This document shows, in pieces, positions 1 to 64,000 of a stretch of 64,000 bases of DNA. The stretch is from assembly GCA_963667295.1 (NCBI GenBank), contig OY763327.1, positions 1,060,898 to 1,124,897 of the forward strand, read 5' to 3'. The position numbers and the translations under genes are program-made. The notes under the pieces are model-generated. The model was given only the letters and a program-made list of their open reading frames with translations. It was not told where the DNA came from and made no database searches. Position 1 is the stretch's first letter. The number at the start of each line of letters is the position of its first letter. Origin of the DNA: Phycisphaeraceae bacterium (GTDB lineage: Bacteria; Planctomycetota; Phycisphaerae; Phycisphaerales; Phycisphaeraceae).

Positions 1-206
1 TGCTCTTGCTTGCCATGGTACTTCCTATTCCTTTAGGACTAACTGGAGGCGGGGCGGGTATCCGTCACCCGCATGGACACCACGCGGGTATCACATGCTT
101 TGAATATAACCGATTGGCCTCGGTCTGTAATGCCTCTGAAACACGATTACGTCAAAAACTAACCAATCGTTCTGCGCATCGTAGCGCCCGGATTGGGGAA
201 TTCCAC

Positions 207-707
207 TTATCCGCTGTGCTTATCCAGAACCTTCAGCACATCGGTGGCGTGCCCGGCCACTTTCACCTTGTCCCAGCGATGCGCGACCTTGCCGTCCGGA
301 TCGATCAGATACGTCGTGCGGACGATGCCCATGTACTTCTTGGCAAACAGTTTTTTCTGCTGCCAGACACCATATTTGCTCGCGATCTTCTGCTCGGGAT
401 CGACCAGCAGGGGGAAGGGCAGTGCCCGTTTCCGGGCAAACTTCTGGTGGGCCGTCTCGTCATCCGGGCTGACGCCCAGTACGACCGCGCCTCGGCCGAT
501 GAGCTTTTCGTGATTGTCACGGAAGCCGCAAGCCTGGATCGTGCAGCCGGGCGTGTTGTCGCGCGGGTAGAAGTAGATCACGACCCACTGCCCCTTGTAG
601 CCTGAGAGTTTATGCGTCTTGCCATCCTGATCCTTCAGCGTAAATGCGGGTGCATTTTTCCCGACTTCCACCGGTCCATTATCTGAGGCACTGCTCTTAC
701 TTGGCAT
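207..707 (-). CDS. bcp: Thioredoxin-dependent thiol peroxidase (peroxiredoxin Bcp)
   Basis: 166 aa; 1-Cys/2-Cys Prx motifs (FYPRDNTPGCTIQACGFRD), AhpC/TSA fold; clean ORF on minus strand. Confidence 0.85.
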   Translation of the reverse strand: MPSKSSASDNGPVEVGKNAPAFTLKDQDGKTHKLSGYKGQWVVIYFYPRDNTPGCTIQACGFRDNHEKLIGRGAVVLGVSPDDETAHQKFARKRALPFPLLVDPEQKIASKYGVWQQKKLFAKKYMGIVRTTYLIDPDGKVAHRWDKVKVAGHATDVLKVLDKHSG

Positions 708-848
708 ACTTCCGTCCTTTTACCCCGCCCGGCTCCTTTTCATTCATCTTACCCACCAAGCAGCTCATAGTCCGCACAGAATGCTCGTCTTTCTCCTGTT
801 CTACTGCTCGCCTGCTCAACCATCAAACCTCTGTTATCCTTACCGGCC

Positions 849-1778
849 ATGACCCAACCCAGCGTAATCAGTATTGGCAAGTACGATGGCGTTCATAAGG
901 GCCATCAGGCGGTGTTCTCCACCGCACGGCAGATGGCGGACAGATGCGGCGCCCGCGTGGTCGCGCTGGCGTTCGATCCTCACCCCAATGTCATACTCGA
1001 CCCGGAAAATCAGCCGCCCAGGCTGTGCCGGACCGAGGAAAAGATCGCACGGCTGAAGCAGGTCGGCGTCGATGAGGTCGTCATCCTAAAGCCGACACCG
1101 CAACTGCTGGAACAAACGCCGCAGACATTTATTAACAGTGTGATCGAGCAATATCACCCGATCGCCTTTGTGCAGGGCAAGGACTTCCGCTTCGGCCACG
1201 ACCGCACCGGCGACATCCCCATGCTCCAAGACCTCGGCAAAGTCCATGGCTTTGAGGTCGTCACCCAGCCCAGCGTGGACGTCACGTTCTGCGATTTGTC
1301 CGTGGTCCACGTTCACAGTTCCGTCATCCGCTGGCTGGTCGGGCAGGGACGGATCGAAGATGCGCACCGATGTCTGGGGATTCCGTTCAGCCTCAGAAGC
1401 CCAGTCGTCAAGGGCGAGCAGCGCGGCCGAACGATCGGTTTCCCTACAGTAAACCTCGATCTTGATCCGTTATTCGACCATATGATCCCCGCCGATGGGG
1501 TGTATGCCGGGTATGTCACGATCGATGGATCGCAAGTAAAGCACCCCGCCGCGATCAGCGTCGGTACGAAGCCCAGTTTCGACACCTTCCAACTGACCGT
1601 TGAGGCCCACCTGCCCGGGTTTTCCCGGGAATTGTATGGCCAAACCATCACCATGGCTTTCACCCGATGGCTGCGAGACCAGATGCGTTTCCCGTCAGTG
1701 GATGCGTTGTGTGAGCAGTTGGCCCGGGATGTCGAACGTGTAAAGCAGAATCGCAGCCTGACGCCCGTTACTATTTAG
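849..1778 (+). CDS. ribF: Bifunctional riboflavin kinase / FMN adenylyltransferase
   Basis: 309 aa; N-terminal nucleotidyltransferase (GKYDGVHKGH) and C-terminal riboflavin kinase domain. Confidence 0.9.
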   Translation: MTQPSVISIGKYDGVHKGHQAVFSTARQMADRCGARVVALAFDPHPNVILDPENQPPRLCRTEEKIARLKQVGVDEVVILKPTPQLLEQTPQTFINSVIEQYHPIAFVQGKDFRFGHDRTGDIPMLQDLGKVHGFEVVTQPSVDVTFCDLSVVHVHSSVIRWLVGQGRIEDAHRCLGIPFSLRSPVVKGEQRGRTIGFPTVNLDLDPLFDHMIPADGVYAGYVTIDGSQVKHPAAISVGTKPSFDTFQLTVEAHLPGFSRELYGQTITMAFTRWLRDQMRFPSVDALCEQLARDVERVKQNRSLTPVTI

Positions 1779-1863
1779 CACCGGGTCGACGACCCGGTGG
1801 GCCCCACGTCGTCGACGTGGGGCTAAATGCACATAAGTACCGTTCTTACCCGATATCCGACGT

Positions 1864-2919
1864 ATGCCCGAACACCAAAGCAACACCACTCTCGCTGCCG
1901 TCACCGATCTGATCCGTAATACCGACGGGACGATCTTTGTCACCGCCCATGCCAAACCTGATGGGGACGCGTTCGGGTCGGTCGTTGCGTTGACGGTGGC
2001 GCTGCGGGCAATGGGTAAGCAGACGTTCGCCTGCTTCGGGCCGCCTTTGGCCGCGTCGCTGGAGGACCTGAAGGGCAATGATCTGGCGTGTGTGTTGGTA
2101 GATGAGTCGCAGGTGCCATCCTGTGCCCTCTACATCGTGCTGGACACCGGGGCATGGGCACAGGTAGAACACGCCAGGCAAACGCTCGAAGCGAACCTGG
2201 ATAAAACCCTGATCATCGACCACCACCTCAGCGGCGACATGGATGCGGCCACGAAGTACGTCGACGCCGAAGCGGCCGCCTGCGCGGAGATCGTTGCAGA
2301 ACTGCTCGATGAACTGGGGCAAACCAAGTGGAGCGACACGATCGCCCAAGCGCTTTTCGTCGGGATCGGCTCGGATACCGGCTGGTTCCGCTTCTCCAAC
2401 ACACGACCGTTCACCCATCGCCTTGCCGCACGTCTGCTGGAGATGGGCGTCGACAATCCAGACCTCTACGCACGTCTGCATCAGACAGAACGGCCTGAGA
2501 AGCTCGCCTTGATGACACGGGCCCTGGACAGCCTTCAACTGATCGCGGGCGGCAGGGCGGCTGTGATGCACCTGACGAGTAAAGACTTCGACGAGACCGG
2601 CGCCCTCCAGGAAGAAACCGAACGCCTGATCGACGTTCCGCAGCAGGTAGCCAGCATCCAGGTTGTGGCGCTGATCACCGAAAGCTCGATCGACGCCACA
2701 GACTCCTCTGAGGCCTCCGGAGCGCCCAGAAACTCTCAGCCGCTGGCCCGGATCAGTTTCCGAAGTAAGCCGGGCCCCAACGCGGTGAACGTGGCGGATC
2801 TGGCGGGCAAGTTCGGTGGTGGGGGCCATGCCCGGGCCGCCGGTGCCAAACTGCTGGCACCCATCCGGCAGGCTGTTGAACAGGTTAAATCCGAAATCAA
2901 CGCCGTGATGGGGGGTTGA
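1864..2919 (+). CDS. nrnA: DHH-family phosphoesterase (NrnA-like oligoribonuclease/pAp phosphatase)
   Basis: 351 aa; DHH motif (HAKPDGDAFGS, DHH), DHHA1 C-terminal GGGH motif (FGGGGHARAAGA). Confidence 0.8.
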   Translation: MPEHQSNTTLAAVTDLIRNTDGTIFVTAHAKPDGDAFGSVVALTVALRAMGKQTFACFGPPLAASLEDLKGNDLACVLVDESQVPSCALYIVLDTGAWAQVEHARQTLEANLDKTLIIDHHLSGDMDAATKYVDAEAAACAEIVAELLDELGQTKWSDTIAQALFVGIGSDTGWFRFSNTRPFTHRLAARLLEMGVDNPDLYARLHQTERPEKLALMTRALDSLQLIAGGRAAVMHLTSKDFDETGALQEETERLIDVPQQVASIQVVALITESSIDATDSSEASGAPRNSQPLARISFRSKPGPNAVNVADLAGKFGGGGHARAAGAKLLAPIRQAVEQVKSEINAVMGG

Positions 2920-3416
2920 TTTACATTCATTTCGTTTTTATCAACGGTGTATCAAACGTTTATAGCAATGTCCCAGCGGAATTCTCACCGTTTCGCGCGA
3001 TCTGTTTTGGTGGAAAACTTGTCATGAGCCTGTCGAAACCGGTCGCTTGCACCAAAGACCGCGCTTGTCGGTAAAAAATGTGAATTTGGTTAAGGCCAGT
3101 AGTTTTAGCTGCTTAAAGCGAACTGACAGGTTTTTGGCCCAATATTTGGTAAAGAAAACGGTTGCGAACCCAAGATATAGTGTAGTAGCATCATCATGGT
3201 TGATCGACGGGCGGTGGTGCCCTGACGTCGACCAACATCCTGGCTCATGTGCTTACGAGGCTTAAAGCCTGCCACGGGATTCGTTCAAACCTGTGCGGGT
3301 AGGTGTTCTGTCGCTCGAATGGATTCTGAGCTGAGCCGGGATGGGATGAAGGAAAGTTCTTCCGCCGAATCGGGGTGCGGGCCCCGGAGTAGTCGGCGGA
3401 TTAACCAAATCGGCTT

Positions 3417-4007
3417 GTGTGTGGGATAAACGACGTGAGTGTACTTTGTGATTCACAAATCAGGGAGTTGGTGCCTATCGAGCCCTTCGAGGAAAACGAT
3501 AAGCGCCCCGGAAAAGTGTCCTTCGGCGTATCGAGCTACGGCTACGACGTCCGCGTCGGCACACTCTTCAAGATCTTCACCAACGTCTCGAGCAACGGTG
3601 GCCAGGCCATCGTCGATCCCAAGCGGTTCGACGACACCAGCTTCGTCACCGTCGACACGCGCCTGACGGGCAAGGATTACGTGATCATCCCGCCCAATTC
3701 GTTTGCGCTGTGCGAGACCGTCGAGACGTTCAAGATCCCACGGGATGTGCTGGCGATCTGCGTCGGCAAGAGCACGTACGCCCGCTGCGGCATCATCGTC
3801 AACGTCACGCCCCTCGAACCGGAGTGGCGTGGCAAGGTCACCATCGAAATCAGCAACACCACCCCGCTGCCGGCCAAGATCTATGCCAACGAAGGCATCG
3901 CCCAGATGATTTTCTTACAGGCCGAACGCACCTGCGCCGTCAGTTACGCAGACAAGAACGGCAAATACCAGGACCAGTCAGGACTAGTCCTGCCAAGGGT
4001 GGATTAA
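3417..4007 (+). CDS. dcd: dCTP deaminase
   Basis: 196 aa; dUTPase-like fold motifs ([17 protein letters not shown]); true start may be the GTG at ~3435 ([13 protein letters not shown]). Confidence 0.85.
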
Positions 4008-4195
4008 CAAAACCATTTGTATCGGGCTGAGACGTGTTTGGGAAAGCCGTCTTGCCCAATTGTCGGCTCAAAGTATTCATTCGCACCCCTGTTGTTATCG
4101 CGGCTCATTATTACACCGCAATTATTCATTCCGTTATTTCGCGTTGAAAAACGCACAATCGGCTACGGAAGGCCAGACAAGGAAGTTAAAGAAGC

Positions 4196-7100
4196 ATGAA
4201 GATCGAACGTCGTTACACCAAGAAAGGCACGGACGTATTCTCGACGGTTCAGTGGACCAAAAAGTCGAGCAGGATCGCAAACCTGGATGGTTCGGTCGTG
4301 TTCGAGATGAATGACGCTGAGGTGCCCGCCGGCTGGTCGCAGTTGGCGACGGACATCATGGTCAGCAAATACTTCAGGAAGGCAGGGGTGCCTCAAACCG
4401 GAGACGATGGGGCCGTCCTCAAGGATGGGGATGGCCGCGTCGTTACCGGCCCCGAGCGCTCGGCTAAGCAGGTGATCCACCGGCTGGCCGGATGCTGGCG
4501 GCATTGGGGCGAATCCCATGGTTATTTTGATACCGAAGAAGATGCTCAGGCGTTCTATGACGAGCTGAGTCACATGCTTCTTCACCAGATGGCGGCGCCG
4601 AACAGCCCGCAATGGTTCAACACCGGGCTGAATTGGGCGTACGGGATCAACGGTCCGGCACAGGGCCACTACTTCACCGATCCCACAACAGGCGTGACGC
4701 GGCCGTCGGAAGATGCCTACACGCACCCACAGCCGCACGCCTGTTTTATTCAATCGGTCCAGGACGACCTTGTCAGCCCCGGCGGGATCATGGACTTGTG
4801 GGTCCGCGAGGCGCGCCTGTTTAAGTACGGCTCGGGGACCGGAACTAACTTCTCCAAGCTCCGAGGAGAGTGCGAACCGCTATCTGGCGGGGGAAAGAGT
4901 TCCGGTCTCATGAGCTGGCTCAAGATCGGGGACCGTGCCGCCGGTGCCATCAAATCCGGCGGCACGACCCGCCGGGCCGCCAAGATGGTCTGCCTGGACC
5001 TGGATCACCCGGACGTCGAAGAGTTCGTCAGTTGGAAGGTGCGTGAAGAGATCAAGGTCGCCGCTCTGGTCGAAGGCATGAAGCATCTGCCCGATGAGCA
5101 GAAGGCCGCCGCGCAAGACCTGGGTCTGAAACTCGATTACGACTTCAACGGCGAAGCCTACTATACCGTCAGTGGGCAGAACTCGAACAACTCCGTCCGC
5201 ATCCCCAACAGCTTCTTCAACGCATTGGACGCCGATGGCCAGTGGGACCTGACCTGCCGAACCAGCGGCGACGTCGCCAAGAGCATCAACGCCCGCACGT
5301 TGTGGGACAAGATCGGCTACGCGGCGTGGCGCTGTGCAGACCCGGGCGTGCAGTACGACACAACCATCAACGAATGGCACACCTGCCCCGACTCCGGCCG
5401 GATCAACGCGTCCAATCCGTGCAGCGAATACATGTTCCTGGACAACACGGCCTGCAACCTCGCGTCGCTGAACATGCTCAAGTTCTACGACGCCCGCCGC
5501 AGGACGTTTGACTGGGCCGGCTACGAGCATGCCGTGAATATCTGGACCATCGTGCTGGAGATCAGCGTGCTGATGGCGCAGTTCCCCTCCCAGGAGATCG
5601 CGGAACTCAGCTACCAGTTCCGCACGCTGGGTCTTGGTTTTGCCAACCTCGGCGCGATGCTGATGCAGGCGGGTATCCCGTACGACTCAGACCGCGGCCG
5701 TGCTATCTGTGGCACGCTCAGCGCCATCATGACCGGTCGCAGCTACACGACCAGCGCCGAGATGGCCGAGCAGCTCGGCGCGTTCCCCGGCTTCCAGAAG
5801 AACCGCAAGCACATGCTCCGCGTCATCCGCAACCACCGCCGTGCTGCCTACGGCGTGCCGCGCGACCTGGAGCTGACAGACAACTCCGACCTCGGCGATT
5901 ATGAAGGCCTGGCCATCAAGCCCGTACCGATCAAGGCTGATGCCATCGACTCCGGCGAACCGCATATCGGCCACCTCGCCAACGGTACGGAACTGATCGA
6001 CCGCGCACGCATCGTCTGGGACAGCGCCCTGAAACTCGGGCAAGAGCACGGCTTCCGCAACGCCCAGACCACCGTCATCGCGCCCACCGGCACGATCGGC
6101 CTGCTCATGGATTGCGACACGACCGGTGTCGAGCCCGACTTCGCCCTGGTCAAGTTCAAGAAGCTTGCCGGCGGTGGGTACTTCAAGATCGCCAACCAGT
6201 CGCTCAAGCCCGCGCTCGAATCGCTCGGGTACGACAAGGACCAGGTCCGCGACATCATCGTGTACGTCATGGGTGCACTGACGCTCGACGTCCCGATGCC
6301 GAACGCGGAAGGGCACGTGACCAGTAAGAGCAAGAGCTTCGCCAAGTTCCTCAAGGCTAAAGGTCTGCTCGAAGAAGACCTGCAGAAGATCGTCGATGCA
6401 CTGCCGACCGTGTTCGAGTTGTCGCACGCATTCAACGCCTGGACACTCGGCGCTGAAGCCATCGAACGCCTAGACATGACCGAACAAGCTAACGAGCCCG
6501 GTTTCGACCTGCTCAAGGCGCTCGGCCTGAACAAGCAACAGGTCACCGTGCTTAACGAAGTCATTTGCGGCACGCAAACTGTTGAGGGCGCTCCGCACCT
6601 TAAGGACGAGCATCTGCCCGTCTTCGATTGTGCCAGCACCTGTGGCCCGAACGGGGAACGCTACATCGCCCCGCAAGGCCACATCAAGATGATGTCTGCC
6701 GCTCAGCCGTTCATCTCAGGCGCGATCAGCAAGACCATCAACATGCCCAACAGCGCCAGTGAGCAGGACATCAAGGACGCTTACCGCCAGAGTTGGGAAC
6801 TCGGCCTCAAGGCCAACGCCCTGTACCGCGACGGCTGCAAGCTCAGTCAGGTCCTCTCGAACAAGGCCGATGAAGATGACGGTGTCGAAGATGAAGAAGC
6901 TATCGAAGCCGCCAAAGAAGAAGTCGCCGAGGAAGTCACGGAAGTCGCCGAAGCCGTTACGGCTGAGCCTGCTTTAGCAGGCGGTTCCTCCCCCCAAGAT
7001 CGCAAACCCATCGAGAAAATCGTCGAGCGCATCGTCGAACGCCCCCTGCGTCGCCGCCTGCCCGACACACGTATGGGTAAGACCCACAAGTTCAACGTCG

Positions 7101-7729
7101 CGGGCCACGAGGGCTACCTCACCGTCGGCCTCTACGAAGACGGCACTCCGGGCGAGTTGTTCATCACCATGGCCAAGGAAGGTTCGACCATCGGTGGCCT
7201 GATGGACTCACTCGGTACCGCGATCAGCGTCGCCCTGCAATACGGCGTGCCGGTCGAATCGCTGGTCAATAAGTTCACACATCAGCGTTTCGAGCCCGCC
7301 GGTATCACGCACAATCCGGAAATCCCGTTTGCCAAGAGCCTGGTTGACTACATCTTCCGTTGGCTGGGTATGGAATTCGTCCCGGGTTACCGTGCCGCCA
7401 ACGCCCCGGCCCGCAGCAAACCGCAGACTGAAACCAAACAATCCGAACCGGCGCCGGCCGACTCCGGCAATGGTAATGGCAACGGTAGCCGCACCACCAA
7501 GCCGGTCGTGCAGACCAAGCCGGCGCCAATCGGTGCAACCGAGCCCATAGTCGTTGGCAACGCTGTTCTGGCCCAGAGCAGCATAGATATGCAACGATCG
7601 GCTCTTACCACCGCCATGAGTCAGATGCAGGCCGACGCCCCGGCGTGCGACGCCTGCGGCACCATCACCGTCCGCAACGGCACCTGCTACAAGTGCCTCA
7701 ACTGCGGCGCTTCGATGGGATGCAGTTAA
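4196..7729 (+). CDS. nrdJ: Adenosylcobalamin-dependent ribonucleoside-diphosphate/triphosphate reductase (class II RNR, NrdJ)
   Basis: 1177 aa; class II RNR core (NPCSEYMFLDNTACNLAS, thiyl-radical region), long acidic/low-complexity insertions, C-terminal CxxC...CxxC zinc finger. Confidence 0.9.
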   Translation: MKIERRYTKKGTDVFSTVQWTKKSSRIANLDGSVVFEMNDAEVPAGWSQLATDIMVSKYFRKAGVPQTGDDGAVLKDGDGRVVTGPERSAKQVIHRLAGCWRHWGESHGYFDTEEDAQAFYDELSHMLLHQMAAPNSPQWFNTGLNWAYGINGPAQGHYFTDPTTGVTRPSEDAYTHPQPHACFIQSVQDDLVSPGGIMDLWVREARLFKYGSGTGTNFSKLRGECEPLSGGGKSSGLMSWLKIGDRAAGAIKSGGTTRRAAKMVCLDLDHPDVEEFVSWKVREEIKVAALVEGMKHLPDEQKAAAQDLGLKLDYDFNGEAYYTVSGQNSNNSVRIPNSFFNALDADGQWDLTCRTSGDVAKSINARTLWDKIGYAAWRCADPGVQYDTTINEWHTCPDSGRINASNPCSEYMFLDNTACNLASLNMLKFYDARRRTFDWAGYEHAVNIWTIVLEISVLMAQFPSQEIAELSYQFRTLGLGFANLGAMLMQAGIPYDSDRGRAICGTLSAIMTGRSYTTSAEMAEQLGAFPGFQKNRKHMLRVIRNHRRAAYGVPRDLELTDNSDLGDYEGLAIKPVPIKADAIDSGEPHIGHLANGTELIDRARIVWDSALKLGQEHGFRNAQTTVIAPTGTIGLLMDCDTTGVEPDFALVKFKKLAGGGYFKIANQSLKPALESLGYDKDQVRDIIVYVMGALTLDVPMPNAEGHVTSKSKSFAKFLKAKGLLEEDLQKIVDALPTVFELSHAFNAWTLGAEAIERLDMTEQANEPGFDLLKALGLNKQQVTVLNEVICGTQTVEGAPHLKDEHLPVFDCASTCGPNGERYIAPQGHIKMMSAAQPFISGAISKTINMPNSASEQDIKDAYRQSWELGLKANALYRDGCKLSQVLSNKADEDDGVEDEEAIEAAKEEVAEEVTEVAEAVTAEPALAGGSSPQDRKPIEKIVERIVERPLRRRLPDTRMGKTHKFNVAGHEGYLTVGLYEDGTPGELFITMAKEGSTIGGLMDSLGTAISVALQYGVPVESLVNKFTHQRFEPAGITHNPEIPFAKSLVDYIFRWLGMEFVPGYRAANAPARSKPQTETKQSEPAPADSGNGNGNGSRTTKPVVQTKPAPIGATEPIVVGNAVLAQSSIDMQRSALTTAMSQMQADAPACDACGTITVRNGTCYKCLNCGASMGCS

Positions 7730-7756
7730 GTAGTGGCTAGTGACTGGAATTTTGAA

Positions 7757-7824
7757 AGCTAATGGCTAAAGGCTAAAGGCTAATGGCTCAACAAATTGAA
7801 CATTCAACATCGAACATTGAACAC
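7757..7824. repeat. Two adjacent heptamer tandem repeats downstream of nrdJ
   Basis: (AGCTAAT GGCTAAA GGCTAAA GGCTAAT GGCTCAA) at 7757-7791 and (TGAACAT TCAACAT CGAACAT TGAACAC) at 7795-7824; the latter recurs inverted at 20637-20667; AACCCTAATCCC at 7848-7859 also recurs at 20732-20743. Confidence 0.7.
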
Positions 7825-8320
7825 CAATAACACGGAGACCTGACGACAACCCTAATCCCAACACCGCCCGTACCAGGAAGGAAGGGGCCAAAGTGGTACG
7901 CCGAGCATCCATCTCAATGATGCAAGGCGAAACGGACTGAATTCGGCCATCGTAGGATGCGAACCCGCATTGCGGCATGGCCGACCACGACTCTTCCTTC
8001 TCCCTCCTCCCCCTCGAGCCCCCCACCACTCGAGGGGGATCTTTTTGCGCCCACATAGCCCGACCATCCTGGTCGGGTTGTCTTTTCGGTATTGGTGCTG
8101 ACATGTCCCAATGTGCTCGGAAGGCAAACGTGCCACCCAATCCCACGTTTCCACAGAAGTCTGCGCAAACATGCCCTCATTGGAATTGCTCTACGTTAAC
8201 CCAACGGCACACGATATTTATGCACTTATGCGGGCAGGTTAATCACCCGATAATACGATTACTCGCTAGAATGCACGCAATAGCTGTTGGTTTAATTGTT
8301 ACCGATCCGGTGGTGAGTTC

Positions 8321-9319
8321 ATGCCGAACGTCAGAGAGATCGCCAAGCAGGCCGGGGTTTCCATCGCGACTGTTTCGCGCGTGCTCAATAATCATCCATC
8401 CGTAAGCGACGCCGTCAGAGAGCGGGTCCTCGCTGCCGCCAACAGCAAGCGATACGTGCCCACGGTCGGCAAACGTGAGACGCTGAACATCGCCTACGTC
8501 TTTACCGGTGATACCTCCATCGGCTCGCCGTTCGACGCGGCCGTGCTCGAAGGTGTCTACGTCGGGCTGACCGACACCAACCTCAACCTCATCATCATCG
8601 ACCTGCGTCGCTCACGAAGAAGCGGTGAAACCTATTCCCAGATGTTCCAGCGTTTGGGGGTTCGTGGTGCGTTATTGCGAACAACCAGCGGTAGCCGAAA
8701 CATCTGCGAGAAGATCGCCGAACAAGGATTCCCCGCTGTCGTGATCGGCGACCGCTTCGAGAATCCCAACGTCATCAGTGTTTACTGCGAATCACGAGAG
8801 GCCAGTCGGGAGGCAGTCGGTCACCTGATCGGGCTGGGGCATCGGCGTATCGCTATCTGCGTCAACGTCGTGGAAGACTCCGACCACACCGAACGTCTGA
8901 TGGGCTACCAGCAAGCCATGCACGACTACGGCCTGGAAGTCGATGAGAAGCTCATTATGCGTATCCCCGCCTACGGCCCCGGCGGCGGGCAGGTCATACG
9001 TCGGCTTGCGACAACCATGGACAGACCCACCGCAATCTATATCACCGACCCCGTCACCGCGATCGGCGCGATGAATGAAACGAAAAAGCTGGGAATCAAC
9101 GTGCCGCAGGAGCTTTCGATTGTGGGATTTGATGATGCGGAGATGCGTTACATGGCCTGGCCGACCATGACCGCGGTCTGTCAGAACGCCTATGAACTTG
9201 GCCACGAAGCGTGCAAATCACTGTGCCGCCTGCTCGAAGGTGAGCAGGACCCGAATACCGCTAAACCAGCCGCCTGGTTTGAGGTTCACAATTCCACCGG
9301 GCACATCAACGATATGTAG
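8321..9319 (+). CDS. LacI-family transcriptional regulator
   Basis: 332 aa; N-terminal HTH (MPNVREIAKQAGVSIATVSRVLNN) plus periplasmic-binding-fold sugar-binding domain. Confidence 0.85.
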   Translation: MPNVREIAKQAGVSIATVSRVLNNHPSVSDAVRERVLAAANSKRYVPTVGKRETLNIAYVFTGDTSIGSPFDAAVLEGVYVGLTDTNLNLIIIDLRRSRRSGETYSQMFQRLGVRGALLRTTSGSRNICEKIAEQGFPAVVIGDRFENPNVISVYCESREASREAVGHLIGLGHRRIAICVNVVEDSDHTERLMGYQQAMHDYGLEVDEKLIMRIPAYGPGGGQVIRRLATTMDRPTAIYITDPVTAIGAMNETKKLGINVPQELSIVGFDDAEMRYMAWPTMTAVCQNAYELGHEACKSLCRLLEGEQDPNTAKPAAWFEVHNSTGHINDM

Positions 9320-9342
9320 CGAACACTCGCTAACATGTATCT

Positions 9343-11649
9343 ATGTCCGACCGGTCACGAGCCAGACAAAACACGATTCCAGTGACGCAGCCGACGCTGA
9401 ACGATCGGCTGATCGAGTTGTCAGCCTTGCTGTTGCTGATCCCCGCGCTGCTGCCTTTGCTGGTGGTGTTTTCCCCCTCTCTCTATCTGGAATCCGATCC
9501 GAGGCAAACCGCGGAGGCGGCGAACGTCACGATCAGCTTCGGCCCGACCGGGTCCATGTGGCTGGCGTCGGCATCCTTGCTGATATCCGCATTTACCCTG
9601 TGGGTGACGGTCAAAGCGGGGGGGCGCTTGCGTGTGTTTTCATGCGTGCTTGTTGCAGCGGGGATCGTGCCTTGCCTCTTGCATCTGAATGAGCACTTCA
9701 ATAGCCTGCTGCATGGGAGCGCATGGATCGCTGCCGCTTCGCTGGGCTTAGCGGCCATTCACCTTTCGCAATTTAACCGGGCCAAACGCATTATCGTGGC
9801 CGCTCTGATTGCGATCGGTTTTCCCTTGTTCTTGCAGGCTGCCTGGTATGTCTATGTCGAGCATCCTCAAACAATCGAATCCTTCCGCGCAAACCTGGAT
9901 GAGAACCTGATCCGCCGTGGGTTATCACCCGACTCACCCGAGGCAGCGAAGTACATGACGCGCCTGGAAGGTAATGATGTCATCGGTGCGATCGGGATGT
10001 CCAACGTCTATGGCTCACTCGTCGCAGCCATGACAATGATCACATTGATCTCGCTCGTTGGCGCTTGGCGTAAGCATGCGGCCAAAGGCCGACTTGTTGT
10101 TATAGCTGTACTGTTGCTGTTGAGTCTGTGGACGCTGAAGCTGACCCAATCCAAGGGGGCGGTACTGGCGCTGGTTGCAGCGGGGGGATTGGCGATCTTC
10201 GCGCTTGGTGTGGTGAGGTTCAAGCTCAAACCACGCGCACTTTTGCCGATTGTATGCATTGCATTGGTGTTGGCGGGCAGCGCGGCTGTTATCGCAAGAG
10301 GATCACTCGGGCCACCCAAAGACGCGACTGGCGAACGCAGCCTGTTGTTCCGTTATCACTATTGGCAAGGCGCGATACGCATACTCACCGAGCAGCCTTC
10401 ACGCATCCTGCTCGGAGCGGGATCCGGAGAATTCAAGAGCCTTTACGACACGGCCCGCAATCCGATCAGTCCGGAAGTTGTATCCAGCACGCACAACGTG
10501 TTCGTCGATTACACCGTGATGCTCGGCTTGGGCGGGTTATTCTGGGGCTTATTGCTGCTCGGTTGGCTTTGGCAGGCTGGGGTATCCTTGGGCAATCAAT
10601 CGTCTGAATCAGTTCAGACCGAGCGTGGTCCACCCGCGTTTAAGCCGATCGTCTTGTTTGGTTTACTTGCCGCGATCGTGTTCCTGACACAATACGCTGT
10701 CCAGTTCCCCGGCTTGTATGCCGAGACCGCGATCCTCTGGTTGATCGGCGTCAGCGGCTTCGTCGCCTTGTCCGTATATGTCATACTCCCGGCAATCGAG
10801 AATGATACGTACTTGATGAAAGCGGGGATTGTGTTTGCGGCCGTATTACTGCTGCTTCACGCACAGATCGAGATGACCTTCTTCTGGGATAGCGCATCCG
10901 CTGTCGTCTGGATCATCATCGGCCTGGCTGCTGGTAACGCAATGCCATCCAAGCCGGTGTCGGATAGCCCCAAGTGGATCAGGTACATACCAGCTGGCTG
11001 CGTGCTAGTGCTCTGTTTTGTCTTCACTATCGCCTTCACCTCGCCCACTGCCAGACAGCAACAGCACCTGCGTCGGGCAAGCGAAGCATTGATACAAGCT
11101 CAGAATCCGATGGTAGCGATCCAGGAACTCGACCAGGCAGCGGCCATCATCCCCAACGACCCGACCACCACACGCTGGCGCATCTCATTGAGGCAGGATC
11201 TGGCCTACGCCTACGCTCAATCTTTCGCCGATCAATCGCTGCAGATTCAAGCGATCCTCGCACAGGCACTGCAGATCAACCTCAACGCTCAGCAAGCGGG
11301 GCTCTCACCACTGACCAGCGCCCGCCAGCGAGGTCAGCTCTCGATCGGCGCCTACCAGATCACCAACGATCAGACCTGGCTGACCGAGGCCGAGAAAGCA
11401 TTCAGACTCGCCGCCCAACTCAGTCCAAATGGCTTAAACGATCATCTACGCCTCGCCGACACCCAATGGCAACTCGGTGACACCGAATCCGCCAGGCAGA
11501 GCTACAAGCGTGCATTAGAGATCAGCGATAACTACTACCTCGACCCCGACACGCAACTGACCAACGAAGAGCACGATCGCATCACAGAGCGCATTACAGA
11601 TCTTGCTGCATCACATCCAACAACCGCACCGATTAATTCTGCACCCTAA
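9343..11649 (+). CDS. Polytopic membrane protein with O-antigen-ligase-like (Wzy_C) core and C-terminal TPR region
   Basis: 768 aa; >10 predicted TM helices, then TPR-like C-terminal repeats; 24 bp after lacI-family gene. Confidence 0.6.
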   Translation: MSDRSRARQNTIPVTQPTLNDRLIELSALLLLIPALLPLLVVFSPSLYLESDPRQTAEAANVTISFGPTGSMWLASASLLISAFTLWVTVKAGGRLRVFSCVLVAAGIVPCLLHLNEHFNSLLHGSAWIAAASLGLAAIHLSQFNRAKRIIVAALIAIGFPLFLQAAWYVYVEHPQTIESFRANLDENLIRRGLSPDSPEAAKYMTRLEGNDVIGAIGMSNVYGSLVAAMTMITLISLVGAWRKHAAKGRLVVIAVLLLLSLWTLKLTQSKGAVLALVAAGGLAIFALGVVRFKLKPRALLPIVCIALVLAGSAAVIARGSLGPPKDATGERSLLFRYHYWQGAIRILTEQPSRILLGAGSGEFKSLYDTARNPISPEVVSSTHNVFVDYTVMLGLGGLFWGLLLLGWLWQAGVSLGNQSSESVQTERGPPAFKPIVLFGLLAAIVFLTQYAVQFPGLYAETAILWLIGVSGFVALSVYVILPAIENDTYLMKAGIVFAAVLLLLHAQIEMTFFWDSASAVVWIIIGLAAGNAMPSKPVSDSPKWIRYIPAGCVLVLCFVFTIAFTSPTARQQQHLRRASEALIQAQNPMVAIQELDQAAAIIPNDPTTTRWRISLRQDLAYAYAQSFADQSLQIQAILAQALQINLNAQQAGLSPLTSARQRGQLSIGAYQITNDQTWLTEAEKAFRLAAQLSPNGLNDHLRLADTQWQLGDTESARQSYKRALEISDNYYLDPDTQLTNEEHDRITERITDLAASHPTTAPINSAP

Positions 11650-12532
11650 CGACGATAGCCGGTGCATGAATGTCGGATAAGATAAACGCTCTGATTCTTT
11701 CAGCCTCCTCAAGCGACTGCGGCACCATGAATATGGATGAGCCTGAGCCTGAGACATGCACGGGCATCACCAGACGCCTCTGATAAACGTCAAGTAATTC
11801 CCGCAGCAAGGGCGCTACCTTGAATGCCGGCTCCGCCAGGACGTTGAACGGCGCATCCGCAGCCAACTTCTCTTGCTTTACCAGGTTCCAAACACGCTGC
11901 GTGTCAACTTCTGCTGAAGGTTGCAGCTTATCGTAACAGTGGTAAACCTCAGCGGTAGAACACTTCACGGGCAGTGTGCACAACACCAGATAGATCGGCT
12001 GCGACAGCGGCGCAGGCTCGATCATCTCACCAAACCCGCTTACGACCGCGGAGTTTGTGCCCAGTTGTGCCATGACCTGGAAGCCTACATCGCTGCCCAG
12101 TTGCATGGCCAGATCGGTCAATGTGGCTTGATCGAGACCAAGTGAGAACAAGCGGTTCAATCCGACGAGCATTCCCGCTGCATCACTGGAACCACCACCT
12201 AACCCCGCATAGGCCGGGATGCGCTTCTCCAGCAGCATCTTGATCGGCAGCGTTCGCCCAACATGCTGCTGCATTAGAGCGTGAGCGCGATACGCGAGGT
12301 CCTTTTCCAACAGCCAGTCGATCGCGATGGATGCAGGCGCATCCTTAGCTTCACGGATCGTAAAGGAGGAAGATTCACCATCTACTTTACTCAGCGTCAT
12401 CGTGTCGCCGAAGTCGGTTGCGACCATCCAACTGCACAGCGGGTGCAACCCGGACTGCGGATCGGGCGAACCAACAGACAGCGCCAGGTTGACCTTGGCG
12501 GGGCAGAATAGATTGAGGGTGTCGTCGGGCAT
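11633..12532 (-). CDS. ispE: 4-diphosphocytidyl-2-C-methyl-D-erythritol kinase
   Basis: GHMP kinase motifs (FCPAKVNLALSVG, PAYAGLGGGSSDAAG); ORF extends to 12598 but the Met at 12532 (MPDDTLNLF) fits family length and leaves a 10-bp gap to the TetR gene. Confidence 0.85.
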   Translation of the reverse strand: MPDDTLNLFCPAKVNLALSVGSPDPQSGLHPLCSWMVATDFGDTMTLSKVDGESSSFTIREAKDAPASIAIDWLLEKDLAYRAHALMQQHVGRTLPIKMLLEKRIPAYAGLGGGSSDAAGMLVGLNRLFSLGLDQATLTDLAMQLGSDVGFQVMAQLGTNSAVVSGFGEMIEPAPLSQPIYLVLCTLPVKCSTAEVYHCYDKLQPSAEVDTQRVWNLVKQEKLAADAPFNVLAEPAFKVAPLLRELLDVYQRRLVMPVHVSGSGSSIFMVPQSLEEAERIRAFILSDIHAPAIVVRVQN

Positions 12533-12542
12533 ACGGGTTAGT

Positions 12543-13211
12543 TTACCCGTCGTTGCTCGCGATGGCTGTGGTTTCCGGTGCGCCGGGGCCGACCTCACCG
12601 AGCATGATGCGCCCGTGCAGGTGAGACCAGAAGCGTTCGGCCTTGCGGCGGTCGCCCATCTTCACCGACCACGCGTCGATGATCTTCGCCACGATCGGCG
12701 GTAAGCCCGGCACGCTGTCGCGTTTGCCGACGCTTGCCAGCCAGAACATGAGGCGATATTGCTCGGGCTCATCGGCCGCTGCGTGGGCGTAGAGCGCGGC
12801 GGAGCGTTCGGCCGAGACCTCGGCGACCTGCGCCACGGGCTCGAAACGTGCCTGTGTCACTGCGTCCAGCAGCGAGCGCTTATCCTCGAAGTATCGGTAG
12901 ATCGAACCGACCGCGCAGTTAAGCTGCTTGGCGATTCGGCGGATGGTCGTGCCGTCGTAGCCATCCTCCGCCAGGCAGATTGCTGTGGCGTGCAGGATCT
13001 GTGCCCGGCTGAGCTGTGTCTGCGGGGCCTTGGCGGGCTTGGGCACGAGCCGACGTGTCGTGATATCCACCGCTGACGATGCGGCATCGACCGCGCGGTC
13101 GAACTTCGGGCCGATATCATCGCTGGCGGGGGTTGTGGGTATATTGCCCGGCGCGGGGGCCACGGGCGTATGGGACGGGGACAGGGTTGTTCCATCAACA
13201 TTTGTGTTCAA
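12543..13211 (-). CDS. TetR-family transcriptional regulator
   Basis: 222 aa; TetR HTH (TTIRRIAKQLNCAVGSIYRYFEDK); low-complexity N-terminus, so true start may be internal. Confidence 0.8.
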   Translation of the reverse strand: MNTNVDGTTLSPSHTPVAPAPGNIPTTPASDDIGPKFDRAVDAASSAVDITTRRLVPKPAKAPQTQLSRAQILHATAICLAEDGYDGTTIRRIAKQLNCAVGSIYRYFEDKRSLLDAVTQARFEPVAQVAEVSAERSAALYAHAAADEPEQYRLMFWLASVGKRDSVPGLPPIVAKIIDAWSVKMGDRRKAERFWSHLHGRIMLGEVGPGAPETTAIASNDG

Positions 13212-13314
13212 GGTTCACCTCCTTGTGAACAGGTGTAGTGTGGGCAATGATCGCCGAGGTGTCAAGAGCAAGGTTCACCATCGGACCCCCAGAGGTGGTT
13301 ATCATGTATAGATC

Positions 13315-13989
13315 ATGCCAGAAAAGGGGGTTGTGGCGATGGCTGATGTGAAGGCTGCTGTTGAACAAATGGTGCAAAACCAGCTCGAAGCCCGCGGCAT
13401 CCGCAGCACCGCCGTGCTGAACGCCATGCGAAGCGTGCCCAGGCACCTGTTTGTCCCGGATGTCTCCATCCGCAAGGCCTACGGCGACCACGCCCTGCCC
13501 ACCACCGCCGGGCAGACCATCAGCCAACCCTATATCGTGGCCCTGATGAGCGAGTTGCTGGATGTCCAGCCGGGTATGAAGGTGCTGGAGATCGGCACGG
13601 GCAGCGGCTACCAGACGGCGATCCTTGTCAGCATGGGTGCCACTGTCGTCACGATCGAACGTTATCCCGAGCTGATGGACCACGCGAAGGCCATTCTGGC
13701 GAAGGTCTGCCCCGCAGCGCCGATCCGTATGCTGTTGGCTGATGGCACGCTGGGGTATCCAGCCGACGCCCCATACGACCGCATCCTCGTCACCGCCGCG
13801 GCGCCCCACGTGCCCGCAGCCTACAAGGACCAGCTCGCAGACCCCGGCAGGATCGTGATCCCGCTGGGCGATCGATATACGCAGATGCTGACGGTGATCG
13901 AACGTCGACAGGGCATGTTGCTGGAGACAGATAGCGTGCCTTGCCGGTTCGTGCCGCTGGTGGGCGCTGATGGTTGGGGGCTGGATTGA
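13315..13989 (+). CDS. pcm: Protein-L-isoaspartate O-methyltransferase
   Basis: 224 aa; SAM-MTase motif (VLEIGTGSGYQTA) and PIMT family signature. Confidence 0.85.
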   Translation: MPEKGVVAMADVKAAVEQMVQNQLEARGIRSTAVLNAMRSVPRHLFVPDVSIRKAYGDHALPTTAGQTISQPYIVALMSELLDVQPGMKVLEIGTGSGYQTAILVSMGATVVTIERYPELMDHAKAILAKVCPAAPIRMLLADGTLGYPADAPYDRILVTAAAPHVPAAYKDQLADPGRIVIPLGDRYTQMLTVIERRQGMLLETDSVPCRFVPLVGADGWGLD

Positions 13990-14451
13990 TGTGAAATAAG
14001 GGTTTCCCTGGCATCGCGCACAACGATTAATCGGAATCACTGGGCTGACTAATTTCCCAGCGCACAAATTTTCACTTCAATCGACGTCTTTTCTTCTTTG
14101 AGATCGGGTTCTTTGTGCCGTTGCGGATTGACACATGGATTCTGAACGTGCATGAACCGGCGGTGATCCGGTTTGTGTATTGGTGAGTATTTTGTTGTGC
14201 TTGTCATGGATTGATGACCTTCTACAAAAGGCGGCTGGACAGTTGTTGCGCGCGCGATGCTGTGGATCGTTCATATCGTGCGAGATCGCGGCTGGTGCCG
14301 GTTATGGCCGGGCTTGGAGATATGGGGTGAGACCATTGGTGAAGTGCTTCGAGATTATGCCTGGCGAAGTGTTCGGTGTGTGATTTTATCCGGGACTGAG
14401 ACAATGACCCCAAGTTGATTCCTTGGACGCGGCGCGGGAGAGTACGCCACC

Positions 14452-15138
14452 ATGGACAGGAACCTTCTCTACGGGATGTTTGTGGCGTTGTTCGCGGTGC
14501 TGGACCCGATCGGGAATCTGCCGATCTTTGTGGACTATACGGGATCGATGCGCCGCGGCGTACAGGTCGCGACGTCGGTGCTTATCTCCGGCGTGGTCTT
14601 CATCGGCTTGACGGTGTTCCTGCTGATCGGGCAGGGTGTGCTGCACTTTTTCGGCATCTCGCTGCCCGCGTTCCAGATTGCAGGCGGGATCGTGCTGCTC
14701 ATCATGGGTTTGAAGATGATCACCGGCAAAACACGCAGCTCGGAAATCAAGGAACGGGCCGAAAAGAAGAACTTCCGCACAGGCCTGTTCTCCGCATTCG
14801 ATGAGGCGGGCGCACATCTCAAGGACATCATCGTCCCGGTCGGCATCCCCCTATTCGTCGGCCCGGGCTCACTGAGCACGGTTGTTTTGTATTCTGCCAA
14901 GTCGGACGGCAGCATCGAGATGACCTTCGCCATGATCGGCATCATCCTGCTGTTAAGCATCATCACCTGCGTGATCCTGTCCACCTCCATGGTCGTCTCC
15001 CGCGTGCTGGGCATCCACGGCCTCGAAGTCGCGACACGGATTTTAGGATTACTGATCGCGGCGATCGGGGTACAGTTCTTTTTAAATGGTTTAGCGGCTG
15101 TGACAACGATATTTGATGCGGGGAAGTTGGTGAGTTGA
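14452..15138 (+). CDS. MarC-family integral membrane protein
   Basis: 228 aa; six TM helices; UPF0056/MarC pattern (LDPIGNLPIF). Confidence 0.8.
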   Translation: MDRNLLYGMFVALFAVLDPIGNLPIFVDYTGSMRRGVQVATSVLISGVVFIGLTVFLLIGQGVLHFFGISLPAFQIAGGIVLLIMGLKMITGKTRSSEIKERAEKKNFRTGLFSAFDEAGAHLKDIIVPVGIPLFVGPGSLSTVVLYSAKSDGSIEMTFAMIGIILLLSIITCVILSTSMVVSRVLGIHGLEVATRILGLLIAAIGVQFFLNGLAAVTTIFDAGKLVS

Positions 15139-15196
15139 GCGGGGATTCGGAGAAGATAAGAATCGGAACGCTAATCTTCGCTAAGTAACGCCGGGT

Positions 15197-15315
15197 GCCA
15201 CACTTTGACTGCGGAGCAGCAAAGTGTGCAAGAAAGAATTATCTGGCTGGTTGCCATTGTCAGGTGTTAACCGCATCGAAAAAGCACACTTTGCCCTGCG
15301 GGACAAAGTGTGGCA
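15197..15315. repeat. Duplicated hairpin element (two copies of GCCACACTTTG-loop-CAAAGTGTG)
   Basis: Hairpin A at 15197-15230 and hairpin B at 15284-15315 share 9-10 bp stems and CTGCGG-containing loops; outer arms GGGTGCCACAC/GTGTGGCACCC also complementary; lies between convergent genes. Confidence 0.6.
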
Positions 15316-15425
15316 CCCATACATCAAGCGTGTTGTGTTTGCATTGGCCCGGTGGGCCAATGGGTGGAATGAATTCCACCGCTAAACGTTGGGAGATGGG
15401 GAGTGCGTGGTGGTTATTGGGTGGG

Positions 15426-16778
15426 TTAGTTGTTGTTCAGGCGTTCGCAGGTCATGCGGTTTTGGTAGGTGCCGGGGGCGTGGCCTACGGCGTCCCAGCC
15501 GCGGCCGACGGAGGTGCCGGCGAGGGTGATCCAGAGGCCGGCCTGGGAGTCGGGGCGGTTATTAAAGAGTGTGAATTCGATGGCGTTTTCGGGCAGGCGC
15601 CAGCCGGCGGTGGGGGAGGGTTGGGTGCTGGCTTGGGCGGCGAAGTCTTCCAAGGTGATTCGGCCGACGGGGGTGTCGTTGTTGTAGAGGGTGATGGTGA
15701 GTGGTTCGTCGCGCTTAAGTGGGCCTTGGGCGAGTTGTTTGAATGGGCCTTTTTCGCCGGAGGATGCTTCGACGACGCGGAAGGTGTTGTTGGCGGCGAG
15801 GTAGGCCAGCCGAGCGGGTTGACCCGTGGGGTATTCAGAGTAAGTGACTTCGATGCGGTCGTGCGGGCATGGGGAGAAGGACAGGAACAGACGTTCATGA
15901 CCCTGAATGTTCAATGTGCAGTAAGAATTCAGGTGGGAGTAGATGGGGGATGAGAGGTACGTGTTTGCTTCGAGTTTGAGGATATTGTCAGTGGGTGGGT
16001 CGATGCTTAAGGTTCCCCATTGCGACCAGCCGAAGTATGTCGACGAGTTAGCATCAGGCAGTTTCCAGTTACTTAGCCATGGTGCGCGTGGCGATCGAGC
16101 ATATACCGGTGCGAAGATTGTCCAGCAACGGTCAGGCGAACGGCTGATGAATTGAAGCATGGGTTCGATGCCGACCAATACCGGGCCGAAGTGGATGGTG
16201 ATGTTGCCATGCTGAGGAGAGAGCGCGGCGAAGTCGGCAAGGCGGATAGCGGCGGGTGGGTCTTCGATGAGTCCTTCGACGGGTTGTGGTTGTGTGTTTG
16301 ATGAGACGGGGTGTGTTGCGGGGGCGGCCCCGCGTTGAGATAGAGGCAACACGATTCCGAGCAGCAAACCTGCGGCGATCCCGGCGGATGAGGCGACGCG
16401 GTGTTTTCCGCATTTACGGTAGGAGAACCAACCGACGCAAAGCAGTAAGAAGCCGAACAGGATTGCCGGTATGGCTGGACGCCGGCCGCTGATGGGGAAG
16501 ATGATCGCGCCAGCAATCGCGGCAGTGAAGTAGGTGGCGGCCATACCGGTCATGATGAAACGTGCCAACGCGATGCGGTGTTTGCTGATGCTGTATAGCC
16601 CGGCAATGCAGAGGGCGATGATGATCCAAGGCAAGACCTGGTTCGCCCAGAAGCGCGGATGGGTGAAGGCGAAGCCGTGCGGCATGAACCACCAGCCAAA
16701 AGCTGCGGCGACGAGATGAGCGCAGAGAATGACTTTCCAGATAAAGAGCCAGCGGAGTTTGGGGGATGTGTCGGGCAA
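15426..16778 (-). CDS. Hypothetical membrane protein (4 N-terminal TM helices plus large extracytoplasmic domain)
   Basis: 450 aa ORF; the overlapping plus-strand ORF 15195-15953 is Gly-rich antisense noise typical of high-GC DNA. Confidence 0.5.
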   Translation of the reverse strand: MPDTSPKLRWLFIWKVILCAHLVAAAFGWWFMPHGFAFTHPRFWANQVLPWIIIALCIAGLYSISKHRIALARFIMTGMAATYFTAAIAGAIIFPISGRRPAIPAILFGFLLLCVGWFSYRKCGKHRVASSAGIAAGLLLGIVLPLSQRGAAPATHPVSSNTQPQPVEGLIEDPPAAIRLADFAALSPQHGNITIHFGPVLVGIEPMLQFISRSPDRCWTIFAPVYARSPRAPWLSNWKLPDANSSTYFGWSQWGTLSIDPPTDNILKLEANTYLSSPIYSHLNSYCTLNIQGHERLFLSFSPCPHDRIEVTYSEYPTGQPARLAYLAANNTFRVVEASSGEKGPFKQLAQGPLKRDEPLTITLYNNDTPVGRITLEDFAAQASTQPSPTAGWRLPENAIEFTLFNNRPDSQAGLWITLAGTSVGRGWDAVGHAPGTYQNRMTCERLNNN

Positions 16779-16920
16779 GGGGTAGTTCCCGGATTGTGAA
16801 AGACCTTATCTGTTGTATGTTCAATATCATCGGGTGGATCGACAATATCTCAAATTGATTGCAAAAAGAAAACCCCCGGCAAGCCGGGGGCTAAGAATTT
16901 GTGTTGTAGTAGCTGGTTAA

Positions 16921-18627
16921 TTACTCGTCGGTCACGCAGCCTTCGCTGGCGGACTTTACGTTTTTGATGTACTTCCAGAGGGTGCCGCGGTTGGCTTTGT
17001 AAGGTGGTTTTTTCCAGGCGGCTTTGCGTTTGGCGAGTTCGTCATCCGAGACTTCGATTTCGATGGTGTTCTTCTCGGCGTCGATGGTGAGTTTGTCGCC
17101 ATCTTTGACGAGCGCGATGGGGCCGCCTTCCTGTGCTTCGGGGGTGACGTGGCCGATGATGAAGCCGTGCGAGCCGCCGGAGAATCGGCCGTCGGTCATG
17201 AGTGCGACGTCTTTGCCGAGGCCAGCGCCCATGATGGCGCTGGTGGGGGTGAGCATTTCGGGCATGCCGGGGCCGCCGGTCGGGCCTTCGTAGCGGATGA
17301 CGATGACGTCACCCTTGCCGATCTTGCCGTCTTCGAGGCCCTTGAGCATGTCTTCTTCGGAGTCGTAGACACGGGCGGGGCCGGAGAACTTCAAACCTTC
17401 CTTGCCGGTGATCTTGGCAACGGCGCCTGTGGGGGCGAGGTTGCCGGTGAGGATGCGGATATGGCCCGAAGATTTGAGGGGCTTGTCCAGTGGGGCGACG
17501 ATCTGCTGGCCTTCTTTCAGGTCGGGCACGTTGGCGAGGTTTTCCTTGATGGTTTTGCCGGTGACGGTTAATTGATCGCCGTCGATCATGCCGGCTTCAA
17601 GTAGCATCTTCATCACTGCGGGGATGCCGCCGATGGTGTGGATGTCTTCCATGACGTACCTGCCGGAGGGTTTGAGGTCTGACAGGAGCGGGGTCTTGTC
17701 GGAGACCTTCTGGAAGTCCTGGATGTCGAGCTTGATGTCAAAAGCGCGAGCGATGGCGAGAAGGTGCAGGACCATATTGGTGGAGCCGCCGAGCGCGGTG
17801 GCGGTGACCATGGCGTTTTCAAGGCTGGCGCGTGTGAGGATGTCGCGCGGCTTGAGGTCCATCTCAAGGAGCTTGTAGATCATCTTGCCGGCAGCGACGC
17901 ACTCATCTGCTTTATCTTTCGAGACGGCGGGGTTGGAAGCGCTGTAAGGCAGTGACAGGCCCATCGCTTCGATGGCGGTCGCCATGGTGTTTGCGGTGTA
18001 CATGCCGCCACAGGCGCCAGCGCCGGGGCAGGACTTACGGACGATTTCCTCGCGCTGCGCTTCGGTGATCTTGCCTGCGAGGGATTCGCCGTAAGACTGG
18101 AAGGCGGAGACGACGTCGCGCGGTGTTTCTTCGTCGAGGTGATCTTTATCAAGGAAGCTGGTGCAGCCGGGCTTGATGGTGCCGCCGTAGACCATGATGG
18201 AGGGGCGGTTGAGCCGACCCATCGCGATGATACAGCCGGGCATATTCTTGTCGCAGCCGGGCAGGGAGACCATGGCGTCGTACCATTGTGCGCCCATGAT
18301 GGTTTCGATGGAGTCGGCGATGAGGTCACGGGACTGGAGCGAGAAGCTCATGCCGTCGGTGCCCATCGAGATACCGTCGCTGACGCCAATGGTGTTGAAC
18401 CGCATGCCGACCATGTTCGCTTCGGTGACGCCTTTCTTGACGTATTCCGCGAGTTCGAGCAGGTGCATGTTGCAGGGGTTGCCTTCGTACCAGACGCTGG
18501 CGATGCCGACCTGGGGCTTTTTCATATCGTCATCGGTCATGCCGGTGGCGTAGAGCATGGCCTGGCTGGCGCCCTGGCTCTTGGGTTCTGTGACGCGGGA
18601 GGAGTACTTATTGAGTTTTGCGGTCAT
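16921..18627 (-). CDS. ilvD: Dihydroxy-acid dehydratase
   Basis: IlvD/EDD signatures (CDKNMPG, SGGSHG...GHV); ORF is open to 18777 but the family N-terminus starts at [18 protein letters not shown] at 18625-18627. Confidence 0.9.
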
Positions 18628-18786
18628 GGTTGTTGTCCCAAATAATGCGGTTAGTTTAGCCGGGCATTGTAACAAACGTGGCGAGGGGTGGATTGAGTAT
18701 GCGGTTGGGGATTGAGAGGGGGTTGCAGGGGGGAATGGGGTGGCGGGATTATCCCTGCGGGACAAATGGCGGAACAAGTTCCGCCG

Positions 18787-19953
18787 CTAAACGGAGAAGG
18801 AGTGGCGCATCAACGCCTGGTAGACATCGGCTCCGCGGTTTAGTTGATCGATGCTGATGTATTCGTCGCGGGTGTGGGCGCGGTCGATTTCACCGGGGCC
18901 CAGGACGACGGTGGGCAGGCCGGCGTTGGAGTAGTGGCTGGCGTGGGTAGCGTAGGGCGCACCGATGGCGAGTGTCGGTAATTCTTGTGACTGAAGTACC
19001 TCTTTGACAACGCCCAAAAACTTCTCGCCGCCGGTCGGCAAGAGCGGAGGATGCGAGACGCCGACGTCGACGGCGTATTCCATATCAGGCTCGTCGGCAC
19101 GGACGGAATCCAGCACTTCGATAAACGTGGGGAGCACAGTCTTGTAGTCTTCACCCGGCACGACGCGGCGGTCGATGTCGATGACACATTTATCGGGGAT
19201 GATGTTCGGGGCGGTGCCACCACGGATCATGTTGACGCTGCACGCGGCGTGGCCGGTCAGTTCGTGTTCGTAAGTCAAACTCGGTATGTATTGCGACTCG
19301 ATGGCGAAAAGCAGCTTAAGCATCATGGTGATCGCGCTACGGCCTTCGTGTGGAACGGAGGAGTGCGCCGCGGTGCCGTGGGTCGTGACTTTCCATCGGA
19401 TCAGGCCGTTGTGGGCGATGATGGGGCGAAGTTCGGTGGGTTCACCGACGATGACGCCTTTGGGGGTGATACCGAGTTTGGGGTAATCATTTTTCAGGAA
19501 GGAGACGACGCCGTGCATGCCGGCTTCTTCATCGACGCCGAAGAAGAGGGCGATGTTGTTCGGGCTGGCGCCGGCTTCTACGTATTGTTTCATGGCCCAA
19601 AGCATGGCCGCGCCGGTGCCTTTGGTATCGCAAGCGCCCCGACCATAGAGTCGGTTGTTGCGGATATCACCGCCCAACGGATCGATGGACATATTCTCGA
19701 TGGCGACGGTGTCCATGTGGCTGTCGAACAGAAGCCAGGGCGCGTTGTCGCTGATCTTGTGTGTGACGATCAGTTGATCGGCTCGACCTTTTAGCGGCAG
19801 CCGTTTGGTGGTGAGATCGAATCGTTTAGCTGTTTTTTCGAGATACTCGCAGAGTTCGAGTTCGGCATCGGGGCGGCCGGAGATGCTGCTGTTGACGCTG
19901 TTGATGCGGACCATCGCCTGCAATAATTCAGTCACGTTCGATGGAGCTGCCAT
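18787..19953 (-). CDS. M20-family metallopeptidase (ArgE/DapE-like deacylase)
   Basis: 388 aa; M20 metal-binding motifs (HMDTV, GACDTKG, VDEEAG); 1 bp gap to downstream MBL gene, suggesting an operon. Confidence 0.8.
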   Translation of the reverse strand: MAAPSNVTELLQAMVRINSVNSSISGRPDAELELCEYLEKTAKRFDLTTKRLPLKGRADQLIVTHKISDNAPWLLFDSHMDTVAIENMSIDPLGGDIRNNRLYGRGACDTKGTGAAMLWAMKQYVEAGASPNNIALFFGVDEEAGMHGVVSFLKNDYPKLGITPKGVIVGEPTELRPIIAHNGLIRWKVTTHGTAAHSSVPHEGRSAITMMLKLLFAIESQYIPSLTYEHELTGHAACSVNMIRGGTAPNIIPDKCVIDIDRRVVPGEDYKTVLPTFIEVLDSVRADEPDMEYAVDVGVSHPPLLPTGGEKFLGVVKEVLQSQELPTLAIGAPYATHASHYSNAGLPTVVLGPGEIDRAHTRDEYISIDQLNRGADVYQALMRHSFSV

Positions 19954-19954
19954 C

Positions 19955-20626
19955 TTAGAAACGCCTCCGGGTTGGGTTCAGCAGCAGGTTGTCGTGGCCG
20001 GGCACGATGACGTCGGCGATCTCGATCGCTTCCATGAAACTTTCCTGTGCCTGGTTCACATCATAGGCACCACGAAGCACGCGGCCTTGCTCAAGATGCT
20101 CGGCAGTAGCGACGGCGTCCCCGGCGATGAGCGTGGTCGCATTCGGGTGGCTGAGCAATAGTCCGCAGCAGCCGGGGGTGAAGCCGGGCAGGGGGAAGAT
20201 GTCCACCTGCTTGGCGATCTTGTCCGGCGCGGGCTGGCATTTTTTCATCACAGCGACATCTTGTTCGATGTGTTTACGTGTGTCTTCGTCCTGTTCCTGC
20301 TTCAGTTGCTCGATCAGCAACGTGCCGACCTGTTCGCGCTCGGCCTCGGCGATGAGCCAACGGGCTTTGGGGAATCCGGTGATACCCCAGCGGTGCGCCG
20401 GGCGGAAGCAGGTGAGAAAGACATCGGTGATATCTTCAGGTCCCAGGCCGCAGCGCTCAGCAAGGCGGGCGATGATGACCTGCGGGGGCAGGCCGGGATC
20501 GACGAGGATGGTTTTATCTTCGCTGCGCACGAGCGTGGTGGTCGCGTGGGGCGTACGGGCGGAACCCTGGCGGTCCCAGAGTTCGTGAACGCTTAGTGCG
20601 CCGATGCTGATGATGCGATAGTCCAT
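19955..20626 (-). CDS. MBL-fold metallo-hydrolase
   Basis: 223 aa; beta-lactamase-fold motifs (ILVDPG, VPGHD). Confidence 0.75.
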   Translation of the reverse strand: MDYRIISIGALSVHELWDRQGSARTPHATTTLVRSEDKTILVDPGLPPQVIIARLAERCGLGPEDITDVFLTCFRPAHRWGITGFPKARWLIAEAEREQVGTLLIEQLKQEQDEDTRKHIEQDVAVMKKCQPAPDKIAKQVDIFPLPGFTPGCCGLLLSHPNATTLIAGDAVATAEHLEQGRVLRGAYDVNQAQESFMEAIEIADVIVPGHDNLLLNPTRRRF

Positions 20627-20636
20627 GGGGGATGTT

Positions 20637-20667
20637 TAATGTTCGATGTTCAATGTTCGATGTTCAA
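20637..20667. repeat. Heptamer tandem repeat (ATGTTCR)x4, reverse complement of the repeat at 7795-7824
   Basis: aatgttcgatgttcaatgttcgatgttcaat; 7-nt periodicity; a telomere-like CCCTAAT/CCCTAAG/CCCCAAT heptamer block follows at 20732-20752. Confidence 0.7.
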
Positions 20668-20761
20668 TCTGGAAGATACCCGGGCCTTCGCTGTGCTCAG
20701 GACCGGCGTTGGGTGTGGGTTCTGATCCTTAACCCTAATCCCTAAGCCCCAATTCCAACCC

Positions 20762-21307
20762 CTACTCTTTAAAGTGGTCGACGTGGAGCCAGGGGAGTTT
20801 GCCTCCGTGGTCGCGTTTTTTCTGTTTCATCATTTCGATGACCAGCGGTGGGAGCATGCGGTGCAGGCGGTCGATGTCGCCGCCGGCAGCGATCTGCTTG
20901 ATCAGCGTGGAGCTGGCGAAGGCGTGTGCGTCGCCTGTCATGGTGAAGACGGTTTCGACATCCGCGATCGCACGGTTAGTCAGAGCTAGCTGGAACTCGA
21001 AGTTCAGGTCGGTGACGTTACGCAGGCCTCGCAGGACGGCGGTCGCGCCGATTTCCCGGGCGTAGTCGACGGTCAGGCCCTGGTAGCAACTGACGGTGAC
21101 ATGGTCGTCGCACTGCTCACGGAGGAGTGTTTCGATCATTTGTTTTCGCTCTTCTGTACTGAATAGCTCGACCTTGGCGGGGTTGTGCCCGATGGCGACG
21201 ATCAACTGGTCAAACAGCTTCTGGCCCCGTCGGATCACGTCCAGATGGCCGTTGGTGATCGGATCGAAGGTGCCGGGGAAGAGCCCGATTTTCGGCTTAT
21301 TGTTCAT
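20762..21307 (-). CDS. coaD: Phosphopantetheine adenylyltransferase
   Basis: 181 aa; PPAT motifs (GLFPGTFDPITNGHLDV, nucleotidyltransferase H/T-x-G-H); about 20 aa C-terminal extension. Confidence 0.85.
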   Translation of the reverse strand: MNNKPKIGLFPGTFDPITNGHLDVIRRGQKLFDQLIVAIGHNPAKVELFSTEERKQMIETLLREQCDDHVTVSCYQGLTVDYAREIGATAVLRGLRNVTDLNFEFQLALTNRAIADVETVFTMTGDAHAFASSTLIKQIAAGGDIDRLHRMLPPLVIEMMKQKKRDHGGKLPWLHVDHFKE

Positions 21308-21759
21308 GGAAGGGAGTATATCAGCGTATGCAGGCCGATAGCCAATATGAGCGGTTTACCCAGCCCTCACAACCATACCGTATCCGTTCAGTGCGAGGAT
21401 ATTTTCAATCCAATCGGTGGACAGATCTCCGGTTGAATTGGAGACTTCGGGTGTTGCTGATGCGGGTATGGCTAAACAACGCCAACCCGAGCAATTCGGT
21501 CTGAAGTGGCGTGAGTTTGCCGCCACTGCAGACCGGTTAACCAAGCTAGCCCTGGATCGGGTCTCGTACCGGTTTGCCTCCCCGGTCGAGACCTTTTTTT
21601 ATGCGCTGCGCGAGGGTCCAGGGGTCTGGGTTCGGGGGTCGAGGGAACGCAACGGTGTCGGCATCGTTGTTGGTGTTACTCGAAGACAGGATCAAGCTCG
21701 GGCGCCCCGCCGGGGAATTCGGCGAAGAAGACTTCGCGGAATCCATCGGGATTGAACTC

Positions 21760-22701
21760 TCAGTGCCAGGGCTCGTGCTGGAAGGGGTACCAGCCGAAGG
21801 CGTCGCCGCGGAGGTGCAGCCACTTGTGGACCGGGGAGTAGCGCATCGCCACGACATAAGACATCGGGCGGGTCGTGATATCGAAGACGCCGTCACCGTC
21901 GGGCTTAGGCAGCTCAAAGTCGACGGCCAAACCAAGTGAGTGTGCTGAGAAACTGGCAACGGCGAAGCTGTTGCCCTGCCTAGAGGCGTTGGCACGGGCC
22001 TTCTCAGGATCACGATGGGCGGACTTGATCTTCAGTGTCACGCCGTCGGCCGCGGCGGCTTCGCGCATTTTGACGTAGGCGTCCGCAGCGAATCGGTTGA
22101 GCTTCCAATCGGGTTCACCGGGCACCGGTTGCCACTGGGCTAGTATGTAGGTCCAGACTTCGTCGTTCATGTAGTCCTTGCGGATGACGGCGGTGCGGGA
22201 TCGGTTGGCACGCCGCTCGGGGCGGACGATATCCAAAGCGTCGACCATGATGTCGGCCAGGTCTTCGTTCGGGCCCTCGGGGCCGCCGGGGTAGTCGTCG
22301 TCTTGCCAGTCGAACTTGCTGAAGTGGACCTTGAGCTCGTAATTGAGCAGGTCGAGCGAGGAAGTCGACGGATCGTGGATGAAGTCCAGTTCGAGCGCAT
22401 CAATCAGTGCCTGATGAGCATCTGGGACATCTGCCACAAGCATGCGGTCAAAGGCGTCCGAAATCGCCTTCGAGTCTTCCCGATGGTGCAGACGTTCGTA
22501 GATGTAGTCGGGTGTTAGACGTGTAAGGTGCCGCGAGTTGTACGCGACGTGCTCGATGAGCCTGTCGGACCGGCTGCCACTGTTAAAGACGGCGGGGACT
22601 GGCTCGGTTGCGCATTGCGTCGACGTGCTGGATGCTGTGGAGCAGGCTGAAGCAAGTAGCGGGAGGATGAGGAGCAACAGGGCGTTGGTGATTCGGATCA
22701 T
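21760..22701 (-). CDS. Secreted M15-family peptidase (VanY/D-Ala-D-Ala carboxypeptidase-like)
   Basis: 313 aa; signal peptide (LLLLILPLLASAC); Zn-binding SAHRD...H..G.AVDF pattern. Confidence 0.7.
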   Translation of the reverse strand: MIRITNALLLLILPLLASACSTASSTSTQCATEPVPAVFNSGSRSDRLIEHVAYNSRHLTRLTPDYIYERLHHREDSKAISDAFDRMLVADVPDAHQALIDALELDFIHDPSTSSLDLLNYELKVHFSKFDWQDDDYPGGPEGPNEDLADIMVDALDIVRPERRANRSRTAVIRKDYMNDEVWTYILAQWQPVPGEPDWKLNRFAADAYVKMREAAAADGVTLKIKSAHRDPEKARANASRQGNSFAVASFSAHSLGLAVDFELPKPDGDGVFDITTRPMSYVVAMRYSPVHKWLHLRGDAFGWYPFQHEPWH

Positions 22702-22790
22702 GGGTGATTTTCACTAACTAAATAGGGGATTTGAATCTGAGGCGGATCGAAGAATATATGAGGTATGGCCTTTACTATCCTCACCTCTAT

Positions 22791-23342
22791 TTACCTAGGC
22801 TTGCTATCGTGCGTTTTGCTTTTCCCATACATCTTGTAGAAGGAATCCCGCATACCAACCTGCAATTGATTGCCGTTGGGTCGCCTGTATACGACAATGA
22901 CTTCTATGGTGCTGCCAACAGGGTACACTTGATCTCCCGGCTTTGTCTCTACATCTTCGGGAAGATTTACCACTTCAAGAAATGCCAGCTCTCCCGATGG
23001 CATTTTGACCCAATGGTGCATGTAGATGTGGCCCATCACAACGGCATCGGTCACGTCACCAGGACTGTACCCCTTGCTTTTGCCGAATCTCTTAAAGCAG
23101 GAATCCAACATGCTGACTTGTAGTTGTTTGGCGTCTCTGTGCCATCCTACAACGATTACTTCGACGCAGTACCCAGGATGATGTGCTTGATTAGTCAGTT
23201 GTTGCAATACATCTTCAGGGATAGATCGCACATCAAGCCTGGCTTTGGTAACAGTAGACAATGTAACTTCATAGTGGTCTTGATCGCGGCCAGTCACAGA
23301 TCCATGGACTACATCTCCCGGATTGAATTGTGTCGGTTTCAT
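22791..23342 (-). CDS. Hypothetical protein built from two tandem ~80-aa repeats
   Basis: 183 aa; internal duplication (CVEVIVVGWHRDAKQLQVSMLDSCFKRFGKSKG vs TIEVIVVYRRPNGNQLQVGMRDSFYKMYGKSKT); lower GC than neighbours. Confidence 0.5.
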   Translation of the reverse strand: MKPTQFNPGDVVHGSVTGRDQDHYEVTLSTVTKARLDVRSIPEDVLQQLTNQAHHPGYCVEVIVVGWHRDAKQLQVSMLDSCFKRFGKSKGYSPGDVTDAVVMGHIYMHHWVKMPSGELAFLEVVNLPEDVETKPGDQVYPVGSTIEVIVVYRRPNGNQLQVGMRDSFYKMYGKSKTHDSKPR

Positions 23343-23740
23343 ACGATGTATTATGACAGTTTAGAAGTCGTTTCGCGTCAAACCCAAAAGCGTCATCGGC
23401 TACTCGACTACCGATTCGGTGTTGAGGGCGGTGTGCGGGCGAGGTCCTTTACCCGTTACATTCAGGGGCATGGATCCCTGCTTACGCAGGCATGACGTTA
23501 GAAGAAACGTCAATTGTTCTGAGCCGTAAGTCACTGTCACGGCAAGCGTTCTGACGCGGGGTGTGCCACTGATACTTATTTGCGGCTGGGGTAGACTCAC
23601 TTGACATGGCGGCGGTTATCCACTGTAATACTTGGCTCGAAACAGCAGGACCGCAGTGGTTCTGCACTTCCTGGCAGCCGCGGAGCCGTAGTCACGGCCG
23701 AGCACCATGAGGCATCCCGGTAACTCGGGATGGAATTACG

Positions 23741-24340
23741 ATGGCCAACTATACAGGCCCGAAGGTTAAATTGTCTCGTCGCGTCGGCGTCCCCATCGCT
23801 GACATCCCCAAGCACACCGCCAAGCGTCAGCTCAATCCCCCCGGCATGCATGGGTTCCGCGGCCGTCGTCTGCGTGACTTCGGTATCCGCCTCAATGAAA
23901 AGCAGAAGCTGCGTTACCACTACAACGTGCTCGAAAAGCAGTTCCGTGGCTACATGGCCAAAGCCTCGACCATGAAGGGTAACACCGGTGAGGTGATGCT
24001 GAAGCTGCTGGAAACACGTCTGGACAACGTGATCCGCCGCATGGGTTGGGGCCGGACGATCTGGGCCTCGCGTCAACTGGTCGGCCACGGCCACGTGCTG
24101 GTCAACGGCCGCAAGACGGATATCGCCAGCTACCGCGTGAAGGTCGGCGATGAGATCACCCTCAAGCCGAAGATCCAGAAGGTCGTCCGCGAGAACATGG
24201 AAACCATGCCCGGCCACAACGTCCCCGGCTGGCTGATGTTCGACCCCTCGACGCTGACCGCCAAGGTCACCGCCGAACCGACCATCGAAGAAATCCCCTT
24301 CGACGTCAACATGAACCTGATCGTCGAATTCTATCGCTGA
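23741..24340 (+). CDS. rpsD: 30S ribosomal protein S4
   Basis: 199 aa; canonical S4 N-terminus (MANYTGPKVKLSRRVG) and S4 RNA-binding domain; ~340-nt leader upstream. Confidence 0.9.
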   Translation: MANYTGPKVKLSRRVGVPIADIPKHTAKRQLNPPGMHGFRGRRLRDFGIRLNEKQKLRYHYNVLEKQFRGYMAKASTMKGNTGEVMLKLLETRLDNVIRRMGWGRTIWASRQLVGHGHVLVNGRKTDIASYRVKVGDEITLKPKIQKVVRENMETMPGHNVPGWLMFDPSTLTAKVTAEPTIEEIPFDVNMNLIVEFYR

Positions 24341-24448
24341 TTCAGCCAGCTCGATTTGTATACTCCAAAGCCCACGTTCGACGAACGTGGGCTTCTTTTA
24401 TTACACTTGGTGGCTCAAACAGCACAATCAAGATACAGGAGCACCCAC

Positions 24449-25234
24449 ATGGGTCTGATGGACGGCAAGAAGGGCATCGTTTTCGGGATCGCGAACGACC
24501 GCAGTTATGCGACCTATATCACCAAGAGCCTGTTAGAGCACGGCGCGACGTGCGGGTTTACGCATCTGCCGGACGCCAAGGGCAAGATGGAGCGGCGGTG
24601 CCGGATGGCGGTCGAGGAACTGGGCGTGACAGACCCGTGGCTGGCACCGTGCGATGCATCCAAGGATGAGGACCTGGACGCGGTATTCGAGAAGATCGAG
24701 AAGGACTTCGGGGCGATCGACTTCATCGTGCACTCGATCGCTTTTGCCGACCGGGAATTCCTGAAGATCGGCAACTTCTACACGACAACCCGTGAGGCTT
24801 ATCTGCAGGCGGTGGATATCAGTGCGTACACACTGCTGGCGATGGGCCAGCGGGCGGTCAAGGTCATGCCCAACGGCGGATCGATGCTGGCGATGAGCTA
24901 CTACGGCGGCGAGAAGGTTGTGCCGGGCTACAACGTGATGGGTGTGGCGAAGGCGGCGCTTGAACATACCGCCAAGTACCTGGCCTACGACCTGGGCGAG
25001 AAGAACATCCGTGTGAACACCATCAGTGGCGGGCCTCTGAAGACGCTTGCGGCCTCTGCGGTGGGCGGGATCAGCGAGATGTTCGACCATCAGGAACGTA
25101 AAGCCGCTTTAAAGCGGAACATAACGGGGGAAGAAGTCGGCAACACGGCTGTCTATCTGCTCAGCGAGATGTCCAGCGGGGTAACCGGTGAGAACATCCA
25201 CGTGGACGCAGGTTTTAGTATCGTCGGGCTCTAA
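24449..25234 (+). CDS. fabI: Enoyl-[acyl-carrier-protein] reductase (NADH), FabI
   Basis: SDR fold, GIANDRSYA cofactor motif, catalytic Y/K; ATG at 24449 with AGGAG RBS at 24437-24441; ORF upstream of this start is likely non-coding. Confidence 0.9.
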   Translation: MGLMDGKKGIVFGIANDRSYATYITKSLLEHGATCGFTHLPDAKGKMERRCRMAVEELGVTDPWLAPCDASKDEDLDAVFEKIEKDFGAIDFIVHSIAFADREFLKIGNFYTTTREAYLQAVDISAYTLLAMGQRAVKVMPNGGSMLAMSYYGGEKVVPGYNVMGVAKAALEHTAKYLAYDLGEKNIRVNTISGGPLKTLAASAVGGISEMFDHQERKAALKRNITGEEVGNTAVYLLSEMSSGVTGENIHVDAGFSIVGL

Positions 25235-25367
25235 ACCGATACCAATAAACAGGTCAACCGCATCGCACGGGTTTAGCCAAGTAAGGCCCGGCGCGTGGTG
25301 GCTCGCATGTCGACAAGGCGTCGACTTGCCCGTGAAACCATGCTCCTTAAGGCACGGAGGCTTAGCC

Positions 25368-26336
25368 ATGCCCATCCGATTTCGTTGTCAGGACTGTCGC
25401 TCCCGCGTGAAAGTACCCGAGGGGACCCAGGGTAAACAGGTGAAGTGCCCGCGTTGCGGCCGAATTCAGTCCGTTCCCCGTCATGAGAGCCATCAGAGTG
25501 CTGTGAACCAGACAAACAGTCTGGAGGTGCATACGTGCGTCGGCTCGATCCACCGGGCGCCCAAGCGTAAGGAAACGCTGGTCGGTGCGGGTGTGAGTGA
25601 TGACCGCCAGGCGTTCTCAGGCGGCGGGGCTCCGGGCGGTAGTGGCTTGGATATCCCGACGCACGATGTTCTGGAAACCGAGCATGGCAAGTCCAACGGC
25701 AAGCAGATGTCCCGCAAGGAGCGTCGGCGTCGGGCGGCGTTAGCGCGTCAAGCCCAGCGTGAACGTGAAGAGATGGCTGCTCGTGAAGAGGCTGCCAAGG
25801 AAGACCAAGCCATCGCTGAATGTAGAAAGCAGGTCGAGGACATTTTTGCCTCGGCTCGGAATAAGGACTTTACCCGCGAGGATGTCGAGCCTGAGGTTGA
25901 GGAGGCTGTTGTAAAGACGACCGCGGCAGCGCCTGTAGGAGCGCCGAAGCCGATTACGTTAAGCGGCTCCAAGCGTATTGCCAAGACTGCCGAAGCAACC
26001 GAACCCGTTGAAAGGCCTGTCGAGAAAGTCGAGAAACCCGAGCCGGTCCGTATGGCCAAGATGCAAGCACCTGCCAAGCAAGAGGGCTGGACCATCGACT
26101 TCACGAATGAGGCTTATCCGTTCCTGCGGATCATCCCGTGGGTGTTGCGAATCACCGCACTGATGCTGATCGGTCCGGCATTCAAGATCATGCTCGTCGC
26201 CGATGCCAGCGGATTCAGCGGTGTCGTCTGCATGCTGATCCTCTTTGCTGGCTTGTCGATGGTCGTTGTGACCTGGACGGTTGGGGAGATCGCCAACGCG
26301 GTCAGGGATATCGCCCTGAAGAAGGCTGCTGGATAG
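25368..26336 (+). CDS. Hypothetical protein with N-terminal zinc ribbon, K/E-rich linker and two C-terminal TM helices
   Basis: Start at MPIRFRCQDCRSRVKVPEGTQGKQVKCPRCG (CxxC...CxxC); charged low-complexity middle; C-terminal hydrophobic helices. Confidence 0.55.
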   Translation: MPIRFRCQDCRSRVKVPEGTQGKQVKCPRCGRIQSVPRHESHQSAVNQTNSLEVHTCVGSIHRAPKRKETLVGAGVSDDRQAFSGGGAPGGSGLDIPTHDVLETEHGKSNGKQMSRKERRRRAALARQAQREREEMAAREEAAKEDQAIAECRKQVEDIFASARNKDFTREDVEPEVEEAVVKTTAAAPVGAPKPITLSGSKRIAKTAEATEPVERPVEKVEKPEPVRMAKMQAPAKQEGWTIDFTNEAYPFLRIIPWVLRITALMLIGPAFKIMLVADASGFSGVVCMLILFAGLSMVVVTWTVGEIANAVRDIALKKAAG

Positions 26337-26358
26337 CGGGGGGAGCAATCATCAATAG

Positions 26359-26416
26359 CCACGAAAAGGCACAGAAGACACAGAAGGGCCTCGCCGTAGA
26401 GCACCTTTTGTGTCTT
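26359..26416 (+). terminator. Rho-independent terminator (18-bp stem plus T6)
   Basis: cacagaagacacagaagg ... ccttttgtgtcttctgtg, followed by tttttt, directly after the 25368-26336 gene. Confidence 0.8.
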
Positions 26417-26453
26417 CTGTGTTTTTTGGGGTTGATGTGTTGATTCAACTATC

Positions 26454-28379
26454 ATGGATCGAATGAGTAAAGCTATCGAACAACCGAAGGCAGATGCCGT
26501 GACAACCCGAGGGGCGTGGTGGGTGCCTGTCTGCCTGGTCATTGCTGGCACGCTTGTTTACCTCAATACGCTGGGCAATCCGTTTGTCTTTGACTCTGTC
26601 GCGTGGATCGTCGGCAAGGATCGTGTGCACAGCCTTTCGAACATTGGCCAGATGCTTAGCCAGAGTAATCGGCCGGTGCTGGAGATTACGCTGGCGATCA
26701 ACTACACGCTGGGTGGAGAGAATCCTGCCGGGTATCACTTGTTCAACCTGGCTGTGCACTTGCTGGCGGGACTCGTGCTTTACGGGCTGGTTCGTCGGAC
26801 GATCCAGTTACCGTGTTTCAGCGAGGCTCTCAGAGCGAGAGCAAACTGGCTGGCGGGAGCGGTGGCGCTGATCTGGCTGGTGCATCCGCTGAACACGCAG
26901 AGTGTGACGTACGTGATCCAGCGAGGCGAATCTCTGATGGGATTGTGTTACCTTCTGACGCTGTACTGCTTCGTACGATACGCGACCGGCGGTGGGAAGC
27001 TTTACGCGGTATTTGCTGTACTCGCCTGCTGGATCGGCGTGGGGTGTAAGGAAGTGATCGCTACGGCTCCACTTGTCGTGCTGATTTATGACTTCACGTT
27101 CATCCGAGATTCTGTTAAGCAAACGTTGCGCAAGCGTTGGGCGATCTATCTCGGGCTGTTCGCCATGTGGCTGCCGCTCGCGGTGATCCTTGTGCGCGGA
27201 TTGGGTGGAGACGATGCATCTGCGGGGCTGGCGTTGGAAGGCAAGTTGCTTTCTCGCTGGACCTATCTATTAACGCAGCCGGGTGTGATCTTGGAGGTAT
27301 ACCTGCGAAAAGCGTTCTGGCCTTCTCCGCTGGTATTAGATTACATGTGGCCACCTGCTATCCCGCAAGACACGCCCAGCGATCAGGTGATGCATCTGTT
27401 TATCAGCCGCGTCCTGTTTCAGGGGTTGATCGTGACGGGATTGTTCTTCACCGCTGTCATAGGTGTCATCCGCAAGACGTGGTGGGGATTTGTCCTGGCC
27501 TGCTTCTTCCTGATCCTCGCGCCGACCTCCAGCATCATGCCGATCGCCGACCTTGCGGTTGAGCACAGGATGTATCTGCCGTTGATCTGTGTGGTGCTCA
27601 TTGTTGTCGTTATGGTAGATCAGTTAATCCGCCGTGCATCGCCGCAGATGGCGTGGAAGCTGGAAGCGCTCTTGGTTAGTGTGGTTGTAATCGTGCTGGG
27701 GCTGCAGACTTTTGTTCGCAACGTGGATTATCGCAGCAATGTCGCTATCTGGGACGCGACCGTTATCGCCCGGCCAAATAATCCACGTGCCTGGCACAAC
27801 CTCGGTTCAGCACTGAATGACAGCGGTGAACCTGACCAGGCGATGTTCTGTTATGAAAAGGTGCTTGAGCTCGTGCCCCAATACCATGAGGCGCAGTTCG
27901 GCATCGGCGGGATCTGGCTGGACCGAGGCAACATGGATAAAGCTATCGAGCGATTTTCTGCCGCGGTCGAACTCAAGCCGGACGACGCTTCGTACCAGGC
28001 GCACCTTGGTCAGGCGTACATGTTGAATCAGCAATTCGACAAAGCGGAACAGTGCCTTGAAAAAGCCATCGAACTGGACCCACAGTATGCCAGGGCATAT
28101 GAAAGCATGGGGCTACTGAGTCTTGCTCGTCAGGATATTGATGGGGCGATCGATGCCTTCCGCAAGGCTGTAGAAGTTGATCCTGAACAGATGGCCTCGC
28201 GTCGGAATCTTGCAGCAGCCTTGAATGACGCGGGGCAGACCGCAGAGGCAATCCAGGTGCTTAATGAGGCGATCGACTATGCCCAAAGCACACATAAACC
28301 GGAAGCTCTCATTGCCGACCTCATGAATCGCCGCAGTCGTTATCAAGGTTTAACCTCGCCAGCACCTGTTGGGCCGTGA
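26454..28379 (+). CDS. TMTC-like polytopic membrane protein with C-terminal TPR repeats (putative glycosyltransferase-39-like)
   Basis: 641 aa; N-terminal ~10 TM helices (DUF1736-like), C-terminal TPR units (AWHNLGSAL..., AQFGIGGIWLDRGNMDKAIERF...). Confidence 0.65.
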   Translation: MDRMSKAIEQPKADAVTTRGAWWVPVCLVIAGTLVYLNTLGNPFVFDSVAWIVGKDRVHSLSNIGQMLSQSNRPVLEITLAINYTLGGENPAGYHLFNLAVHLLAGLVLYGLVRRTIQLPCFSEALRARANWLAGAVALIWLVHPLNTQSVTYVIQRGESLMGLCYLLTLYCFVRYATGGGKLYAVFAVLACWIGVGCKEVIATAPLVVLIYDFTFIRDSVKQTLRKRWAIYLGLFAMWLPLAVILVRGLGGDDASAGLALEGKLLSRWTYLLTQPGVILEVYLRKAFWPSPLVLDYMWPPAIPQDTPSDQVMHLFISRVLFQGLIVTGLFFTAVIGVIRKTWWGFVLACFFLILAPTSSIMPIADLAVEHRMYLPLICVVLIVVVMVDQLIRRASPQMAWKLEALLVSVVVIVLGLQTFVRNVDYRSNVAIWDATVIARPNNPRAWHNLGSALNDSGEPDQAMFCYEKVLELVPQYHEAQFGIGGIWLDRGNMDKAIERFSAAVELKPDDASYQAHLGQAYMLNQQFDKAEQCLEKAIELDPQYARAYESMGLLSLARQDIDGAIDAFRKAVEVDPEQMASRRNLAAALNDAGQTAEAIQVLNEAIDYAQSTHKPEALIADLMNRRSRYQGLTSPAPVGP

Positions 28380-29490
28380 TGCGGACAAGCTGAGGTTCTG
28401 ATTCGTCGACAGCAATATCGTTGATTCGCTTGAGCAAAATAGGATCGTTTTGATCTACCAAAACGTTACCCAATGCGATCAGCGCGTTGCGTTTGAGCAT
28501 GTCGAGTTTGATGCGTTTGAGTGCTGAGCCTTGAAATACAATTCGGCGATCGTCTTCGTTCCAATCGAGGATATCTGTCAGGCTTAATCCCGGGGCCGGG
28601 GGGCGTGGGGTGTGGTCGGGGTGAAGAGGGAGGTCGCTAAACCGCAAGCGGCTTGATGCACTTAATTCTTTCTCCTGCTCTCCTTTCTCCTGTTCACCTG
28701 CTCTATTATGCGGGCACACTTCCTGGCAGACGTCGCAGCCTGCGATCCAGTTATCCATCATGGCCTGCAGGGAAGGGGCTATCTCACTGCGGTGTTCGAT
28801 GGTCAGGTAGCTGATGCATCGTGAGGCGTCGATCGAACGCGGACCATCCCGGCTGATGCACTGAGTGGGGCAGGCGTCGATACAGCGTGTGCAGGTGCCG
28901 CAATGGTCGGTGGGGGGGACTGTCGGATCGGGATACTCGGCCTCTTCGGAGGTCTGGAGTTTCAGTGTGGTGACGATCGTACCGAGCAGGAAGTATGAGC
29001 CGAAGCGGGGGTGGATGAGCAGCGTGTGTTTGCCGATCCAGCCCAGACCTGCTTTTGCTGCCACTTCACGTTCCAGAATCGGTGCGGTGTCGACCGTTGA
29101 GCGGAACTGTTCGTTTGGGTATTGCCCTGCCAGCACATCGGCCAGCATGTGCAGCCGCTTTTTCATGGTCTTGTGATAGTCTTTGCCGAAGGCGTAGCGT
29201 GCGATCCGGCCGTGGGGTGCGGGGCCTGCGGGTGGTTGTGTTGCCAATTCAGAGTGTTTATCCGCGACGCAGATGATAGAACGTGCGCCATCCAGAAGAT
29301 TGCCCGGGTCTAACCGCACATCGAGATGGTTGGCGAGGTAATGCATCTCACCGTGTTTGTCGGCCGCCAGCCAGTCGCGCACGTGCTGCTCATGCTCGGT
29401 CTTTGCCGCTTCACAAACACCCACCAGCGCGAAACCGAGTTCACGTGCATGCTGGATGATCTGTTGTGTCGTGACCGCAGGTTTGTTCAT
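28321..29490 (-). CDS. queG: Epoxyqueuosine reductase
   Basis: 389 aa; 4Fe-4S ferredoxin motifs (CGTCTRCIDACPTQCI, CDVCQEVCP); C-terminal HEAT-like region; 3' end overlaps the convergent 26454-28379 gene by ~59 bp. Confidence 0.8.
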   Translation of the reverse strand: MNKPAVTTQQIIQHARELGFALVGVCEAAKTEHEQHVRDWLAADKHGEMHYLANHLDVRLDPGNLLDGARSIICVADKHSELATQPPAGPAPHGRIARYAFGKDYHKTMKKRLHMLADVLAGQYPNEQFRSTVDTAPILEREVAAKAGLGWIGKHTLLIHPRFGSYFLLGTIVTTLKLQTSEEAEYPDPTVPPTDHCGTCTRCIDACPTQCISRDGPRSIDASRCISYLTIEHRSEIAPSLQAMMDNWIAGCDVCQEVCPHNRAGEQEKGEQEKELSASSRLRFSDLPLHPDHTPRPPAPGLSLTDILDWNEDDRRIVFQGSALKRIKLDMLKRNALIALGNVLVDQNDPILLKRINDIAVDESEPQLVRITAQQVLARLNLDNDCGDS

Positions 29491-29502
29491 GCAGGCAACC
29501 GC

Positions 29503-30879
29503 TTAAATCGATTGATACTTGTCATGGTAGTAGCGGAACTGGTGATAAGACAGGCCGAGCAATCGCGCGGCTTCGGCCTTGTTGCTATCGGCCTGCTGCA
29601 TGGCGTTTTGGATCAGGCTTTTACTGAGCGCATCGACCTGCTCGGTGAATGAACCATGCAATACGTTTGCGTCCGGCGACTGAAGGATGCCGAAGTCCTG
29701 TGGCGTGATCTCATTGGTCGTATCGCGATAAGCCGCTCGTTCGATGATGTTTTTCAATTCACGCACGTTACCGGGGAAGGGGTATTGCCGAAGTGTATCC
29801 AGAGCCGCTTTCGAGAGCTTTTTGCCTTTGAAGGCAGGTATTTCCATCGCGAACTGATATAGAAAATGGTTCGACAGCGTTTCGATATCACCCTTGCGCT
29901 CACGTAACGGTGGGACTTCAATCAATTCAAATGAAAGCCTGTCGTAAAGATCGCTCAGGAAGTTGCCGTTGCGGATCAGTTGCTGCACATCACAGTTTGT
30001 TGCGGCGATGATGCGGGCGCTGGTTTTCAGCTCTTCGTGTCCACCCACCCTGCTGAAAGTGCCGTACTCCACCACCCGCAGGATCTTCTGCTGGAAGGTC
30101 AACGGCATGTTGCCGATTTCATCGAGGAAAAGTGTGCCCCCGTCCGCCAGTTCAAATTTGCCTTGCCGTGTGGCGTCTGCGCCGGTGAACGCGCCACGCT
30201 CGTGGCCGAACAATTCACTTTCCAGTAAGGCTTCGGGAAACGCGGCGCAGTTGACGGTGACGATCGGACGATTCGCCGGCCCGGCACTGAAGTGGATCGC
30301 ACGGGCGACCAGTTCCTTACCCGTACCACGTTCACCAACGATCAGAACCGGGCGGGGCACCTTCGCAACACGCTGGATCTGATCGATGACCGCCGTCATC
30401 TGCGGCGATCGGCCGATCAATTGGAACCGGGCCTGCATGTCGTGGCGGAGCTGTGCATTCAGTGCATCCAACGCACGGTTGCGTTCGATAACGGAGAACA
30501 GGTTTTTGAGTTTGCCCAGAACGGTGGTGATGCGTTTTTCCAGTTGATCACCGCGTACAAGGAAGTCGGTAGCCCCTGCCGAGACGGCCTCCTGTGCAGA
30601 ACCGACATCGCCGGCATCCGCGACCGCGAGGATCGGCACGTTCGGGTCCAACTCCCGTACGCGCTGGATCAGATCGAGCCCGCGGGTTTTGCCGTCGCCG
30701 TGGTCGACATGTACGAGCACAAGCCGGCGTTGATCCGGCTCCTTGAGATGTCGCTTAAGCGCCTGCTGTGTACGGACCACACGCACGTTGCAGCCTAAAG
30801 GGGTGTTGGCCTCCACCGCTTCGATCAGGTCCCCCAAGCCATCGTCGGCGGGCTCCACGATGTAAACGTTTTGCAGCAC
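29503..30879 (-). CDS. Sigma-54-dependent transcriptional activator (NtrC/Fis family bEBP) with degenerate receiver domain
   Basis: 458 aa; AAA+ sigma-54 interaction motifs (GERGTGKELVARAIH, GAFTGA, ESELFGHE), C-terminal Fis-type HTH; N-terminal receiver-like domain lacks an obvious phospho-acceptor context. Confidence 0.85.
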   Translation of the reverse strand: MLQNVYIVEPADDGLGDLIEAVEANTPLGCNVRVVRTQQALKRHLKEPDQRRLVLVHVDHGDGKTRGLDLIQRVRELDPNVPILAVADAGDVGSAQEAVSAGATDFLVRGDQLEKRITTVLGKLKNLFSVIERNRALDALNAQLRHDMQARFQLIGRSPQMTAVIDQIQRVAKVPRPVLIVGERGTGKELVARAIHFSAGPANRPIVTVNCAAFPEALLESELFGHERGAFTGADATRQGKFELADGGTLFLDEIGNMPLTFQQKILRVVEYGTFSRVGGHEELKTSARIIAATNCDVQQLIRNGNFLSDLYDRLSFELIEVPPLRERKGDIETLSNHFLYQFAMEIPAFKGKKLSKAALDTLRQYPFPGNVRELKNIIERAAYRDTTNEITPQDFGILQSPDANVLHGSFTEQVDALSKSLIQNAMQQADSNKAEAARLLGLSYHQFRYYHDKYQSI

Positions 30880-30890
30880 AACCAGAGCAT

Positions 30891-30942
30891 ACAGGATATG
30901 TGAGAATTTTCACCATACCTGATGAGAATTATCATATTCTTG
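30891..30942. promoter_or_regulatory. Three imperfect TGA-N6-TCA palindromes (candidate enhancer/UAS for the adjacent bEBP)
   Basis: tgagaattttca (30891-30902), tgagaattatca (30913-30924), tgaagactttca (30931-30942) in the AT-rich divergent intergenic region. Confidence 0.45.
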
Positions 30943-30998
30943 AAGACTTTCATATTCATTATTTCAGTCATATCAACAGAATACGAAATTTCGTTCAT

Positions 30999-31012
30999 CG
31001 GCATGGTGCTTG
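30999..31012 (+). promoter_or_regulatory. Sigma-54 (-24/-12) promoter candidate
   Basis: cGGCATggtgcTTGCc: GG and GC elements at the canonical spacing (TGGCAC-N5-TTGCW), 56 bp upstream of the ATG at 31069. Confidence 0.55.
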
Positions 31013-31068
31013 CCAATGCTCCTCCCGTGCGGCTGTGATGCCGCAGGCAAGAAGCGAAAGGAGTCTGC

Positions 31069-31411
31069 CATGAATACGAAGTCTTCCGCCAAGTTACTCG
31101 GACGCCGCCTTTTGTGGGGTGTCGTGGTGTGGGGTGTGCTGACCATCCTGATATTGGGTGGCGAGAACTGGCTGAACCAGGTGTATCTGCCACAGCAGTC
31201 GGCAGCGTTGGGTGTTTCACAACTACCCCCCAGTGATGCGTCGGCCAACGCGCTACGCGGTTTTGAATGGCTCAAAGGTGTGGTGTCCTCAGGCACGCAT
31301 GTGTTGATCTTCATCCTGGCGTGGTTGTTCTGGGGCATGACGACGTTCCGACTGCTGATCGCACCTGCCGAGACACAAAAGAAACAAACAACATTGTCGG
31401 TGGATGAGTGA
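31069..31411 (+). CDS. Small membrane protein (NfeD-like partner of SPFH protein)
   Basis: 114 aa from the ATG preceded by a perfect AAAGGAG RBS (31056-31062); the ORF-track start at 31010 is a TTG and overlaps the promoter; two TM helices. Confidence 0.5.
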
Positions 31412-31454
31412 GGCCGGGCATTCATCAAATACAGGATTGAAAGGAGACATTGCT

Positions 31455-32546
31455 ATGAAAGCCAAGCTGACCATTTTTGTCGTTGTCCTACTGCTCATCT
31501 GTGCGCCACTGGTTCGCTGCCGTCCTTACGACAAGCCGGAGTTTATGGAGATAGACACCTCCGAGACAGGCTTCCTGATCGCGCTGGAGGGCGACACGGG
31601 CAACCAGATGTCGTTTGATTCCGAGAGCTACCTGGAACAGCGAAAGGTTGCAGCCAAACGTGTACAGATCCCGCACCGCTGGGTGCAGAAAGGCAGGCTG
31701 TGGTTTGATGGCGACTGGATCGACACGGTGCGTCTGGTGACGGTGGACCGTTCCCCGGTGACGCGAGAGTGGACCGCTGAATCCACCAGCGGCACCTCCG
31801 ACCGCAACGAAGCGATCTGGATCGAGAGCAAGGACTCGGTCGGCTTCTCGGTCGGATTCAACTGCACCGCCTTCATCGAGGAAGAGAGCACCGCACGGTT
31901 CCTGTACATGTACCGCAGCAAATCGCTGTCCCAGATGATGGATACCGAGATCCGCGCCCGTATCCAGGCCAAGGCGGCGGAGGTGGCGGCGAAGTACGAC
32001 CTGGACGAGTTGAGGTCCCACAAACAGGAAATCATTGACGCGGTCCGGGTGGATGTGGTTGACTTCTTTGCCCAGCGTGGGATCACAATCACGACGATCG
32101 GTATGTTCGGTGGATTCACGTACCAGAATCCCGACATCCAGCAGGCCATCGACCAGACGTTCGTGGCCCAGCAGTTGAAGGTGGTCAACGCTGCGAAGCT
32201 GGATGCCCAGGCCAAGGAAAACCAGCGGATAGAACTGGAAGCTGAGGGGATGGCCAACCGCGCCCGCAAGATCGCCAAGGGTGAAGCCGATGCCGTGCGT
32301 GAACTGGCGGCGGCAACGCGAGAGGCCCAGTCCGACCCGCTGTTTATGCAACTGAAGATGCTGGAGGTTGAGCAGATGCGGATCGAGCAGTGGGACGGTG
32401 CCTACCCGACCTACATGATGACACTCGGTAGTGCTGAAAAGTCGCCCACAGGCTTGATGTTGCATGTTCCAACGATCGCTTCGGGTGTGATTTCCGGCGT
32501 TGCATCCGGCGTTGCCACGGGAGCGGTCACCGAGATCAAACACTGA
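31455..32546 (+). CDS. SPFH/band-7 (flotillin/stomatin-like) membrane protein
   Basis: Start at MKAKLTIFVVVLLL with AAGGAG RBS; N-terminal TM, SPFH core, coiled-coil C-terminal region. Confidence 0.8.
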   Translation: MKAKLTIFVVVLLLICAPLVRCRPYDKPEFMEIDTSETGFLIALEGDTGNQMSFDSESYLEQRKVAAKRVQIPHRWVQKGRLWFDGDWIDTVRLVTVDRSPVTREWTAESTSGTSDRNEAIWIESKDSVGFSVGFNCTAFIEEESTARFLYMYRSKSLSQMMDTEIRARIQAKAAEVAAKYDLDELRSHKQEIIDAVRVDVVDFFAQRGITITTIGMFGGFTYQNPDIQQAIDQTFVAQQLKVVNAAKLDAQAKENQRIELEAEGMANRARKIAKGEADAVRELAAATREAQSDPLFMQLKMLEVEQMRIEQWDGAYPTYMMTLGSAEKSPTGLMLHVPTIASGVISGVASGVATGAVTEIKH

Positions 32547-32838
32547 TATGAGCGGCGGCCGAGGGCGTCGCAACCAGAAGCGGCCGCGTCGGGCATCGGC
32601 GCGGCCGCTATATTAAGATTCTTATAGCTTTTAACGTCTCATTCAAACAAGGGTTTAATCCTGCCAGTCCCGGCCTCGTCCTCAAGTACCCGTATTGGCC
32701 CAAGCTACGGTTGGTTATTACAATCCCAAGACTAGAGAGGCGGCCCCAAAGGAATCCCACCGGATACCTCCCGGAACCACGGAATCCTTCTGGATTACCC
32801 GCGTTAACACGACAGGCTATTTAGAGGCCCATCGACCG

Positions 32839-34119
32839 ATGCCCTACGACCTGAAGCCCATCGACCTGGATGTCGAAACCACGCCTTACCTCAAGCCTGA
32901 GGAACAGACAGGCGACCGCTGGACGCTTAACTTCGGGCCCCAGCACCCTTCGACGCATACCACCCTCCGTCTTGTCATGGAACTGGACGGCGAACGTGTC
33001 GCGCGGGTGACGCCCCATATCGGGTACCTTCACTCCGGCTTTGAGAAACTTGGTGAAGCGCTGGATTACAACCAGTACGTCACCATCGTCAGCCGGATGA
33101 ACTATATCTCGCCGATCAGCAACGATATTGCATGGCACACAGCAGTCGAGAAGTTGTTTGATATCGATCTGACGCCGCGATGCAAGGTCGTCCGCACGAT
33201 CCTTGCTGAACTCGGACGCATTCAGGACCACCTGCTGTGCATCGGTGCGGCGGCGATCGATCTGGGCGCGTTCACCGGCTTCCTTTACGGGTTCAACCAG
33301 CGTGAGCGCATCTACGACATCATGGACTTTATCTCCGGCCAGCGGTTCCACCCGGACTACACCCGCGTCGGCGGGACCATGATGGAACTGCCTGACGAGG
33401 CAATGTTCAAAAAGATGGTCAAGAACTTCATCTTCGATCAGCTTCCACCGGCGATAAACGACATCCGCACGCTGCTGACGAATAACCGCATCTTCCGCGA
33501 ACGGACCGAAGGTATCGGGACGATCACGCATGATGAAGCGGTCGCCTGGAGTCTGTCAGGCCCGGTGGCACGAGCGGCAGGGGTACGAAGGGATCTGCGT
33601 AAGGATGAGCCTTACCTGTGCTATGCCGATAACTGGGACGGCATGGGCGCGAAACCGGTGGAGTTCAAAGTCCCGATCGCGACGACCGGCGACGTGTTCG
33701 CCCGTTACCTGGTACGTCTGGAAGAGGTCGAGCAATCGGTCTCGATCATTAAGCAACTGATTGACAACATCCCGGGTGGGCCGATGAATGTGGATTCGGA
33801 CGGCAAGGCGATCAAGCCCAGCAAGGCCGAAGTGTATGGCTCGATCGAAGGTTTGATTCAGCACTTTGAACTGGTCATGACCAATCGCGGCTGGGAAGCG
33901 CCGATCGCAGAGGTGTATGCGGCGAACGAGACTGCCAACGGCGAACTGGGCTTCTATATCGTCAGCGATGGCGGCCCGAGGCCGTGGCGTGCCCGTTGCA
34001 GGCCGCCGAGTTACATCAACTACCAGGTGTTTGCAAAGATGATGGAAGGACACCTGATAGCGGATGCCGTGGCGATCCTGGGCAGCTTGAACATCATCGC
34101 GGCGGAACTGGACCGTTAA
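32839..34119 (+). CDS. nuoD: NADH-quinone oxidoreductase subunit D (49 kDa subunit)
   Basis: Conserved NuoD N-terminus (TLNFGPQHPSTHTTLRLVMELDGE) and C-terminal R-x-RxPSY motif (RARCRPPSYINY); ORF is open from 32695 but 32839 matches family length. Confidence 0.85.
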   Translation: MPYDLKPIDLDVETTPYLKPEEQTGDRWTLNFGPQHPSTHTTLRLVMELDGERVARVTPHIGYLHSGFEKLGEALDYNQYVTIVSRMNYISPISNDIAWHTAVEKLFDIDLTPRCKVVRTILAELGRIQDHLLCIGAAAIDLGAFTGFLYGFNQRERIYDIMDFISGQRFHPDYTRVGGTMMELPDEAMFKKMVKNFIFDQLPPAINDIRTLLTNNRIFRERTEGIGTITHDEAVAWSLSGPVARAAGVRRDLRKDEPYLCYADNWDGMGAKPVEFKVPIATTGDVFARYLVRLEEVEQSVSIIKQLIDNIPGGPMNVDSDGKAIKPSKAEVYGSIEGLIQHFELVMTNRGWEAPIAEVYAANETANGELGFYIVSDGGPRPWRARCRPPSYINYQVFAKMMEGHLIADAVAILGSLNIIAAELDR

Positions 34120-34175
34120 CCAATACGTAAACTGATCCGGCGATACCATCGCCGGCTTTGTAATGGGAAAGAACC

Positions 34176-34700
34176 ATGGCCTGGATTGCCAAAAACTCGG
34201 CGACGATGCAGATCGATCGACGGGATCAGCCTTACCTGACTGACGACCTGAAGCAGCAACTGGAGTCTGAGATCCTGCCACGTTATGACACGCGTCAGGC
34301 GGCGACGATGCCTGCGCTGCACCTGTTGCAAGATACGCACGGCTGGCTGCCGCACCAGGCGATCGAAGAGATCGCGGACTTCCTCGGGCTGACCTCCAGC
34401 CAGGTGATGGATACCGCGACGTTCTACGAAGAATACTGGCTGAAACCACACGGCAAGTACGTGATATGGGTCTGCCAGTCGCTGAGTTGTGAATTGATGG
34501 GCCAGCAGAAACTCGTCTCCAAGCTGGAAGATCACCTTGGCATCAAGGTCGGCGAGACGACCGATGACGGGAAGTTCACGCTGATGGATGTGGAATGCCT
34601 CGGCAGTTGCGGCACGGCCCCGTGTGCACTGGTTAATCACGATCTGCATGAAAACATTAACGCGGACAACTTCAAGCGCGTGCTGGATGCATTGGAGTAG
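34176..34700 (+). CDS. nuoE: NADH-quinone oxidoreductase subunit E (24 kDa, 2Fe-2S)
   Basis: 174 aa; Cys ligand pattern (CQSLSCE...CLGSCGTAPC). Confidence 0.85.
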   Translation: MAWIAKNSATMQIDRRDQPYLTDDLKQQLESEILPRYDTRQAATMPALHLLQDTHGWLPHQAIEEIADFLGLTSSQVMDTATFYEEYWLKPHGKYVIWVCQSLSCELMGQQKLVSKLEDHLGIKVGETTDDGKFTLMDVECLGSCGTAPCALVNHDLHENINADNFKRVLDALE

Positions 34701-34703
34701 TCG

Positions 34704-34898
34704 ATGGGCTGGTTCACCCGGCTGTGCCGGAACACGGGCCTGATGGTCCACCACATTGCCAAGCCCGCGAAGGGTGAGAAGCATGTAGTGAGACACGAGA
34801 CCGAAGAAAAGCAGGTCAACGAAAACGTGACCCTGCGACGAACCACGATCGAGGAAGTTGAAATCAAATTCTCGAAGGATGATGGAAACAAGGATTAA
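34704..34898 (+). CDS. Possible small basic protein between nuoE and nuoF
   Basis: 64-aa ORF, 4 bp after nuoE stop with a GGAG upstream; no recognisable family; weak. Confidence 0.25.
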   Translation: MGWFTRLCRNTGLMVHHIAKPAKGEKHVVRHETEEKQVNENVTLRRTTIEEVEIKFSKDDGNKD

Positions 34899-34925
34899 AC
34901 AATAATCTTTGAATCGGCGTAAGGA

Positions 34926-35050
34926 GCAATTAACCCCCTCTCCCCTTGGGAGAGGGCTGGGGTGAGGGCCGAAGTCCTTACATCCCCGGATAGAAGCAGA
35001 ACACTTAATCAACCCGGCCCTCATCCTAACCTTCTCCCGAGGGGAGAAGG
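34926..35050. repeat. Composite palindromic element (REP/MITE-like)
   Basis: Hairpin CCCTCTCC-N5-GGAGAGGG (34926-34946), inner inverted repeat GTGAGGGCCG (34952-34961) / CGGCCCTCAT (35015-35024), hairpin CCTTCTCC-N5-GGAGAAGG (35030-35050). Confidence 0.6.
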
Positions 35051-35123
35051 GACCGGACAAATGCAACGTTTAGACGAATTTTGAAATACGACTGCTGAAC
35101 GACGCACGTACGAGATACTCGAA

Positions 35124-36500
35124 ATGACGATCCTGAAAGAACCCGTCCTGACCAAGCGCATCCCGACCCACCCGTGGGGTGATCCGGCCGACCGGAAAGT
35201 CGTGACTTACGACGAGTACGTGAAGACCGGCGGATACAAGGGGCTGGAAAACGCGCTGGGGATGGACCCGAAAGATGTGGTCGACCTGGTGAAGTCGGCC
35301 GAGGTACGTGGCCGCGGCGGTGCGGGTTTCCCGGCGGGGATGAAGTGGAGCTTCCTGCCGCCGGAGGATGGTGGGCGTCGTTACCTGACGATCAACTCCG
35401 ACGAGTCCGAGCCCGGTACGTTCAAAGACCGGCTGCTGATCGACTTCGATCCCCACATCATCATAGAAGGCATCGCCATCTGCATGCACGCCTGCCGGCT
35501 GGATACCGCGTACTTTTACATCCGTGGTGAATATCATCATCAGCGAGAAGTCTTCGAAGCGGCGATCAAGGAAGCCTATGCGAACAAGGTGCTTGGGCCT
35601 GATTCACGTCTGGGCAAGATCAATGACCGATGGCCCGAACTGTTCCTGCATCGTGGTGCGGGTGCATACGTGTGTGGTGAAGAGACGGCGCTGCTGGAAT
35701 CGCTGGAAGGCAAGCGCGGTTGGCCTCGCATCAAGCCGCCGTTCCCCGCGGTTGCCGGTGCGTTCGGTCGGCCGACGATTATCAATAACGTCGAAACGCT
35801 CGCGATCTGCACGCCGATCCTCGAACGCGGTGCGGACGGACCGAAGTGGTTCCAGTCGATGGGCACGCAGCGGCCTGAAGGCGCACCGCCACATGTCCCT
35901 GCCAGCTTCGGCCCGAAGTTGTTCGGCGTGTCGGGGCACGTGAATCGGCCCGGCGTCTACGAAGAAGAACTCGGCATCACGCTCAAGGATCTGATCGAAG
36001 GGCTCTGTCAAGGCATGCGTGGCGGTAAGAAGTTCAAATCCGCGATCCCCGGCGGTATCTCCACGGGTGTACTCAGCACCGATGATTACGAAGTCAAACT
36101 CGACTTTGATATCACCAGGTACGACACGCTCGGACTCGGTACTGCTGGCGTCATGGTCATGGATGAAGACGTCTCTATGGTTGCTGTGGCACGCAATATT
36201 GCGAGGTTCTTCAGCCACGAATCCTGCGGCCAGTGCACGCCTTGCCGAGAGGGCACGAAGTGGATGTACAAGATGCTCGACCGCATCGAGGCCGGTGACG
36301 GCACGACGCACGACCTGGACCTGCTGCTGGAGATCGCCGGCTCGATGGGGGCACTACCCTCCGGCAGAGGCGCCACCATCTGCGGCCTCGCCGACGGCGC
36401 GAACTGGGCAATCCGCACGATCGTCAACAAGTTCTGGCACGAATTCGAAGCCAAAGTCAGCAAAACGCATCTGGTGTCGCTGGCGGTGGTTGGCAGTTAA
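35124..36500 (+). CDS. nuoF: NADH-quinone oxidoreductase subunit F (51 kDa, FMN/NADH-binding)
   Basis: 458 aa; FMN and NADH-binding glycine motifs (GRGGAGFPAG, GAGAYVCGEETALLESLEG) and 4Fe-4S cysteine motif (ESCGQCTPCREG). Confidence 0.9.
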   Translation: MTILKEPVLTKRIPTHPWGDPADRKVVTYDEYVKTGGYKGLENALGMDPKDVVDLVKSAEVRGRGGAGFPAGMKWSFLPPEDGGRRYLTINSDESEPGTFKDRLLIDFDPHIIIEGIAICMHACRLDTAYFYIRGEYHHQREVFEAAIKEAYANKVLGPDSRLGKINDRWPELFLHRGAGAYVCGEETALLESLEGKRGWPRIKPPFPAVAGAFGRPTIINNVETLAICTPILERGADGPKWFQSMGTQRPEGAPPHVPASFGPKLFGVSGHVNRPGVYEEELGITLKDLIEGLCQGMRGGKKFKSAIPGGISTGVLSTDDYEVKLDFDITRYDTLGLGTAGVMVMDEDVSMVAVARNIARFFSHESCGQCTPCREGTKWMYKMLDRIEAGDGTTHDLDLLLEIAGSMGALPSGRGATICGLADGANWAIRTIVNKFWHEFEAKVSKTHLVSLAVVGS

Positions 36501-36543
36501 AAGTGCCTCATAAGGTCGATCAAAATCATGGGGGATAGAGGCG

Positions 36544-37065
36544 ATGGCGCTGGTTCTAACCGTAGGTAATCCGACAGATGTCTTTTCAGAGCCATTTGCA
36601 GAACAACTGCGTCGTACAATCGAGCAGTGCTTCGGCACACAGATGGAACTATGTTCTGCTAACGATCCATGGCACTCAGAGGAACTGGGCTGGTCCGGTT
36701 GGAAATCGCTTCAGAGTCGCGCCCAGGAAGTGGTTCCAGTCGAAGAAATACCGCATTTAATGTGTATGCCGGCGTGGCGGGGCGTATATGTTCACGCAAC
36801 AACCGAACCAGGATGCTTTCAGTTTGATAACGATGATATGACGGTTGATGTTGGCAGTGTGACAGCATTGGATGATGAATTGCATCGCGTTGGTGAAGCA
36901 CTGGGATTGCACACAAGTATCAATGAACTGAATGCTTTAGCGGAAAAGTACCTGACTAATGACAGTTTAATAGATGAAGACATGGACATTCAAACATTCG
37001 TCCAACTTTCAATTGGTGTAATCGTTGCCAAACAACGACGTCAGCCACTATGGATCGTTAAGTGA
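36544..37065 (+). CDS. Hypothetical protein (orphan, lower GC)
   Basis: 173-aa ORF with no recognisable motif; acidic. Confidence 0.45.
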   Translation: MALVLTVGNPTDVFSEPFAEQLRRTIEQCFGTQMELCSANDPWHSEELGWSGWKSLQSRAQEVVPVEEIPHLMCMPAWRGVYVHATTEPGCFQFDNDDMTVDVGSVTALDDELHRVGEALGLHTSINELNALAEKYLTNDSLIDEDMDIQTFVQLSIGVIVAKQRRQPLWIVK

Positions 37066-37155
37066 CATGCTTCCGGCACCAAGACCCGCTTATCTTCTTC
37101 TATTAAAATTCCAGAACCGTACGGCAACTGGCGTATCTCTTGATATCATTAAGCT

Positions 37156-37713
37156 ATGGACTCCCTCCAAGGCAAGCTGCTTTTAGCCGCGCCGGCGATG
37201 CAGGACCCGAACTTTGCACGTTCGGTGGTGCTGATCGTTCGTCACGATGGAGACGGAGCGTTGGGCCTGGTGCTGAATCGGCCGACGGGGGCAATGGTGC
37301 GGGAGGCGATCTCGGATGAGAGTGGCTTCAAGTGCAGGACTGATGCGGTGCTGCTGCGGGGCGGACCTTGCGATGGACCTTTGATGGTCCTGCACGCTGA
37401 TGAGGAGTTAGCCCAGGAGACGGTGCTGCCGGGTGTGTACTTCACGGTCGAGAGCGATCTGGTGCAGGAACTGCTTGGTAGTGAAGCGGAGGCGGTTCGG
37501 TTTTTCCATGGATACGCAGGTTGGGCGCCGGGGCAATTGGATGCCGAGTATGAGGCGGGGGGTTGGCTGCCATTAGAAGCGACAGCCGATAACGTGTTCG
37601 AGCCGGAGATGGATACCGAGTCGTGGTCTGCCTTGATCAAGCAGCGTGGCCGGGAGGAGTTGAAGAATCAGATCAATCCCGATCTGATCCCACCGGACCC
37701 GTCGATGAACTAA
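37156..37713 (+). CDS. YqgE/AlgH-family protein (UPF0301)
   Basis: 185 aa; family N-terminus (LQGKLLLAAPAMQDPNFARSVVLIVRHDGDGALGLVLNRP). Confidence 0.8.
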   Translation: MDSLQGKLLLAAPAMQDPNFARSVVLIVRHDGDGALGLVLNRPTGAMVREAISDESGFKCRTDAVLLRGGPCDGPLMVLHADEELAQETVLPGVYFTVESDLVQELLGSEAEAVRFFHGYAGWAPGQLDAEYEAGGWLPLEATADNVFEPEMDTESWSALIKQRGREELKNQINPDLIPPDPSMN

Positions 37714-37813
37714 TCAACGTGCAAATAAATCTGTTTAGCGGGCGATCGCAGATCACCGTGCAGAGTATTTGCATATGAGCGGATCTACGACCCGCTGCTA
37801 AACTGTCAGAACC

Positions 37814-38935
37814 ATGAATGAAGATACATTGGCACACCTGGACGCGATTCCCACTGTTTGCAGCTTGATCGAGGATGGAATCAAGGCCGGGCGGCATCTG
37901 GGGGCACAAGTTTATGCATCGATTGATGGCAAAACCGTTGCGGACGGTGGGATTGGATACGCTCGGCGCGATACACCATTAACCAGCGATTCGATACCAA
38001 TCTGGATGAGTGCGACCAAGCCGGTTACTGCGATAGCATTAGCTCAGCAGTGGGAATTAGGCCGAATCGATCTGGATCGGCCTGTCGCTGACGAGATACC
38101 GGACTTCGCGCAAGGCGGGAAAGAGAAGATCACCCCTCGCCACCTGCTGACACACACCGGTGGCTTCCGCGCTTCACGATTTCGTTCGCCTGATGATGAC
38201 TGGGACAAGATTATCCGGATCATCTGTGAGACGCCGATCGAACACGGGTGGGTGCCCGGCGAGCGAGCGGGTTACCACATCCATTCGAGCTGGTTCATCA
38301 TTGGCGAGCTGGTACGCCTCGCATCGGGCTTGGCTTATCGGGACTATGTGCGTGAGCAGATCTTGTTGCCGTTGAAGATGCAGGATTCCTGGATCGGCAT
38401 GTCGCAGGAGTTTTATCAGGCTAATCGCAAGCGCATCTGTGCGATGCCGAACATGGTGTCGAATCCGCCGACGCCAAGCGGTTTTGACACCGAGCGTTGG
38501 TGCATGGACTGCCGGCCGGGTGGTAGCGGTTATGGGCCCGTACGTGAGCTGGTAAGGTTCTACGAGATGATGCTCAACGGCGGAGAGCTGGATGGTGTGC
38601 GCATCATTGAGCCGGAGACGGTCGAGTTGTTTACAGATCGTCACCGCGAGAACATGCACGATCGAAGCTTCAACCACACCATTGACTGGGGGCTGGGCTT
38701 TACTATCAACTCGGCTCATTACGGGGAATCCGAGCAGTTGCCTTACGGCTTCGGGCCTCACGCGTCGCGGGACACGTTCGGCCATGCCGGTTATCAGTCT
38801 TCGATAGCGTTTGCGGACCCGGAACACAGACTCGCAGCAGGCATCATCTTCAACGGCATGCCGGGCGATCCGGCCCATCAGAAACGTGCTCATCGGGTGC
38901 TCGGAGCGTTATATACCGATCTGGGGCTGGCATAG
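37814..38935 (+). CDS. Serine hydrolase, class C beta-lactamase/esterase family
   Basis: 373 aa; S-x-x-K active site (SATKP) and family fold. Confidence 0.8.
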   Translation: MNEDTLAHLDAIPTVCSLIEDGIKAGRHLGAQVYASIDGKTVADGGIGYARRDTPLTSDSIPIWMSATKPVTAIALAQQWELGRIDLDRPVADEIPDFAQGGKEKITPRHLLTHTGGFRASRFRSPDDDWDKIIRIICETPIEHGWVPGERAGYHIHSSWFIIGELVRLASGLAYRDYVREQILLPLKMQDSWIGMSQEFYQANRKRICAMPNMVSNPPTPSGFDTERWCMDCRPGGSGYGPVRELVRFYEMMLNGGELDGVRIIEPETVELFTDRHRENMHDRSFNHTIDWGLGFTINSAHYGESEQLPYGFGPHASRDTFGHAGYQSSIAFADPEHRLAAGIIFNGMPGDPAHQKRAHRVLGALYTDLGLA

Positions 38936-39366
38936 CGAATCAGATAGGCACACGTCGCGGCCCGGCAGGTCCATGATGGATACGCTGCACGGCCTCAGCG
39001 GTCAGGCTCATGAGCGTCTGCTCGTCCAGTTCGTTGATCAGTTGCTTGAGTTGGCTGTTAAGCGGGCGGTTTTGCCAGCGGTTGAATCCCGGCAGGTCTG
39101 AGATGAGGCGGTTAGCTGAAACATCCGTGTATGGGCGTGAATCCATCGGTGCCGATTCCTTTCTTAACTTGTCCCCTCCGCCCCGTTGTCATTGGCCCCG
39201 CCTGTCCAAAGACAATGATCGGCCCATGATCTGTCGGGCTTAATCACGACACGAAGAATAAGTGAATCATCGCATCCATCTTGTCAATGTGCGTAGGATT
39301 CGCGTATGCTTGTATAGTATTTGCGTATCAATAAACACTTGAATTTACAGGGAAAATGCCGAGAGG

Positions 39367-39807
39367 TTGTGGGGTATGAAAAGACAGAGCATGAACCGGT
39401 CAATTGTGTGGGGACTACTTTTTATTTTGTGCGGTTCTTATATCGCCGGCTGTGAACCCAAGCCAAAGATTACGGATAAGAACGTTGTTGTGATTGATGA
39501 TGTGCAGGTTGCAGAGATGATCCAGAACAACGACAAGCTATTGATCATCGACACGCGCCCGGATTACAAGTATCGCCTGGGGCACCTGCCCGGTGCGGTC
39601 AATATCCCATTGCCTGAACTTGAACCAGATGACAGCCGGATCACGCCTGATAAGCACATCGTTGTCTACGGTGATGGGCCTCGCAACACGCTATCACATG
39701 CGGCAGCGAAGAAACTCTTGACATCAGCGAAGTTAGTGGTCTACGACTTCCGCGGCGGCTACGAGTTATGGACCAAGAATGGTCGGGAAACCGTATCGGG
39801 GTATTGA
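39367..39807 (+). CDS. Rhodanese-domain lipoprotein
   Basis: 146 aa; lipobox (LCGSYIAGC), single rhodanese domain. Confidence 0.75.
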   Translation: MWGMKRQSMNRSIVWGLLFILCGSYIAGCEPKPKITDKNVVVIDDVQVAEMIQNNDKLLIIDTRPDYKYRLGHLPGAVNIPLPELEPDDSRITPDKHIVVYGDGPRNTLSHAAAKKLLTSAKLVVYDFRGGYELWTKNGRETVSGY

Positions 39808-39815
39808 TCTAAATG

Positions 39816-40454
39816 CTAAGCGGCACGGATACGAAAGGGCGGCCGTGGCTGCTCGGGCTTGTCCGTGTCAACCTCGACAGCTTCTTCAACATTTTCTTGT
39901 TCCGACTTCTCGGGCCATAGCCCCGCAATCATGCATATGATCGCGACAGCCAGCAGGACGTAGCGGCTGGTTCCGCTCGTCATACGTGTCATGCGTGTAT
40001 TGATCGGACGTAACGGCTGAATGTCTTGGCCGACGACCGGTAAGGGTGATGCCAGCCAGGATTCGATCACTTCATCGTTTCCGGAGAAAGTGGGGTCGTT
40101 TACGGCTACGTAGTTAGATCCCTGTACGCCTCGCGCTGGAACAGAGGTCACCCAGAGGTTGTCCATCAACTTTTTATCAGCCGGTTTGTAACGCAGGTGC
40201 GTGAACGCCAGACGTTCCAGCAGTGCCGGGTCATCAGATTCCAAAGCATCATAAAAGGCGGCGTAACGCTCACGCTGGGTCTGCATGCTCTCGGCTTGCA
40301 ATTTGAGCATGTCGCGTTGCCAGACCATCTCCCGCCAGCTCAGCCATTCGGGCGTGATCAGCGTCATCCCAAGCAAAGTCAGTCCACCCAGCAGAGGTAA
40401 CCACCCGGCCAGGGTGGAGAGCAATGTCTCAAGCGGATGCGAGCGCAACGACAT
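39816..40454 (-). CDS. Hypothetical membrane protein
   Basis: 212-aa ORF, two predicted TM segments; no family assignment. Confidence 0.45.
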   Translation of the reverse strand: MSLRSHPLETLLSTLAGWLPLLGGLTLLGMTLITPEWLSWREMVWQRDMLKLQAESMQTQRERYAAFYDALESDDPALLERLAFTHLRYKPADKKLMDNLWVTSVPARGVQGSNYVAVNDPTFSGNDEVIESWLASPLPVVGQDIQPLRPINTRMTRMTSGTSRYVLLAVAIICMIAGLWPEKSEQENVEEAVEVDTDKPEQPRPPFRIRAA

Positions 40455-40668
40455 AAATTAGTTATCGGCCGGCGGGCATCTCTGGCAGTAGAAACAAACG
40501 ATGTGCGCAGCAGTTCGGAAGTCGGTAACGCGGCACGAGACTTCATCTGCAGACTTGTTATTGACAACTTTTTGATTCACAAACACTTATTTGCGTGATG
40601 CCGGGCACCAAAATCCAGGCTCATCAGATATACTCCGCTTGTCACTTGAACCATGGAGGCTATTCGGG

Positions 40669-42048
40669 ATGGCAAACGAAACCAGACGCGACTTTCTCAA
40701 ACTCGCCGGTAGTCTTTCAGCCGGTGTCTTACTCGGGACCGCAGGTTGTGCGAGCAGTTCCAAACCATTCGGCAAAATGTCCAAAGCTTCAGGCGGATCA
40801 GCGGTAGCTCTGACAGGCAAGCCGCTGGATACCGTCCGGGTCGGCATGATCGGTGTCGGTGACCGGGGCTCGCAGCACCTGGACAAGCTTGTAAGGATCA
40901 AGCATGTGGAGATTGTTGCCCTCGCTGATCCCTACGTCTCCGCCGCCAAGAAGAATCAGATAATCTGCACCGAGCACGGGCATACCGCTCCGGACCTCTA
41001 TACCAACGGGGAGCATGATTACAAACGCATGCTCGAACGGGATGACATCGACGCTGTGTGGATATCCACGCCTTGGCGGTGGCACTGCCCACAGGGGGTT
41101 GACGCCATGCTTGCGGGTAAGCACGCCTTCATCGAGGTGCCTATGGCTCTGACGATCGATGAACTTTGGAAGCTGGTCGATACCTGCGAGAAGACAGGTC
41201 AGCACTGCATGATGATGGAGAACGTCAACTTCGGCCGGGATGAACTGCTCGCGCTGAACCTCTGTCGGCATGGCGTACTCGGTGAACTGACGCATGGTGA
41301 AGCAGCGTACATCCATGACCTGCGCTACCAGATGAAAGATATCGACCACGACACCGGCTCCTGGCGCACCGCATATCACATCAAAGAAAACGGCAACCTT
41401 TATCCGACCCACGGCCTTGGACCGGTCGCTCAGTACATGAATGTTGACCGAACGGATGACCGTTTCCACTCGATGGTTTCAATGAGTAGTCCTGCGCTGG
41501 GTCGGCAAAGTTACGCTGAAGCAAACTTCCCGCCGGAGCATCCGAGGCGCAAGGCAAAATATATCAGCGGCGATATGAGTACGAGCATCATCAAGACTCA
41601 TCTTGGCAGAACTATTATGGTGCAGTGGGACACCGCAACACCCCGGCCGTACTCACGTCATAACCTGATCCAGGGGACGAACGGCATATTTGCCGGCTTC
41701 CCGACACGACTGGCCGTCGAAGGACGCGGCAGCTATCACCACTGGACGCAGGGTGATGAGTTGAAGGAAGTTTACGAGGAGTACGAACACCCGCTCTGGA
41801 AACGCATGGGCGAAGAGGCCGAGCGTGTCGGCGGGCATGGCGGGATGGACTTCATCATGAACAGCCGGATCATCGAGTGCCTTCGTAACGGCGAGCCGAT
41901 GGATCAGAATGTGTATGAGGGGGCGAGCTGGTCTTCGGTGCGTCCGCTTAGCGCGTGGTCCGTTGCGCATGGTGGGGAGCCAATAAAGTTCCCCGACTTT
42001 ACACGTGGCAAGTGGAAGACAACGACGCCATTGGGCATCGTTAGCTGA
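40669..42048 (+). CDS. TAT-secreted Gfo/Idh/MocA-family NAD-dependent oxidoreductase
   Basis: Twin-arginine signal (MANETRRDFLKLAGSLSAGVLLG) with GGAGG RBS at 40655-40659; Rossmann GxGxxG (GMIGVGDRG), GFO_IDH_MocA C-terminal domain. Confidence 0.8.
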   Translation: MANETRRDFLKLAGSLSAGVLLGTAGCASSSKPFGKMSKASGGSAVALTGKPLDTVRVGMIGVGDRGSQHLDKLVRIKHVEIVALADPYVSAAKKNQIICTEHGHTAPDLYTNGEHDYKRMLERDDIDAVWISTPWRWHCPQGVDAMLAGKHAFIEVPMALTIDELWKLVDTCEKTGQHCMMMENVNFGRDELLALNLCRHGVLGELTHGEAAYIHDLRYQMKDIDHDTGSWRTAYHIKENGNLYPTHGLGPVAQYMNVDRTDDRFHSMVSMSSPALGRQSYAEANFPPEHPRRKAKYISGDMSTSIIKTHLGRTIMVQWDTATPRPYSRHNLIQGTNGIFAGFPTRLAVEGRGSYHHWTQGDELKEVYEEYEHPLWKRMGEEAERVGGHGGMDFIMNSRIIECLRNGEPMDQNVYEGASWSSVRPLSAWSVAHGGEPIKFPDFTRGKWKTTTPLGIVS

Positions 42049-42086
42049 CGCCATCCTTCAAGATATGTGTAATACTAAAAGAAAAA

Positions 42087-42138
42087 CCCCGGTGATGAAC
42101 CGGGGTCTGGGGGGCATTCAGCCTGTGGTGGCAGGCTG
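42087..42138. terminator. Tandem hairpins between convergent genes (bidirectional terminator candidates)
   Basis: ccccggtgatgaaccgggg (42087-42105) and cagcctgtggtggcaggctg (42119-42138). Confidence 0.5.
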
Positions 42139-42155
42139 ACTGGTGGTATGTTTAC

Positions 42156-43106
42156 TTACAGATCAAGCGCTTCGTCGGCCGGTGGTGGAGGAGGCGGGCC
42201 GTCATCCTGGCCACGCCGATTCCCTCGTGGACCTTCGCCACGACCGCGACGATCGCCACGGTGTTCTTCACGGAACTTACGCATCTGCTCGATGTTCTTT
42301 TCAAGCTGGGCCTGTTGTTCTTCGTCGAGGATTTCTTTCACCGCTTCGATCTTCTCATCGCGCGTCTTGTCGGAGCGGACGATATCACGCAATTGTTCCT
42401 TCTGTTCATCATCCAGGTTCAGGTTGCCGAACAGTCCACCGCCCGGACCACGGCGTTGAGCGTCACGCGGCGGGCCGTCACCACCCGGCCCCATCCCTTC
42501 ACCCCGAGGCGGCCTGTCGCCATCAGGGCCCATCCCTTCACCCGGAGGCGGTCCATCGGGGCGGCCTTCACGCCATTGCTGCATGCGCTCACGTAACTTC
42601 TCGATCCGCTCGTCAAAAGTTGTTTGCTGTTCTTCGGTCAACAGGGCGCGGATCTGGTCATGTGTGGCGTCGGGCTTAGGCGCTGAATCCATCAAGGCAT
42701 GCACCTTTTCACGCAGGGCATCCATGGCTTCCTGATCGCCGCGTGCTTCTCGCATCTGCTCCCGAAGCGCATCGAACTCTTCCTTGTGTTCTTCGTGCCA
42801 GGCGCGGCGTTCTTCGCCATGCGCCTTCATGATCTCGCCGATCTGTGTCTTCTGATCGTCGGTTAATTCCATCCCGGCAAACAGTCGTTTGAGTATCGCG
42901 CCGGGGTCACGTTGACCACGCAAACCGCGTTCACCGGCTTCACTACCACGACGCGGGCCACGTTCGCCGTCGACCTGTTTACGCATAGGCCGATCGCCGT
43001 CCGGTGCTCCGTCATCCACAGGTTGAGCAAGTGCATATCCGCCACTTATTGCCAGCACGGACACGAGAATGAGTGTCCTGCCTTTGCTGTGTGTATATCT
43101 GAACAT
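42156..43106 (-). CDS. Periplasmic Spy/CpxP-like (LTxxQ-motif) protein with Pro/Gly-rich tandem repeats
   Basis: 316 aa; signal peptide; repeated ...ELTDDQKTQI / LTEEQQ... LTxxQ-type helices; GEGMGPDGDRPPR / GEGMGPGGDGPPR repeat encoded by a ~39-bp tandem DNA repeat at ~42470-42560. Confidence 0.65.
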   Translation of the reverse strand: MFRYTHSKGRTLILVSVLAISGGYALAQPVDDGAPDGDRPMRKQVDGERGPRRGSEAGERGLRGQRDPGAILKRLFAGMELTDDQKTQIGEIMKAHGEERRAWHEEHKEEFDALREQMREARGDQEAMDALREKVHALMDSAPKPDATHDQIRALLTEEQQTTFDERIEKLRERMQQWREGRPDGPPPGEGMGPDGDRPPRGEGMGPGGDGPPRDAQRRGPGGGLFGNLNLDDEQKEQLRDIVRSDKTRDEKIEAVKEILDEEQQAQLEKNIEQMRKFREEHRGDRRGRGEGPRGNRRGQDDGPPPPPPADEALDL

Positions 43107-43293
43107 AATCTATTCCTTTCCAAGGTTGTGGTACTCAGTCTTAGTGCCCCGGTCAGGGGCTTCATACGGCATAACGGCCATACAAGCCCGTTATTGCATT
43201 CTTGTTTCATCTCATTGGTCTGTCGGCCTGACTGGCCTTATGATTGGCAAATTAACCCCGTGAAAACCTTATCGGTAATTTGGAGAAGTAACC

Positions 43294-44145
43294 ATGGCTC
43301 AGACACCCCCGTCACAAAACGCACAATCCCAACCACCGGCACAACTGCCCGGCGTAGACCGAATTATCGCTGTGGGGGCCGGTAAGGGGGGCGTAGGCAA
43401 GTCCACTATTTCAGTCAATCTCGCGGTCGGACTCGCACGGGCAGGGGCAAAAGTTGGAATCCTCGACGGTGATATCTACGGCCCGAGCCTGCCGACCATG
43501 CTCGGGATCAAAGGCCAGCAACCGCGTGCAGACTGCAATGTGCTGATCCCCTTTGATGTCCACGGCTTGGAAGCGATGACGCTCGGAGCACTGGTTGAAG
43601 AAGAAAAACCTTTGATCTGGCGCGGCCCCATGGCCCATGGAGCGTTTCAGCAGATTGCGACGCAAACACGCTGGGATAATCTGGATTACCTGATCATCGA
43701 CCTGCCGCCGGGTACGGGTGATGTGCCGTTAACCATGAGCCAGTTGTTGCCGCTGACCGGTGCGGTCGTCGTCTGTACGCCACAGAAGGTGGCACAGGAT
43801 GATGCACGGCGAGCGGTGCGAATGTTCCAGGCGCTGGGCGTCGAGGTGCTTGGCGTCGTTGAAAACATGAGCTACTTCATCGGCGACGACGGCAAGGAAT
43901 ACGACATCTTCGGCAAGGGCGGCGCCGAAGCGATGGCCGCGCAGATGGGCTTGCCTTCACTCGGCGCAATCCCGATCAACATGGCCCTGCGTCATAACTG
44001 CGATGCCGGCGACCCGACCGCAAACTTCACCGCGGGCGACAAACTAACTGAAGAGTTGGAAATGTTGGTCAAGAAGTTCAGCGAGCGCGTGGAAGAGCAC
44101 ATCGCCTCCGGCGGCACCGAGCAGCCGACGATAACAATCAGCTAG
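43294..44145 (+). CDS. apbC: Fe-S cluster carrier ATPase (Mrp/ApbC/NBP35 family)
   Basis: 283 aa; deviant Walker A (GKGGVGKST), ParA/MinD fold, CxxC cluster-binding motif region. Confidence 0.85.
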   Translation: MAQTPPSQNAQSQPPAQLPGVDRIIAVGAGKGGVGKSTISVNLAVGLARAGAKVGILDGDIYGPSLPTMLGIKGQQPRADCNVLIPFDVHGLEAMTLGALVEEEKPLIWRGPMAHGAFQQIATQTRWDNLDYLIIDLPPGTGDVPLTMSQLLPLTGAVVVCTPQKVAQDDARRAVRMFQALGVEVLGVVENMSYFIGDDGKEYDIFGKGGAEAMAAQMGLPSLGAIPINMALRHNCDAGDPTANFTAGDKLTEELEMLVKKFSERVEEHIASGGTEQPTITIS

Positions 44146-45364
44146 CTGGGACATCCTTGATGCTGGATGTTTCCTTTGCCGGCTTGCTCTTTTGGTTAAT
44201 TCGTTCAGATATTTGTCGTGATATCACTATTGCTGCGGAGATATCCTTGTCGGACATATGCTCCTGCAAAATAGTGATGTGTTGCTGAGCGCGCATATCA
44301 CCATTTGCATTGGCGAGAGTGAGCCAGGCATATGAAAGCTTATGGTCGACCGGTACACTATTGCCCGAGCCGTATATCAAACCTAAACTAAACTGTGCTT
44401 CAGCCAAGCCTTGATCAGCAGCTTTGCTGAACCAATTAAATGCTTGCGCATCATCTTTGGGTATAAGCTTGCTCTCACCACTTTGATAAAAGAGCCCCAG
44501 CATATGCTGTGACTTGGCATAGCCCTGCTCTGCTGCTTTGCTATACCACTTAAGTGACTCCACTTCATCTTTATCTACACCTTCGCCGATTGAATAAACA
44601 TTACCTAGCATGTGTTGTGCCCATGCATCGTTTTGATCGGCTGCCTTATGGAACCATCTCACCATCTCGGCTTTATCTTTAGGAACACCTAGTCCACGAC
44701 CTGAAATAAAAGCCATGCTTAATTGCGCCTGCAATAAACCTTGATCTGCTGCCAATCGAAACCACTTTGCTGCTTCTTTATGGTTTTGTGCCACACCCAC
44801 ACCCATTACGAACATCGTGCCTAAACGGGCCTGTGCTTCGGCGTGGCCTTGAATTGCTGCTTTCCTGAACCACTTGACCGCCTCAGTATCGTCCTTGGGG
44901 GTGCCTTCCCCATGATAGTATGCTGATCCAAGAACATACTGAGATTCAACATATCCTTGTTCGGCAGCCCGGTGAAGCCATTCAAAAGCAACGGCACTGT
45001 CGGGTTGTATACCTTCCCCGGCGGAATACAAAATTGCCAACATGTGTTGTGCGCGAGCATGTCCTCGTTCTGCGGCCTGTCTATACCACTTAAACGCTTC
45101 GGCCATGTCAGTTGGCACGCCGGTACCTTCTCGATAACAATCAGCGAGTATGACTTGGGACTCCAAGTCACCATTTTCAGCCTTCGCTCGTGTTATCTCA
45201 ACCAGATCAGATAATACGGTGGCTTTCTGACCATTAGCACAAATCGATGACAGACAAATGATGAATATACAATTAACTGTTAATAAGAACCGCATCACGA
45301 CCTCCGGGATAAGCAATAGCACAATCATTCTAATGAATGATTTCTGGTCGTGTTGCAGAAGCAT
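44138..45364 (-). CDS. Sel1-repeat (TPR-like) secreted protein
   Basis: 408 aa; signal peptide; >8 Sel1 repeats (AQ..LG.MY..G.GV..D...A..W...AA.QG). Confidence 0.75.
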   Translation of the reverse strand: MLLQHDQKSFIRMIVLLLIPEVVMRFLLTVNCIFIICLSSICANGQKATVLSDLVEITRAKAENGDLESQVILADCYREGTGVPTDMAEAFKWYRQAAERGHARAQHMLAILYSAGEGIQPDSAVAFEWLHRAAEQGYVESQYVLGSAYYHGEGTPKDDTEAVKWFRKAAIQGHAEAQARLGTMFVMGVGVAQNHKEAAKWFRLAADQGLLQAQLSMAFISGRGLGVPKDKAEMVRWFHKAADQNDAWAQHMLGNVYSIGEGVDKDEVESLKWYSKAAEQGYAKSQHMLGLFYQSGESKLIPKDDAQAFNWFSKAADQGLAEAQFSLGLIYGSGNSVPVDHKLSYAWLTLANANGDMRAQQHITILQEHMSDKDISAAIVISRQISERINQKSKPAKETSSIKDVPAS

Positions 45365-45444
45365 AAATCTGCACGATTCTTAATTTCAGGTCAGAACTTG
45401 AGTGGTGGTGTTTAGGGATTGATACTCCAATGTTACACCACAAC

Positions 45445-45993
45445 TCACCTGTTCCACGGCATCCTGGCAAGGACCACGCTCATGCCGCACCAGTCGGTGA
45501 TGCCGGCGAAGATCAGGCCGCAGCCGACGAAGCCGCAGATCGCATAGAACCACGGATTGACCAGTGTACCGAGCAGCACGCCGGTTAATACGAATGCGCC
45601 AGCTCCAATACGGACCTGTCGATCCAATGGTATCACGTTCTTTTCGTGAATAATGGGCAGGCCTGCTTCTTCACAGGCTTTGGTGCCGCCCTCAACACAG
45701 ATCGCGTTCACACCGGCTTTGATCAGCAGTTCACAAGCGTTCTTGGCGCGTGCTCCACTGTGGCAGATGACATACAACGGCCTGTCATTACCGTCTGGTT
45801 GGAGTTCTTGTGCTGAATGAATACTCAACTTATCCAGCGGGAAATTCCGCGCGATGCTTACACGCTTGCCGCGGTACTCTCTGGGTGTACGGACATCGAT
45901 CAGGTTAATCGAGCCGTCTTTTTCAATCTTGATTTTCAGGTCGGTTGGGGCAATCGTTTGCACCTTGGTGGGTGCGGACATCTTTGTGGTCAT
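45445..45993 (-). CDS. Rhodanese domain protein with C-terminal YgaP/DUF2892-like membrane domain
   Basis: 182 aa; active-site Cys loop (YVICHSGARA); C-terminal hydrophobic helices. Confidence 0.7.
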   Translation of the reverse strand: MTTKMSAPTKVQTIAPTDLKIKIEKDGSINLIDVRTPREYRGKRVSIARNFPLDKLSIHSAQELQPDGNDRPLYVICHSGARAKNACELLIKAGVNAICVEGGTKACEEAGLPIIHEKNVIPLDRQVRIGAGAFVLTGVLLGTLVNPWFYAICGFVGCGLIFAGITDWCGMSVVLARMPWNR

Positions 45994-45998
45994 AGGTA

Positions 45999-47690
45999 CT
46001 ACTTATCCTGGGTACGAAGTTGTTTGGCAGCCAGCGCGTGTACGCGCATGAACACGCCGCCGGTCATATTGGAAACGTCCTTGAATCCGTGCTGCATCAG
46101 CATGCGGCAGGCAACATACGAGCGAGGCCCGGTCGCACAGGTCACGATGGTCGACTGGGAGGGGTCCAGTTCGCCGATACGCTGACGCAGTTCATCGACC
46201 GGTATGTGGATGACACCCTTGCATTCCGGTACAGGCTTACGATTCACTTCCGGTGCGGTCCGTACATCGAGAATCTGCTTACCGTTAAGATCTGCATCCG
46301 GTGCGGCGAATTTAACGAGGCCATCGAGTATGTTGCATGCGGTGAAGGCCGCCATATGCACCGGGTCCTTGGCTGCACCGAACGGTGGGGCGTATGTCAG
46401 GTCCAGGCCGGTCAGGTCACGCACGGTTGCGCCGAACTGCATCGCGGTGGCGATCACATCGATACGCTTGTCGATGCCCTCCGCGCCAACAGCCTGTGCG
46501 CCGAGCACCTTTCCAGACTCAGGTTCAAAGATCAGCTTCAAGACCATCTGCATCGCGCCGGGGTAATAGCCGACGTGATGATTTGCAAGAATCGTGACGC
46601 TCTGTGTCTTCTGCCCGAGTCTGGCTGCCAATTTTTCGGATAAGCCTGTACTGCCTGCTGCCAGACCGAAGACACGTGCGATGGCGGTACCCTGGACCGG
46701 CGCCCAGCTATCCGCCGAACCGCTTGCCGCGTGCTGGCCAGCGAGACGACCGGCTCGATTTGCCGGGCCAGCCAACGGGACGCGCATGGATTTGCCCGCC
46801 GGGCCGTAAACGTATTCAGCCGCATCTCCGACAGCGTAGATATCCGGATCGTCGGTCTTGCCATCTGCATCAACAGCGATCCCGCCGGTCTCGCCTAATG
46901 ATAAATCGGCATCCTTGGCAAGCTGCACGTTCGGTCGTACGCCGACGCCGAGAATCACAAGATCCGTCTCTACAATCACGCCACTATCGAGAACAACAGC
47001 TTCGGCTTTGCCATCACTTTCGCGGATATCCTTGATCCCATCACCCAGATGCAAAGCAATCTTGTGGGCTTCCAGTTCTTCCTTCAAGAGGTGCGCCATC
47101 TCCGCATCCAGCGGCGGCAACACCTGGTCGGCCAGTTCGACTAGTGTTGTCTCGATACCCAGTCCGTGGAACTGCTCGACCATTTCCAGGCCGATGAAGC
47201 CGGCGCCGATTACGACCGCACGTTGGGGTTTCTGAACATCCAGGTAATCCTTGATGCGGTCCGTGCCTTCAACGTTACGGACAGTAAACACATTAGCCGC
47301 GCCCGCCCCGCCGATGGGAGGGATGATCGGCGAGGCGCCGGGCGCGAGGATCAACTTGTCATATGCCAGCTCATACGTCTCCCCGGACCGATGATTGAGC
47401 ACCGTGACCACTTTCCGGGATCGGTCGATAGCGGTGGCTTCGGTGCGAGTTCGCACATCGATGTTGAATCGTTCAGCGAACAACTCCGGTTTGGCGACCA
47501 GCAATTTGTCACGCTTGACGATTTCGCCGCCCAGGTAGTAGGGCAGACCGCAGTTGGCGAAGGATACGTCCCGGTCCTTCTCCAGCATGATAATCTGTGC
47601 GTTTTCATTCATGCGCCTGGCGCGGGTCGCCGCCGAGGCTCCGCCTGCGACACCGCCGACGATCACAATACGTACTGCATCACTACTCAA
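45999..47690 (-). CDS. CoA-disulfide reductase / NADH-dependent persulfide reductase with C-terminal rhodanese domain
   Basis: 563 aa; FAD and NAD Rossmann motifs (VIVGGVAGG, VVIGAGFIGLE), redox Cys (FANCGLPY), C-terminal rhodanese active site (VTCATGPRS). Confidence 0.8.
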   Translation of the reverse strand: MSSDAVRIVIVGGVAGGASAATRARRMNENAQIIMLEKDRDVSFANCGLPYYLGGEIVKRDKLLVAKPELFAERFNIDVRTRTEATAIDRSRKVVTVLNHRSGETYELAYDKLILAPGASPIIPPIGGAGAANVFTVRNVEGTDRIKDYLDVQKPQRAVVIGAGFIGLEMVEQFHGLGIETTLVELADQVLPPLDAEMAHLLKEELEAHKIALHLGDGIKDIRESDGKAEAVVLDSGVIVETDLVILGVGVRPNVQLAKDADLSLGETGGIAVDADGKTDDPDIYAVGDAAEYVYGPAGKSMRVPLAGPANRAGRLAGQHAASGSADSWAPVQGTAIARVFGLAAGSTGLSEKLAARLGQKTQSVTILANHHVGYYPGAMQMVLKLIFEPESGKVLGAQAVGAEGIDKRIDVIATAMQFGATVRDLTGLDLTYAPPFGAAKDPVHMAAFTACNILDGLVKFAAPDADLNGKQILDVRTAPEVNRKPVPECKGVIHIPVDELRQRIGELDPSQSTIVTCATGPRSYVACRMLMQHGFKDVSNMTGGVFMRVHALAAKQLRTQDK

Positions 47691-48292
47691 GCCGTACCTC
47701 CGGTCAATTCAGTTTGTTTGGGCGCGCTGGAGTCCGTCCGTTTCGCGCCGGTTTCAAGTAAGAAGAAAATGACACCCGCAATGATAGCCAGCCCAAGGAT
47801 GAACCACCAAGGCGAAATGCCCGTTACGTCCGCAAAAGTTACCTTGCCCTCGTCCGCCACCTTCAGGAAACCATCCTTGATGTAGGGGTAGACCTCGGCG
47901 TAAATCCCTGCGCCGACAACCATTCCAAACAGGCCCGGCCAGGCGTGGCGGGAACCATCACCCAGTGCCGCCACACCGGTCCCCGGGCAGTAGCCCAGAA
48001 TCGCCATGCCCACGCCGAAGATCAACCCGCCCACGATGTTGGCAAGCAGCGTCGCACTCTTGATGTGCAGGCCGGTCTGCTCAAGCATACCCAGTTGCAG
48101 CATCCCCCAGATGCCGATCGCGCCGACGATGATGGCCGTCAGCATGGTCTTGAGCACGGTGAAGTCCTTCATCAGGAATTGCCCGATGATCACGTTATAC
48201 CGCGTCACGCCGCCAAGCTGCAGAAGCAGCCCGAATACCAGGCCGGTGACAAGCCCGGCAATCAACATCGAACCAGAATCAAAGCTCCACAT
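47687..48292 (-). CDS. YeeE/YedE-family sulfur-compound transporter subunit
   Basis: 201 aa polytopic; family glycine/Cys loop (LGYCPGTG). Confidence 0.7.
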   Translation of the reverse strand: MWSFDSGSMLIAGLVTGLVFGLLLQLGGVTRYNVIIGQFLMKDFTVLKTMLTAIIVGAIGIWGMLQLGMLEQTGLHIKSATLLANIVGGLIFGVGMAILGYCPGTGVAALGDGSRHAWPGLFGMVVGAGIYAEVYPYIKDGFLKVADEGKVTFADVTGISPWWFILGLAIIAGVIFFLLETGAKRTDSSAPKQTELTGGTA

Positions 48293-48875
48293 GATCGCGT
48301 CCTTTCATACCGAATAATGCGAACGCCGTGACGACGCCCGATGCAAACATCGCAAAGAAGAAGGTCCATGAACCCACTGCTAGCTGCAGCCCGCCGGAGA
48401 TGCCGTGCCCTGAAGTGCAACCGCCTGCCATTCGAGCGCCGAACAACAGCAGCACGCCACCGATAAACGCCGCGATATACCGCTTCATCTTGCTGGGGCC
48501 GAACCGAGCCGCCCAGACACTCGGTACACGTTCAATAAACTTATCACGTGCCAGTAGTTTCGATCCAACCAACGCGCCGCCGACCAGCCCGATCACCAGC
48601 ATGAACTGCCAGTCGAACATGTTCTTCTTAGGCGGGGCAAAGTACTTGGCGTAATACGCGTTCTGCTCGACATGTTCCGGTGCGGCGATGCCTGTCACAC
48701 AGCCGGAGATGTGCGCCATGGTCGTGCTGGTGCCCAGCGCTTTACCCATGCCGTAGAACGTGACCCAACTGAGTACACCGATCAATGCCCCGACGAGGTA
48801 GGGGCTCCAGCGTTTTCGTCCGAGTAATGTGCACGCAATCGGACAGGACTGTTCCTGATCTGCTTGCATTTTCAT
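48279..48875 (-). CDS. YeeE/YedE-family sulfur-compound transporter subunit
   Basis: 198 aa polytopic; family motif (GGCTSGHGISG); overlaps downstream paralog by 14 bp, suggesting an operon. Confidence 0.7.
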   Translation of the reverse strand: MKMQADQEQSCPIACTLLGRKRWSPYLVGALIGVLSWVTFYGMGKALGTSTTMAHISGCVTGIAAPEHVEQNAYYAKYFAPPKKNMFDWQFMLVIGLVGGALVGSKLLARDKFIERVPSVWAARFGPSKMKRYIAAFIGGVLLLFGARMAGGCTSGHGISGGLQLAVGSWTFFFAMFASGVVTAFALFGMKGRDHVEL

Positions 48876-48968
48876 GCTCCGTAAGGGGTAGGGGATAGTC
48901 TTGTAGGACGATCCGAGGCAGCACGAATACGCGCCTTCGGATCGCGTTGTATATCAGCAGGCCTTGGC

Positions 48969-49280
48969 CTATTCGGCATTACACCTGTGTCTGTGGATAC
49001 ATTGGATCACGTTGATCGCATTGGGATTGTCCACCCGGTAATAAGCCGTGCGTCCTTCGCGCTCGACATCGAGGATGCCGTGGGCCCGCATGTGATTCAG
49101 GTGCTGGCTGACCGCACTTGGCGCAAGGTCCACAGCTTCTGCCAACTCGCCGACACTCAGGCGGCCGCCCATCAACAGCTCAACAAACTTCAGCCGATGC
49201 GGGTGGGCCAATACACGCAGCACGCGTGCGGACTCTTCAAGCATTTCAATATCCAGAGGTGGTTTGATCGCTTGACTCAT
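48969..49280 (-). CDS. ArsR/SmtB-family transcriptional regulator
   Basis: 103 aa; winged HTH (LRVLAHPHRLKFVELL...SVGELAEAVDLAPSAVSQHLNHMR). Confidence 0.8.
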   Translation of the reverse strand: MSQAIKPPLDIEMLEESARVLRVLAHPHRLKFVELLMGGRLSVGELAEAVDLAPSAVSQHLNHMRAHGILDVEREGRTAYYRVDNPNAINVIQCIHRHRCNAE

Positions 49281-49357
49281 ATAGTCAATATATCAAGATC
49301 TAATGATATGTCAAGTTGTTGGGTGTTAAAATAATTAGGGGCATTAACTACCTGTTA

Positions 49358-50182
49358 TCACATGGCTTGCGATGATGAACGAGCAATAGGCTCGCCACAT
49401 TCCGGACAGGTTATGGACTCAGTGCTCCCACGCAGGTCGTAGTTGCAGGCTGGGCAATGGCCTGGTTTGATTCCAGGAAGAAGTCTTTTAATGGCAGCTA
49501 CTATCGGCCAGACTGTGGATATGACAAATACGCTCCACATTGGAAATGTAAGTCGCCACCCAACGTTATACTTCTGAAATGCAAAGCCAAACCAAGACTT
49601 TGGTTGTATCAGGATACGCTTGGGGTATTGAATGTAAGTAGGGGGATAGGAAGGGTACGCAGCGATTTTTAGCTTCGGTTCGCGATACCTGTCACTCATA
49701 TACATCACGGCATCGCCTTTTTGAAGAGAAAATGAAAGGTGTAATCCGGTTCCGAGCATACGTGGCCAATCAGCATTGACCGACCATTTGTATGATCCAG
49801 CCCACAATACACCTGCAAGAATCATAAGCACCGTTAAGCATGCGACTGATACCCGGTACAGATCGCCTCGGATTATTCTCATCAAACGAACTTCAACAGG
49901 TCGAATCCGGTTTTGAATTCTGTCGCCTGTGTATGCTTGATCTGGCAGATGCGATCTACTGGCATAACGACGGGGCTTGAAACTGTATCGGTACACAAAT
50001 ACAGCAACGAAGCATGCGATGATCGTTGTCGGCATCCCCCACAGTGTCAAGATGCATAGATATTCATGCCACGTTGGTGGATCGCTGCTGGCAAAGGTGA
50101 TGTAATCCAGTTTGACAGCATCTTGCCAGAAGCGTTGGAGGATACTCAGGCCGCTTACAAATATCGCTGTCGCCACACCCAT
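49358..50182 (-). CDS. Hypothetical polytopic membrane protein with C-terminal zinc ribbon
   Basis: 274 aa; ends CPACNYDLRGSTESITCPECGEPIA; low GC; paralogous C-terminus to the next gene. Confidence 0.45.
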   Translation of the reverse strand: MGVATAIFVSGLSILQRFWQDAVKLDYITFASSDPPTWHEYLCILTLWGMPTTIIACFVAVFVYRYSFKPRRYASRSHLPDQAYTGDRIQNRIRPVEVRLMRIIRGDLYRVSVACLTVLMILAGVLWAGSYKWSVNADWPRMLGTGLHLSFSLQKGDAVMYMSDRYREPKLKIAAYPSYPPTYIQYPKRILIQPKSWFGFAFQKYNVGWRLTFPMWSVFVISTVWPIVAAIKRLLPGIKPGHCPACNYDLRGSTESITCPECGEPIARSSSQAM

Positions 50183-50240
50183 AAGAATGGCAGCGAAAAA
50201 CCTTAGTAATGTACGTGTCTGGATCTTCTTTAGATGCAGT

Positions 50241-50567
50241 TCAAATCACCTCCCCGCACTCCGGGCACTCCAGCTTCGATAAGCCCTTGAGGATATAGCC
50301 ACACTGTCGGCATCGGCACTCACGGTCGTACCTCGGTCGTAGTATGAGTATGAATGCCAGCACGCTCGTTGCGCAGGTTAGACCTGTCATTGGGATGCCG
50401 ATCAGGCCTATTCTTATCAACTGCATCCACCAGAATCCCGGAGGCAGAGGGGCGTTCGCGACCTTGAGTTGGATGAACATAAGCAGATTACTGAACGCGA
50501 CGCCCACCACCGTGCCGCATGCCACCGCGATCAGGAACCGGCCGACGCCGCGTCTGGTTATCTGCAT
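50241..50567 (-). CDS. Small membrane protein with C-terminal zinc ribbon
   Basis: 108 aa; ends CRCRQCGYILKGLSKLECPECGEVI (same Cx2CxYxLxG...CPECGE pattern as 49358-50182). Confidence 0.45.
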   Translation of the reverse strand: MQITRRGVGRFLIAVACGTVVGVAFSNLLMFIQLKVANAPLPPGFWWMQLIRIGLIGIPMTGLTCATSVLAFILILRPRYDRECRCRQCGYILKGLSKLECPECGEVI

Positions 50568-50744
50568 GTCGCTCCAATCAACAGGAATAGATCATATCGT
50601 CTGCTTAAGACATACCCGGATGCCCATACGTAGCCTCCGGTATAAGGTTCATCATGATTCCGGCGATTCAAGCCGTCAAGATATGTGGTCCAGGCCACCC
50701 ATTGCATACCCCCGGGCCAATCGCCTATACTTTCCTAATTGGCC

Positions 50745-50828
50745 GGCCGCGTGCCCGAGTGGACTAAGGGGGCTGATTGCAAATCAGCTAGGCTTCGCCT
50801 GTCGTGGGTTCGAATCCCACCGCGGCCT
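50745..50828 (+). tRNA. tRNA with anticodon GCA (Cys) and an atypical 15-nt variable arm; island integration target
   Basis: 7-bp acceptor ggccgcg/cgcggcc, U8; D-stem ccc/ggg with GG-containing loop; anticodon stem gctga/tcagc with loop ttGCAaa (U33, A37); variable arm taggcttcgcctgtc; T-arm gtggg-TTCGAAT-cccac; discriminator U73; CCA not encoded. Confidence 0.8.
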
Positions 50829-51000
50829 TACAGACGCACTTTTGTGCGTCTTTTTTATTGCACATAAAGCCTGCAATCGCAGTTATATGCATGATATCAC
50901 GCATTCTGGGGCTCTGAGATTGATTTGAAATACTGCACCCACACTGATACCATTTTGTTCAAGTAAGGTTACTTTTTCAGGCGCCCAAAGAGGCAGCACC

Positions 51001-52419
51001 ATGGCAAAGATTAAGTCTTCTGATGTCACTGTCAGCTTCAAGAAAAACAACAAAGGTAGGGGGGGGACCTTCTATAAGAAGTACAAAGACCCAGCTGATG
51101 GTAAGTGGAAAGTTAAGTACTTCTGTAAGGGTAAGGGCAAGTCTGACAGGGTGGCTGAGCGTAAAGCCAAAGCTATGTGCCTGGAGTGGCAAGAAGAGCT
51201 TGAGATGGTCGCAACTATGGCACGTGTAATCAATCGGGTGAAGGCAGCCACAGCCAACGGGGGCAACCCTGATGCCTTGGGAGATACCCTGGCTGAGCAG
51301 ATGGTGAAGGCCATGATGGGCAAACCTGATACAGCTGACGCCACCCCTGTGCATCAGCTTTCAGATGAAGACCTGGAAGAGCATTTTGAAGAGCCAGATA
51401 CCTTGGCTGACCAGGCTGCCAAGCAGCTGCTCTACTCCAAGCACTCTGCTGCTCGTAAGGTAAATCCCCAAAAGGGTAAGCCCACAATTTCTACGCTGGT
51501 AGAGCAGTGGCTGAGGTATGAGAAGTCACGTGTAGCCATTGGCAAGATTGGTGAGTCTACCTATGCCGACAAAGCCAAAAATGTGAAGCCCTTTGTTGAA
51601 CATGCCAACGGGGATTACTTCAATGGCAACGTAGAAGAGATGCTAATGAGCTTCAGGGCAAAGCTAGATATGCAGCTGGCAGCTGGTGAGATTGGCTCTG
51701 GCTGGACTCATATTGGCTATACCAAAGCCACATGGCAATTCATTGATTGGTGCTATACCAACCATAAGATTAGCGAGATGCCGCGCTGCAAGAAGCCGTT
51801 TTGTGAACGGGTGCCAGTAGATGAGGGCGGTAAGCCATTACAGCTGTCAGATATTCATAAACTCTGGTCTTCAGCTGGTGACCGTATGAAGTGCTTTATT
51901 GCTTTGGCTTTGAATTGTGGCATGAAAAATGCAGACATTGCTGCACTCAAGGGCAGCCAGCTTAAGGGCAACAGGTTGATTGGCTATAGGCCAAAGACTG
52001 GTGTGCCATTCAATATGAAGCTGTGGCCTGTAACAGTAGAGCTTATTGAGAAGTGCAGAGATAACCAGGGTGATGATGAGCTGCTGTTTGTGAATAAAGA
52101 TGGTGATGCAGTTAAGAGTGGTGTTATCAGCAGTCTCTTCAAGAAAGTCTCAACCAAGGCAGATGTGATTGTCGGTGAGACAAAGGGTGGTAATCCCAAG
52201 GGGGCCACTTTTGAGCAGCTGAGAGATAGCAGCATTGACCTGGTTGATAAGCAGTTGTTTGAGCTTGGCTATGATCGCGGTTTACTGCAGGTATTCCAGC
52301 AGCATGCCGACCCAAGCACTGCACGATACTATCGAGATAAGACACCGGAGCGTTTGCAGATTAAAAAACTGGATGAACTGACCGACTATCTGGGTGAGGT
52401 GTACGGGCTGAAGCTTTGA
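51001..52419 (+). CDS. Tyrosine-type site-specific integrase (phage integrase family)
   Basis: 472 aa; C-terminal catalytic region (LRDSSIDLV...HADPSTARYYRD with the terminal Tyr); lower GC than flanking chromosome; 172 bp downstream of the tRNA. Confidence 0.85.
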   Translation: MAKIKSSDVTVSFKKNNKGRGGTFYKKYKDPADGKWKVKYFCKGKGKSDRVAERKAKAMCLEWQEELEMVATMARVINRVKAATANGGNPDALGDTLAEQMVKAMMGKPDTADATPVHQLSDEDLEEHFEEPDTLADQAAKQLLYSKHSAARKVNPQKGKPTISTLVEQWLRYEKSRVAIGKIGESTYADKAKNVKPFVEHANGDYFNGNVEEMLMSFRAKLDMQLAAGEIGSGWTHIGYTKATWQFIDWCYTNHKISEMPRCKKPFCERVPVDEGGKPLQLSDIHKLWSSAGDRMKCFIALALNCGMKNADIAALKGSQLKGNRLIGYRPKTGVPFNMKLWPVTVELIEKCRDNQGDDELLFVNKDGDAVKSGVISSLFKKVSTKADVIVGETKGGNPKGATFEQLRDSSIDLVDKQLFELGYDRGLLQVFQQHADPSTARYYRDKTPERLQIKKLDELTDYLGEVYGLKL

Positions 52420-52443
52420 TCTCTTCTCAGCGATCTCCCGCCG

Positions 52444-52772
52444 TTAATCGACACTTATCCCCAATGCTTGCCAGAAAGCCATCTCCTGCATGATACGGAT
52501 ACCATAGCTTCTAGCTATATCTGCCTTGCTGGACTGTGTGTACGCATCTGCCACAACCAATAAATCCAGCTTCTTCGTAACCGATTTTGCGGGAACTAAA
52601 CCATGCTTATCAGCGAGTAATTGGGCCTGTTTCCGATCGATACGAACCCCATCGATAGAAGCCTGTAGCTCGCCAGTGAAACATACGCTTAGCCCTTCCA
52701 GCGATTGCTTATCTGGAACCTGGGGTGGAGCTACCTGTAATTTCTTCTGATTAGAGCTGGTCCCAAAATCTT
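52444..52772 (-). pseudogene. 3' fragment of a BRCT-domain gene truncated by the IS3 insertion
   Basis: Minus-strand frame open from the IS end to the TAA at 52444-52446; encodes ...KKLQVAPPQVPDKQSLEGLSVCFTGELQ...KKLDLLVVADAYTQSSKADIARSYGIRIMQEMAFWQALG, resembling the C-terminal linker plus BRCT of NAD-dependent DNA ligase; no start codon because the upstream part is displaced by IS3. Confidence 0.4.
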
Positions 52773-52810
52773 GGACAGCCGGTTGGCCTGAATAAGGTGG
52801 GCCAACGGGT

Positions 52811-53653
52811 TTATGCCGCGGCCAGCGGCGGTCCGGTTATAGGTTTTCCATCATACGCTTCGTCCGGCGTCCGTCCAGCGAGTGTCGAGTGCGGACGCTC
52901 GGTGTTGTAGAACCGCAGCCATTCATTGATCCCGGCGCGAGCTTCGCTGCCTCTGTCCCACGCGTGCAGGTACACGCATTCGTACTTCAGGCTCCGCCAC
53001 AGACGTTCGATGAACACGTTGTCCATCCATCGGCCTTTGCCGTCCATCGATACCTTCGCGCCCGCGTTCTTCACCGCTTCGGTCCATTCCAGGCCGGTGA
53101 ACTGGCTGCCCTGATCGGTGTTGATGATCTGCGGCGGGCCGTGCTTGCTCAGCGCTTCTTCCAACGCCTCGACGCAGAACGACGCCTCCATCGTGTTGCT
53201 CAATCGCCAAGCCAGCACCTTCCTGCTGTGCCAGTCCATGACCGCAACGAGGTACAAAAAGCCGCGTCGCATCGGGATGTATGTGATGTCGGCGCACCAC
53301 ACATGACCCGGCTGATCAATCTTCAGATTCCGCAGCAGGTACGGATACACCTTGTTTTCAAGGCATTTGACGCTGGTCTTCGGGGCCTGGTAGATCGGCG
53401 TCAAACCCATCTGGCGCATCAATCGACGCACACGCTTGCGGCCGACGTTGTAGCCAAGCCGACGCAACCAACGCATCATCTGCCGGCTGCCGTAGAACGG
53501 CGTGCACAGGAACTGTCGGTCGATCAGACGCATCAGACGCTCGTTGAACGCATCCTCACCGCTCGGCTTGTAGTACAACGTGCTGCGGCTCAAGCCCAGC
53601 AACTCACACTGCCGGCGGACCGGAATCAGGCTGTGCTTCGGTTCGATCATCAT
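52811..53653 (-). CDS. IS3-family transposase OrfB (DDE integrase core)
   Basis: 280 aa; rve/DDE core (DITYIPMRRGFLYLVAVMDWHSRKV...TDQGSQF...ERLWRSLKYECVY). Confidence 0.85.
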   Translation of the reverse strand: MMIEPKHSLIPVRRQCELLGLSRSTLYYKPSGEDAFNERLMRLIDRQFLCTPFYGSRQMMRWLRRLGYNVGRKRVRRLMRQMGLTPIYQAPKTSVKCLENKVYPYLLRNLKIDQPGHVWCADITYIPMRRGFLYLVAVMDWHSRKVLAWRLSNTMEASFCVEALEEALSKHGPPQIINTDQGSQFTGLEWTEAVKNAGAKVSMDGKGRWMDNVFIERLWRSLKYECVYLHAWDRGSEARAGINEWLRFYNTERPHSTLAGRTPDEAYDGKPITGPPLAAA

Positions 53654-53663
53654 CCGCTTCTGA

Positions 53664-53954
53664 TCAATCTGGAAACACCGACTTTTTTTTGAGCCAGTCC
53701 AACTCCACCTTCAACCGGCCGATCTCCCGATACAACCGGTCCACCAGCTCCGCCTGATCCGCCGCGTCCAGCTCACGCCGACGCCCGAACACCTCCGGCA
53801 ACGATTCGAGCAACTGCTTCTTCCACTGCGTGATCTGGTTGGCGTGCACCTCGTACTCGCCGGCCAACTCGGCTACCGTCTTCTGCCCCTTGATCGCCTC
53901 CAACGCCACCTTCGCCTTGAAGTCCGCCGAAAACCGCCGTCGCTTCCTCGCCAT
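53664..53954 (-). CDS. IS3-family transposase OrfA (HTH)
   Basis: 96 aa; IS3 HTH_Tnp_1 (RRFSADFKAKVALEAIKGQKTVAELAGEYEVHANQITQWKKQ); ends in KKKS at the frameshift heptamer. Confidence 0.85.
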   Translation of the reverse strand: MARKRRRFSADFKAKVALEAIKGQKTVAELAGEYEVHANQITQWKKQLLESLPEVFGRRRELDAADQAELVDRLYREIGRLKVELDWLKKKSVFPD

Positions 53955-54100
53955 CTGATTCGTCTCCTGTTAGGGATCGAATCCACCTTAACGACGCGCC
54001 CAGTTTTTGGGTAGTAGTACATGTAGCCGTTGAGGCGTGTTTTCGCGGCGTGTGGGGCCGGCGGCGGGTTGAGGTTGGTCGATCTGCTGTCCAAGTGTTT

Positions 54101-55273
54101 TCAAGCGAACAATGCCAACTGCGTCGGCGGCGGATCGGGCGGTTTGGTGTACGGTTCGTCCAGCCAACGCCACAGGTCCCGGTACACCAGCAGGTTCATC
54201 CGCAGCATGGCCGCGAGGTTGGACAGGCTCCAGCCGAAGCTTGATCGCAGCTTCAGCAGCTTGAGGATCAGCATCGCGATCAGTGCTGTCCAAAGCTGGA
54301 CCCGCACCGCGTTGGCGCTGGTGCCCAGGAACGTCTTGACGTGCAGGTTCTGCTTCAACGCTTTGAAGAACAGCTCGATCTGCCAGCGTTCTTTGTAGAT
54401 CGCCGCCAGCGTCGTCGCGCCGAACGTCAGGTGGTTGCTCAGCAGCTCGATCGTTCGGCGGTTCGCTTCGTCCCACACCACCACCCGGCGCAGCCGATGC
54501 GGGCAGGCGGCGTGGCTTCTTGTGCCCGCCAGCTCGATGACCTGGTCGGAGAGGATGTTACGATTCATCGGCACGGCACGCTCTTGGATCACGTTGTAGT
54601 CCAGGTTCGACTTGCACCGCGTGACGAACCACACGCCTTGCTCGCACCACGTGCCAAACAGGCCAAAGTCGGTGTAACCGCGGTCCACCGCCACGACCGT
54701 GCCCGGCTCAAAACGCAGTGTTTTAGCGGGGTTCACATCGTGCACCTTGCCCTCGGTCACCAGCGCCCAGCTCGGTAAGCAGCCTTGATGATCCAACTGA
54801 AGGTGCAGCTTCACCGCGCCCTTGGTCCGCCGGAACCGCGCCCAGTCGAACACCTGGGCACACAAGTCGATCACCGTCGCGTCCAGACTCACCAGCGGGT
54901 TCTTGAAGCGGAACCGACGCCCCCGGATGGCCTGCCGACCCGCCAACACCCGCGCCTGATCGAGCACCTGGTAGAACACCGCCTCGTAAAGCTCCCACGG
55001 CCGATGGGCGTTGGCGTAGCTGAGCGTCGACCGCGCCGGCGCCGCCGACACGCCCAGGTGACGCAGCCTGCCCATCGCGCACGCCAGGCCGCCGCAGACC
55101 TCCCGCAGCGAGTGCGCCCCGCCCAACTGCGCAAAGAGCATCGCCACCAGTTGGTCCCAGCAGGTAAACCCCTTCGCCCCACGCTCGGCATCAAACTCAC
55201 GCACCCGCCGATCAAACCCCGGCCGATCGATCAGACTCAACACTTGTGCAAACAGGCTTGCGACGCGTACCAT
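54101..55273 (-). CDS. IS4-family DDE transposase
   Basis: 390 aa; DDE_Tnp_1 hallmarks; element ends not confidently resolved; its 3' end lies only ~7 bp from the IS3 right end (abutting or nested insertion). Confidence 0.8.
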   Translation of the reverse strand: MVRVASLFAQVLSLIDRPGFDRRVREFDAERGAKGFTCWDQLVAMLFAQLGGAHSLREVCGGLACAMGRLRHLGVSAAPARSTLSYANAHRPWELYEAVFYQVLDQARVLAGRQAIRGRRFRFKNPLVSLDATVIDLCAQVFDWARFRRTKGAVKLHLQLDHQGCLPSWALVTEGKVHDVNPAKTLRFEPGTVVAVDRGYTDFGLFGTWCEQGVWFVTRCKSNLDYNVIQERAVPMNRNILSDQVIELAGTRSHAACPHRLRRVVVWDEANRRTIELLSNHLTFGATTLAAIYKERWQIELFFKALKQNLHVKTFLGTSANAVRVQLWTALIAMLILKLLKLRSSFGWSLSNLAAMLRMNLLVYRDLWRWLDEPYTKPPDPPPTQLALFA

Positions 55274-55387
55274 GGGCGTGTCTCCGTTGGGCTTCGAGGA
55301 CGATTAGACAACGCCATCGTAGCCGCAACGGAGACTTTTTCATTGATAAACTATGGATCGCTGTTTTGGACAAGAGTGTACACTTAT

Positions 55388-56407
55388 CTATTTTTTTTGG
55401 CTGTTATTGTTCGCAAGGCTCCTCTCAACCCGACCCTTTTTTTCAGAGGCTCCAGTTGCCACATGCCAATACCATCTACCGATATCGTCGTAACACTGTG
55501 CTGCAGGATAATGGTTAATAATCTGGTCATAGCAACGGAGTGCCTCATTTAAAGAGTCGGCCTTTTTATCTCCAGCAAACCTTGTCGCTTCTCCATAATA
55601 AGAATCTCCCGCTATATACCAACAAGTTCCAACATCAAAGAGGGCCCAAAATTCACGCCAATACTTTTCCTCATTATCCCGGCTGATTTTCGGCATATCA
55701 AGACCATACTGATCAATATGATCTTGCTGCTGTTCCTTAGCAAAAGACTGATATTGATCAATGCAAGAAAATGCTAACTTTCTCGCAATACTATAATCTT
55801 CAGATTTAAGATACTCCCATGCCAATGTTGTATACTGGCCTGAAGTTTGTGGGAATTGAGATTGGTTTTTCTTTTCCACCAAAACAAGGGCCAATTCACA
55901 TAACGGACGCACAGATATATCAACTTGCTGCACTTCTCCGTGAACAACAATCTCACTAATCCAATGAGCATCTGGGTACAAACTAATTACTTCCTTCAGT
56001 AGGTTTTTAGAGTCAATATAATTGCCTTTGCGTCGAAGGCAATCGCCCTTCAAAAACAAACAGACGCCGCTCATATTAGTATCGGTTGTTTGTGTGATAT
56101 ATTGATCAACTAATTGAATAACACGATCGCATTCGTCCTTCTCTCTCGCTTCCCAGATTTCATCAATTATAGAAATTGGTCTAGATGATTGATTCTCCAT
56201 GATAGCAATCTCGGAATTATGATATCCTGTGGTTCTACTTTGTGTATAAGATACCGAATTGGTATCTATCACTGAAGATAACTGTTCGGCTTGTGGTTCT
56301 CGAACATGATTATCATCACTTCCACTATCAGATTGCGATGAACATCCAATGATCAACAATAATTGAAACAGATAGACCGCATACAATGTAAGTTTGGCAA
56401 TATGCAT
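55388..56407 (-). CDS. Hypothetical lipoprotein with TPR-like helical repeats
   Basis: 339 aa; lipobox LLLIIGC; AT-rich (~40% GC) cargo gene. Confidence 0.5.
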   Translation of the reverse strand: MHIAKLTLYAVYLFQLLLIIGCSSQSDSGSDDNHVREPQAEQLSSVIDTNSVSYTQSRTTGYHNSEIAIMENQSSRPISIIDEIWEAREKDECDRVIQLVDQYITQTTDTNMSGVCLFLKGDCLRRKGNYIDSKNLLKEVISLYPDAHWISEIVVHGEVQQVDISVRPLCELALVLVEKKNQSQFPQTSGQYTTLAWEYLKSEDYSIARKLAFSCIDQYQSFAKEQQQDHIDQYGLDMPKISRDNEEKYWREFWALFDVGTCWYIAGDSYYGEATRFAGDKKADSLNEALRCYDQIINHYPAAQCYDDIGRWYWHVATGASEKKGRVERSLANNNSQKK

Positions 56408-56434
56408 AATAATGCACCTCTCCGTTATTCAATT

Positions 56435-57103
56435 TCAATTTGACTCTACAAGTATGTAATAATACACGGCGATATTACCTGGGCGTGTCTCTGTCGATCC
56501 TGCAGGCTGTGTCCTTACTTCATCCTGGATCGAATCAAACCATCTAGGCATATTTGGGTTGGTTGTGATTTGCGTTCTTGAGTTATCATGTGCTTGTGAC
56601 ACCATTGGAACAGAATGTGTATGTGATATTATGGAATCGGGCTGATAGTCACCAACTACACGATTTAATCCATCAGGATCCTCAAGACCGTCACTACGAA
56701 TCAATCCTGGTTCAAATGCATTTAACCCTCGTAAAAATGCACCACGTAAATCAGGAAGTTTTGTACGCCCTGTTATTTTTGCATAATCTGAGTCTGTGGA
56801 TATTTCGCGGCCATCCGCTGGCATCCAACGTGTTTTCACGCTGTCTCCATATGTTTCGTAAAGTTGATCCGGAGAAAGCGCACATGCGAATATTGTACCG
56901 ATGGGAACTCCAGGTGAACCGGGTGGGCCCTGGGGCCCTGATACGCCTTGAGGGCCAACAGCACCTTGATTTAAGTTTAATGCAGAAATAGTAACCAAAC
57001 CGGCTACAATACCGATGATCGTTGTAATCATTGCGATCCATGTACTGTAAATAGTTTTTGTATTAGAAAAGTGTTTGCTGCTTGTATGATCTGATTTAGC
57101 CAT
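56435..57103 (-). CDS. Membrane-anchored collagen-repeat protein with phage tail-collar domain
   Basis: Start taken at MAKSDHTSS (ATG 57103; ORF open to 57178); TM helix, GPQGVSGPQGPPGSPG Gly-X-Y run, then tail-collar signature (PIGTIFA...KLPDLRGAFLRG). Confidence 0.6.
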   Translation of the reverse strand: MAKSDHTSSKHFSNTKTIYSTWIAMITTIIGIVAGLVTISALNLNQGAVGPQGVSGPQGPPGSPGVPIGTIFACALSPDQLYETYGDSVKTRWMPADGREISTDSDYAKITGRTKLPDLRGAFLRGLNAFEPGLIRSDGLEDPDGLNRVVGDYQPDSIISHTHSVPMVSQAHDNSRTQITTNPNMPRWFDSIQDEVRTQPAGSTETRPGNIAVYYYILVESN

Positions 57104-58027
57104 ATGTTCTACTCGTTCCTGCTTGTACAATATGATGCATATAGACAAAGCTGACCATGAACCGATTATTATAACCACAAAAGAAAGGGCCGTTCAGATA
57201 AATATGTATAGCAATAATTACTCAATAAATAAAGGCACATAGCCAATCCATATAAGAAGTATCCCCAGTGGGGGACATCGCAGACCAGAGAATATGGAGT
57301 TGATGGAAAGCTGGACTATGGGTCGCCGAGTGGATAAGGCCGTAGATCGACAAGACCAGGTCGCCGAAGAGGTTCTGGATGGTGTAAAAAACTGGATCAT
57401 GTGTATTCTCATTGCGTTGATCTTGATGTGTTGAGTGTTTGGATCAGACAGGTTGTGGGCGTCAAGTTGATTTGGGGCTGGCGAGTTTGGACTTACTTAG
57501 AGTTTCCGAATTCTCAGCCAGCCAGCGGACCTTCTCATGGAAAGGCACACCGTTGGCCGGTTGCAGCAGCATCACGACGCCGACGCAGCCGACTTGGCCT
57601 TCATCCGTAAGGGGGGGGGTATGGGTCCATTAGTATGGGTATTCTGTTGCCGGTCTTAGCAGGATTGATGAAGAGTATGATACTCCCGATGTCAGGCTGT
57701 AAAAATAGACATAAAGCAGATATTGTTTAACGATATAAAGTTGTGAAATTGCTGACTATACAGTTATTCTTTCCAATCAGGACTCAGTCCACTCAAAGTC
57801 AATACAATTAAGGACTTGCTAAACCGGTTATTAAAAAGTAAAATTTTTAGCAGTCTCTCCGACCAGTTTCATCTATGGTCGTCGTTCGGTACGGAAGTTT
57901 ATAACGGGTACTGTCAGGATTCGCGGCGTATTAGGACGTTTCTAGGGAAGTTTTAAACTGGCTTTATCATCTCAGCCCGCGTCGGGTGAGAAGATCGTAG
58001 AAAATTCACTTAAGAAAGGGGCTTTGG

Positions 58028-59434
58028 GTGGCGATTCAAATGCGAATCAGGTTTTTGATATGTGTGATTTCCACGATGCTGATACTCTCTCTCTTCGTCG
58101 GCTGCAAGGTCCAGCCGGTGGATTACGATCAAGGTATGGAAGCGTGGCGGGCCTGCTGGCTACAAACCCAATATCTTGATCTAACCACCAATTCGGCTCT
58201 GATCCAACGGTTAGAGGATTTGCGTAATCAGATTCGTTCGATGGGGGCGGATGAGTGGTGGCGCCAGCGTAATGATGTTTACAACGCTCTGGTTTCACTG
58301 CGTGAAGCCAAGCACAGTTTTGATACGCAACTCGCCCGTGCGGGCAACACTGTAGACCGCGAGAGTGCAAATGATTTGTACAAAGCTACGGTCAAGGGTA
58401 TTCGGACCGAAGAAGATGCTCGACAAGCTGCTCCGAAGATCGACCAACTCGTAGATATCCAGAAACGACTCGACAGACTAAATAATATCGGTTTGAATCC
58501 GAGCTCAGAAGCCGCAAAGCAGATAGATACATTTGATCAACAATTAGCCTCCTTGTCGGCTGACGAAATCCTACAAAAGCTAGGTCGGCTCGAACAACTC
58601 ATTGAGAGAATCTTAGCGGTTCAAAAAGCCTTGAATGAACGGTTGGGCCAATTAGATTCAGCGGCGCAGCGCCAACAAGCGGCTGACCTTCAAAAGGAGA
58701 TCGAGGAGGCGAACTCAAACGAAGATGTGGACCAGATCGTGAGACAGTTCAAGCAGCTTTTCGGAGGTAAGGTTGCAATAGTCCCGGGACCTGATAATAC
58801 GTCCGTGAGTAAGGCAACCCCGGGGGGGGTAAGTCAGACTCAAAACTCAGACCAAACCGGCGTGGTGAGTCCCAATCCAAATATCAGCCAAGACCAAATC
58901 AAATCCGCGCTTAGTAAAGAGGAGGAATTGACAGTTCCCGGTTCTCAAGAGTTAGGCAATCCATTTGAGAGTCCATTTTATAAGCGTTATGAAATAGATA
59001 TCGCACCTTATGGGATCACAGAGTCAGATGGTAAAGCCAAGATTGACGCCAAGTGTATCACTCGTGAGATCCGAGCTAAATTGCAACTAAAACCAGATGG
59101 CGAGTTCAGTTCTATCAAAGGAACAAAAGTGCTTCGGGAATACCAGTTGGGGCTGATCCAAGGTGCCAAAGAAACATGGACCGAGAATGAAGCCAATGTA
59201 TCAATGGAGCTAGTGGGGGTACCAGAAAACGCCAGAGTGATCATGCATTCTTGGCACGCGCTGCCGGTGCCGGCGAGTAACGGCAAGGTTATTGAAGGCA
59301 CCACGATTGATCAGACCGTGGGCCAGTTTCGGCTGCCGGCAGGTCGTTACTACATACTCGGACAAGGTGAGACAGACTGGGGCTATGGTTTCGACGTGAT
59401 GGGAGCGATGACCATCAAGCATCCAGTTGAATGA
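58028..59434 (+). CDS. Hypothetical lipoprotein with long coiled-coil region and ~150-aa C-terminal domain (cassette gene 1)
   Basis: 468 aa; GTG start 6 nt after AAAGGGG; lipobox LSLFVGC; heptad-rich middle; contains a G8 tract at 58822-58829. Confidence 0.5.
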   Translation: MAIQMRIRFLICVISTMLILSLFVGCKVQPVDYDQGMEAWRACWLQTQYLDLTTNSALIQRLEDLRNQIRSMGADEWWRQRNDVYNALVSLREAKHSFDTQLARAGNTVDRESANDLYKATVKGIRTEEDARQAAPKIDQLVDIQKRLDRLNNIGLNPSSEAAKQIDTFDQQLASLSADEILQKLGRLEQLIERILAVQKALNERLGQLDSAAQRQQAADLQKEIEEANSNEDVDQIVRQFKQLFGGKVAIVPGPDNTSVSKATPGGVSQTQNSDQTGVVSPNPNISQDQIKSALSKEEELTVPGSQELGNPFESPFYKRYEIDIAPYGITESDGKAKIDAKCITREIRAKLQLKPDGEFSSIKGTKVLREYQLGLIQGAKETWTENEANVSMELVGVPENARVIMHSWHALPVPASNGKVIEGTTIDQTVGQFRLPAGRYYILGQGETDWGYGFDVMGAMTIKHPVE

Positions 59435-59463
59435 TAACAGATTAGAATTGTTATAAGGGATGC

Positions 59464-62022
59464 ATGGGGGCGTCGCAAAGAGCTGGGGATTACATGATAC
59501 CAGTGGAGACAGTCAAGCAGACACTGAACGACTTAGAACGATGGTATTGGTGCCATGGAATCGAGCGCATCAACCGGACAGACTATCCTTTGCGGCCTGA
59601 TTGGGCTGCTGAAATCTACACAATCCAACGAACAGCCACGCAGATCCTTGAGCGGCAGCACTACCCGCGTCCCGCTCTTGCGATCTACGGTGAGAGCCAG
59701 GTTGGTAAGTCCACAATACTCATGACCGAACTGGATGATACTCGGGCGATCGCCGATACATCCGGTGAAAACACCGTCCTGTCGGCAATCCAGTGGGACG
59801 ACCGACCTGTTACTTGGGGCGACTGGCGTTCTTGGCACGATTCTGCTGACTATATCGTAACGAAGACCGAACCGCTGAACCCCTATTCGGCGGGTACCGA
59901 CGCGACTGCAGTACCGACGCGTTTCACTCTCACCACGAACGTAACTGAGCCACAGATACCTTATCAGATTAGGATGCAATCTGTTGATAGCTTGATCGCC
60001 GCGCTGTACGCAGGCCTTTCGGATCATGGCCAAATCGACGCTCCTAATGGAAAACCGCGAGGTATTAAGAAGATCGAAATTACGCCTGGAGAACCTGATG
60101 CCGACCTCCAACGAGCTTTGATGTTGTTGGAAGCGGTGCGGCAGATGGTGGCGGAAAAGGAACTACTAATTAATGAAGCCGGTCGCCGCGTGCACGAGCT
60201 TGAGCCATTCTCCATCAATGAATTGTTTCCGTGTACTTATAATCAAGCCCGACGCTGGGTGGGTGAGTATCTGTTTGGCAAGTCACACTCGCTGTTTGAT
60301 AACATTCTCAGTGAGCACCTACGACTTATCGAACTGCTTGAATTTTTGAACCAGTACAACACCGTTCTCTGTAGTCCCCTTGTGGCGAGGCGGATATTAA
60401 AGTTCGATCATAGTGGTGAAGAAACATTATCGGAGATGATGTTCTATGAGCGTTCGAATGAGAACGGTAGGCGTGAACTCGCGATGGCCATGGAGCACGA
60501 ATATGATCCCAGCGAGAGGTGGCAAGTTATGGATCGCGACAGACTGCCCATCACCCGGGTAGTAGCGTTCCAGTTGGTAGTGCGAGAATTAGTAGTCCCG
60601 GTACGTGAGGACGTGCTGGGACGAATCAACGCCCCTTTTGCTGATGTCCTTCGACACGCAGATATCATCGATTTCCCTGGCATCTCCATTATGCCTGATC
60701 GTCACCGAGGTCAATCTATCGACAATGACGAACGGCGAGCATTTGTACTCAAATTCGGCAAGACCGCCTGTGTGCTTCGCGACTTTGTCGCTAGTGAACT
60801 TATTGATGGTATCCTTTTTGTCTGTACTGCCGAGGGTAAGATACGGGATTCCACCTCAGACTTGTTCACCCGAGTCATTGAACGTTGGGTTGGTAAAACC
60901 ACGTCTCAAGCTATTTCACTTAGTGAGGTCGAGCAGAACACACCTACGCAAGAGCGGCCTGTTTGGTGGGTAGCGACCCGTTGGAATGCGGTCGAAGCGG
61001 CCAAGGCCACGACGACCATCTCTGCGGGGATCGGTTCGATCCAGCAAGGTCTGCAGCACTGTCGTTTTAGACTTTATGCGACACATTATCCCATCTGGAA
61101 TGAAATGATCGCCAGTCCAGAAGAAGAGCAGCGAATCCGCTCTCTTATGAGAGGGCGGCTAAGGAAGCATATCCGGGATGACGGTGCCCAAAAGTCTTTT
61201 GACAATATCAAACTCACTATCTTAAAACCCGGTGAAGCTTTGGAGAGCACCCGGTGTATCTGGGATGATGTGAGTCACGTCTACAAAGACTTTGTCACTC
61301 ACGTCGACCTGACCGAGAGGCGAATCGCGAATCTTCGGGACGATATCCGTCGTCTTCTACAACGCAATGAAGCATATCCCGGTGGTGAACAGGTCACACA
61401 GAATAATCAGCGCCGGGTAAATCTCCGCAAACTGGAATACTGCCTGTTGCATACCCAAATCAAACGGCAGCTTGTACTAAGCGTGTCTCCTTTACCACGT
61501 CACCTGCTTGCTCAGTTAGCCGGTTCAGTAGAAGCTGGGGATTATGCCTCGGGTTTGTTCAAGGCCATGATGAGGTCCCTGCGTGATCAGTGGCGCGAAC
61601 AAGCTCGGGATGAGTTTGCACAGTATCTGTCAGCGTCTGAAGTTGGTGAATTGACAAAAGCTCTTGAGGACTCGGTCTGGATGGCAACGAGTGCGAACGA
61701 TTCCATGAGAACCGAGTTCTACGATTTGTTTCCTCGGGGACGGGCAGTCGACTCCAATCGGTATCATCGTCTCGATGGATTGGGGCAATTGATGGCTATG
61801 CGACTGGGGGACTGGCTAACAGGCTTGGCCGAGGAACCTCACGGACTACGAGATGAGGACATTCCTCACATAATCGAGCGGTTAGTTACACAGGATGCGA
61901 CCTACGGCACCCGGGACCCTTTACCGGGCGATACGCAGCTATCAGCAATCTCAGGGCTTAGTCAGTTCTGGGATTCGATAGATTTGGTGAATGGAGTTGA
62001 AGAGGGGGATACACAACTATGA
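59464..62022 (+). CDS. Large P-loop NTPase, possibly dynamin-like GTPase (cassette gene 2)
   Basis: 852 aa; Walker A/G1 LAIYGESQVGKST (~aa 77), dynamin-G3-like hhDxPG motif ADIIDFPGIS (~aa 397); no close family recognisable by eye; stop overlaps next start (ATGA). Confidence 0.55.
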   Translation: MGASQRAGDYMIPVETVKQTLNDLERWYWCHGIERINRTDYPLRPDWAAEIYTIQRTATQILERQHYPRPALAIYGESQVGKSTILMTELDDTRAIADTSGENTVLSAIQWDDRPVTWGDWRSWHDSADYIVTKTEPLNPYSAGTDATAVPTRFTLTTNVTEPQIPYQIRMQSVDSLIAALYAGLSDHGQIDAPNGKPRGIKKIEITPGEPDADLQRALMLLEAVRQMVAEKELLINEAGRRVHELEPFSINELFPCTYNQARRWVGEYLFGKSHSLFDNILSEHLRLIELLEFLNQYNTVLCSPLVARRILKFDHSGEETLSEMMFYERSNENGRRELAMAMEHEYDPSERWQVMDRDRLPITRVVAFQLVVRELVVPVREDVLGRINAPFADVLRHADIIDFPGISIMPDRHRGQSIDNDERRAFVLKFGKTACVLRDFVASELIDGILFVCTAEGKIRDSTSDLFTRVIERWVGKTTSQAISLSEVEQNTPTQERPVWWVATRWNAVEAAKATTTISAGIGSIQQGLQHCRFRLYATHYPIWNEMIASPEEEQRIRSLMRGRLRKHIRDDGAQKSFDNIKLTILKPGEALESTRCIWDDVSHVYKDFVTHVDLTERRIANLRDDIRRLLQRNEAYPGGEQVTQNNQRRVNLRKLEYCLLHTQIKRQLVLSVSPLPRHLLAQLAGSVEAGDYASGLFKAMMRSLRDQWREQARDEFAQYLSASEVGELTKALEDSVWMATSANDSMRTEFYDLFPRGRAVDSNRYHRLDGLGQLMAMRLGDWLTGLAEEPHGLRDEDIPHIIERLVTQDATYGTRDPLPGDTQLSAISGLSQFWDSIDLVNGVEEGDTQL

Positions 62023-64000
62023 TCCATCTGCGTGCCAATACAGGAACCCGTGCCTTCATTGTCTCGCCATGCACGAACGATTCCAACCGAGGATACACCC
62101 GTACCCTGCCTGATAAGTCATGGGTGCTGACAAGCCGAGCTGAACTCGATGGTAAGTGGTGGCACACTGTAGTCATCGAGACCAACACCGGTACCGCCCA
62201 ACGTGGGATTCGCTGGCCAGTTGAACAAGGTAAATCGGACCAAGACATTAATCCATCCTACCGTAGCTCTCAGCCCAATGTACCCCAAGAAAACCCTGAT
62301 AAGGTGTCTTGGGCGTGTGAGATCTGTAAACAGAAGCTTGATGTGGAAGTCAAGTGGGAGACGCACCGGGATAAGAGCGTGGTATACGACTTGGTAGTTG
62401 ATTTAGGCACTTCACGCTCCTCGGCGCTATTCGTAAAACAGGGCGAAGCGGGCGCAAATATTTCTAAACAGGTGGCCCCGTTGCCTTTCTGGCCAGAAGG
62501 TATATCTGGAGACACCCTCGACAACAAAATATCTGCTCCGCGGGGTCGCGACTATTCTGTGGTCCCATCATTAGCTTTCCTTTACCCGCACACATACGAC
62601 GCTCCAGAGATTTGGGAACCGTTGCTTTACAACGCCCGAGTACGGTTCAAGAACAGTACCCAAAACTCTCGCTGGTTGGATCCAATCTACACTTGGCTAC
62701 ACTTTCGATCGGGTAAACAGGACGACTATCAGGCAATCACCCAGCGCCCGTTGATGTTTATCCGGGCCTGCCCATTGTTGCTGAGCGCACACTCGAGCAC
62801 AAGAGAATCCAGTAGTCTGTGGAACCGTTTAATCAATGTCTACAACATCGGAGCGAGTACCACCGCAAGCTACCTGCAACCTGCTCCCAAGCGCTACCTC
62901 GCTAGTGAGAATCCAATATTGTGGGGATTCCCGATGGGATTGCAGTCAGACAAGGTGCATAACCCATTGATCGCTCGGATTATGCACACCAATGGATATG
63001 ACTGGCAACTCGGTCTTATCCACGAGCTTTATTACCCGACTGGTGCTCATGGTGGCGTCTGGCGTTTTCCTAGGCACGGATCACTAGTCTGGTATTGTTT
63101 GGGTATTTTAGAGCAGGCTTGGGAACAACTTCAGTCTGATTGGCTGGTTCGACACTTCGAGGGACCAAAAGTTAATGCCGCTCGCATCTATCGTCGGTTC
63201 GGTACGATCATTGCTACAATGCCCCCAGGCTGGCCTCCACGGGCAAAAATCCGTTGGCGTGCGGCTTGGCAAAGGGCGATTGACTTATTTCGCCAACTAC
63301 ATATAGAAACCAACAAGCTGAACACCAACCAGTCTGATGGCGTTTGGCCTGTTCTGGGTGAGGATGAGATAGATGAAGCATCTGCGGCCCAGATACCATT
63401 CGTAGGCGCGCTGTTGGAGGGCGGTGGCGAGTCTCTATCCAAGCTATGCACTGCGCTACGTCGTAATGGGAATCCGAGTAAGAATAGATTCCGTGTCATG
63501 ACGATTGATGTGGGTGGGGGGACCACCGACTTGTCTATCTGTCGCTACGAGGTTTTGGACAACTACAACATTCAAGCTTCGATCGTGATGTCACACAGTA
63601 GTGTTACTGCGGGCGATGAGGTGGTGTATGAGTTGTTGGAGAAGCTAATCATCCCAAAACGCCTTGAGAATATCCCTGACTCGGAGCTTAGAGATCAGGT
63701 GAGATTGCTTCTCAATCAGCCCGATGAGCAACTAGACGAACCTTGGAAAATCCAGATGCACAAGGACCAGTGTTATCTAGTTTTCACGGCGCTTGCCCAC
63801 GAGCTTCTCAAGCAGATGGCAGCCTCGAGCAAGGCAGAGCGTGAATCAGGCATCGTAGTCATAGACGCTAAGAATACCGACGCCGGTATGGGACTTGAAT
63901 ACATCCAGTCGTTGTTAGATGCGGCATCATCTGATCCATCGAAATTGGGAAATGACGAGATAACCTTAGACCGAGGAGCAGTAGTTAAAATATTCTTATC
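62019..64000 (+). CDS. Hsp70/actin-fold (ASKHA) ATPase-like protein, 3'-truncated by window end (cassette gene 3)
   Basis: At least 660 aa, no stop before the window end (so absent from the ORF track); phosphate-1-like VYDLVVDLGTSRSSALF (~aa 135) and phosphate-2 FRVMTIDVGGGTTDLSI (~aa 495) motifs; ATG overlaps the upstream stop. Confidence 0.55.
   Translation, partial: MIHLRANTGTRAFIVSPCTNDSNRGYTRTLPDKSWVLTSRAELDGKWWHTVVIETNTGTAQRGIRWPVEQGKSDQDINPSYRSSQPNVPQENPDKVSWACEICKQKLDVEVKWETHRDKSVVYDLVVDLGTSRSSALFVKQGEAGANISKQVAPLPFWPEGISGDTLDNKISAPRGRDYSVVPSLAFLYPHTYDAPEIWEPLLYNARVRFKNSTQNSRWLDPIYTWLHFRSGKQDDYQAITQRPLMFIRACPLLLSAHSSTRESSSLWNRLINVYNIGASTTASYLQPAPKRYLASENPILWGFPMGLQSDKVHNPLIARIMHTNGYDWQLGLIHELYYPTGAHGGVWRFPRHGSLVWYCLGILEQAWEQLQSDWLVRHFEGPKVNAARIYRRFGTIIATMPPGWPPRAKIRWRAAWQRAIDLFRQLHIETNKLNTNQSDGVWPVLGEDEIDEASAAQIPFVGALLEGGGESLSKLCTALRRNGNPSKNRFRVMTIDVGGGTTDLSICRYEVLDNYNIQASIVMSHSSVTAGDEVVYELLEKLIIPKRLENIPDSELRDQVRLLLNQPDEQLDEPWKIQMHKDQCYLVFTALAHELLKQMAASSKAERESGIVVIDAKNTDAGMGLEYIQSLLDAASSDPSKLGNDEITLDRGAVVKIFL

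Follow-up and report, generated by a model that had tools for sequence, protein, structure and literature searches.

Genomic islands with a tRNA-proximal tyrosine integrase, such as the enterobacterial pathogenicity islands and the P4-type islands, insert at the 3' end of a tRNA gene that stays intact. The region described here resembles them in this respect and in several others: its integrase adjoins the tRNA, a short direct repeat of the tRNA end accompanies insertion (here seen in the variant carried by a close relative, L004), the GC content deviates, the cargo is variable, insertion sequences have invaded later, and close relatives lack the element. It differs in its host, a planctomycete of the family Phycisphaeraceae, and in its integrase, which belongs to a small clade and has lysine and glutamate at the Arg-I and His-II positions; it is also known here from its left end only. 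Among its cargo is a set of genes that can be compared with the SrfABC operon, found in Salmonella and Xenorhabdus (PMC6950479; bioRxiv 10.64898/2026.09.18.752743).

We analysed a stretch of 64,000 nucleotides (hereafter the window) from a Phycisphaeraceae chromosome. The region from position 50829 to beyond the window's right edge at 64000 is very probably a horizontally acquired genomic island, integrated site-specifically by a tyrosine recombinase at the 3' end of a tRNA-Cys(GCA) gene. The island is real, but of an ordinary sort as mobile genomic islands go. A preliminary description of the same DNA had proposed a tRNA-integrated island, and composition, relatives and the search for a second attachment site all support that interpretation.

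The target tRNA and its empty site

The integration target is an 84-nt tRNA gene with the anticodon GCA on the forward strand (50745..50828), which was recognised by ARAGORN and Rfam (RF00005, 56.5 bits) and folds as a cloverleaf. Its 3' end is the left junction (attL). The tRNA has an unusual shape for a tRNA-Cys, being of class II with a long variable arm. Its sequence is the same or almost the same in L001 to L005, and BLAST, at the size of that database, found no match to it in E. coli genomes.

We compared the locus across six genomes carrying this tRNA. The upstream flank is common to two close relatives at 92-98% nucleotide identity (92-93% for L001, OY771506.1, and 94-98% for L004), and in both of them similarity to the window vanishes at the tRNA 3' end. 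Both retain the upstream genes and the tRNA and lack every island gene, the integrase and the cargo included. L001 has an empty site, in which the tRNA is followed by its own terminator (CGACCCGCTTTCATAGCGGG) and then by the end of a convergent gene; this host terminator differs from the hairpin that follows the tRNA in the island. The counterpart of the convergent gene in L004 is a GH20-family gene, located with an acetate-kinase gene in positions 1-8067. At the same tRNA, L004 instead carries a 1653-nt (1.65-kb) mini-insert without an integrase, with 16 nt of the tRNA end directly repeated on either side of it (CCCACCGCGGCCTTTT; 9737-9752 and 8068-8083).

Absence from relatives could also mean that the region is ancestral and was deleted elsewhere, with no insertion event at all, and the comparison covered only the six genomes with this tRNA. 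However, independent genomes would all need deletions that stop precisely at the 3' end of the tRNA, and L001 keeps a complete, different terminator, while L004 has att-like repeats. The region also has a foreign composition and codon usage, and an integrase sits at the junction. We regard ancestral presence as extremely improbable, and the exact junction, the att-like repeats in relatives and the foreign composition led us to reject it.

The window junction and the L004 repeat have in common the sequence CCCACCGCGGCCTT (50816..50829, forward strand), which consists of the tRNA's last 13 nt plus one further nucleotide, and which is present as a single copy in the empty site of L001. This is the likely core of the attachment site, and the crossover would fall somewhere within 50816..50829. 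In the mechanism we propose, the tyrosine recombinase would have recombined the island with the chromosome at the 3' end of the tRNA-Cys(GCA) gene, and the tRNA gene would have remained whole after integration because the island carries a copy of its last ~14 nt.

We searched the window for a second copy of the tRNA 3' end (attR), using 23-nt and 14-nt probes with mismatches as well as a k-mer script, and found none apart from the tRNA itself. The island therefore does not end inside the window, as the preliminary description had predicted, and its length is at least 13 kb, starting exactly where the tRNA-Cys gene ends.

The left arm of the island (50830..51000, forward strand) contains a terminator-like hairpin (placed by the hairpin scan at 50832-50851), a T run, ATTGCACATAAA and then the integrase leader. 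Integration would thus place the island's own terminator-like hairpin immediately after the tRNA. The same pattern of hairpin, T run and ATTGCRCATAAA also lies directly 3' of a tRNA-Leu gene in L007, and part of it follows the tRNA-Cys gene in the L004 mini-insert. DNA similarity between the window and L007 spans 50807 to 51438. The integrase gene starts at 51001, on the same strand as the tRNA and separated from its end at 50828 by 172 nt.

Composition

Core genes have a GC3 of 0.65-0.78 and positive codon-fit scores, whereas the integrase, the BRCT remnant and the cargo genes have a GC3 of 0.31-0.54 and negative scores. The genes of the insertion sequences resemble those of the host (GC3 0.79-0.86, with 0.84 for IS4, and positive scores). 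Tetranucleotide distance tells the same regions apart, at 157-265 in the island vs 92-144 in 2-kb windows over positions 1-44000. Profiles of GC content and codon usage thus shift at the tRNA, and the earlier view of the integrase and cargo as low-GC and foreign-looking holds.

That view had also placed a switch from housekeeping to mobile content at the tRNA. Composition and codon usage do change there, but the DNA upstream of the tRNA also contains genes that stand apart from the housekeeping set. One of them, a Sel1-repeat gene of low GC content (44138-45364), is itself an insertion relative to both close relatives, and an open reading frame (49358-50182) is atypical in composition.

GC content is also unequal among the island's own modules: the part between 55.4 and 57.2 kb has 0.40-0.43, and the Srf module, like the integrase, has 0.49-0.52.

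The integrase and its island family

The integrase (51001..52419, forward strand) is a tyrosine recombinase of 472 aa, matching PF00589 (Phage_integrase) over residues 290-450 with 38.4 bits (E 1.4e-9; cutoff 27.1) and the PHROG integrase family phrog_1 at 1.1e-17. It had no NCBIfam match, and a PDB sequence search returned nothing. The clade is small; a protein search with a threshold of E 1e-3 gave only eight other sequences, of which the nearest has 62% identity. Scanning metagenomes with the integrase alignment yielded distant relatives only (23-32% identity), and no close relative was found among 2.9 million viral contigs.

Homologs with identities of 62%, 55% and 26% are encoded immediately 3' of tRNA-Leu genes, and those at 55-62% are on other Phycisphaeraceae contigs, in the same position and with different cargo. 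The order of a tRNA, a gap of about 120-180 nt and an integrase is found in L007 (tRNA-Leu GAG), L008 (tRNA-Leu CAG) and L011 (tRNA-Leu CAA). GC content falls at the L007 junction as well, and this sister island carries 11 kb of defence-type genes (TerB/BrxC-like/helicase) and no phage genes. The L008 island carries a solitary Cas1. We found no attR within 11 kb of L007 or within 6 kb of L008.

To map the catalytic residues, we aligned the integrase family (alignment A2) to E. coli XerD with hhalign (71% probability). K332, R408, H435 and Y443 align to XerD K172, R247, H270 and Y279, so that the tyrosine nucleophile, Arg-II, the beta-hairpin lysine and His-III are present; R408 is invariant across the family. 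The canonical Arg-I and His-II are apparently absent, with Lys309 and Glu405 at those positions in the XerD alignment. At the Arg-I position, 7/9 family members have lysine, and the other two glycine or asparagine. Since known active integrases such as IntDOT deviate at Arg-I, the canonical R-K-H-R-H/W-Y set is not strictly defining. Nevertheless, with Lys309 and Glu405 at these positions, activity of the integrase is not assured.

The BRCT remnant and the insertion sequences

Next to the integrase, on the reverse strand, lies the 3' remnant of a BRCT-domain gene (52444..52752; 102 codons), which matches PF00533 at 20.3 bits, just below the cutoff of 21.3. Over its 102 aa it is 89% identical to residues 71-172 of the BRCT gene of L007. 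That gene is complete (172 aa; PF00533 21.9 bits) and likewise follows the homologous integrase. In the window, the 5' part is missing at the end of an IS3 element.

This IS3-family element (52772..54093, reverse strand) has the layout typical of its family, with orfA (53664-53954), orfB (52811-53653) and terminal inverted repeats (52765-52788 and 54077-54100); it matches NCBIfam transpos_IS3 at 281 bits, and Pfam HTH_Tnp_1 and rve. Because it interrupts the island's own BRCT gene, it came after the island. A target duplication of 3-5 bp is expected for IS3 elements, but the triplets flanking this single copy differ (TCT vs AGT). This suggests that part of the island's DNA was probably lost around IS3.

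Adjoining it is an IS4-family element (54094..55330, reverse strand; the end near 55330 is approximate and was set by the drop in GC content). Its transposase (54101-55273; 390 aa) matches NCBIfam transpos_IS4_1 at 240 bits (cutoff 115), and Pfam DDE_Tnp_1 and DUF4372. Both elements score far above the NCBIfam equivalog cutoffs of their families. At least three full-length variants of the IS4 transposase, 99-100% identical, occur on the 5.76-Mb source contig, which together with the host-like GC3 and codon scores supports, for IS4, the suggestion that the insertion sequences are adapted to the host. We picture a resident IS3 as having inserted into the BRCT gene at a later time, beside a resident, multicopy IS4.

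The island may not have arrived as a single piece. The cargo beyond the insertion sequences could have come separately from the integrase-BRCT module, through tandem integrations at the same tRNA or through rearrangement mediated by insertion sequences. The island contains three compositional classes, and the GC differences between modules, with two insertion sequences separating the integrase from the cargo, make more than one acquisition possible. The IS3 element without a target-site duplication points to rearrangement or deletion at that place, and the different small insert in L004 implies that the tRNA site has been used more than once. Furthermore, the BRCT gene is far closer to its L007 counterpart (89% aa identity) than the integrase is (62%), indicating mosaicism. 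On the other hand, the modules are not separated by any internal att-like repeat within the window. We consider separate arrival possible, though less likely than not. It would in any case refine rather than replace the explanation as an integrated island, because the whole region would still be foreign DNA at a tRNA integration site.

Cargo genes and the Srf-like module

Two very AT-rich genes on the reverse strand, both for probable envelope proteins, follow the insertion sequences. The first (55388..56407; GC 0.40) encodes a predicted lipoprotein with one TPR repeat (TPR_2, 28.1 bits) and a lipobox-like N-terminus (LLIIGC) as read from the translation. The second (56435..57178; GC 0.43) encodes a protein that has a membrane anchor, a short collagen-like run and a C-terminal domain resembling phage tail collars (phrog_523 'tail collar fiber protein', 9.4e-15). 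Its earlier designation as a tail-collar protein thus agrees with the PHROG tail-collar-fibre families and with a match to the short tail fibre of PDB 9cuy (E 0.004), but the protein has no Pfam Collar match. PADLOC recognised nothing convincing among the cargo genes. In all other features (the tRNA, the integrase, the BRCT fragment, IS3, IS4 and the low-GC cargo), ARAGORN, Rfam, Pfam, NCBIfam and composition agreed with the positions in the preliminary description.

The collar-like domain raises the question of whether the element is a prophage, or an integrative conjugative or mobilisable element, of which these 13 kb would be the accessory end near the integrase, with the structural or transfer genes beyond the window. 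The integrase does fall in a large PHROG integrase family, and the element does run on past the window end. However, no capsid, terminase, portal, tail-tube, relaxase or type IV secretion gene was recognised in 50829-64000, and among the 2.9 million viral contigs nothing close to the integrase or to the SrfC-like protein described below was found, and the tRNA sequence is absent there. The collar-like protein itself has a membrane anchor and a collagen-like run, which are typical of cellular collar-domain proteins, and the 11 kb seen of the L007 sister island hold defence-type rather than phage genes. Such an element is hence improbable, and a prophage in particular was rejected on the lack of structural genes in the 13 kb seen. 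We retain the reading as a genomic island, with the two envelope-protein genes and the following three-gene cassette as its cargo within the window.

The cassette, which had been noted before, is present on the forward strand and is, judged from its protein sequences, a divergent Srf-like module composed of a predicted lipoprotein, an SrfC-like P-loop protein and an SrfB-like protein with an ATPase fold. Gene 1 (58028..59434) encodes the predicted lipoprotein, with a coiled-coil middle and a beta-rich C-terminal domain. It matches no family; over its C-terminal 150 aa it shares 28% identity (E 2e-17) with the gene at the same position in L022. Gene 2 (59464..62022) encodes a P-loop protein of 852 aa, probably a divergent member of the SrfC family, which reaches 19 bits against PF10139 (cutoff 28.1). 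All of its aligned homologs (41/41) match PF10139, the best at 4e-21, and the Walker-type motif GESQVGKST (G76, G81, K82, S83) is kept across them. The gene for its nearest homolog, P0014 (31%), belongs to a set of three genes in identical order. Gene 3 (62019..64000) starts in overlap with the gene 2 stop codon and runs off the right edge of the window, with at least 660 of its about 930 aa encoded here. It is of the SrfB family (PF07520, E 1.2e-20; 73.7 bits vs a cutoff of 27.1), with 31% identity to the 930-aa SrfB of L022 over 684 aligned positions.

Like the SrfABC operon, the module has three genes that include those for an SrfB-family and an SrfC-like protein of similar sizes, is horizontally mobile, and has a membrane- or envelope-associated protein of ~470 aa preceding the pair. 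Unlike the operon, in which the order is A-B-C, the window module and L022 have the order X-C-B. In addition, the product of gene 1 carries a signal of the lipoprotein type and shows no similarity to SrfA detectable with NCBIfam or Pfam, and the SrfC-like protein stays under the threshold of the Pfam family. The gene order of the module was found in one other genome only.

Discussion

The integrase and the BRCT-domain gene would form the conserved backbone of a small family of islands that targets tRNA genes, chiefly those for tRNA-Leu, within this lineage. The island may still be able to move; no excisionase was recognised within the window.

Phycisphaeraceae mobile elements are poorly described. 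The direct comparison of empty and occupied sites documents in this group a hotspot of integration that looks active, together with a small family of integrases, with CCCACCGCGGCCTT as the likely attachment core. Islands of this type also prove to be vehicles for a divergent, Srf-like set of three genes. The general understanding of genomic islands is unchanged by this one. Its practical use lies in the annotation of Phycisphaeraceae genomes and in picking loci for experiments, such as the Srf-like module, the odd active site of the integrase and the class-II tRNA-Cys.

Going further, we tentatively suggest that the island represents an undescribed family of integrative elements specific to Planctomycetota. 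Its recombinase would work without the canonical Arg-I and His-II, and would be specialised on tRNA genes of class-II shape (three tRNA-Leu isoacceptors, and a tRNA-Cys with, in this lineage, a tRNA-Tyr-like body and a long variable arm), and the elements would shuttle conflict modules (Srf-like in the window, TerB/BrxC-like/helicase in L007 and a solitary Cas1 in L008). This is a speculative proposal that we hold with less than even confidence. If it is true, the class-II shape of the tRNA-Cys would also mean that a tRNA has switched identity within a lineage of free-living bacteria.

Insertion at a tRNA-Cys gene

The region to the right of the tRNA gene is a genuine tRNA-integrated genomic island, as judged by an empty site, a variant site with att repeats, the conserved integrase backbone and the foreign composition. 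The comparison with relatives is the decisive evidence for insertion. The only tRNA called in the window by ARAGORN (50745-50828, + strand, anticodon GCA) gave a tRNA-derived pattern that retrieved three GTDB genomes, each either assigned to Phycisphaeraceae or an unclassified MAG; searching for homologs of the 108-aa gene adjoining the tRNA added two further contigs. The genes upstream of the tRNA share 92-93% identity with the window in L001 (OY771506.1, a complete chromosome) and 94-98% in L004 (ENA ERZ21831040 contig_11), and in both the similarity ends at the end of the tRNA.

L001 is an empty site: beyond its tRNA lie a terminator hairpin unlike that of the window and the 3' end of a convergent gene, whose L004 counterpart is a GH20-family gene. 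In L004, 1653 nt separate the tRNA from the L001-type terminator; this stretch contains a Sel1-repeat gene of low GC but lacks an integrase, and no match to 50862-64000 of the window was found in the 9.7 kb beyond this tRNA. The L004 insert (8068-9752) is bounded by a 16-nt direct repeat, CCCACCGCGGCCTTTT, at 9737-9752 and 8068-8083, consisting of the tRNA 3' end plus TTT. It also retains about 45 nt of the left arm of the island family, and represents either the remains of a decayed island or a miniature element that is mobilised in trans. Small membrane-protein and housekeeping genes follow the tRNA in the two more distant genomes L002 and L003, with no integrase there. The window junction and the relatives' sites have CCCACCGCGGCCTT in common and diverge beyond it; from the sequences, this 14-mer is likely the attachment core, and we infer the exact crossover point. 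The preliminary description had proposed comparison with genomes lacking the insertion, and the empty L001 and the integrase-less insert of L004 both support an island.

Gene content and composition

The gene content predicted to the right of the tRNA was confirmed throughout. The integrase gene (51001-52419, + strand, 472 aa; PF00589 38.4 bits against a cutoff of 27.1, PHROG integrase 1e-17) is followed by a BRCT-like reading frame with no start (52444-52752, - strand), a BRCT remnant. Then come an IS3 element (orfA 53664-53954, orfB 52811-53653; NCBIfam 281 bits), with terminal inverted repeats near 52772 and 54093, and an IS4 transposase gene (54101-55273; NCBIfam 240 bits). The cargo comprises a TPR lipoprotein gene (55388-56407), a gene for a membrane protein with a tail-collar-like C-terminus (56435-57178; phrog_523 9.4e-15, PDB short tail fibre E 0.004, no match to Pfam Collar), and a cassette of three co-directional genes (58028-59434, 59464-62022 and 62019 to past 64000). 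Such an element could instead be a prophage or a conjugative element, but nothing in the 13 kb of island seen, nor in 11 kb of a sister island at L007, has the look of phage structure or conjugation, and we consider this reading improbable.

The integrase and cargo had been described as low in GC and the IS elements as high, and both statements hold. GC3 is 0.65-0.78 in eight core genes, compared with 0.31-0.54 in the integrase, BRCT remnant and five cargo genes, and 0.79-0.86 in the three IS genes; the fit to core synonymous codon usage is +0.05 to +0.28, -0.09 to -0.32 and +0.10 to +0.24, respectively. Tetranucleotide distance to the core profile (2-kb windows) is 92-144 over positions 1-44000 and rises to 157-265 in the island outside its IS elements. 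The proposed switch to foreign content at the tRNA is thus visible in GC3 and codon usage, but the left side is not perfectly clean, with atypical composition in an ORF at 49358-50182 and a Sel1-repeat gene (44138-45364, 408 aa, GC3 0.43) missing in both close relatives, L001 and L004.

The genes just upstream of the tRNA (window 49358-50567, L004 10001-10677, L001 6400-7630) encode small membrane proteins with a C-terminal CPxCGY...CPECG zinc-ribbon motif. Their number and sequence differ among close relatives, and the 274-aa version in the window has a GC3 of 0.47. The Sel1 gene region (44135-45445) sits between ParA/Mrp-like and rhodanese genes, where the relatives hold only about 127 nt, and its gene is 40% identical to the Sel1 gene that fills the L004 insert at tRNA-Cys. 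Within the lineage, Sel1 genes seem to be mobile as small cassettes.

The IS elements had also been called host-adapted. Three distinct 390-aa IS4 transposase sequences, 99-100% identical, all lie on the 5.76-Mb source contig, so IS4 is multicopy in the host, which supports this view. IS3 lies inside the island's BRCT gene and hence arrived after the island. Its flanking triplets differ (TCT and AGT), leaving no target-site duplication, and the full-length IS4 transposase has its stop codon only 7 nt (54094-54100) from one IS3 end. Both features point to a rearrangement or deletion at this position; IS3 may have inserted into the end of IS4, or an IS may have mediated a deletion.

An integrase family at several tRNAs

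Besides the source genome's own integrase (P0004), no more than eight sequences reached E 1e-3 or better in a protein search, the closest being 62, 60, 55, 48, 40 and 39% identical. At L007, from the same sample as L004, the 62% homolog (start 10001) follows tRNA-Leu(GAG) (9743-9828), and GC at the junction changes from 0.56 to 0.50. Downstream are a 172-aa BRCT gene, an RNase_T exonuclease gene, and then TerB, BrxC/BrxD-like AAA and DEAD-helicase genes. Residues 71-172 of this BRCT protein share 89% identity with the window BRCT remnant, which has lost roughly 70 N-terminal codons at the IS3 end. A hairpin and T run right after the tRNA are common to the window and L007 despite their different tRNAs, followed by ATTGCACATAAA (window) or GATGCGCATAAA (L007). 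This arm is therefore part of the element rather than of the host. A shorter version is present in the L004 mini-insert.

The 55% homolog at L008 (start 7063) follows tRNA-Leu(CAG) (6799-6883). Metagenome scans added a 26% homolog directly after tRNA-Leu(CAA) (L011) and a 25% homolog with tRNA-Phe upstream on the same strand (L015). As a family, these integrases have clearly been integrating beside different tRNA genes during recent evolution. The L007 sister island (9743-21425), with its TerB_N/TerB, BrxC/BrxD-like and DEAD-helicase genes, appears to combine the backbone of the window island with cargo of a defence type. At L008 (6799-9414), as at L009, a solitary 294-aa Cas1 gene directly follows the integrase homolog, and the 4.5 kb downstream gave no further cas gene calls.

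Profile comparison of the integrase family alignment with E. coli XerD gave 71% probability. K332, R408, H435 and Y443 align with the XerD Lys, Arg-II, His-III and Tyr, while K309 occupies the Arg-I position (Lys in 7/9 family members) and E405 the His-II position. This active-site evidence is only moderately strong.

A Srf-like cargo module

The third cassette gene matches SrfB (PF07520, 1.2e-20), and the second reaches only 19 bits against SrfC (PF10139). An exhaustive search with the second gene yielded 174 relatives whose length is typical of SrfC; 41 were aligned, and every one of these matches PF10139 and shares the conserved P-loop motif. P0014 (31% identity) is the sole close relative, and its locus (L022, GCA_905333755.1) has the same gene order as the window: an unannotated protein resembling cassette gene 1 in its C-terminal domain (28% identity), the SrfC-like protein, and a 930-aa SrfB 31% identical to cassette gene 3. 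The cassette therefore represents a conserved unit of three genes, akin to srfABC but with another gene order and another first gene. The srfABC operon is described as widely distributed with unclear roles, and cytotoxic and insecticidal activity has been reported for Xenorhabdus SrfABC (PMC6950479). A 2026 preprint models a complex of the three Srf proteins, assembled on membrane-anchored SrfA (10.64898/2026.09.18.752743). We suggest by analogy that the planctomycete module may form an envelope-associated complex for conflict with other organisms. PADLOC did not support a known defence system for the cargo.

An unusual target tRNA

The target scores 56.5 bits against the Rfam tRNA model and combines the GCA anticodon with discriminator U, both cited as cysteine identity elements (PMC7609411). 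Its 84-nt fold is of class-II shape, with a 3-bp D stem, a 4-bp variable-arm stem and 7/5 acceptor/T stems. This shape is kept in 6/6 Phycisphaeraceae genomes compared (the window and L001 7808-7891, L002 4169-4252, L003 6001-6083, L004 9740-9823 and L005 729-812), and in L003 the variable-arm stem is maintained through two double, compensatory changes. The known selC* tRNA-Cys species also have a long variable arm, but their structure is 8/4 (PMC7609411), so the window tRNA is of a different kind. No such class-II tRNA-Cys was described in the literature searched. Among E. coli tRNAs, the best, nearly gapless alignment was to tRNA-Tyr (58/84 positions); on this weak evidence, its body looks tRNA-Tyr-like. 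Switching of tRNA identity may account for this tRNA-Cys.

Islands integrated at tRNA genes are a well-known kind of element. This one gains modest extra interest from its little-studied host lineage, the non-canonical residues of its integrase, its Srf-like cargo and the class-II shape of its tRNA-Cys target.

Follow-up and report, generated by a model that had tools for sequence, protein, structure and literature searches.

The only tRNA gene called in the window (the whole 64-kb stretch of DNA analysed here) is very probably a functional cysteine tRNA of the Phycisphaeraceae, in which an inserted, near-neutral variable arm would sit on an ordinary body and the 3′ half would double as an integrase attachment site. 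Reviews place tRNA-Cys in class I and treat long arms as proper to the Ser, Leu, bacterial Tyr, and Sec tRNAs. The long-arm Cys tRNAs so far described are only the selC* species, which have an aberrant 8/4 fold (PMC5389517, PMC7609411). A full-text literature search, with subscription-only papers outside its scope, found no published description of a 7/5 long-arm tRNA-Cys.

ARAGORN returned tRNA-Cys(GCA) as its single tRNA call in the window. Rfam model RF00005 covered the gene end to end with 56.5 bits (gathering score 29; E = 1.6e-9; model positions 1–71), and its alignment agreed with ARAGORN on the anticodon loop. RNAfold yielded the cloverleaf with a variable-arm hairpin at −39.4 kcal/mol (z = −2.5). 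The 5′ half reads GGCCGCG-UG-CCCG-AGUGGACUA-AGGG-G-GCUGA-UUGCAAA-UCAGC, and the 3′ half, after the anticodon stem, reads UAGGCUUCGCCUGUC-GUGGG-UUCGAAU-CCCAC-CGCGGCC-U. The acceptor stem has 7 bp, the anticodon and T stems have 5 bp each, and the T loop is UUCGAAU. The 11-nt D loop (AGUGGACUA) contains G15, G18G19, and the extra nucleotides 20a and 20b. In the folded variable arm, AGGC pairs with GCCU (plus a U·G pair) to give a 4–5-bp stem with a UUC loop. The 3′ tail GUC is unpaired in this arm, and its last base, C48, forms the Levitt pair G15:C48. The earlier note on this DNA had described an 84-nt 7/5 tRNA with a GCA anticodon, U73, a 15-nt hairpin arm, and a TTCGAAT T loop, and ARAGORN, Rfam, and RNAfold bore this out. 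The tRNA caller that it had proposed as a check placed tRNA-Cys(GCA) at 50745–50828. It had also named a different anticodon loop under a covariance model as the outcome that would overturn its fold; Rfam assigned the loop that the note had given, so that the fold stands. The 3-bp D stem with its mismatch and 11-nt loop, the G15:C48 pair, the unencoded CCA, and the terminator are features that the note had not listed. The coordinates of the features are collected in Table 1.

Table 1. Features of the tRNA-Cys locus and the adjoining island, in window coordinates.
Feature	Position	Strand	Basis or remark
tRNA-Cys(GCA), 84 nt, 7/5 cloverleaf, long variable arm, CCA unencoded	50745..50828	+	ARAGORN, Rfam, fold
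D arm	50754..50770	+	3-bp stem C10-G25, C11-G24, C12-G23; G13·A22 mismatch (Rfam alignment)
Anticodon GCA in loop UUGCAAA (U33, A37); arm 50772-50788	50779..50781	+	ARAGORN, Rfam
Variable region, 15 nt, UAGGCUUCGCCUGUC	50789..50803	+	Fold
Discriminator U73, major CysRS identity element	50828..50828	+	Position is T; identity rules PMC9976931
Intrinsic terminator, hairpin AGACGCAC-TTTT-GTGCGTCT at 50832-50851, then T run	50832..50857	+	
Probable integrated island, runs past window end	50829..64000	.	Lower GC, integrase, two IS elements
Tyrosine recombinase, 472 aa; likely island integrase	51001..52419	+	PF00589 Phage_integrase, E 1.4e-9, 38.4 bits
IS3-type orfA/orfB	52811-53954		Within probable island
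DDE_Tnp_1/DUF4372 transposase	54101-55273		Within probable island

The window gene is full length and identical to that of L040, a related 5.5-Mb Phycisphaeraceae chromosome, with which the window shares about 93% identity across the 9 kb upstream of the tRNA, a match that places the source organism; the terminator sequence 3′ of the tRNA differs from its L040 counterpart. A scan upstream of the tRNA on the plus strand, limited to sigma-70-like promoters, found none, a result that we do not count against expression. We infer from sequence that the long-arm tRNA-Cys is expressed. The earlier note had asked whether the segment is an expressed tRNA or a partial att duplication, and its full length and identity to the L040 copy answer against the latter. 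Such a dead att-site remnant, or an allo-tRNA or selC*-type tRNA-Cys, is an extremely improbable reading, although the gene does lie at an integration junction and the combination of a long arm, GCA, and U73 is the signature of selC* tRNA-Cys too. In relatives, true partial copies start within the anticodon stem, with no 5′ half. The suggestion that the tRNA belongs to the allo-tRNA-like group fails on its architecture: it is 7/5 rather than 8/4 or 9/3, it has no A51a bulge, and its anticodon stem (5 bp) and D stem (3 bp) are not elongated.

The architecture is widespread in one lineage. We scanned one genome per species for a Cys anticodon arm followed, 17–28 nt on, by a standard T arm, a gap that excludes ordinary tRNA-Cys (10–11 nt). 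The scan matched at least 119 stretches. Among the matches listed, about 110 were full ARAGORN tRNA-Cys(GCA) calls of 81–88 nt, and nearly all titles named Phycisphaerae, Phycisphaerales, Phycisphaeraceae, or (unclassified) Planctomycetota. The long-arm architecture occurs in more than 100 species genomes, nearly all of them Phycisphaerales. What the earlier note called an unusual Cys isoacceptor is a Cys tRNA as it proposed, but it is the lineage-typical tRNA-Cys of the Phycisphaerales instead of an odd extra gene. Genome annotation pipelines clearly label the long-arm genes tRNA-Cys without remark.

Conservation was calculated for 85 unique sequences of the long-arm family. U73, a position that the genome pattern does not impose, was present in 85/85, as were G1-C72, C4-G69, and G15:C48 (85/85 each). 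G2-C71 was found in 84 of the 85 members and C3-G70 in 71, and the window tRNA has both. The 13:22 pair was G·A in 77 sequences and A·A in the other 8, and the 12:23 pair covaried (AU 42, CG 40, UA 3). The anticodon loop UUGCAAA and the anticodon GCA were invariant (85/85), which the search pattern partly forces.

For covariation, we aligned the 27 unique 83-nt family members, which need no indels. Paired bases occupied 98.3% of the cells, and 15 of the 24 pairs had changed on both sides. None of 500 shuffles reached the observed values, and slid registers were only 32–55% paired. Compensatory changes occurred in all five helices; in the variable helix, both sides had changed at 4/4 pairs. All 48 distinct variable regions of the family folded as hairpins, with a mean minimum free energy of −4.2 kcal/mol as compared with −0.8 kcal/mol for shuffles. 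These regions are 12–18 nt long, with a stem of 2–5 bp that is mostly capped by GCAA, GAAA, or GUAA, and also by UUCG; a 2–4-nt tail ending in C48 lies 3′ of the hairpin. Taken together, conservation and covariation indicate that the long-arm tRNA-Cys is a conserved, functional RNA rather than a chance fold.

The origin of the arm was approached through a metagenome scan anchored on the family 3′ half, in which a short or a long gap was allowed. It yielded 113 tRNA-Cys sequences with this 3′ half, 56 of them short (a 5–6-nt loop in a 74-nt tRNA) and 57 long (12–17 nt). The short forms carry the acceptor (GGCCGYG), the D arm (3-bp stem, R13·A22, 20a/20b), and the anticodon arm of the long forms, from which they differ by the step UAUUC to U-[hairpin]-UUC. 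Both kinds of gene occupy one locus, nuoH–tRNA–moxR, with a single tRNA per locus: nuoG/nuoH lies about 1.1–1.4 kb upstream, and a MoxR-type AAA ATPase just downstream. Among loci with room for the neighbor, nuoH was found upstream on the same strand in 40/96 long-arm and 3/24 short-arm cases, and moxR downstream on the same strand in 38/108 and 4/41, respectively. The short-arm locus L405 has both neighbors. One body at one locus shows that the short- and long-arm genes are orthologous, the arm having been inserted in place into a pre-existing tRNA-Cys. By this comparison of sequences, the arm is a hairpin added to an ordinary tRNA-Cys. In the Phycisphaerales, the ancestral 5-nt loop UAUUC would have been expanded by a 2–5-bp hairpin, usually GNRA-capped, and the outcome would be an 81–88-nt tRNA that is class-II-shaped and otherwise canonical 7/5.

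Tandem tRNA-Cys duplicates occur in one sub-clade, as long + long in L008 and L101 and as long + short in L085 and L107. The mixed pairs imply that both forms can share one cell, and they lend some support to another reading, in which the long-arm gene encodes an accessory Cys isoacceptor, specialised or redundant, beside a canonical short tRNA-Cys elsewhere in the genome. The short and long forms are also about equally common in the metagenome set. We consider this reading unlikely. Each nuoH–tRNA–moxR locus has a single tRNA, short in some genomes and long in others, as expected of orthologs. Strong purifying selection acts on the long form, every helix of which shows compensatory changes among the more than 100 species. 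Moreover, the five complete chromosomes among the matches listed had one match each. The window gene is most likely the sole tRNA-Cys of its genome.

The identity elements point to cysteine. The bacterial CysRS determinants (U73, G2-C71, C3-G70, and G34-C35-A36; PMC9976931) are complete in the window tRNA and invariant or dominant in the family. With its 15-nt hairpin arm, the window tRNA departs from the class I variable loop of 4–5 nt. The G15:G48 pair of the E. coli/Haemophilus type, which the earlier note had put forward as an identity check, is absent from this tRNA-Cys, which has G15:C48 instead; G15:G48 is conserved in few bacteria only (PMC9976931). The bacterial SerRS set comprises G73, C72, G2-C71, R4-Y69, C11-G24, a large variable region, and G30-C40 (PMC9976931, Table 1). 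The long-arm tRNA-Cys contains C72, G2-C71, C11-G24, G30-C40, and the large variable region, whereas the invariant U73 and C4-G69 replace G73 and R4-Y69. TyrRS reads A73, G34, and U35, and LeuRS reads A73 (PMC9976931); U73 and C35 do not agree with these sets. Since the CysRS set is intact and none of the Ser, Tyr, and Leu discriminators is present, the long-arm tRNA would be charged with cysteine by CysRS and read UGU and UGC as Cys. No cysS was found in the window by Pfam searches of the large open reading frames. A tblastn search with E. coli CysRS against about 0.9 Mb of Phycisphaerales loci gave no match, as expected from so small a sample.

Codon usage at essential cysteines was examined in NuoF of the source organism. 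The four [4Fe-4S] ligands (C368, C371, C374, and C420), which align with cysteines of the solved complex I subunit 8x9v_F in the PDB, are encoded by TGC at 4/4 positions. UGC at these ligands implies that UGY means cysteine and that there is no recoding; the long-arm tRNA-Cys probably leaves the genetic code unchanged. The proposal of a Ser-GCU-derived tRNA with potential recoding is thus contradicted by these codons, by a body that is that of a class I tRNA-Cys, and by U73 and C4-G69 in place of the SerRS elements. Some mis-serylation may nevertheless occur, as several SerRS determinants are present and U73 is found in allo-tRNAs presumed to accept serine (Mukai et al., PMC5389517). Recruitment of SerRS by the arm, as part of an indirect Ser-to-Cys pathway, is very improbable.

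Very little probability is likewise left for descent from a class II tRNA (of the Ser, Tyr, or Leu lineage) whose anticodon changed to that of Cys and which either inserts a non-Cys residue at UGY or serves as a Ser-charged intermediate in tRNA-dependent Cys synthesis. Besides the long arm and the partial SerRS set, such descent could account for a D arm that resembles the one in E. coli tRNA-Tyr (CCCGAGUGGACUAAGGG vs. CCCGAGCGGCCAAAGGG) and for an arm flanked, similarly to tRNA-Tyr, by one 5′ and three 3′ unpaired nucleotides. The 74-nt class I tRNA-Cys at the orthologous locus, however, has the same acceptor, D arm, and anticodon arm, which identifies them as parts of a Cys body. The invariant U73, the lack of G73, A73, and U35, the C-G rather than R-Y pair at 4:69, and the UGC-encoded NuoF ligands all speak against a class II origin. 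In phage arrays, the long Cys tRNAs share 0.62–0.71 identity with co-resident Tyr, Ser, and Leu tRNAs, which is the background level. An origin from Tyr, Ser, or Leu tRNAs by anticodon shift was rejected, as the short-arm orthologs already have the D arm. The likeness to E. coli tRNA-Tyr in the D arm and arm layout would reflect a class-II-like D arm that tRNA-Cys already had, and not descent.

The phage arrays extend the distribution beyond the Phycisphaerales. In a complete scan of IMG/VR, the long-gap pattern matched 62 contigs, about 55 of which carry a tRNA-Cys(GCA) with U73 and a 12–20-nt hairpin arm. The short-gap pattern matched at least 120 contigs. The phage long-arm genes lie in arrays of up to 26 tRNA genes, encode CCA, and fall into several unrelated body families. 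The lack of relationship among these bodies argues that the long-arm tRNA-Cys is a recurrent invention and not a peculiarity of the Phycisphaerales.

Repeated arising in the Phycisphaerales and in several phage families could point to selection over neutrality. In a selective reading, the arm is functional, being read by a lineage-specific CysRS variant or modification enzyme or shielding the molecule from a tRNA-targeting nuclease. We regard this as rather unlikely. It fits the occurrence of independent long-arm families, whose bodies are unrelated, in the Phycisphaerales and in about 55 IMG/VR phage arrays, and the fact that the hairpin has stayed helical under stable caps (GNRA or UUCG). 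In those arrays, most other class I isotypes are never long. Some Ile, Lys, and Met tRNAs of the arrays are long as well, on the other hand, which suggests general permissiveness. The arm varies in length (12–18 nt), stem (2–5 bp), and sequence, so that no sequence-specific readout is apparent. Short-arm orthologs and tandem short + long copies indicate that it is dispensable in close relatives, and the analysis brought up no candidate partner. A broader form of the selective reading, likewise rather unlikely, is that Cys joins Ser, Leu, bacterial Tyr, and Sec as a fifth isotype able to be genuine 7/5 class II, with a non-neutral arm that was gained repeatedly. The interaction altered by the arm may then be with a CysRS or modification enzyme that evolved alongside it, or may lie in evading a nuclease or defence system that targets tRNA-Cys.

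Most likely, the added arm is an elaboration that is tolerated and close to neutral. CysRS belongs to the class I synthetases, which bind the tRNA face away from the variable region. Class II tRNAs seat their long arm by means of an open 3-bp D stem and an enlarged D loop, and tRNA-Cys already had both (R13·A22 in the D stem). Tolerance is further suggested by the free variation of the arm in length and sequence and by the existence of short/long orthologs and tandem pairs.

The earlier note had also identified the tRNA as the integration site of an island, and the context supports this. The integrase open reading frame starts 172 bp downstream of the tRNA-Cys, and its PF00589 score lies above the cut-off of 27.1 bits. 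The GC content falls from 0.569 upstream of the tRNA end to 0.507 after it. Homology with L040 stops at U73, and the sequences are unrelated at once beyond it in the 109 nt of L040 downstream sequence that were compared. Further open reading frames of the island have no Pfam matches. We searched the window for a second copy of the tRNA 3′ end, allowing up to 3 mismatches and with blastn-short, and for the L040 downstream flank, which begins TTTCGACCCGC. Neither an attR or second tRNA 3′ copy nor the flank was found within the window; the hits were chance 9–11-mers only. With no second copy in the window, the island would span at least 13 kb and have its far end beyond the window, where a repeat of about 57 nt (GATTGCAAATCAGCTAGGCTTCGCCTGTCGTGGGTTCGAATCCCACCGCGGCCT) would be expected.

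In relatives, four loci (L049, L080, L084, and L097) carry partial tRNA copies that run from the anticodon stem to U73 and are fused to unrelated 5′ sequence. On contig CBDCYN010000030.1, an integrase directly adjoins the 3′ end of the full tRNA (L003); 37.6 kb from it, and on the same strand, is a partial copy (L080). Such a pair of full and partial genes is a classic hallmark of tRNA-targeted integration. No homologs of the window integrase were found in the other loci of the set, and different integrase families target the one tRNA-Cys site (e.g., L003). In the proposed scheme, the 3′ half of the tRNA-Cys, from the anticodon stem to U73, would be the attachment site for tyrosine-integrase elements, and one such island would start directly after U73 in the window. 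As at other tRNA attB sites of tyrosine-integrase islands and prophages, the integrase lies next to the 3′ end of the tRNA, where synteny breaks off, and in relatives the tRNA 3′ segment recurs as a direct repeat that bounds the element. The duplicated segment differs from those in including a long variable arm; otherwise, nothing about the site is unusual.

Against the picture drawn in reviews, the Phycisphaerales and many phages have a 7/5 tRNA-Cys that is canonical apart from an additional, covarying arm. The short/long orthologs and tandem pairs offer a natural, recent, and experimentally tractable transition from a class I to a class II tRNA, and the long-arm tRNA-Cys tests how far a class I synthetase, EF-Tu, the ribosome, and the modification enzymes tolerate an arm. 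For annotation and orthogonal tRNA design, the combination of a long arm, GCA, and U73 should not be taken as recoding. The family is of real interest for tRNA specialists.

Compared with the 74-nt E. coli cysT, the family shares GCA in UUGCAAA, U73, G1-C72, G2-C71, C3-G70, the 7/5 architecture, and a 3-bp D stem with purine13·A22, and the E. coli anticodon arm GCGGA/UCCGU is identical in most family members. It differs in the variable region (12–18 nt with a 2–5-bp hairpin, against 4–5 nt), in a D loop that is two nucleotides longer (20a and 20b), and in G15:C48 as opposed to the E. coli-type G15:G48. With bacterial class II tRNAs (Ser, Leu, and especially Tyr), the long-arm tRNA-Cys has in common the long hairpin arm, the 3-bp D stem, G13·A22, and the 11-nt D loop with 20a/20b; the arm is bordered by about one unpaired nucleotide on its 5′ side and three on its 3′ side, as in E. 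coli tRNA-Tyr. Unlike them, it has the Cys anticodon and discriminator on a body common to its short-arm orthologs, which argues for secondary insertion of the arm and not class II inheritance. To our knowledge, its cognate synthetase is not one that reads the arm.

Two groups of unconventional tRNAs invite comparison. Nematode nev-tRNAs also combine a long arm with the anticodon of a class I isotype (PMC3333845, PMC4033280). They have class II Leu-type bodies with Gly or Ile anticodons, are charged with Leu, mistranslate, and are weakly expressed (PMC3333845, PMC4033280), whereas the body and identity elements of the long-arm tRNA-Cys are cognate for Cys and UGY is Cys. The selC* and allo-tRNAs (Mukai et al. 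2017, PMC5389517) are 8/4 or 9/3 molecules in which the anticodon and D stems are elongated and an A51a bulge is present, and they occur as minor extra species in Firmicutes, Thermodesulfobacteria, Nitrospirae, Proteobacteria, and Acidobacteria. The window tRNA, by contrast, is 7/5 with normal stems and is apparently the housekeeping tRNA-Cys of a member of the Planctomycetota.

We found tRNA-Cys(GCA) with U73 and a hairpin variable arm of 12-20 nt in about 55 phage tRNA arrays on IMG/VR contigs (L123-L184). The arrays bearing this long-arm tRNA encode CCA and contain up to 26 tRNAs. The bodies of the phage long-arm tRNA-Cys fall into several unrelated families (GTGAGCG..., GCTGAGA..., GGCGCCT..., ATTCAAG...), and the copy on phage contig L133 has a Phycisphaerales-type body.

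Coordinates of example tRNAs, tandem pairs and neighbouring genes
Feature	Sequence	Position	Strand	Context
Long-arm tRNA-Cys(GCA)	L124	9032-9115		phage array
Long-arm tRNA-Cys(GCA)	L144	4682-4764		phage array
Long-arm tRNA-Cys(GCA)	L131	2618-2707		phage array
Tandem tRNA-Cys pair	L008	4111-4407		genome locus
Tandem tRNA-Cys pair	L101	3718-3991		genome locus
Tandem tRNA-Cys pair	L085	1659-1993		genome locus
Tandem tRNA-Cys pair	L107	3383-3684		genome locus
Sel1-like repeat ORF, 408 aa	window	44138-45364	-	low-GC stretch (0.494), 44135-45445
Rhodanese-like membrane protein	window	45445-45993		sulfur-handling cluster
CoA-disulfide-reductase-type flavoprotein fused to rhodanese domain	window	45999-47690		sulfur-handling cluster
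Two YeeE/YedE-like membrane ORFs	window	47687-48875		sulfur-handling cluster
ArsR-family regulator-like ORF	window	48969-49280		sulfur-handling cluster
Two neighbouring ORFs, membrane-like proteins	window	49358-50182; 50241-50567	-	just upstream of tRNA-Cys
IS3-type element	window	orfA 53664-53954, orfB 52811-53653		island cargo
DDE_Tnp_1/DUF4372 transposase	window	54101-55273		island cargo
TPR protein	window	55388-56407		island cargo

For one Phycisphaerales sub-clade, tRNA-Cys occurs as a tandem duplicate with the copies 135-250 bp apart, one of the A9/A13 type and the other of the G9/G13 type. The second copy of L085 and L107 has a variable loop of 5 nt, and in L085 this copy also carries an A31.C39 mismatch. 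Another genome locus, L084, contains an incomplete, att-type copy of the 3' half of tRNA-Cys (3527-3568). Some 2 kb away from it, at 5529-7999, are a Cas1 gene and an ORF whose product has a Cas9-like RuvC_III domain. A CRISPR-Cas locus may here sit on, or next to, an element inserted at tRNA-Cys.

Upstream of the window's tRNA-Cys lies a sulfur-handling gene cluster (45445-49280), the gene order of which is conserved in part in L030 and in L040, the related chromosome. The two ORFs immediately before the tRNA had no match in Pfam; their proteins share a similar C-terminal zinc-ribbon motif, CPxCxYxLxG...CPECGE. Window positions 49412-50241 could not be aligned to L040, the flanks being about 93% identical. 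The stretch with the Sel1-like ORF is replaced in L040 by about 127 bp, which makes it a strain-specific insertion within otherwise syntenic DNA. Besides the TPR protein, the island cargo includes three ORFs (247, 468 and 852 aa) for which Pfam gave no significant match; these genes, in region 55388-62022, sit where the GC content of the window is lowest (0.43-0.51).

Unusual lengths were also seen for other tRNAs of the phage arrays (L123-L304), where ARAGORN called some tRNAs of 80-94 nt as Ile, Lys, Met, Trp, His, Val or Thr. Among the matches listed, this length was found in 3/22 and 11/32 for Ile, 6/28 for Lys and 3/38 for Met. According to these calls, long arms or insertions may be more general among class I isotypes in phage tRNA arrays. 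ARAGORN also reported array tRNAs with irregular anticodon loops, both at a genome locus (L016, 7198-7280) and on phage contigs L161, L163, L156 and L141, with the 4-base forms 'ccta', 'agaa' and 'ttgt' and the 2-base forms 'at', 'tg' and 'ga'. These could be prediction artefacts or frameshift-suppressor-like tRNAs.

Follow-up and report, generated by a model that had tools for sequence, protein, structure and literature searches.

The window, a continuous stretch of 64,000 nt, ends in three co-directional genes on the forward strand, and the coordinates, motifs and junctions that the earlier note had given for them all proved correct. Gene 1 (58028..59434) was predicted from the ORF list to encode a 468-aa lipoprotein with a GTG start. 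It is separated by 29 nt from gene 2 (59464..62022; 852 aa), a divergent SrfC-family P-loop NTPase of the dynamin superfamily, helical in its C-terminal half, in which the Walker A sequence GESQVGKST occupies residues 76–84 and DFPG residues 403–406. The stop codon of gene 2 overlaps the start codon of gene 3 as ATGA (62019–62022). Gene 3 (62019..64000, the window end), an SrfB-family protein with a predicted Hsp70/actin-fold (ASKHA) ATPase core, remains open for 660 codons and carries DLVVDLGTSRS at residues 124–134 and IDVGGGTTDLS at residues 496–506. The full-length protein, P0003, was recovered from the database and is 902 aa long, so that the gene 3 stop codon is expected near position 64727.

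The genomic surroundings of these genes suggested a mobile region. GC content fell to 0.50–0.52 over 58–64 kb compared to 0.55–0.61 in most of the window, and a forward-strand tRNA-Cys gene at 50745..50828 (ARAGORN, Rfam), where the low-GC region probably integrated, was followed directly on its 3′ side by a forward-strand tyrosine recombinase (integrase) gene at 51001..52419 (Pfam Phage_integrase, E 1.4e-9). Two IS elements lay on the reverse strand at 52811..55273 (ORFs and Pfam), an IS3-type element with orfB at 52811–53653 and orfA at 53664–53954, and a DDE_Tnp_1/DUF4372 transposase gene at 54101–55273. GC profile, ARAGORN and Pfam thus bear out the low-GC setting, with tRNA, integrase and IS elements close by, and the cassette probably came in together with this region. 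The proposal of a tRNA-integrated island stands as far as these features go. The distal end of any such island falls outside the window, and within the window no att-like repeat of the tRNA-Cys 3′ end was found.

Gene 3 matched the Pfam SrfB family (PF07520) at 73.7 bits (E 1.2e-20), above the cut-off of 27.1, and the precomputed annotation of P0003 also included PF07520; on this profile evidence gene 3 is an SrfB-family protein. The Hsp70/actin-type core with a long insert, recognized at first from motifs only, was borne out by a profile search of the PDB and by hhalign to DnaK. All 48 sequence matches of the SrfB profile in the PDB were ASKHA proteins (Hsp70, MreB, FtsA, EutJ), and the gene 3 family aligned with the DnaK nucleotide-binding domain at hhalign probabilities of 78–81% (best value 81%, E 1.2e-5), collinear over DnaK residues 13–389. 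Residues D128, G130, D497, G499–T502, D504 and G686 were invariant in 48 SrfB sequences. In a comparison with Hsp70/DnaK-type ASKHA ATPases, including YegD, MreB and FtsA, the phosphate-1, connect-1, phosphate-2, adenosine and VGAAL motifs of gene 3 followed the correct DnaK order, with VTyPsGW resembling ITVPAYF (connect-1) and DEAVASQ resembling NEPTAAA. In contrast to DnaK, gene 3 carries an N-terminal beta-rich extension of ~120 residues and a distinct C-terminal domain, and its phosphate-1 to phosphate-2 spacing is approximately doubled. No Hsp70 substrate-binding domain was detected in gene 3, whose alignments did not extend past the nucleotide-binding domain, and no DnaJ or GrpE domains were found among the operon-mates sampled, indicating that gene 3 is Hsp70-like in its ATPase core only. 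The AF2 model of gene 3, built from an MSA of only 2 sequences, had a pLDDT of 31.6, too low to confirm the ASKHA fold.

Gene 2 scored 19 bits against Pfam Virul_Fac (PF10139), below the cut-off of 28.1, and the orthologue in a second genome (locus L001) scored 21 bits. An exhaustive phmmer search identified 174 relatives of gene 2, and PF10139 was matched by 50 of the 51 relatives sampled (E ≤ 0.001). The gene 2 family profile aligned with Klebsiella SrfC at an hhalign probability of 99.4% (E 9.4e-22, 509 columns); as judged by these alignments, gene 2 is a divergent SrfC, of a type at present missed by Pfam annotation. The AF2 model (pLDDT 79.4, pTM 0.82) retrieved only dynamin-like proteins in Foldseek at E ≤ 0.001, and the predicted fold is that of a dynamin-type large G domain with helical neck/stalk elements. 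The G1 (GxxxxGKS), switch-I-like and G3 (DxPG) motifs were invariant across the family, and G2 could plausibly be T152, which lies in the conserved block NPYNxGxDASGCVTRF. The canonical G4 motif (N/T)KxD was absent throughout the family, suggesting that gene 2 may not be a GTPase.

Compared with bacterial dynamin-like proteins and mitofusins (BDLP, DynA, IniA, SynDLP, Campylobacter DLP1/2, Fzo1/MFN), gene 2 shares the P-loop and DxxG motifs and, like many bacterial members, is encoded as a pair with a second NTPase. It differs from them in sequence (identity of only 9–15%), in lacking the canonical G4 as well as any identifiable paddle, TM region or other membrane-binding segment in its sequence, and in having an Hsp70-like ATPase rather than a second dynamin as its partner. 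The TM-scores against dynamin-like proteins were low (0.18–0.38) because the helical domains are differently arranged.

Gene 1 is a predicted coiled-coil lipoprotein, as the earlier note described. Behind its hydrophobic leader, the sole hydrophobic segment, which ends in LFVGC, come a coiled-coil region, a linker of low complexity and a C-terminal domain of ~150 aa terminating in G-x-T-D-W-G-x-x-F. L001 encodes a homologue at the corresponding position, matched over the C-terminal domain (BLASTP 2e-17) and weakly at the N-terminus; it has LVGC, showing that the lipobox is conserved. The C-terminal domain recurred in about 15 proteins adjoining SrfC-SrfB, and the lipoprotein family was seen near the pair at about 14 other loci; among 21 loci with wide flanks, 7 carried the domain. 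Gene 1 had no significant match in Pfam, NCBIfam or PADLOC. Gene 1 is an accessory partner, a lineage-variable lipoprotein facing outside the cytoplasm. It has no cytoplasmic part able to touch the NTPases directly. The identification of gene 1 as SrfA was considered and rejected on the N-terminal position of its hydrophobic segment, the missing NCBIfam match and an hhalign probability of 0.2%.

Genes 2 and 3, which are translationally coupled, therefore make up the conserved NTPase core of a srfABC-type operon with swapped gene order. The earlier note had not recognized the combination as any described system; the Pfam SrfB match and the SrfC homology detected by hhalign identify it as the srfABC core. 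The srfABC operon has been known since 2000 and is annotated in many proteobacteria. The nearest known counterparts are the operons of Salmonella, Xenorhabdus, Klebsiella and Alphaproteobacteria, with SrfA defined by NF040486 (an N-terminal domain, a mid-protein TM helix and a periplasmic C-terminal domain), SrfB by PF07520 and SrfC by PF10139. The order was SrfA-SrfB-SrfC in five annotated plasmids, compared to gene 1, SrfC, SrfB in the window. The neighbourhood search that the earlier note had called for found a co-directional SrfC gene immediately preceding SrfB wherever upstream sequence was available, at 73 of 73 loci (median gap 13 nt). This C-then-B arrangement defines a large clade in environmental metagenomes, widespread in contigs of many different samples and not confined to host-associated bacteria; the sample identifiers suggest peat, lake, soil and marine origins. 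An NJ tree (midpoint-rooted, without bootstraps) separated the canonical clade from the C-B clade and placed P0003 and P0004 on the basal C-B branch, and the window together with one MAG appears, from these sequences, to represent the deepest branch of the clade. Only one close relative of genes 2 and 3 was found among about 15 billion proteins. The claim of a conserved three-gene cassette was confirmed by L001, which carries homologues of all three genes in the same order at 28–34% identity.

An SrfA-like membrane protein almost always lies downstream of SrfC-SrfB. The gene was present in 36 of the 38 related loci with at least 4 kb of sequence downstream of SrfB, and in L001 as well. The SrfA-like proteins (cluster c2) aligned with the SrfA N-terminal domain (hhalign 92.8%, E 4e-7) and contained a TM helix at ~170–200 in 52 of 56 members. 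We predict that the SrfA-like bitopic protein of the present genome is encoded just past the window end at 64000. Other operon-mates differed strongly from locus to locus and contributed Big_5, Laminin_G, PEGA, M23, FHA, Ser/Thr kinase, FGE-sulfatase and Ter-system domains, whereas canonical operons further carry vWA, Lol/FtsX-type ABC and SUMF1 genes. The operon-mates are envelope and signalling proteins rather than nucleases or other typical defence effectors.

Several features tie the window locus and its relatives to srfABC: the Pfam assignment of gene 3, the homology of gene 2 to SrfC over ~500 residues including the NTPase domain, the adjacent and co-transcribed SrfC and SrfB genes, and the presence in C-B relatives of SrfA-like bitopic proteins and FGE/SUMF1-type genes. 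Others set them apart. In addition to the swapped order and the sub-threshold Pfam score of gene 2, identity to the canonical proteins is only ~18–21%, the upstream gene encodes a lipoprotein unrelated to SrfA, the SrfA-like partners of the C-B clade have Ig-like instead of lipocalin C-termini, and vWA and ABC genes were not seen among the operon-mates sampled from this clade. The locus is a very divergent form of a known family whose function stays poorly understood.

We consider it fairly probable that this srfABC-type core works as a membrane-anchored two-NTPase envelope machine, the most likely function that we infer from fold analogy and gene neighbourhood. The SrfA-like anchor would bring both cytoplasmic NTPases to the inner membrane, where the dynamin-like protein would tether, remodel or repair membrane by nucleotide-driven assembly, with its Hsp70-like partner governing this assembly or the conformation of the dynamin-like protein. 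Variable extracytoplasmic modules, for which the candidates are gene 1, FGE-type domains and the C-termini, Ig-like or lipocalin, that SrfA-like proteins carry, may link the NTPase engine to envelope events. An AF3 model in the literature presents SrfA, a bitopic membrane protein, as a platform that binds SrfB and then SrfC (bioRxiv 10.64898/2026.09.18.752743), and Salmonella srfC and srfB mutants were reported to swarm poorly (PMC4219756). A membrane-remodelling NTPase pair had been the second choice of the earlier note; it fits the folds better than the anti-phage function then preferred, with the remodelling itself deduced by analogy.

That anti-phage function appears unlikely. It would make the cassette a conflict system on an integrative island, in which envelope or phage cues relayed by extracytoplasmic partners set off a dynamin-like and Hsp70-like assembly, leading either to membrane protection, as with B. 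subtilis DynA, or to cell killing by abortive infection. The low-GC region with its tRNA-Cys, integrase and IS elements would suit such a system, as would the strong variation of partner genes between loci, and two reports document a part for bacterial dynamin-like proteins in phage defence (PMC8844932, PMC12998192). Conflict systems combining a GTPase with HSP70 have been proposed from genomic evidence (Kaur, Burroughs, Iyer & Aravind 2020, eLife; PMC7159879) and, when compared by description, resemble the present locus in uniting a TRAFAC-type GTPase and an HSP70-family protein in operons with variable partner domains; the FHA, kinase and FGE-type domains that recur in them are also found near SrfC-SrfB. 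However, they use other GTPase families, together with tubulin or with GrpE and DnaJ, none of which occurs at the window locus, and the terms dynamin, SrfB and SrfC each have 0 occurrences in PMC7159879.

A PADLOC run, a check suggested at the outset along with DefenseFinder, found no component with a significant match to a defence model. When genes 1–3, the canonical SrfB and SrfC proteins and the partner families were run against PADLOC-DB 2.0, all matches were local and fell short of significance; absence from this 2023 database is weak evidence. Gene 1 had weak matches of coiled-coil type only (best E 0.0058, PbeC), gene 2 had none, gene 3 had a local PDC-M61B match (E ~1e-4) confined to the phosphate-2 motif, and a 1102-aa coiled-coil protein of L001 weakly matched LmuB (E 3e-5); the ATP-binding motif or a coiled-coil composition accounts for these matches. 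In addition, Pfam revealed no recognizable defence genes beside the cassette within the window, SrfB had no relatives among the viral contigs of IMG/VR, the operon-mates included no nuclease, NADase or pore-type effector, and the literature contained no link of SrfB or SrfC to phage defence. Thus, PADLOC, IMG/VR and the operon-mates all gave no positive evidence for the preference of the earlier note.

We give still less credence to a tripartite exported toxin, whose proteins would be released, perhaps by way of membrane vesicles, and harm eukaryotic cells. According to PMC6950479, SrfABC of Xenorhabdus stockiae kills insects on injection and is cytotoxic to both insect and mammalian cells, with all three proteins required for full activity, and vesicle-mediated export has been proposed (bioRxiv 10.64898/2026.09.18.752743). 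However, the cytotoxicity assays of PMC6950479 relied on proteins over-expressed in E. coli, and the three-protein activity was reported only for X. stockiae; Salmonella SrfABC was not translocated by the T3SS (bioRxiv 10.64898/2026.09.18.752743). The predicted folds of genes 2 and 3 are those of cytoplasmic NTPase machines, their translations inspected by eye had no visible N-terminal hydrophobic leader, gene 1 is no counterpart of SrfA, and the C-B clade extends to many kinds of metagenome samples beyond host-associated bacteria. The only functional data (PMC6950479) call SrfABC a cytotoxic or insecticidal tripartite toxin, an activity different in kind from that of an envelope machine, which counts against the latter.

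It is barely conceivable that the three ORFs are accidental neighbours on a decaying mobile element with no joint function, a notion to which the upstream IS elements and mosaic GC and the extreme outlier status of genes 2 and 3 might lend some colour, but which is effectively refuted by the conservation data: intact ORFs with an ATGA start/stop overlap, retention of every family-invariant catalytic residue, synteny with L001 despite low identity, and universal adjacency of genes 2 and 3.

The proposed membrane-anchored envelope machine bears on the whole family, which for 25 years has carried the label "virulence factor" but no mechanism to go with it. The predicted dynamin-like and Hsp70-like folds, together with the broad distribution, would reframe it as a general envelope-associated NTPase machine, and the window copy, as the most divergent known branch with a single relative at 28–34% identity, helps to define the family invariants. 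More speculatively, and with considerable doubt on our part, SrfC-SrfB might be the engine of a widespread, unrecognized class of membrane-anchored dynamin-like/Hsp70-like machines, in which extracytoplasmic sensors signal that phage, predators or toxins are attacking the envelope and the pair remodels or seals the membrane. If so, SrfA-like Ig-like or lipocalin proteins, gene 1-type lipoproteins, FGE-kinase fusions and Ter proteins would be swappable sensors, SrfABC would be misnamed as a "virulence factor" and a "toxin", and the window would hold, in its island-borne copy, an envelope-immunity module traded horizontally.

ORF calling and translation confirmed the coordinates and lengths proposed for the three forward-strand genes: gene 1, encoding a coiled-coil lipoprotein of 468 aa with a GTG start (58028–59434), gene 2, encoding 852 aa (59464–62022), and gene 3, an open frame of 660 codons from 62019 to the end of the window. 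The junctions, a 29-nt gap between genes 1 and 2 and an ATGA overlap between genes 2 and 3, were as the earlier note had described them, all motifs quoted in it were found in their places, and its fold calls, dynamin-like for gene 2 and Hsp70-type for gene 3, were judged correct. Its claim that the combination was undescribed failed, because a Pfam SrfB match of gene 3 and profile alignment (hhalign) of gene 2 to SrfC placed both genes in the SrfABC family. The 850-nt gap 5′ of gene 1 (57179–58027) contained a run of nine G residues (57611–57619) and a 46-codon ORF (57294–57434) whose product would have a hydrophobic tail; scanning this gap for promoters and terminators returned sites no more numerous than in shuffled sequence.

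The Pfam signal of gene 2 was limited to a sub-threshold Virul_Fac/SrfC match (19 bits against a cut-off of 28.1), and word-seeded homologue searches with the single sequence or a 51-sequence profile returned the query itself only. An exhaustive phmmer search of 1.84 billion representatives yielded 174 relatives, one of the 174 below 1e-30. PF10139, the Virul_Fac/SrfC family, was matched by 50 of the 51 relatives sampled, and the gene 2 family profile aligned to an annotated Klebsiella SrfC over 509 columns with an hhalign probability of 99.4% (E 9e-22). Together, the PF10139 matches and the Klebsiella alignment show that gene 2 is a highly divergent SrfC. An AF2 model built from a 51-sequence alignment (pLDDT 79.4, pTM 0.82) was compared with the PDB by Foldseek, and all matches at E ≤ 0.001 belonged to the dynamin superfamily, with SynDLP at the top (6e-6) followed by IniA, MFN2, BDLP and Fzo1; MxA, the Campylobacter DLP pair and dynamin appeared at E up to 0.01. 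PDB sequence searches with gene 2 or gene 3 gave nothing meaningful, and the match of the SrfC profile to PDB 9hxn (‘Ec1Ap’, E 0.02), which is the HEPN protein ApeA, covered a helical stretch and was judged to be chance. G1, a conserved switch-I-like block and G3 were invariant in the gene 2 family. A canonical G4 was absent from the family motifs, so the nucleotide could be GTP or ATP.

Gene 3 matched Pfam SrfB (PF07520) at 73.7 bits, above the 27.1-bit cut-off. Its full-length product (P0003) comprises 902 aa, which predicts a gene end close to 64727, and had a single database relative, P0004, at 31% identity. All 48 matches of the SrfB profile among PDB sequences (48/48) were to Hsp70, MreB, FtsA or EutJ. 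Alignment of the gene 3 family to DnaK by hhalign gave a probability of 78–81% and was collinear across the whole nucleotide-binding domain, pairing VTyPsGW with ITVPAYF, DEAVASQ with NEPTAAA and VGAAL with IGAAV, as well as the phosphate-2 and adenosine motifs. No Hsp70 substrate-binding domain was detectable in gene 3. Each piece of this profile evidence is modest, and all are consistent with an Hsp70-type core. The AF2 model of gene 3, made from a two-sequence MSA, was unusable (pLDDT 31.6).

Gene-neighbourhood analysis bore out the proposed association. All three genes were syntenic in L001, the MAG contig encoding P0004, where homologues of gene 1 and of gene 2 (the latter at 28% identity, 1e-87) precede SrfB in the same order, and the next SrfC relatives also lay directly 5′ of an SrfB gene. 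Scanning metagenomes with an SrfB alignment gave 80 loci; by ORF and HMM analysis, the pairing recurred in 73 loci with SrfC immediately upstream of SrfB in the same direction (median gap, 13 nt), and 12 further loci had contigs ending at SrfB, so that the upstream side was unseen. The canonical order, (SrfA)-SrfB-SrfC-hypothetical, was found in 5/5 annotated proteobacterial plasmids, three of which (Klebsiella, Haematospirillum and Cereibacter) continued with vWA, ABC ATPase, ABC permease and SUMF1/FGE genes. An unbootstrapped NJ tree of 51 SrfB proteins set this canonical clade apart from the loci with SrfC followed by SrfB (the C-B clade), with the window and L001 forming the deepest C-B branch. 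The locus is a new, very divergent and gene-order-permuted SrfABC variant, truncated by the window edge.

Clustering of the SrfC-SrfB neighbours revealed a protein cluster (c2) with members in 56 of 75 non-redundant loci; of the 38 loci that extend 4 kb or more past SrfB, 36 have it. A TM helix was located at ~170–200 in 52 of its 56 members, as in canonical SrfA, and hhalign matched the cluster to the SrfA N-terminal domain (92.8%, E 4e-7); helix position and alignment identify c2 as an SrfA-like family. Its C-termini were often Big_5 Ig-like. The SrfA-like gene of L001 is the second after SrfB, behind a 1102-aa coiled-coil protein, and the equivalent position in the window genome lies beyond 64000. 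There, a coiled-coil protein followed by an SrfA-like one (TM helix at ~170–200, extracytoplasmic C-terminus) would be expected within about 5 kb, and farther along perhaps an FGE-sulfatase gene and a copy of the tRNA-Cys 3′ end at the island boundary. Coiled-coil proteins of ~350 or ~1100 aa usually stood between SrfB and the SrfA-like gene (L001 7753–11061; cluster c3, for example L036 6587–7630), with matches limited to SMC/Rad50-type coiled coils; LmuB/SMC matches of the 1102-aa protein were discounted as reflecting coiled-coil composition.

Operon-mates of SrfC-SrfB included FHA, Ser/Thr kinase, kinase-FGE fusion, Laminin_G, PEGA and M23 peptidase proteins. Near the pair we observed Ser/Thr-kinase-FGE-sulfatase fusions (nine loci), FHA-domain proteins (four loci) and stand-alone FGE-sulfatase genes; examples of such genes are L045 15869–17845 (minus strand), L075 2349–3704 (plus strand) and L001 16467–17580 (plus strand). 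Their recurrence echoes the SUMF1 gene that canonical operons carry, as well as the T6SS-type phospho-signalling genes near Xenorhabdus srfABC (PMC6950479). Ter-system genes (TerD, TerC, PRTase_2, ATPgrasp_Ter, TRSP) were operon-mates in a few metagenome loci (for example L085 5608–6753), and a ‘tellurite resistance domain protein’ gene lay directly 5′ of srfA on the Klebsiella plasmid; our literature search found no paper naming both TerD and SrfB.

Gene 1 had no family match in Pfam, NCBIfam or PADLOC. That it might be a disguised SrfA was rejected, as phmmer and hhalign detected no similarity and the membrane topology differs. Its C-terminal domain (~150 aa, ending G-x-T-D-W-G-x-x-F) recurred in about 15 proteins of 400–590 aa near the pair. 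Of 21 loci with wide flanks, 7 have this domain, and gene 1 shares a lipobox with its L001 homologue.

The tRNA-linked, low-GC island proposed as the setting of the cassette held in part. GC content was 0.50–0.52 over 58–64 kb against 0.55–0.61 for most of the window, and a tRNA-Cys (50745–50828; the sole match of an Rfam scan), a tyrosine recombinase (51001–52419) an IS3-type element and a DDE transposase lie upstream of the cassette. A search of 50.7–64 kb for an att-type direct repeat matching the 3′ end of the tRNA-Cys found none. An island is thus plausible, with its far end beyond view. Just before the tRNA-Cys, two adjacent membrane proteins (49358–50182 and 50241–50567, both minus strand) end in a CxxC...CPECGE zinc-ribbon-like motif, where local GC is already ~0.51. 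GC falls to its lowest in the window (0.43) around a minus-strand gene (56435–57178) whose 247-aa product has no Pfam match; it contains a hydrophobic segment at the N-terminus and a stretch resembling collagen (GPQGVSGPQGPPGSPGVP). A 339-aa TPR lipoprotein (55388–56407, minus strand) equals in length the TPR gene product after srfC in the Haematospirillum operon; the two were unrelated by BLASTP, and a counterpart relationship was rejected. A 408-aa Sel1-like-repeat protein (44138–45364, minus strand), assigned by eye from recurring ‘A..W..KAA.QG...AQ..LG’, is encoded in a local low-GC patch (~0.49).

Salmonella srfABC is regulated by SsrB and FlhDC, and its srfC and srfB mutants are poor swarmers (PMC4219756). 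In the model of a 2026 preprint, SrfA is a bitopic platform on which SrfB is bound first and SrfC second (bioRxiv 10.64898/2026.09.18.752743). Given the two folds, a partner anchored in the membrane, and neighbours with envelope and signalling domains, the most likely reading of SrfC-SrfB is a membrane-associated two-NTPase machine. Dynamin-like SrfC would remodel or tether membranes under the control of Hsp70-like SrfB, and this engine would be coupled to extracytoplasmic modules. The anti-phage or conflict role that the earlier note had read from the island location appears unlikely: we found no paper tying SrfB or SrfC to phage defence, PADLOC returned nothing above sub-significant, local matches (coiled-coil segments and the phosphate-2 motif of gene 3), and a scan of IMG/VR viral contigs detected no SrfB relatives. 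The PADLOC PDC-M61B match to gene 3 spans the phosphate-2 motif only and was discounted. Cytotoxic and insecticidal activity has been reported for Xenorhabdus SrfABC (PMC6950479), the same 2026 preprint argues against T3SS secretion (bioRxiv 10.64898/2026.09.18.752743), and we consider it quite improbable that the cassette is an exported toxin.

The literature search found no paper linking SrfB or SrfC with dynamin, and none describing the C-B clade. The locus belongs to a known family, and the dynamin-plus-Hsp70 reading of SrfC-SrfB supported here makes the mechanism of that family testable.
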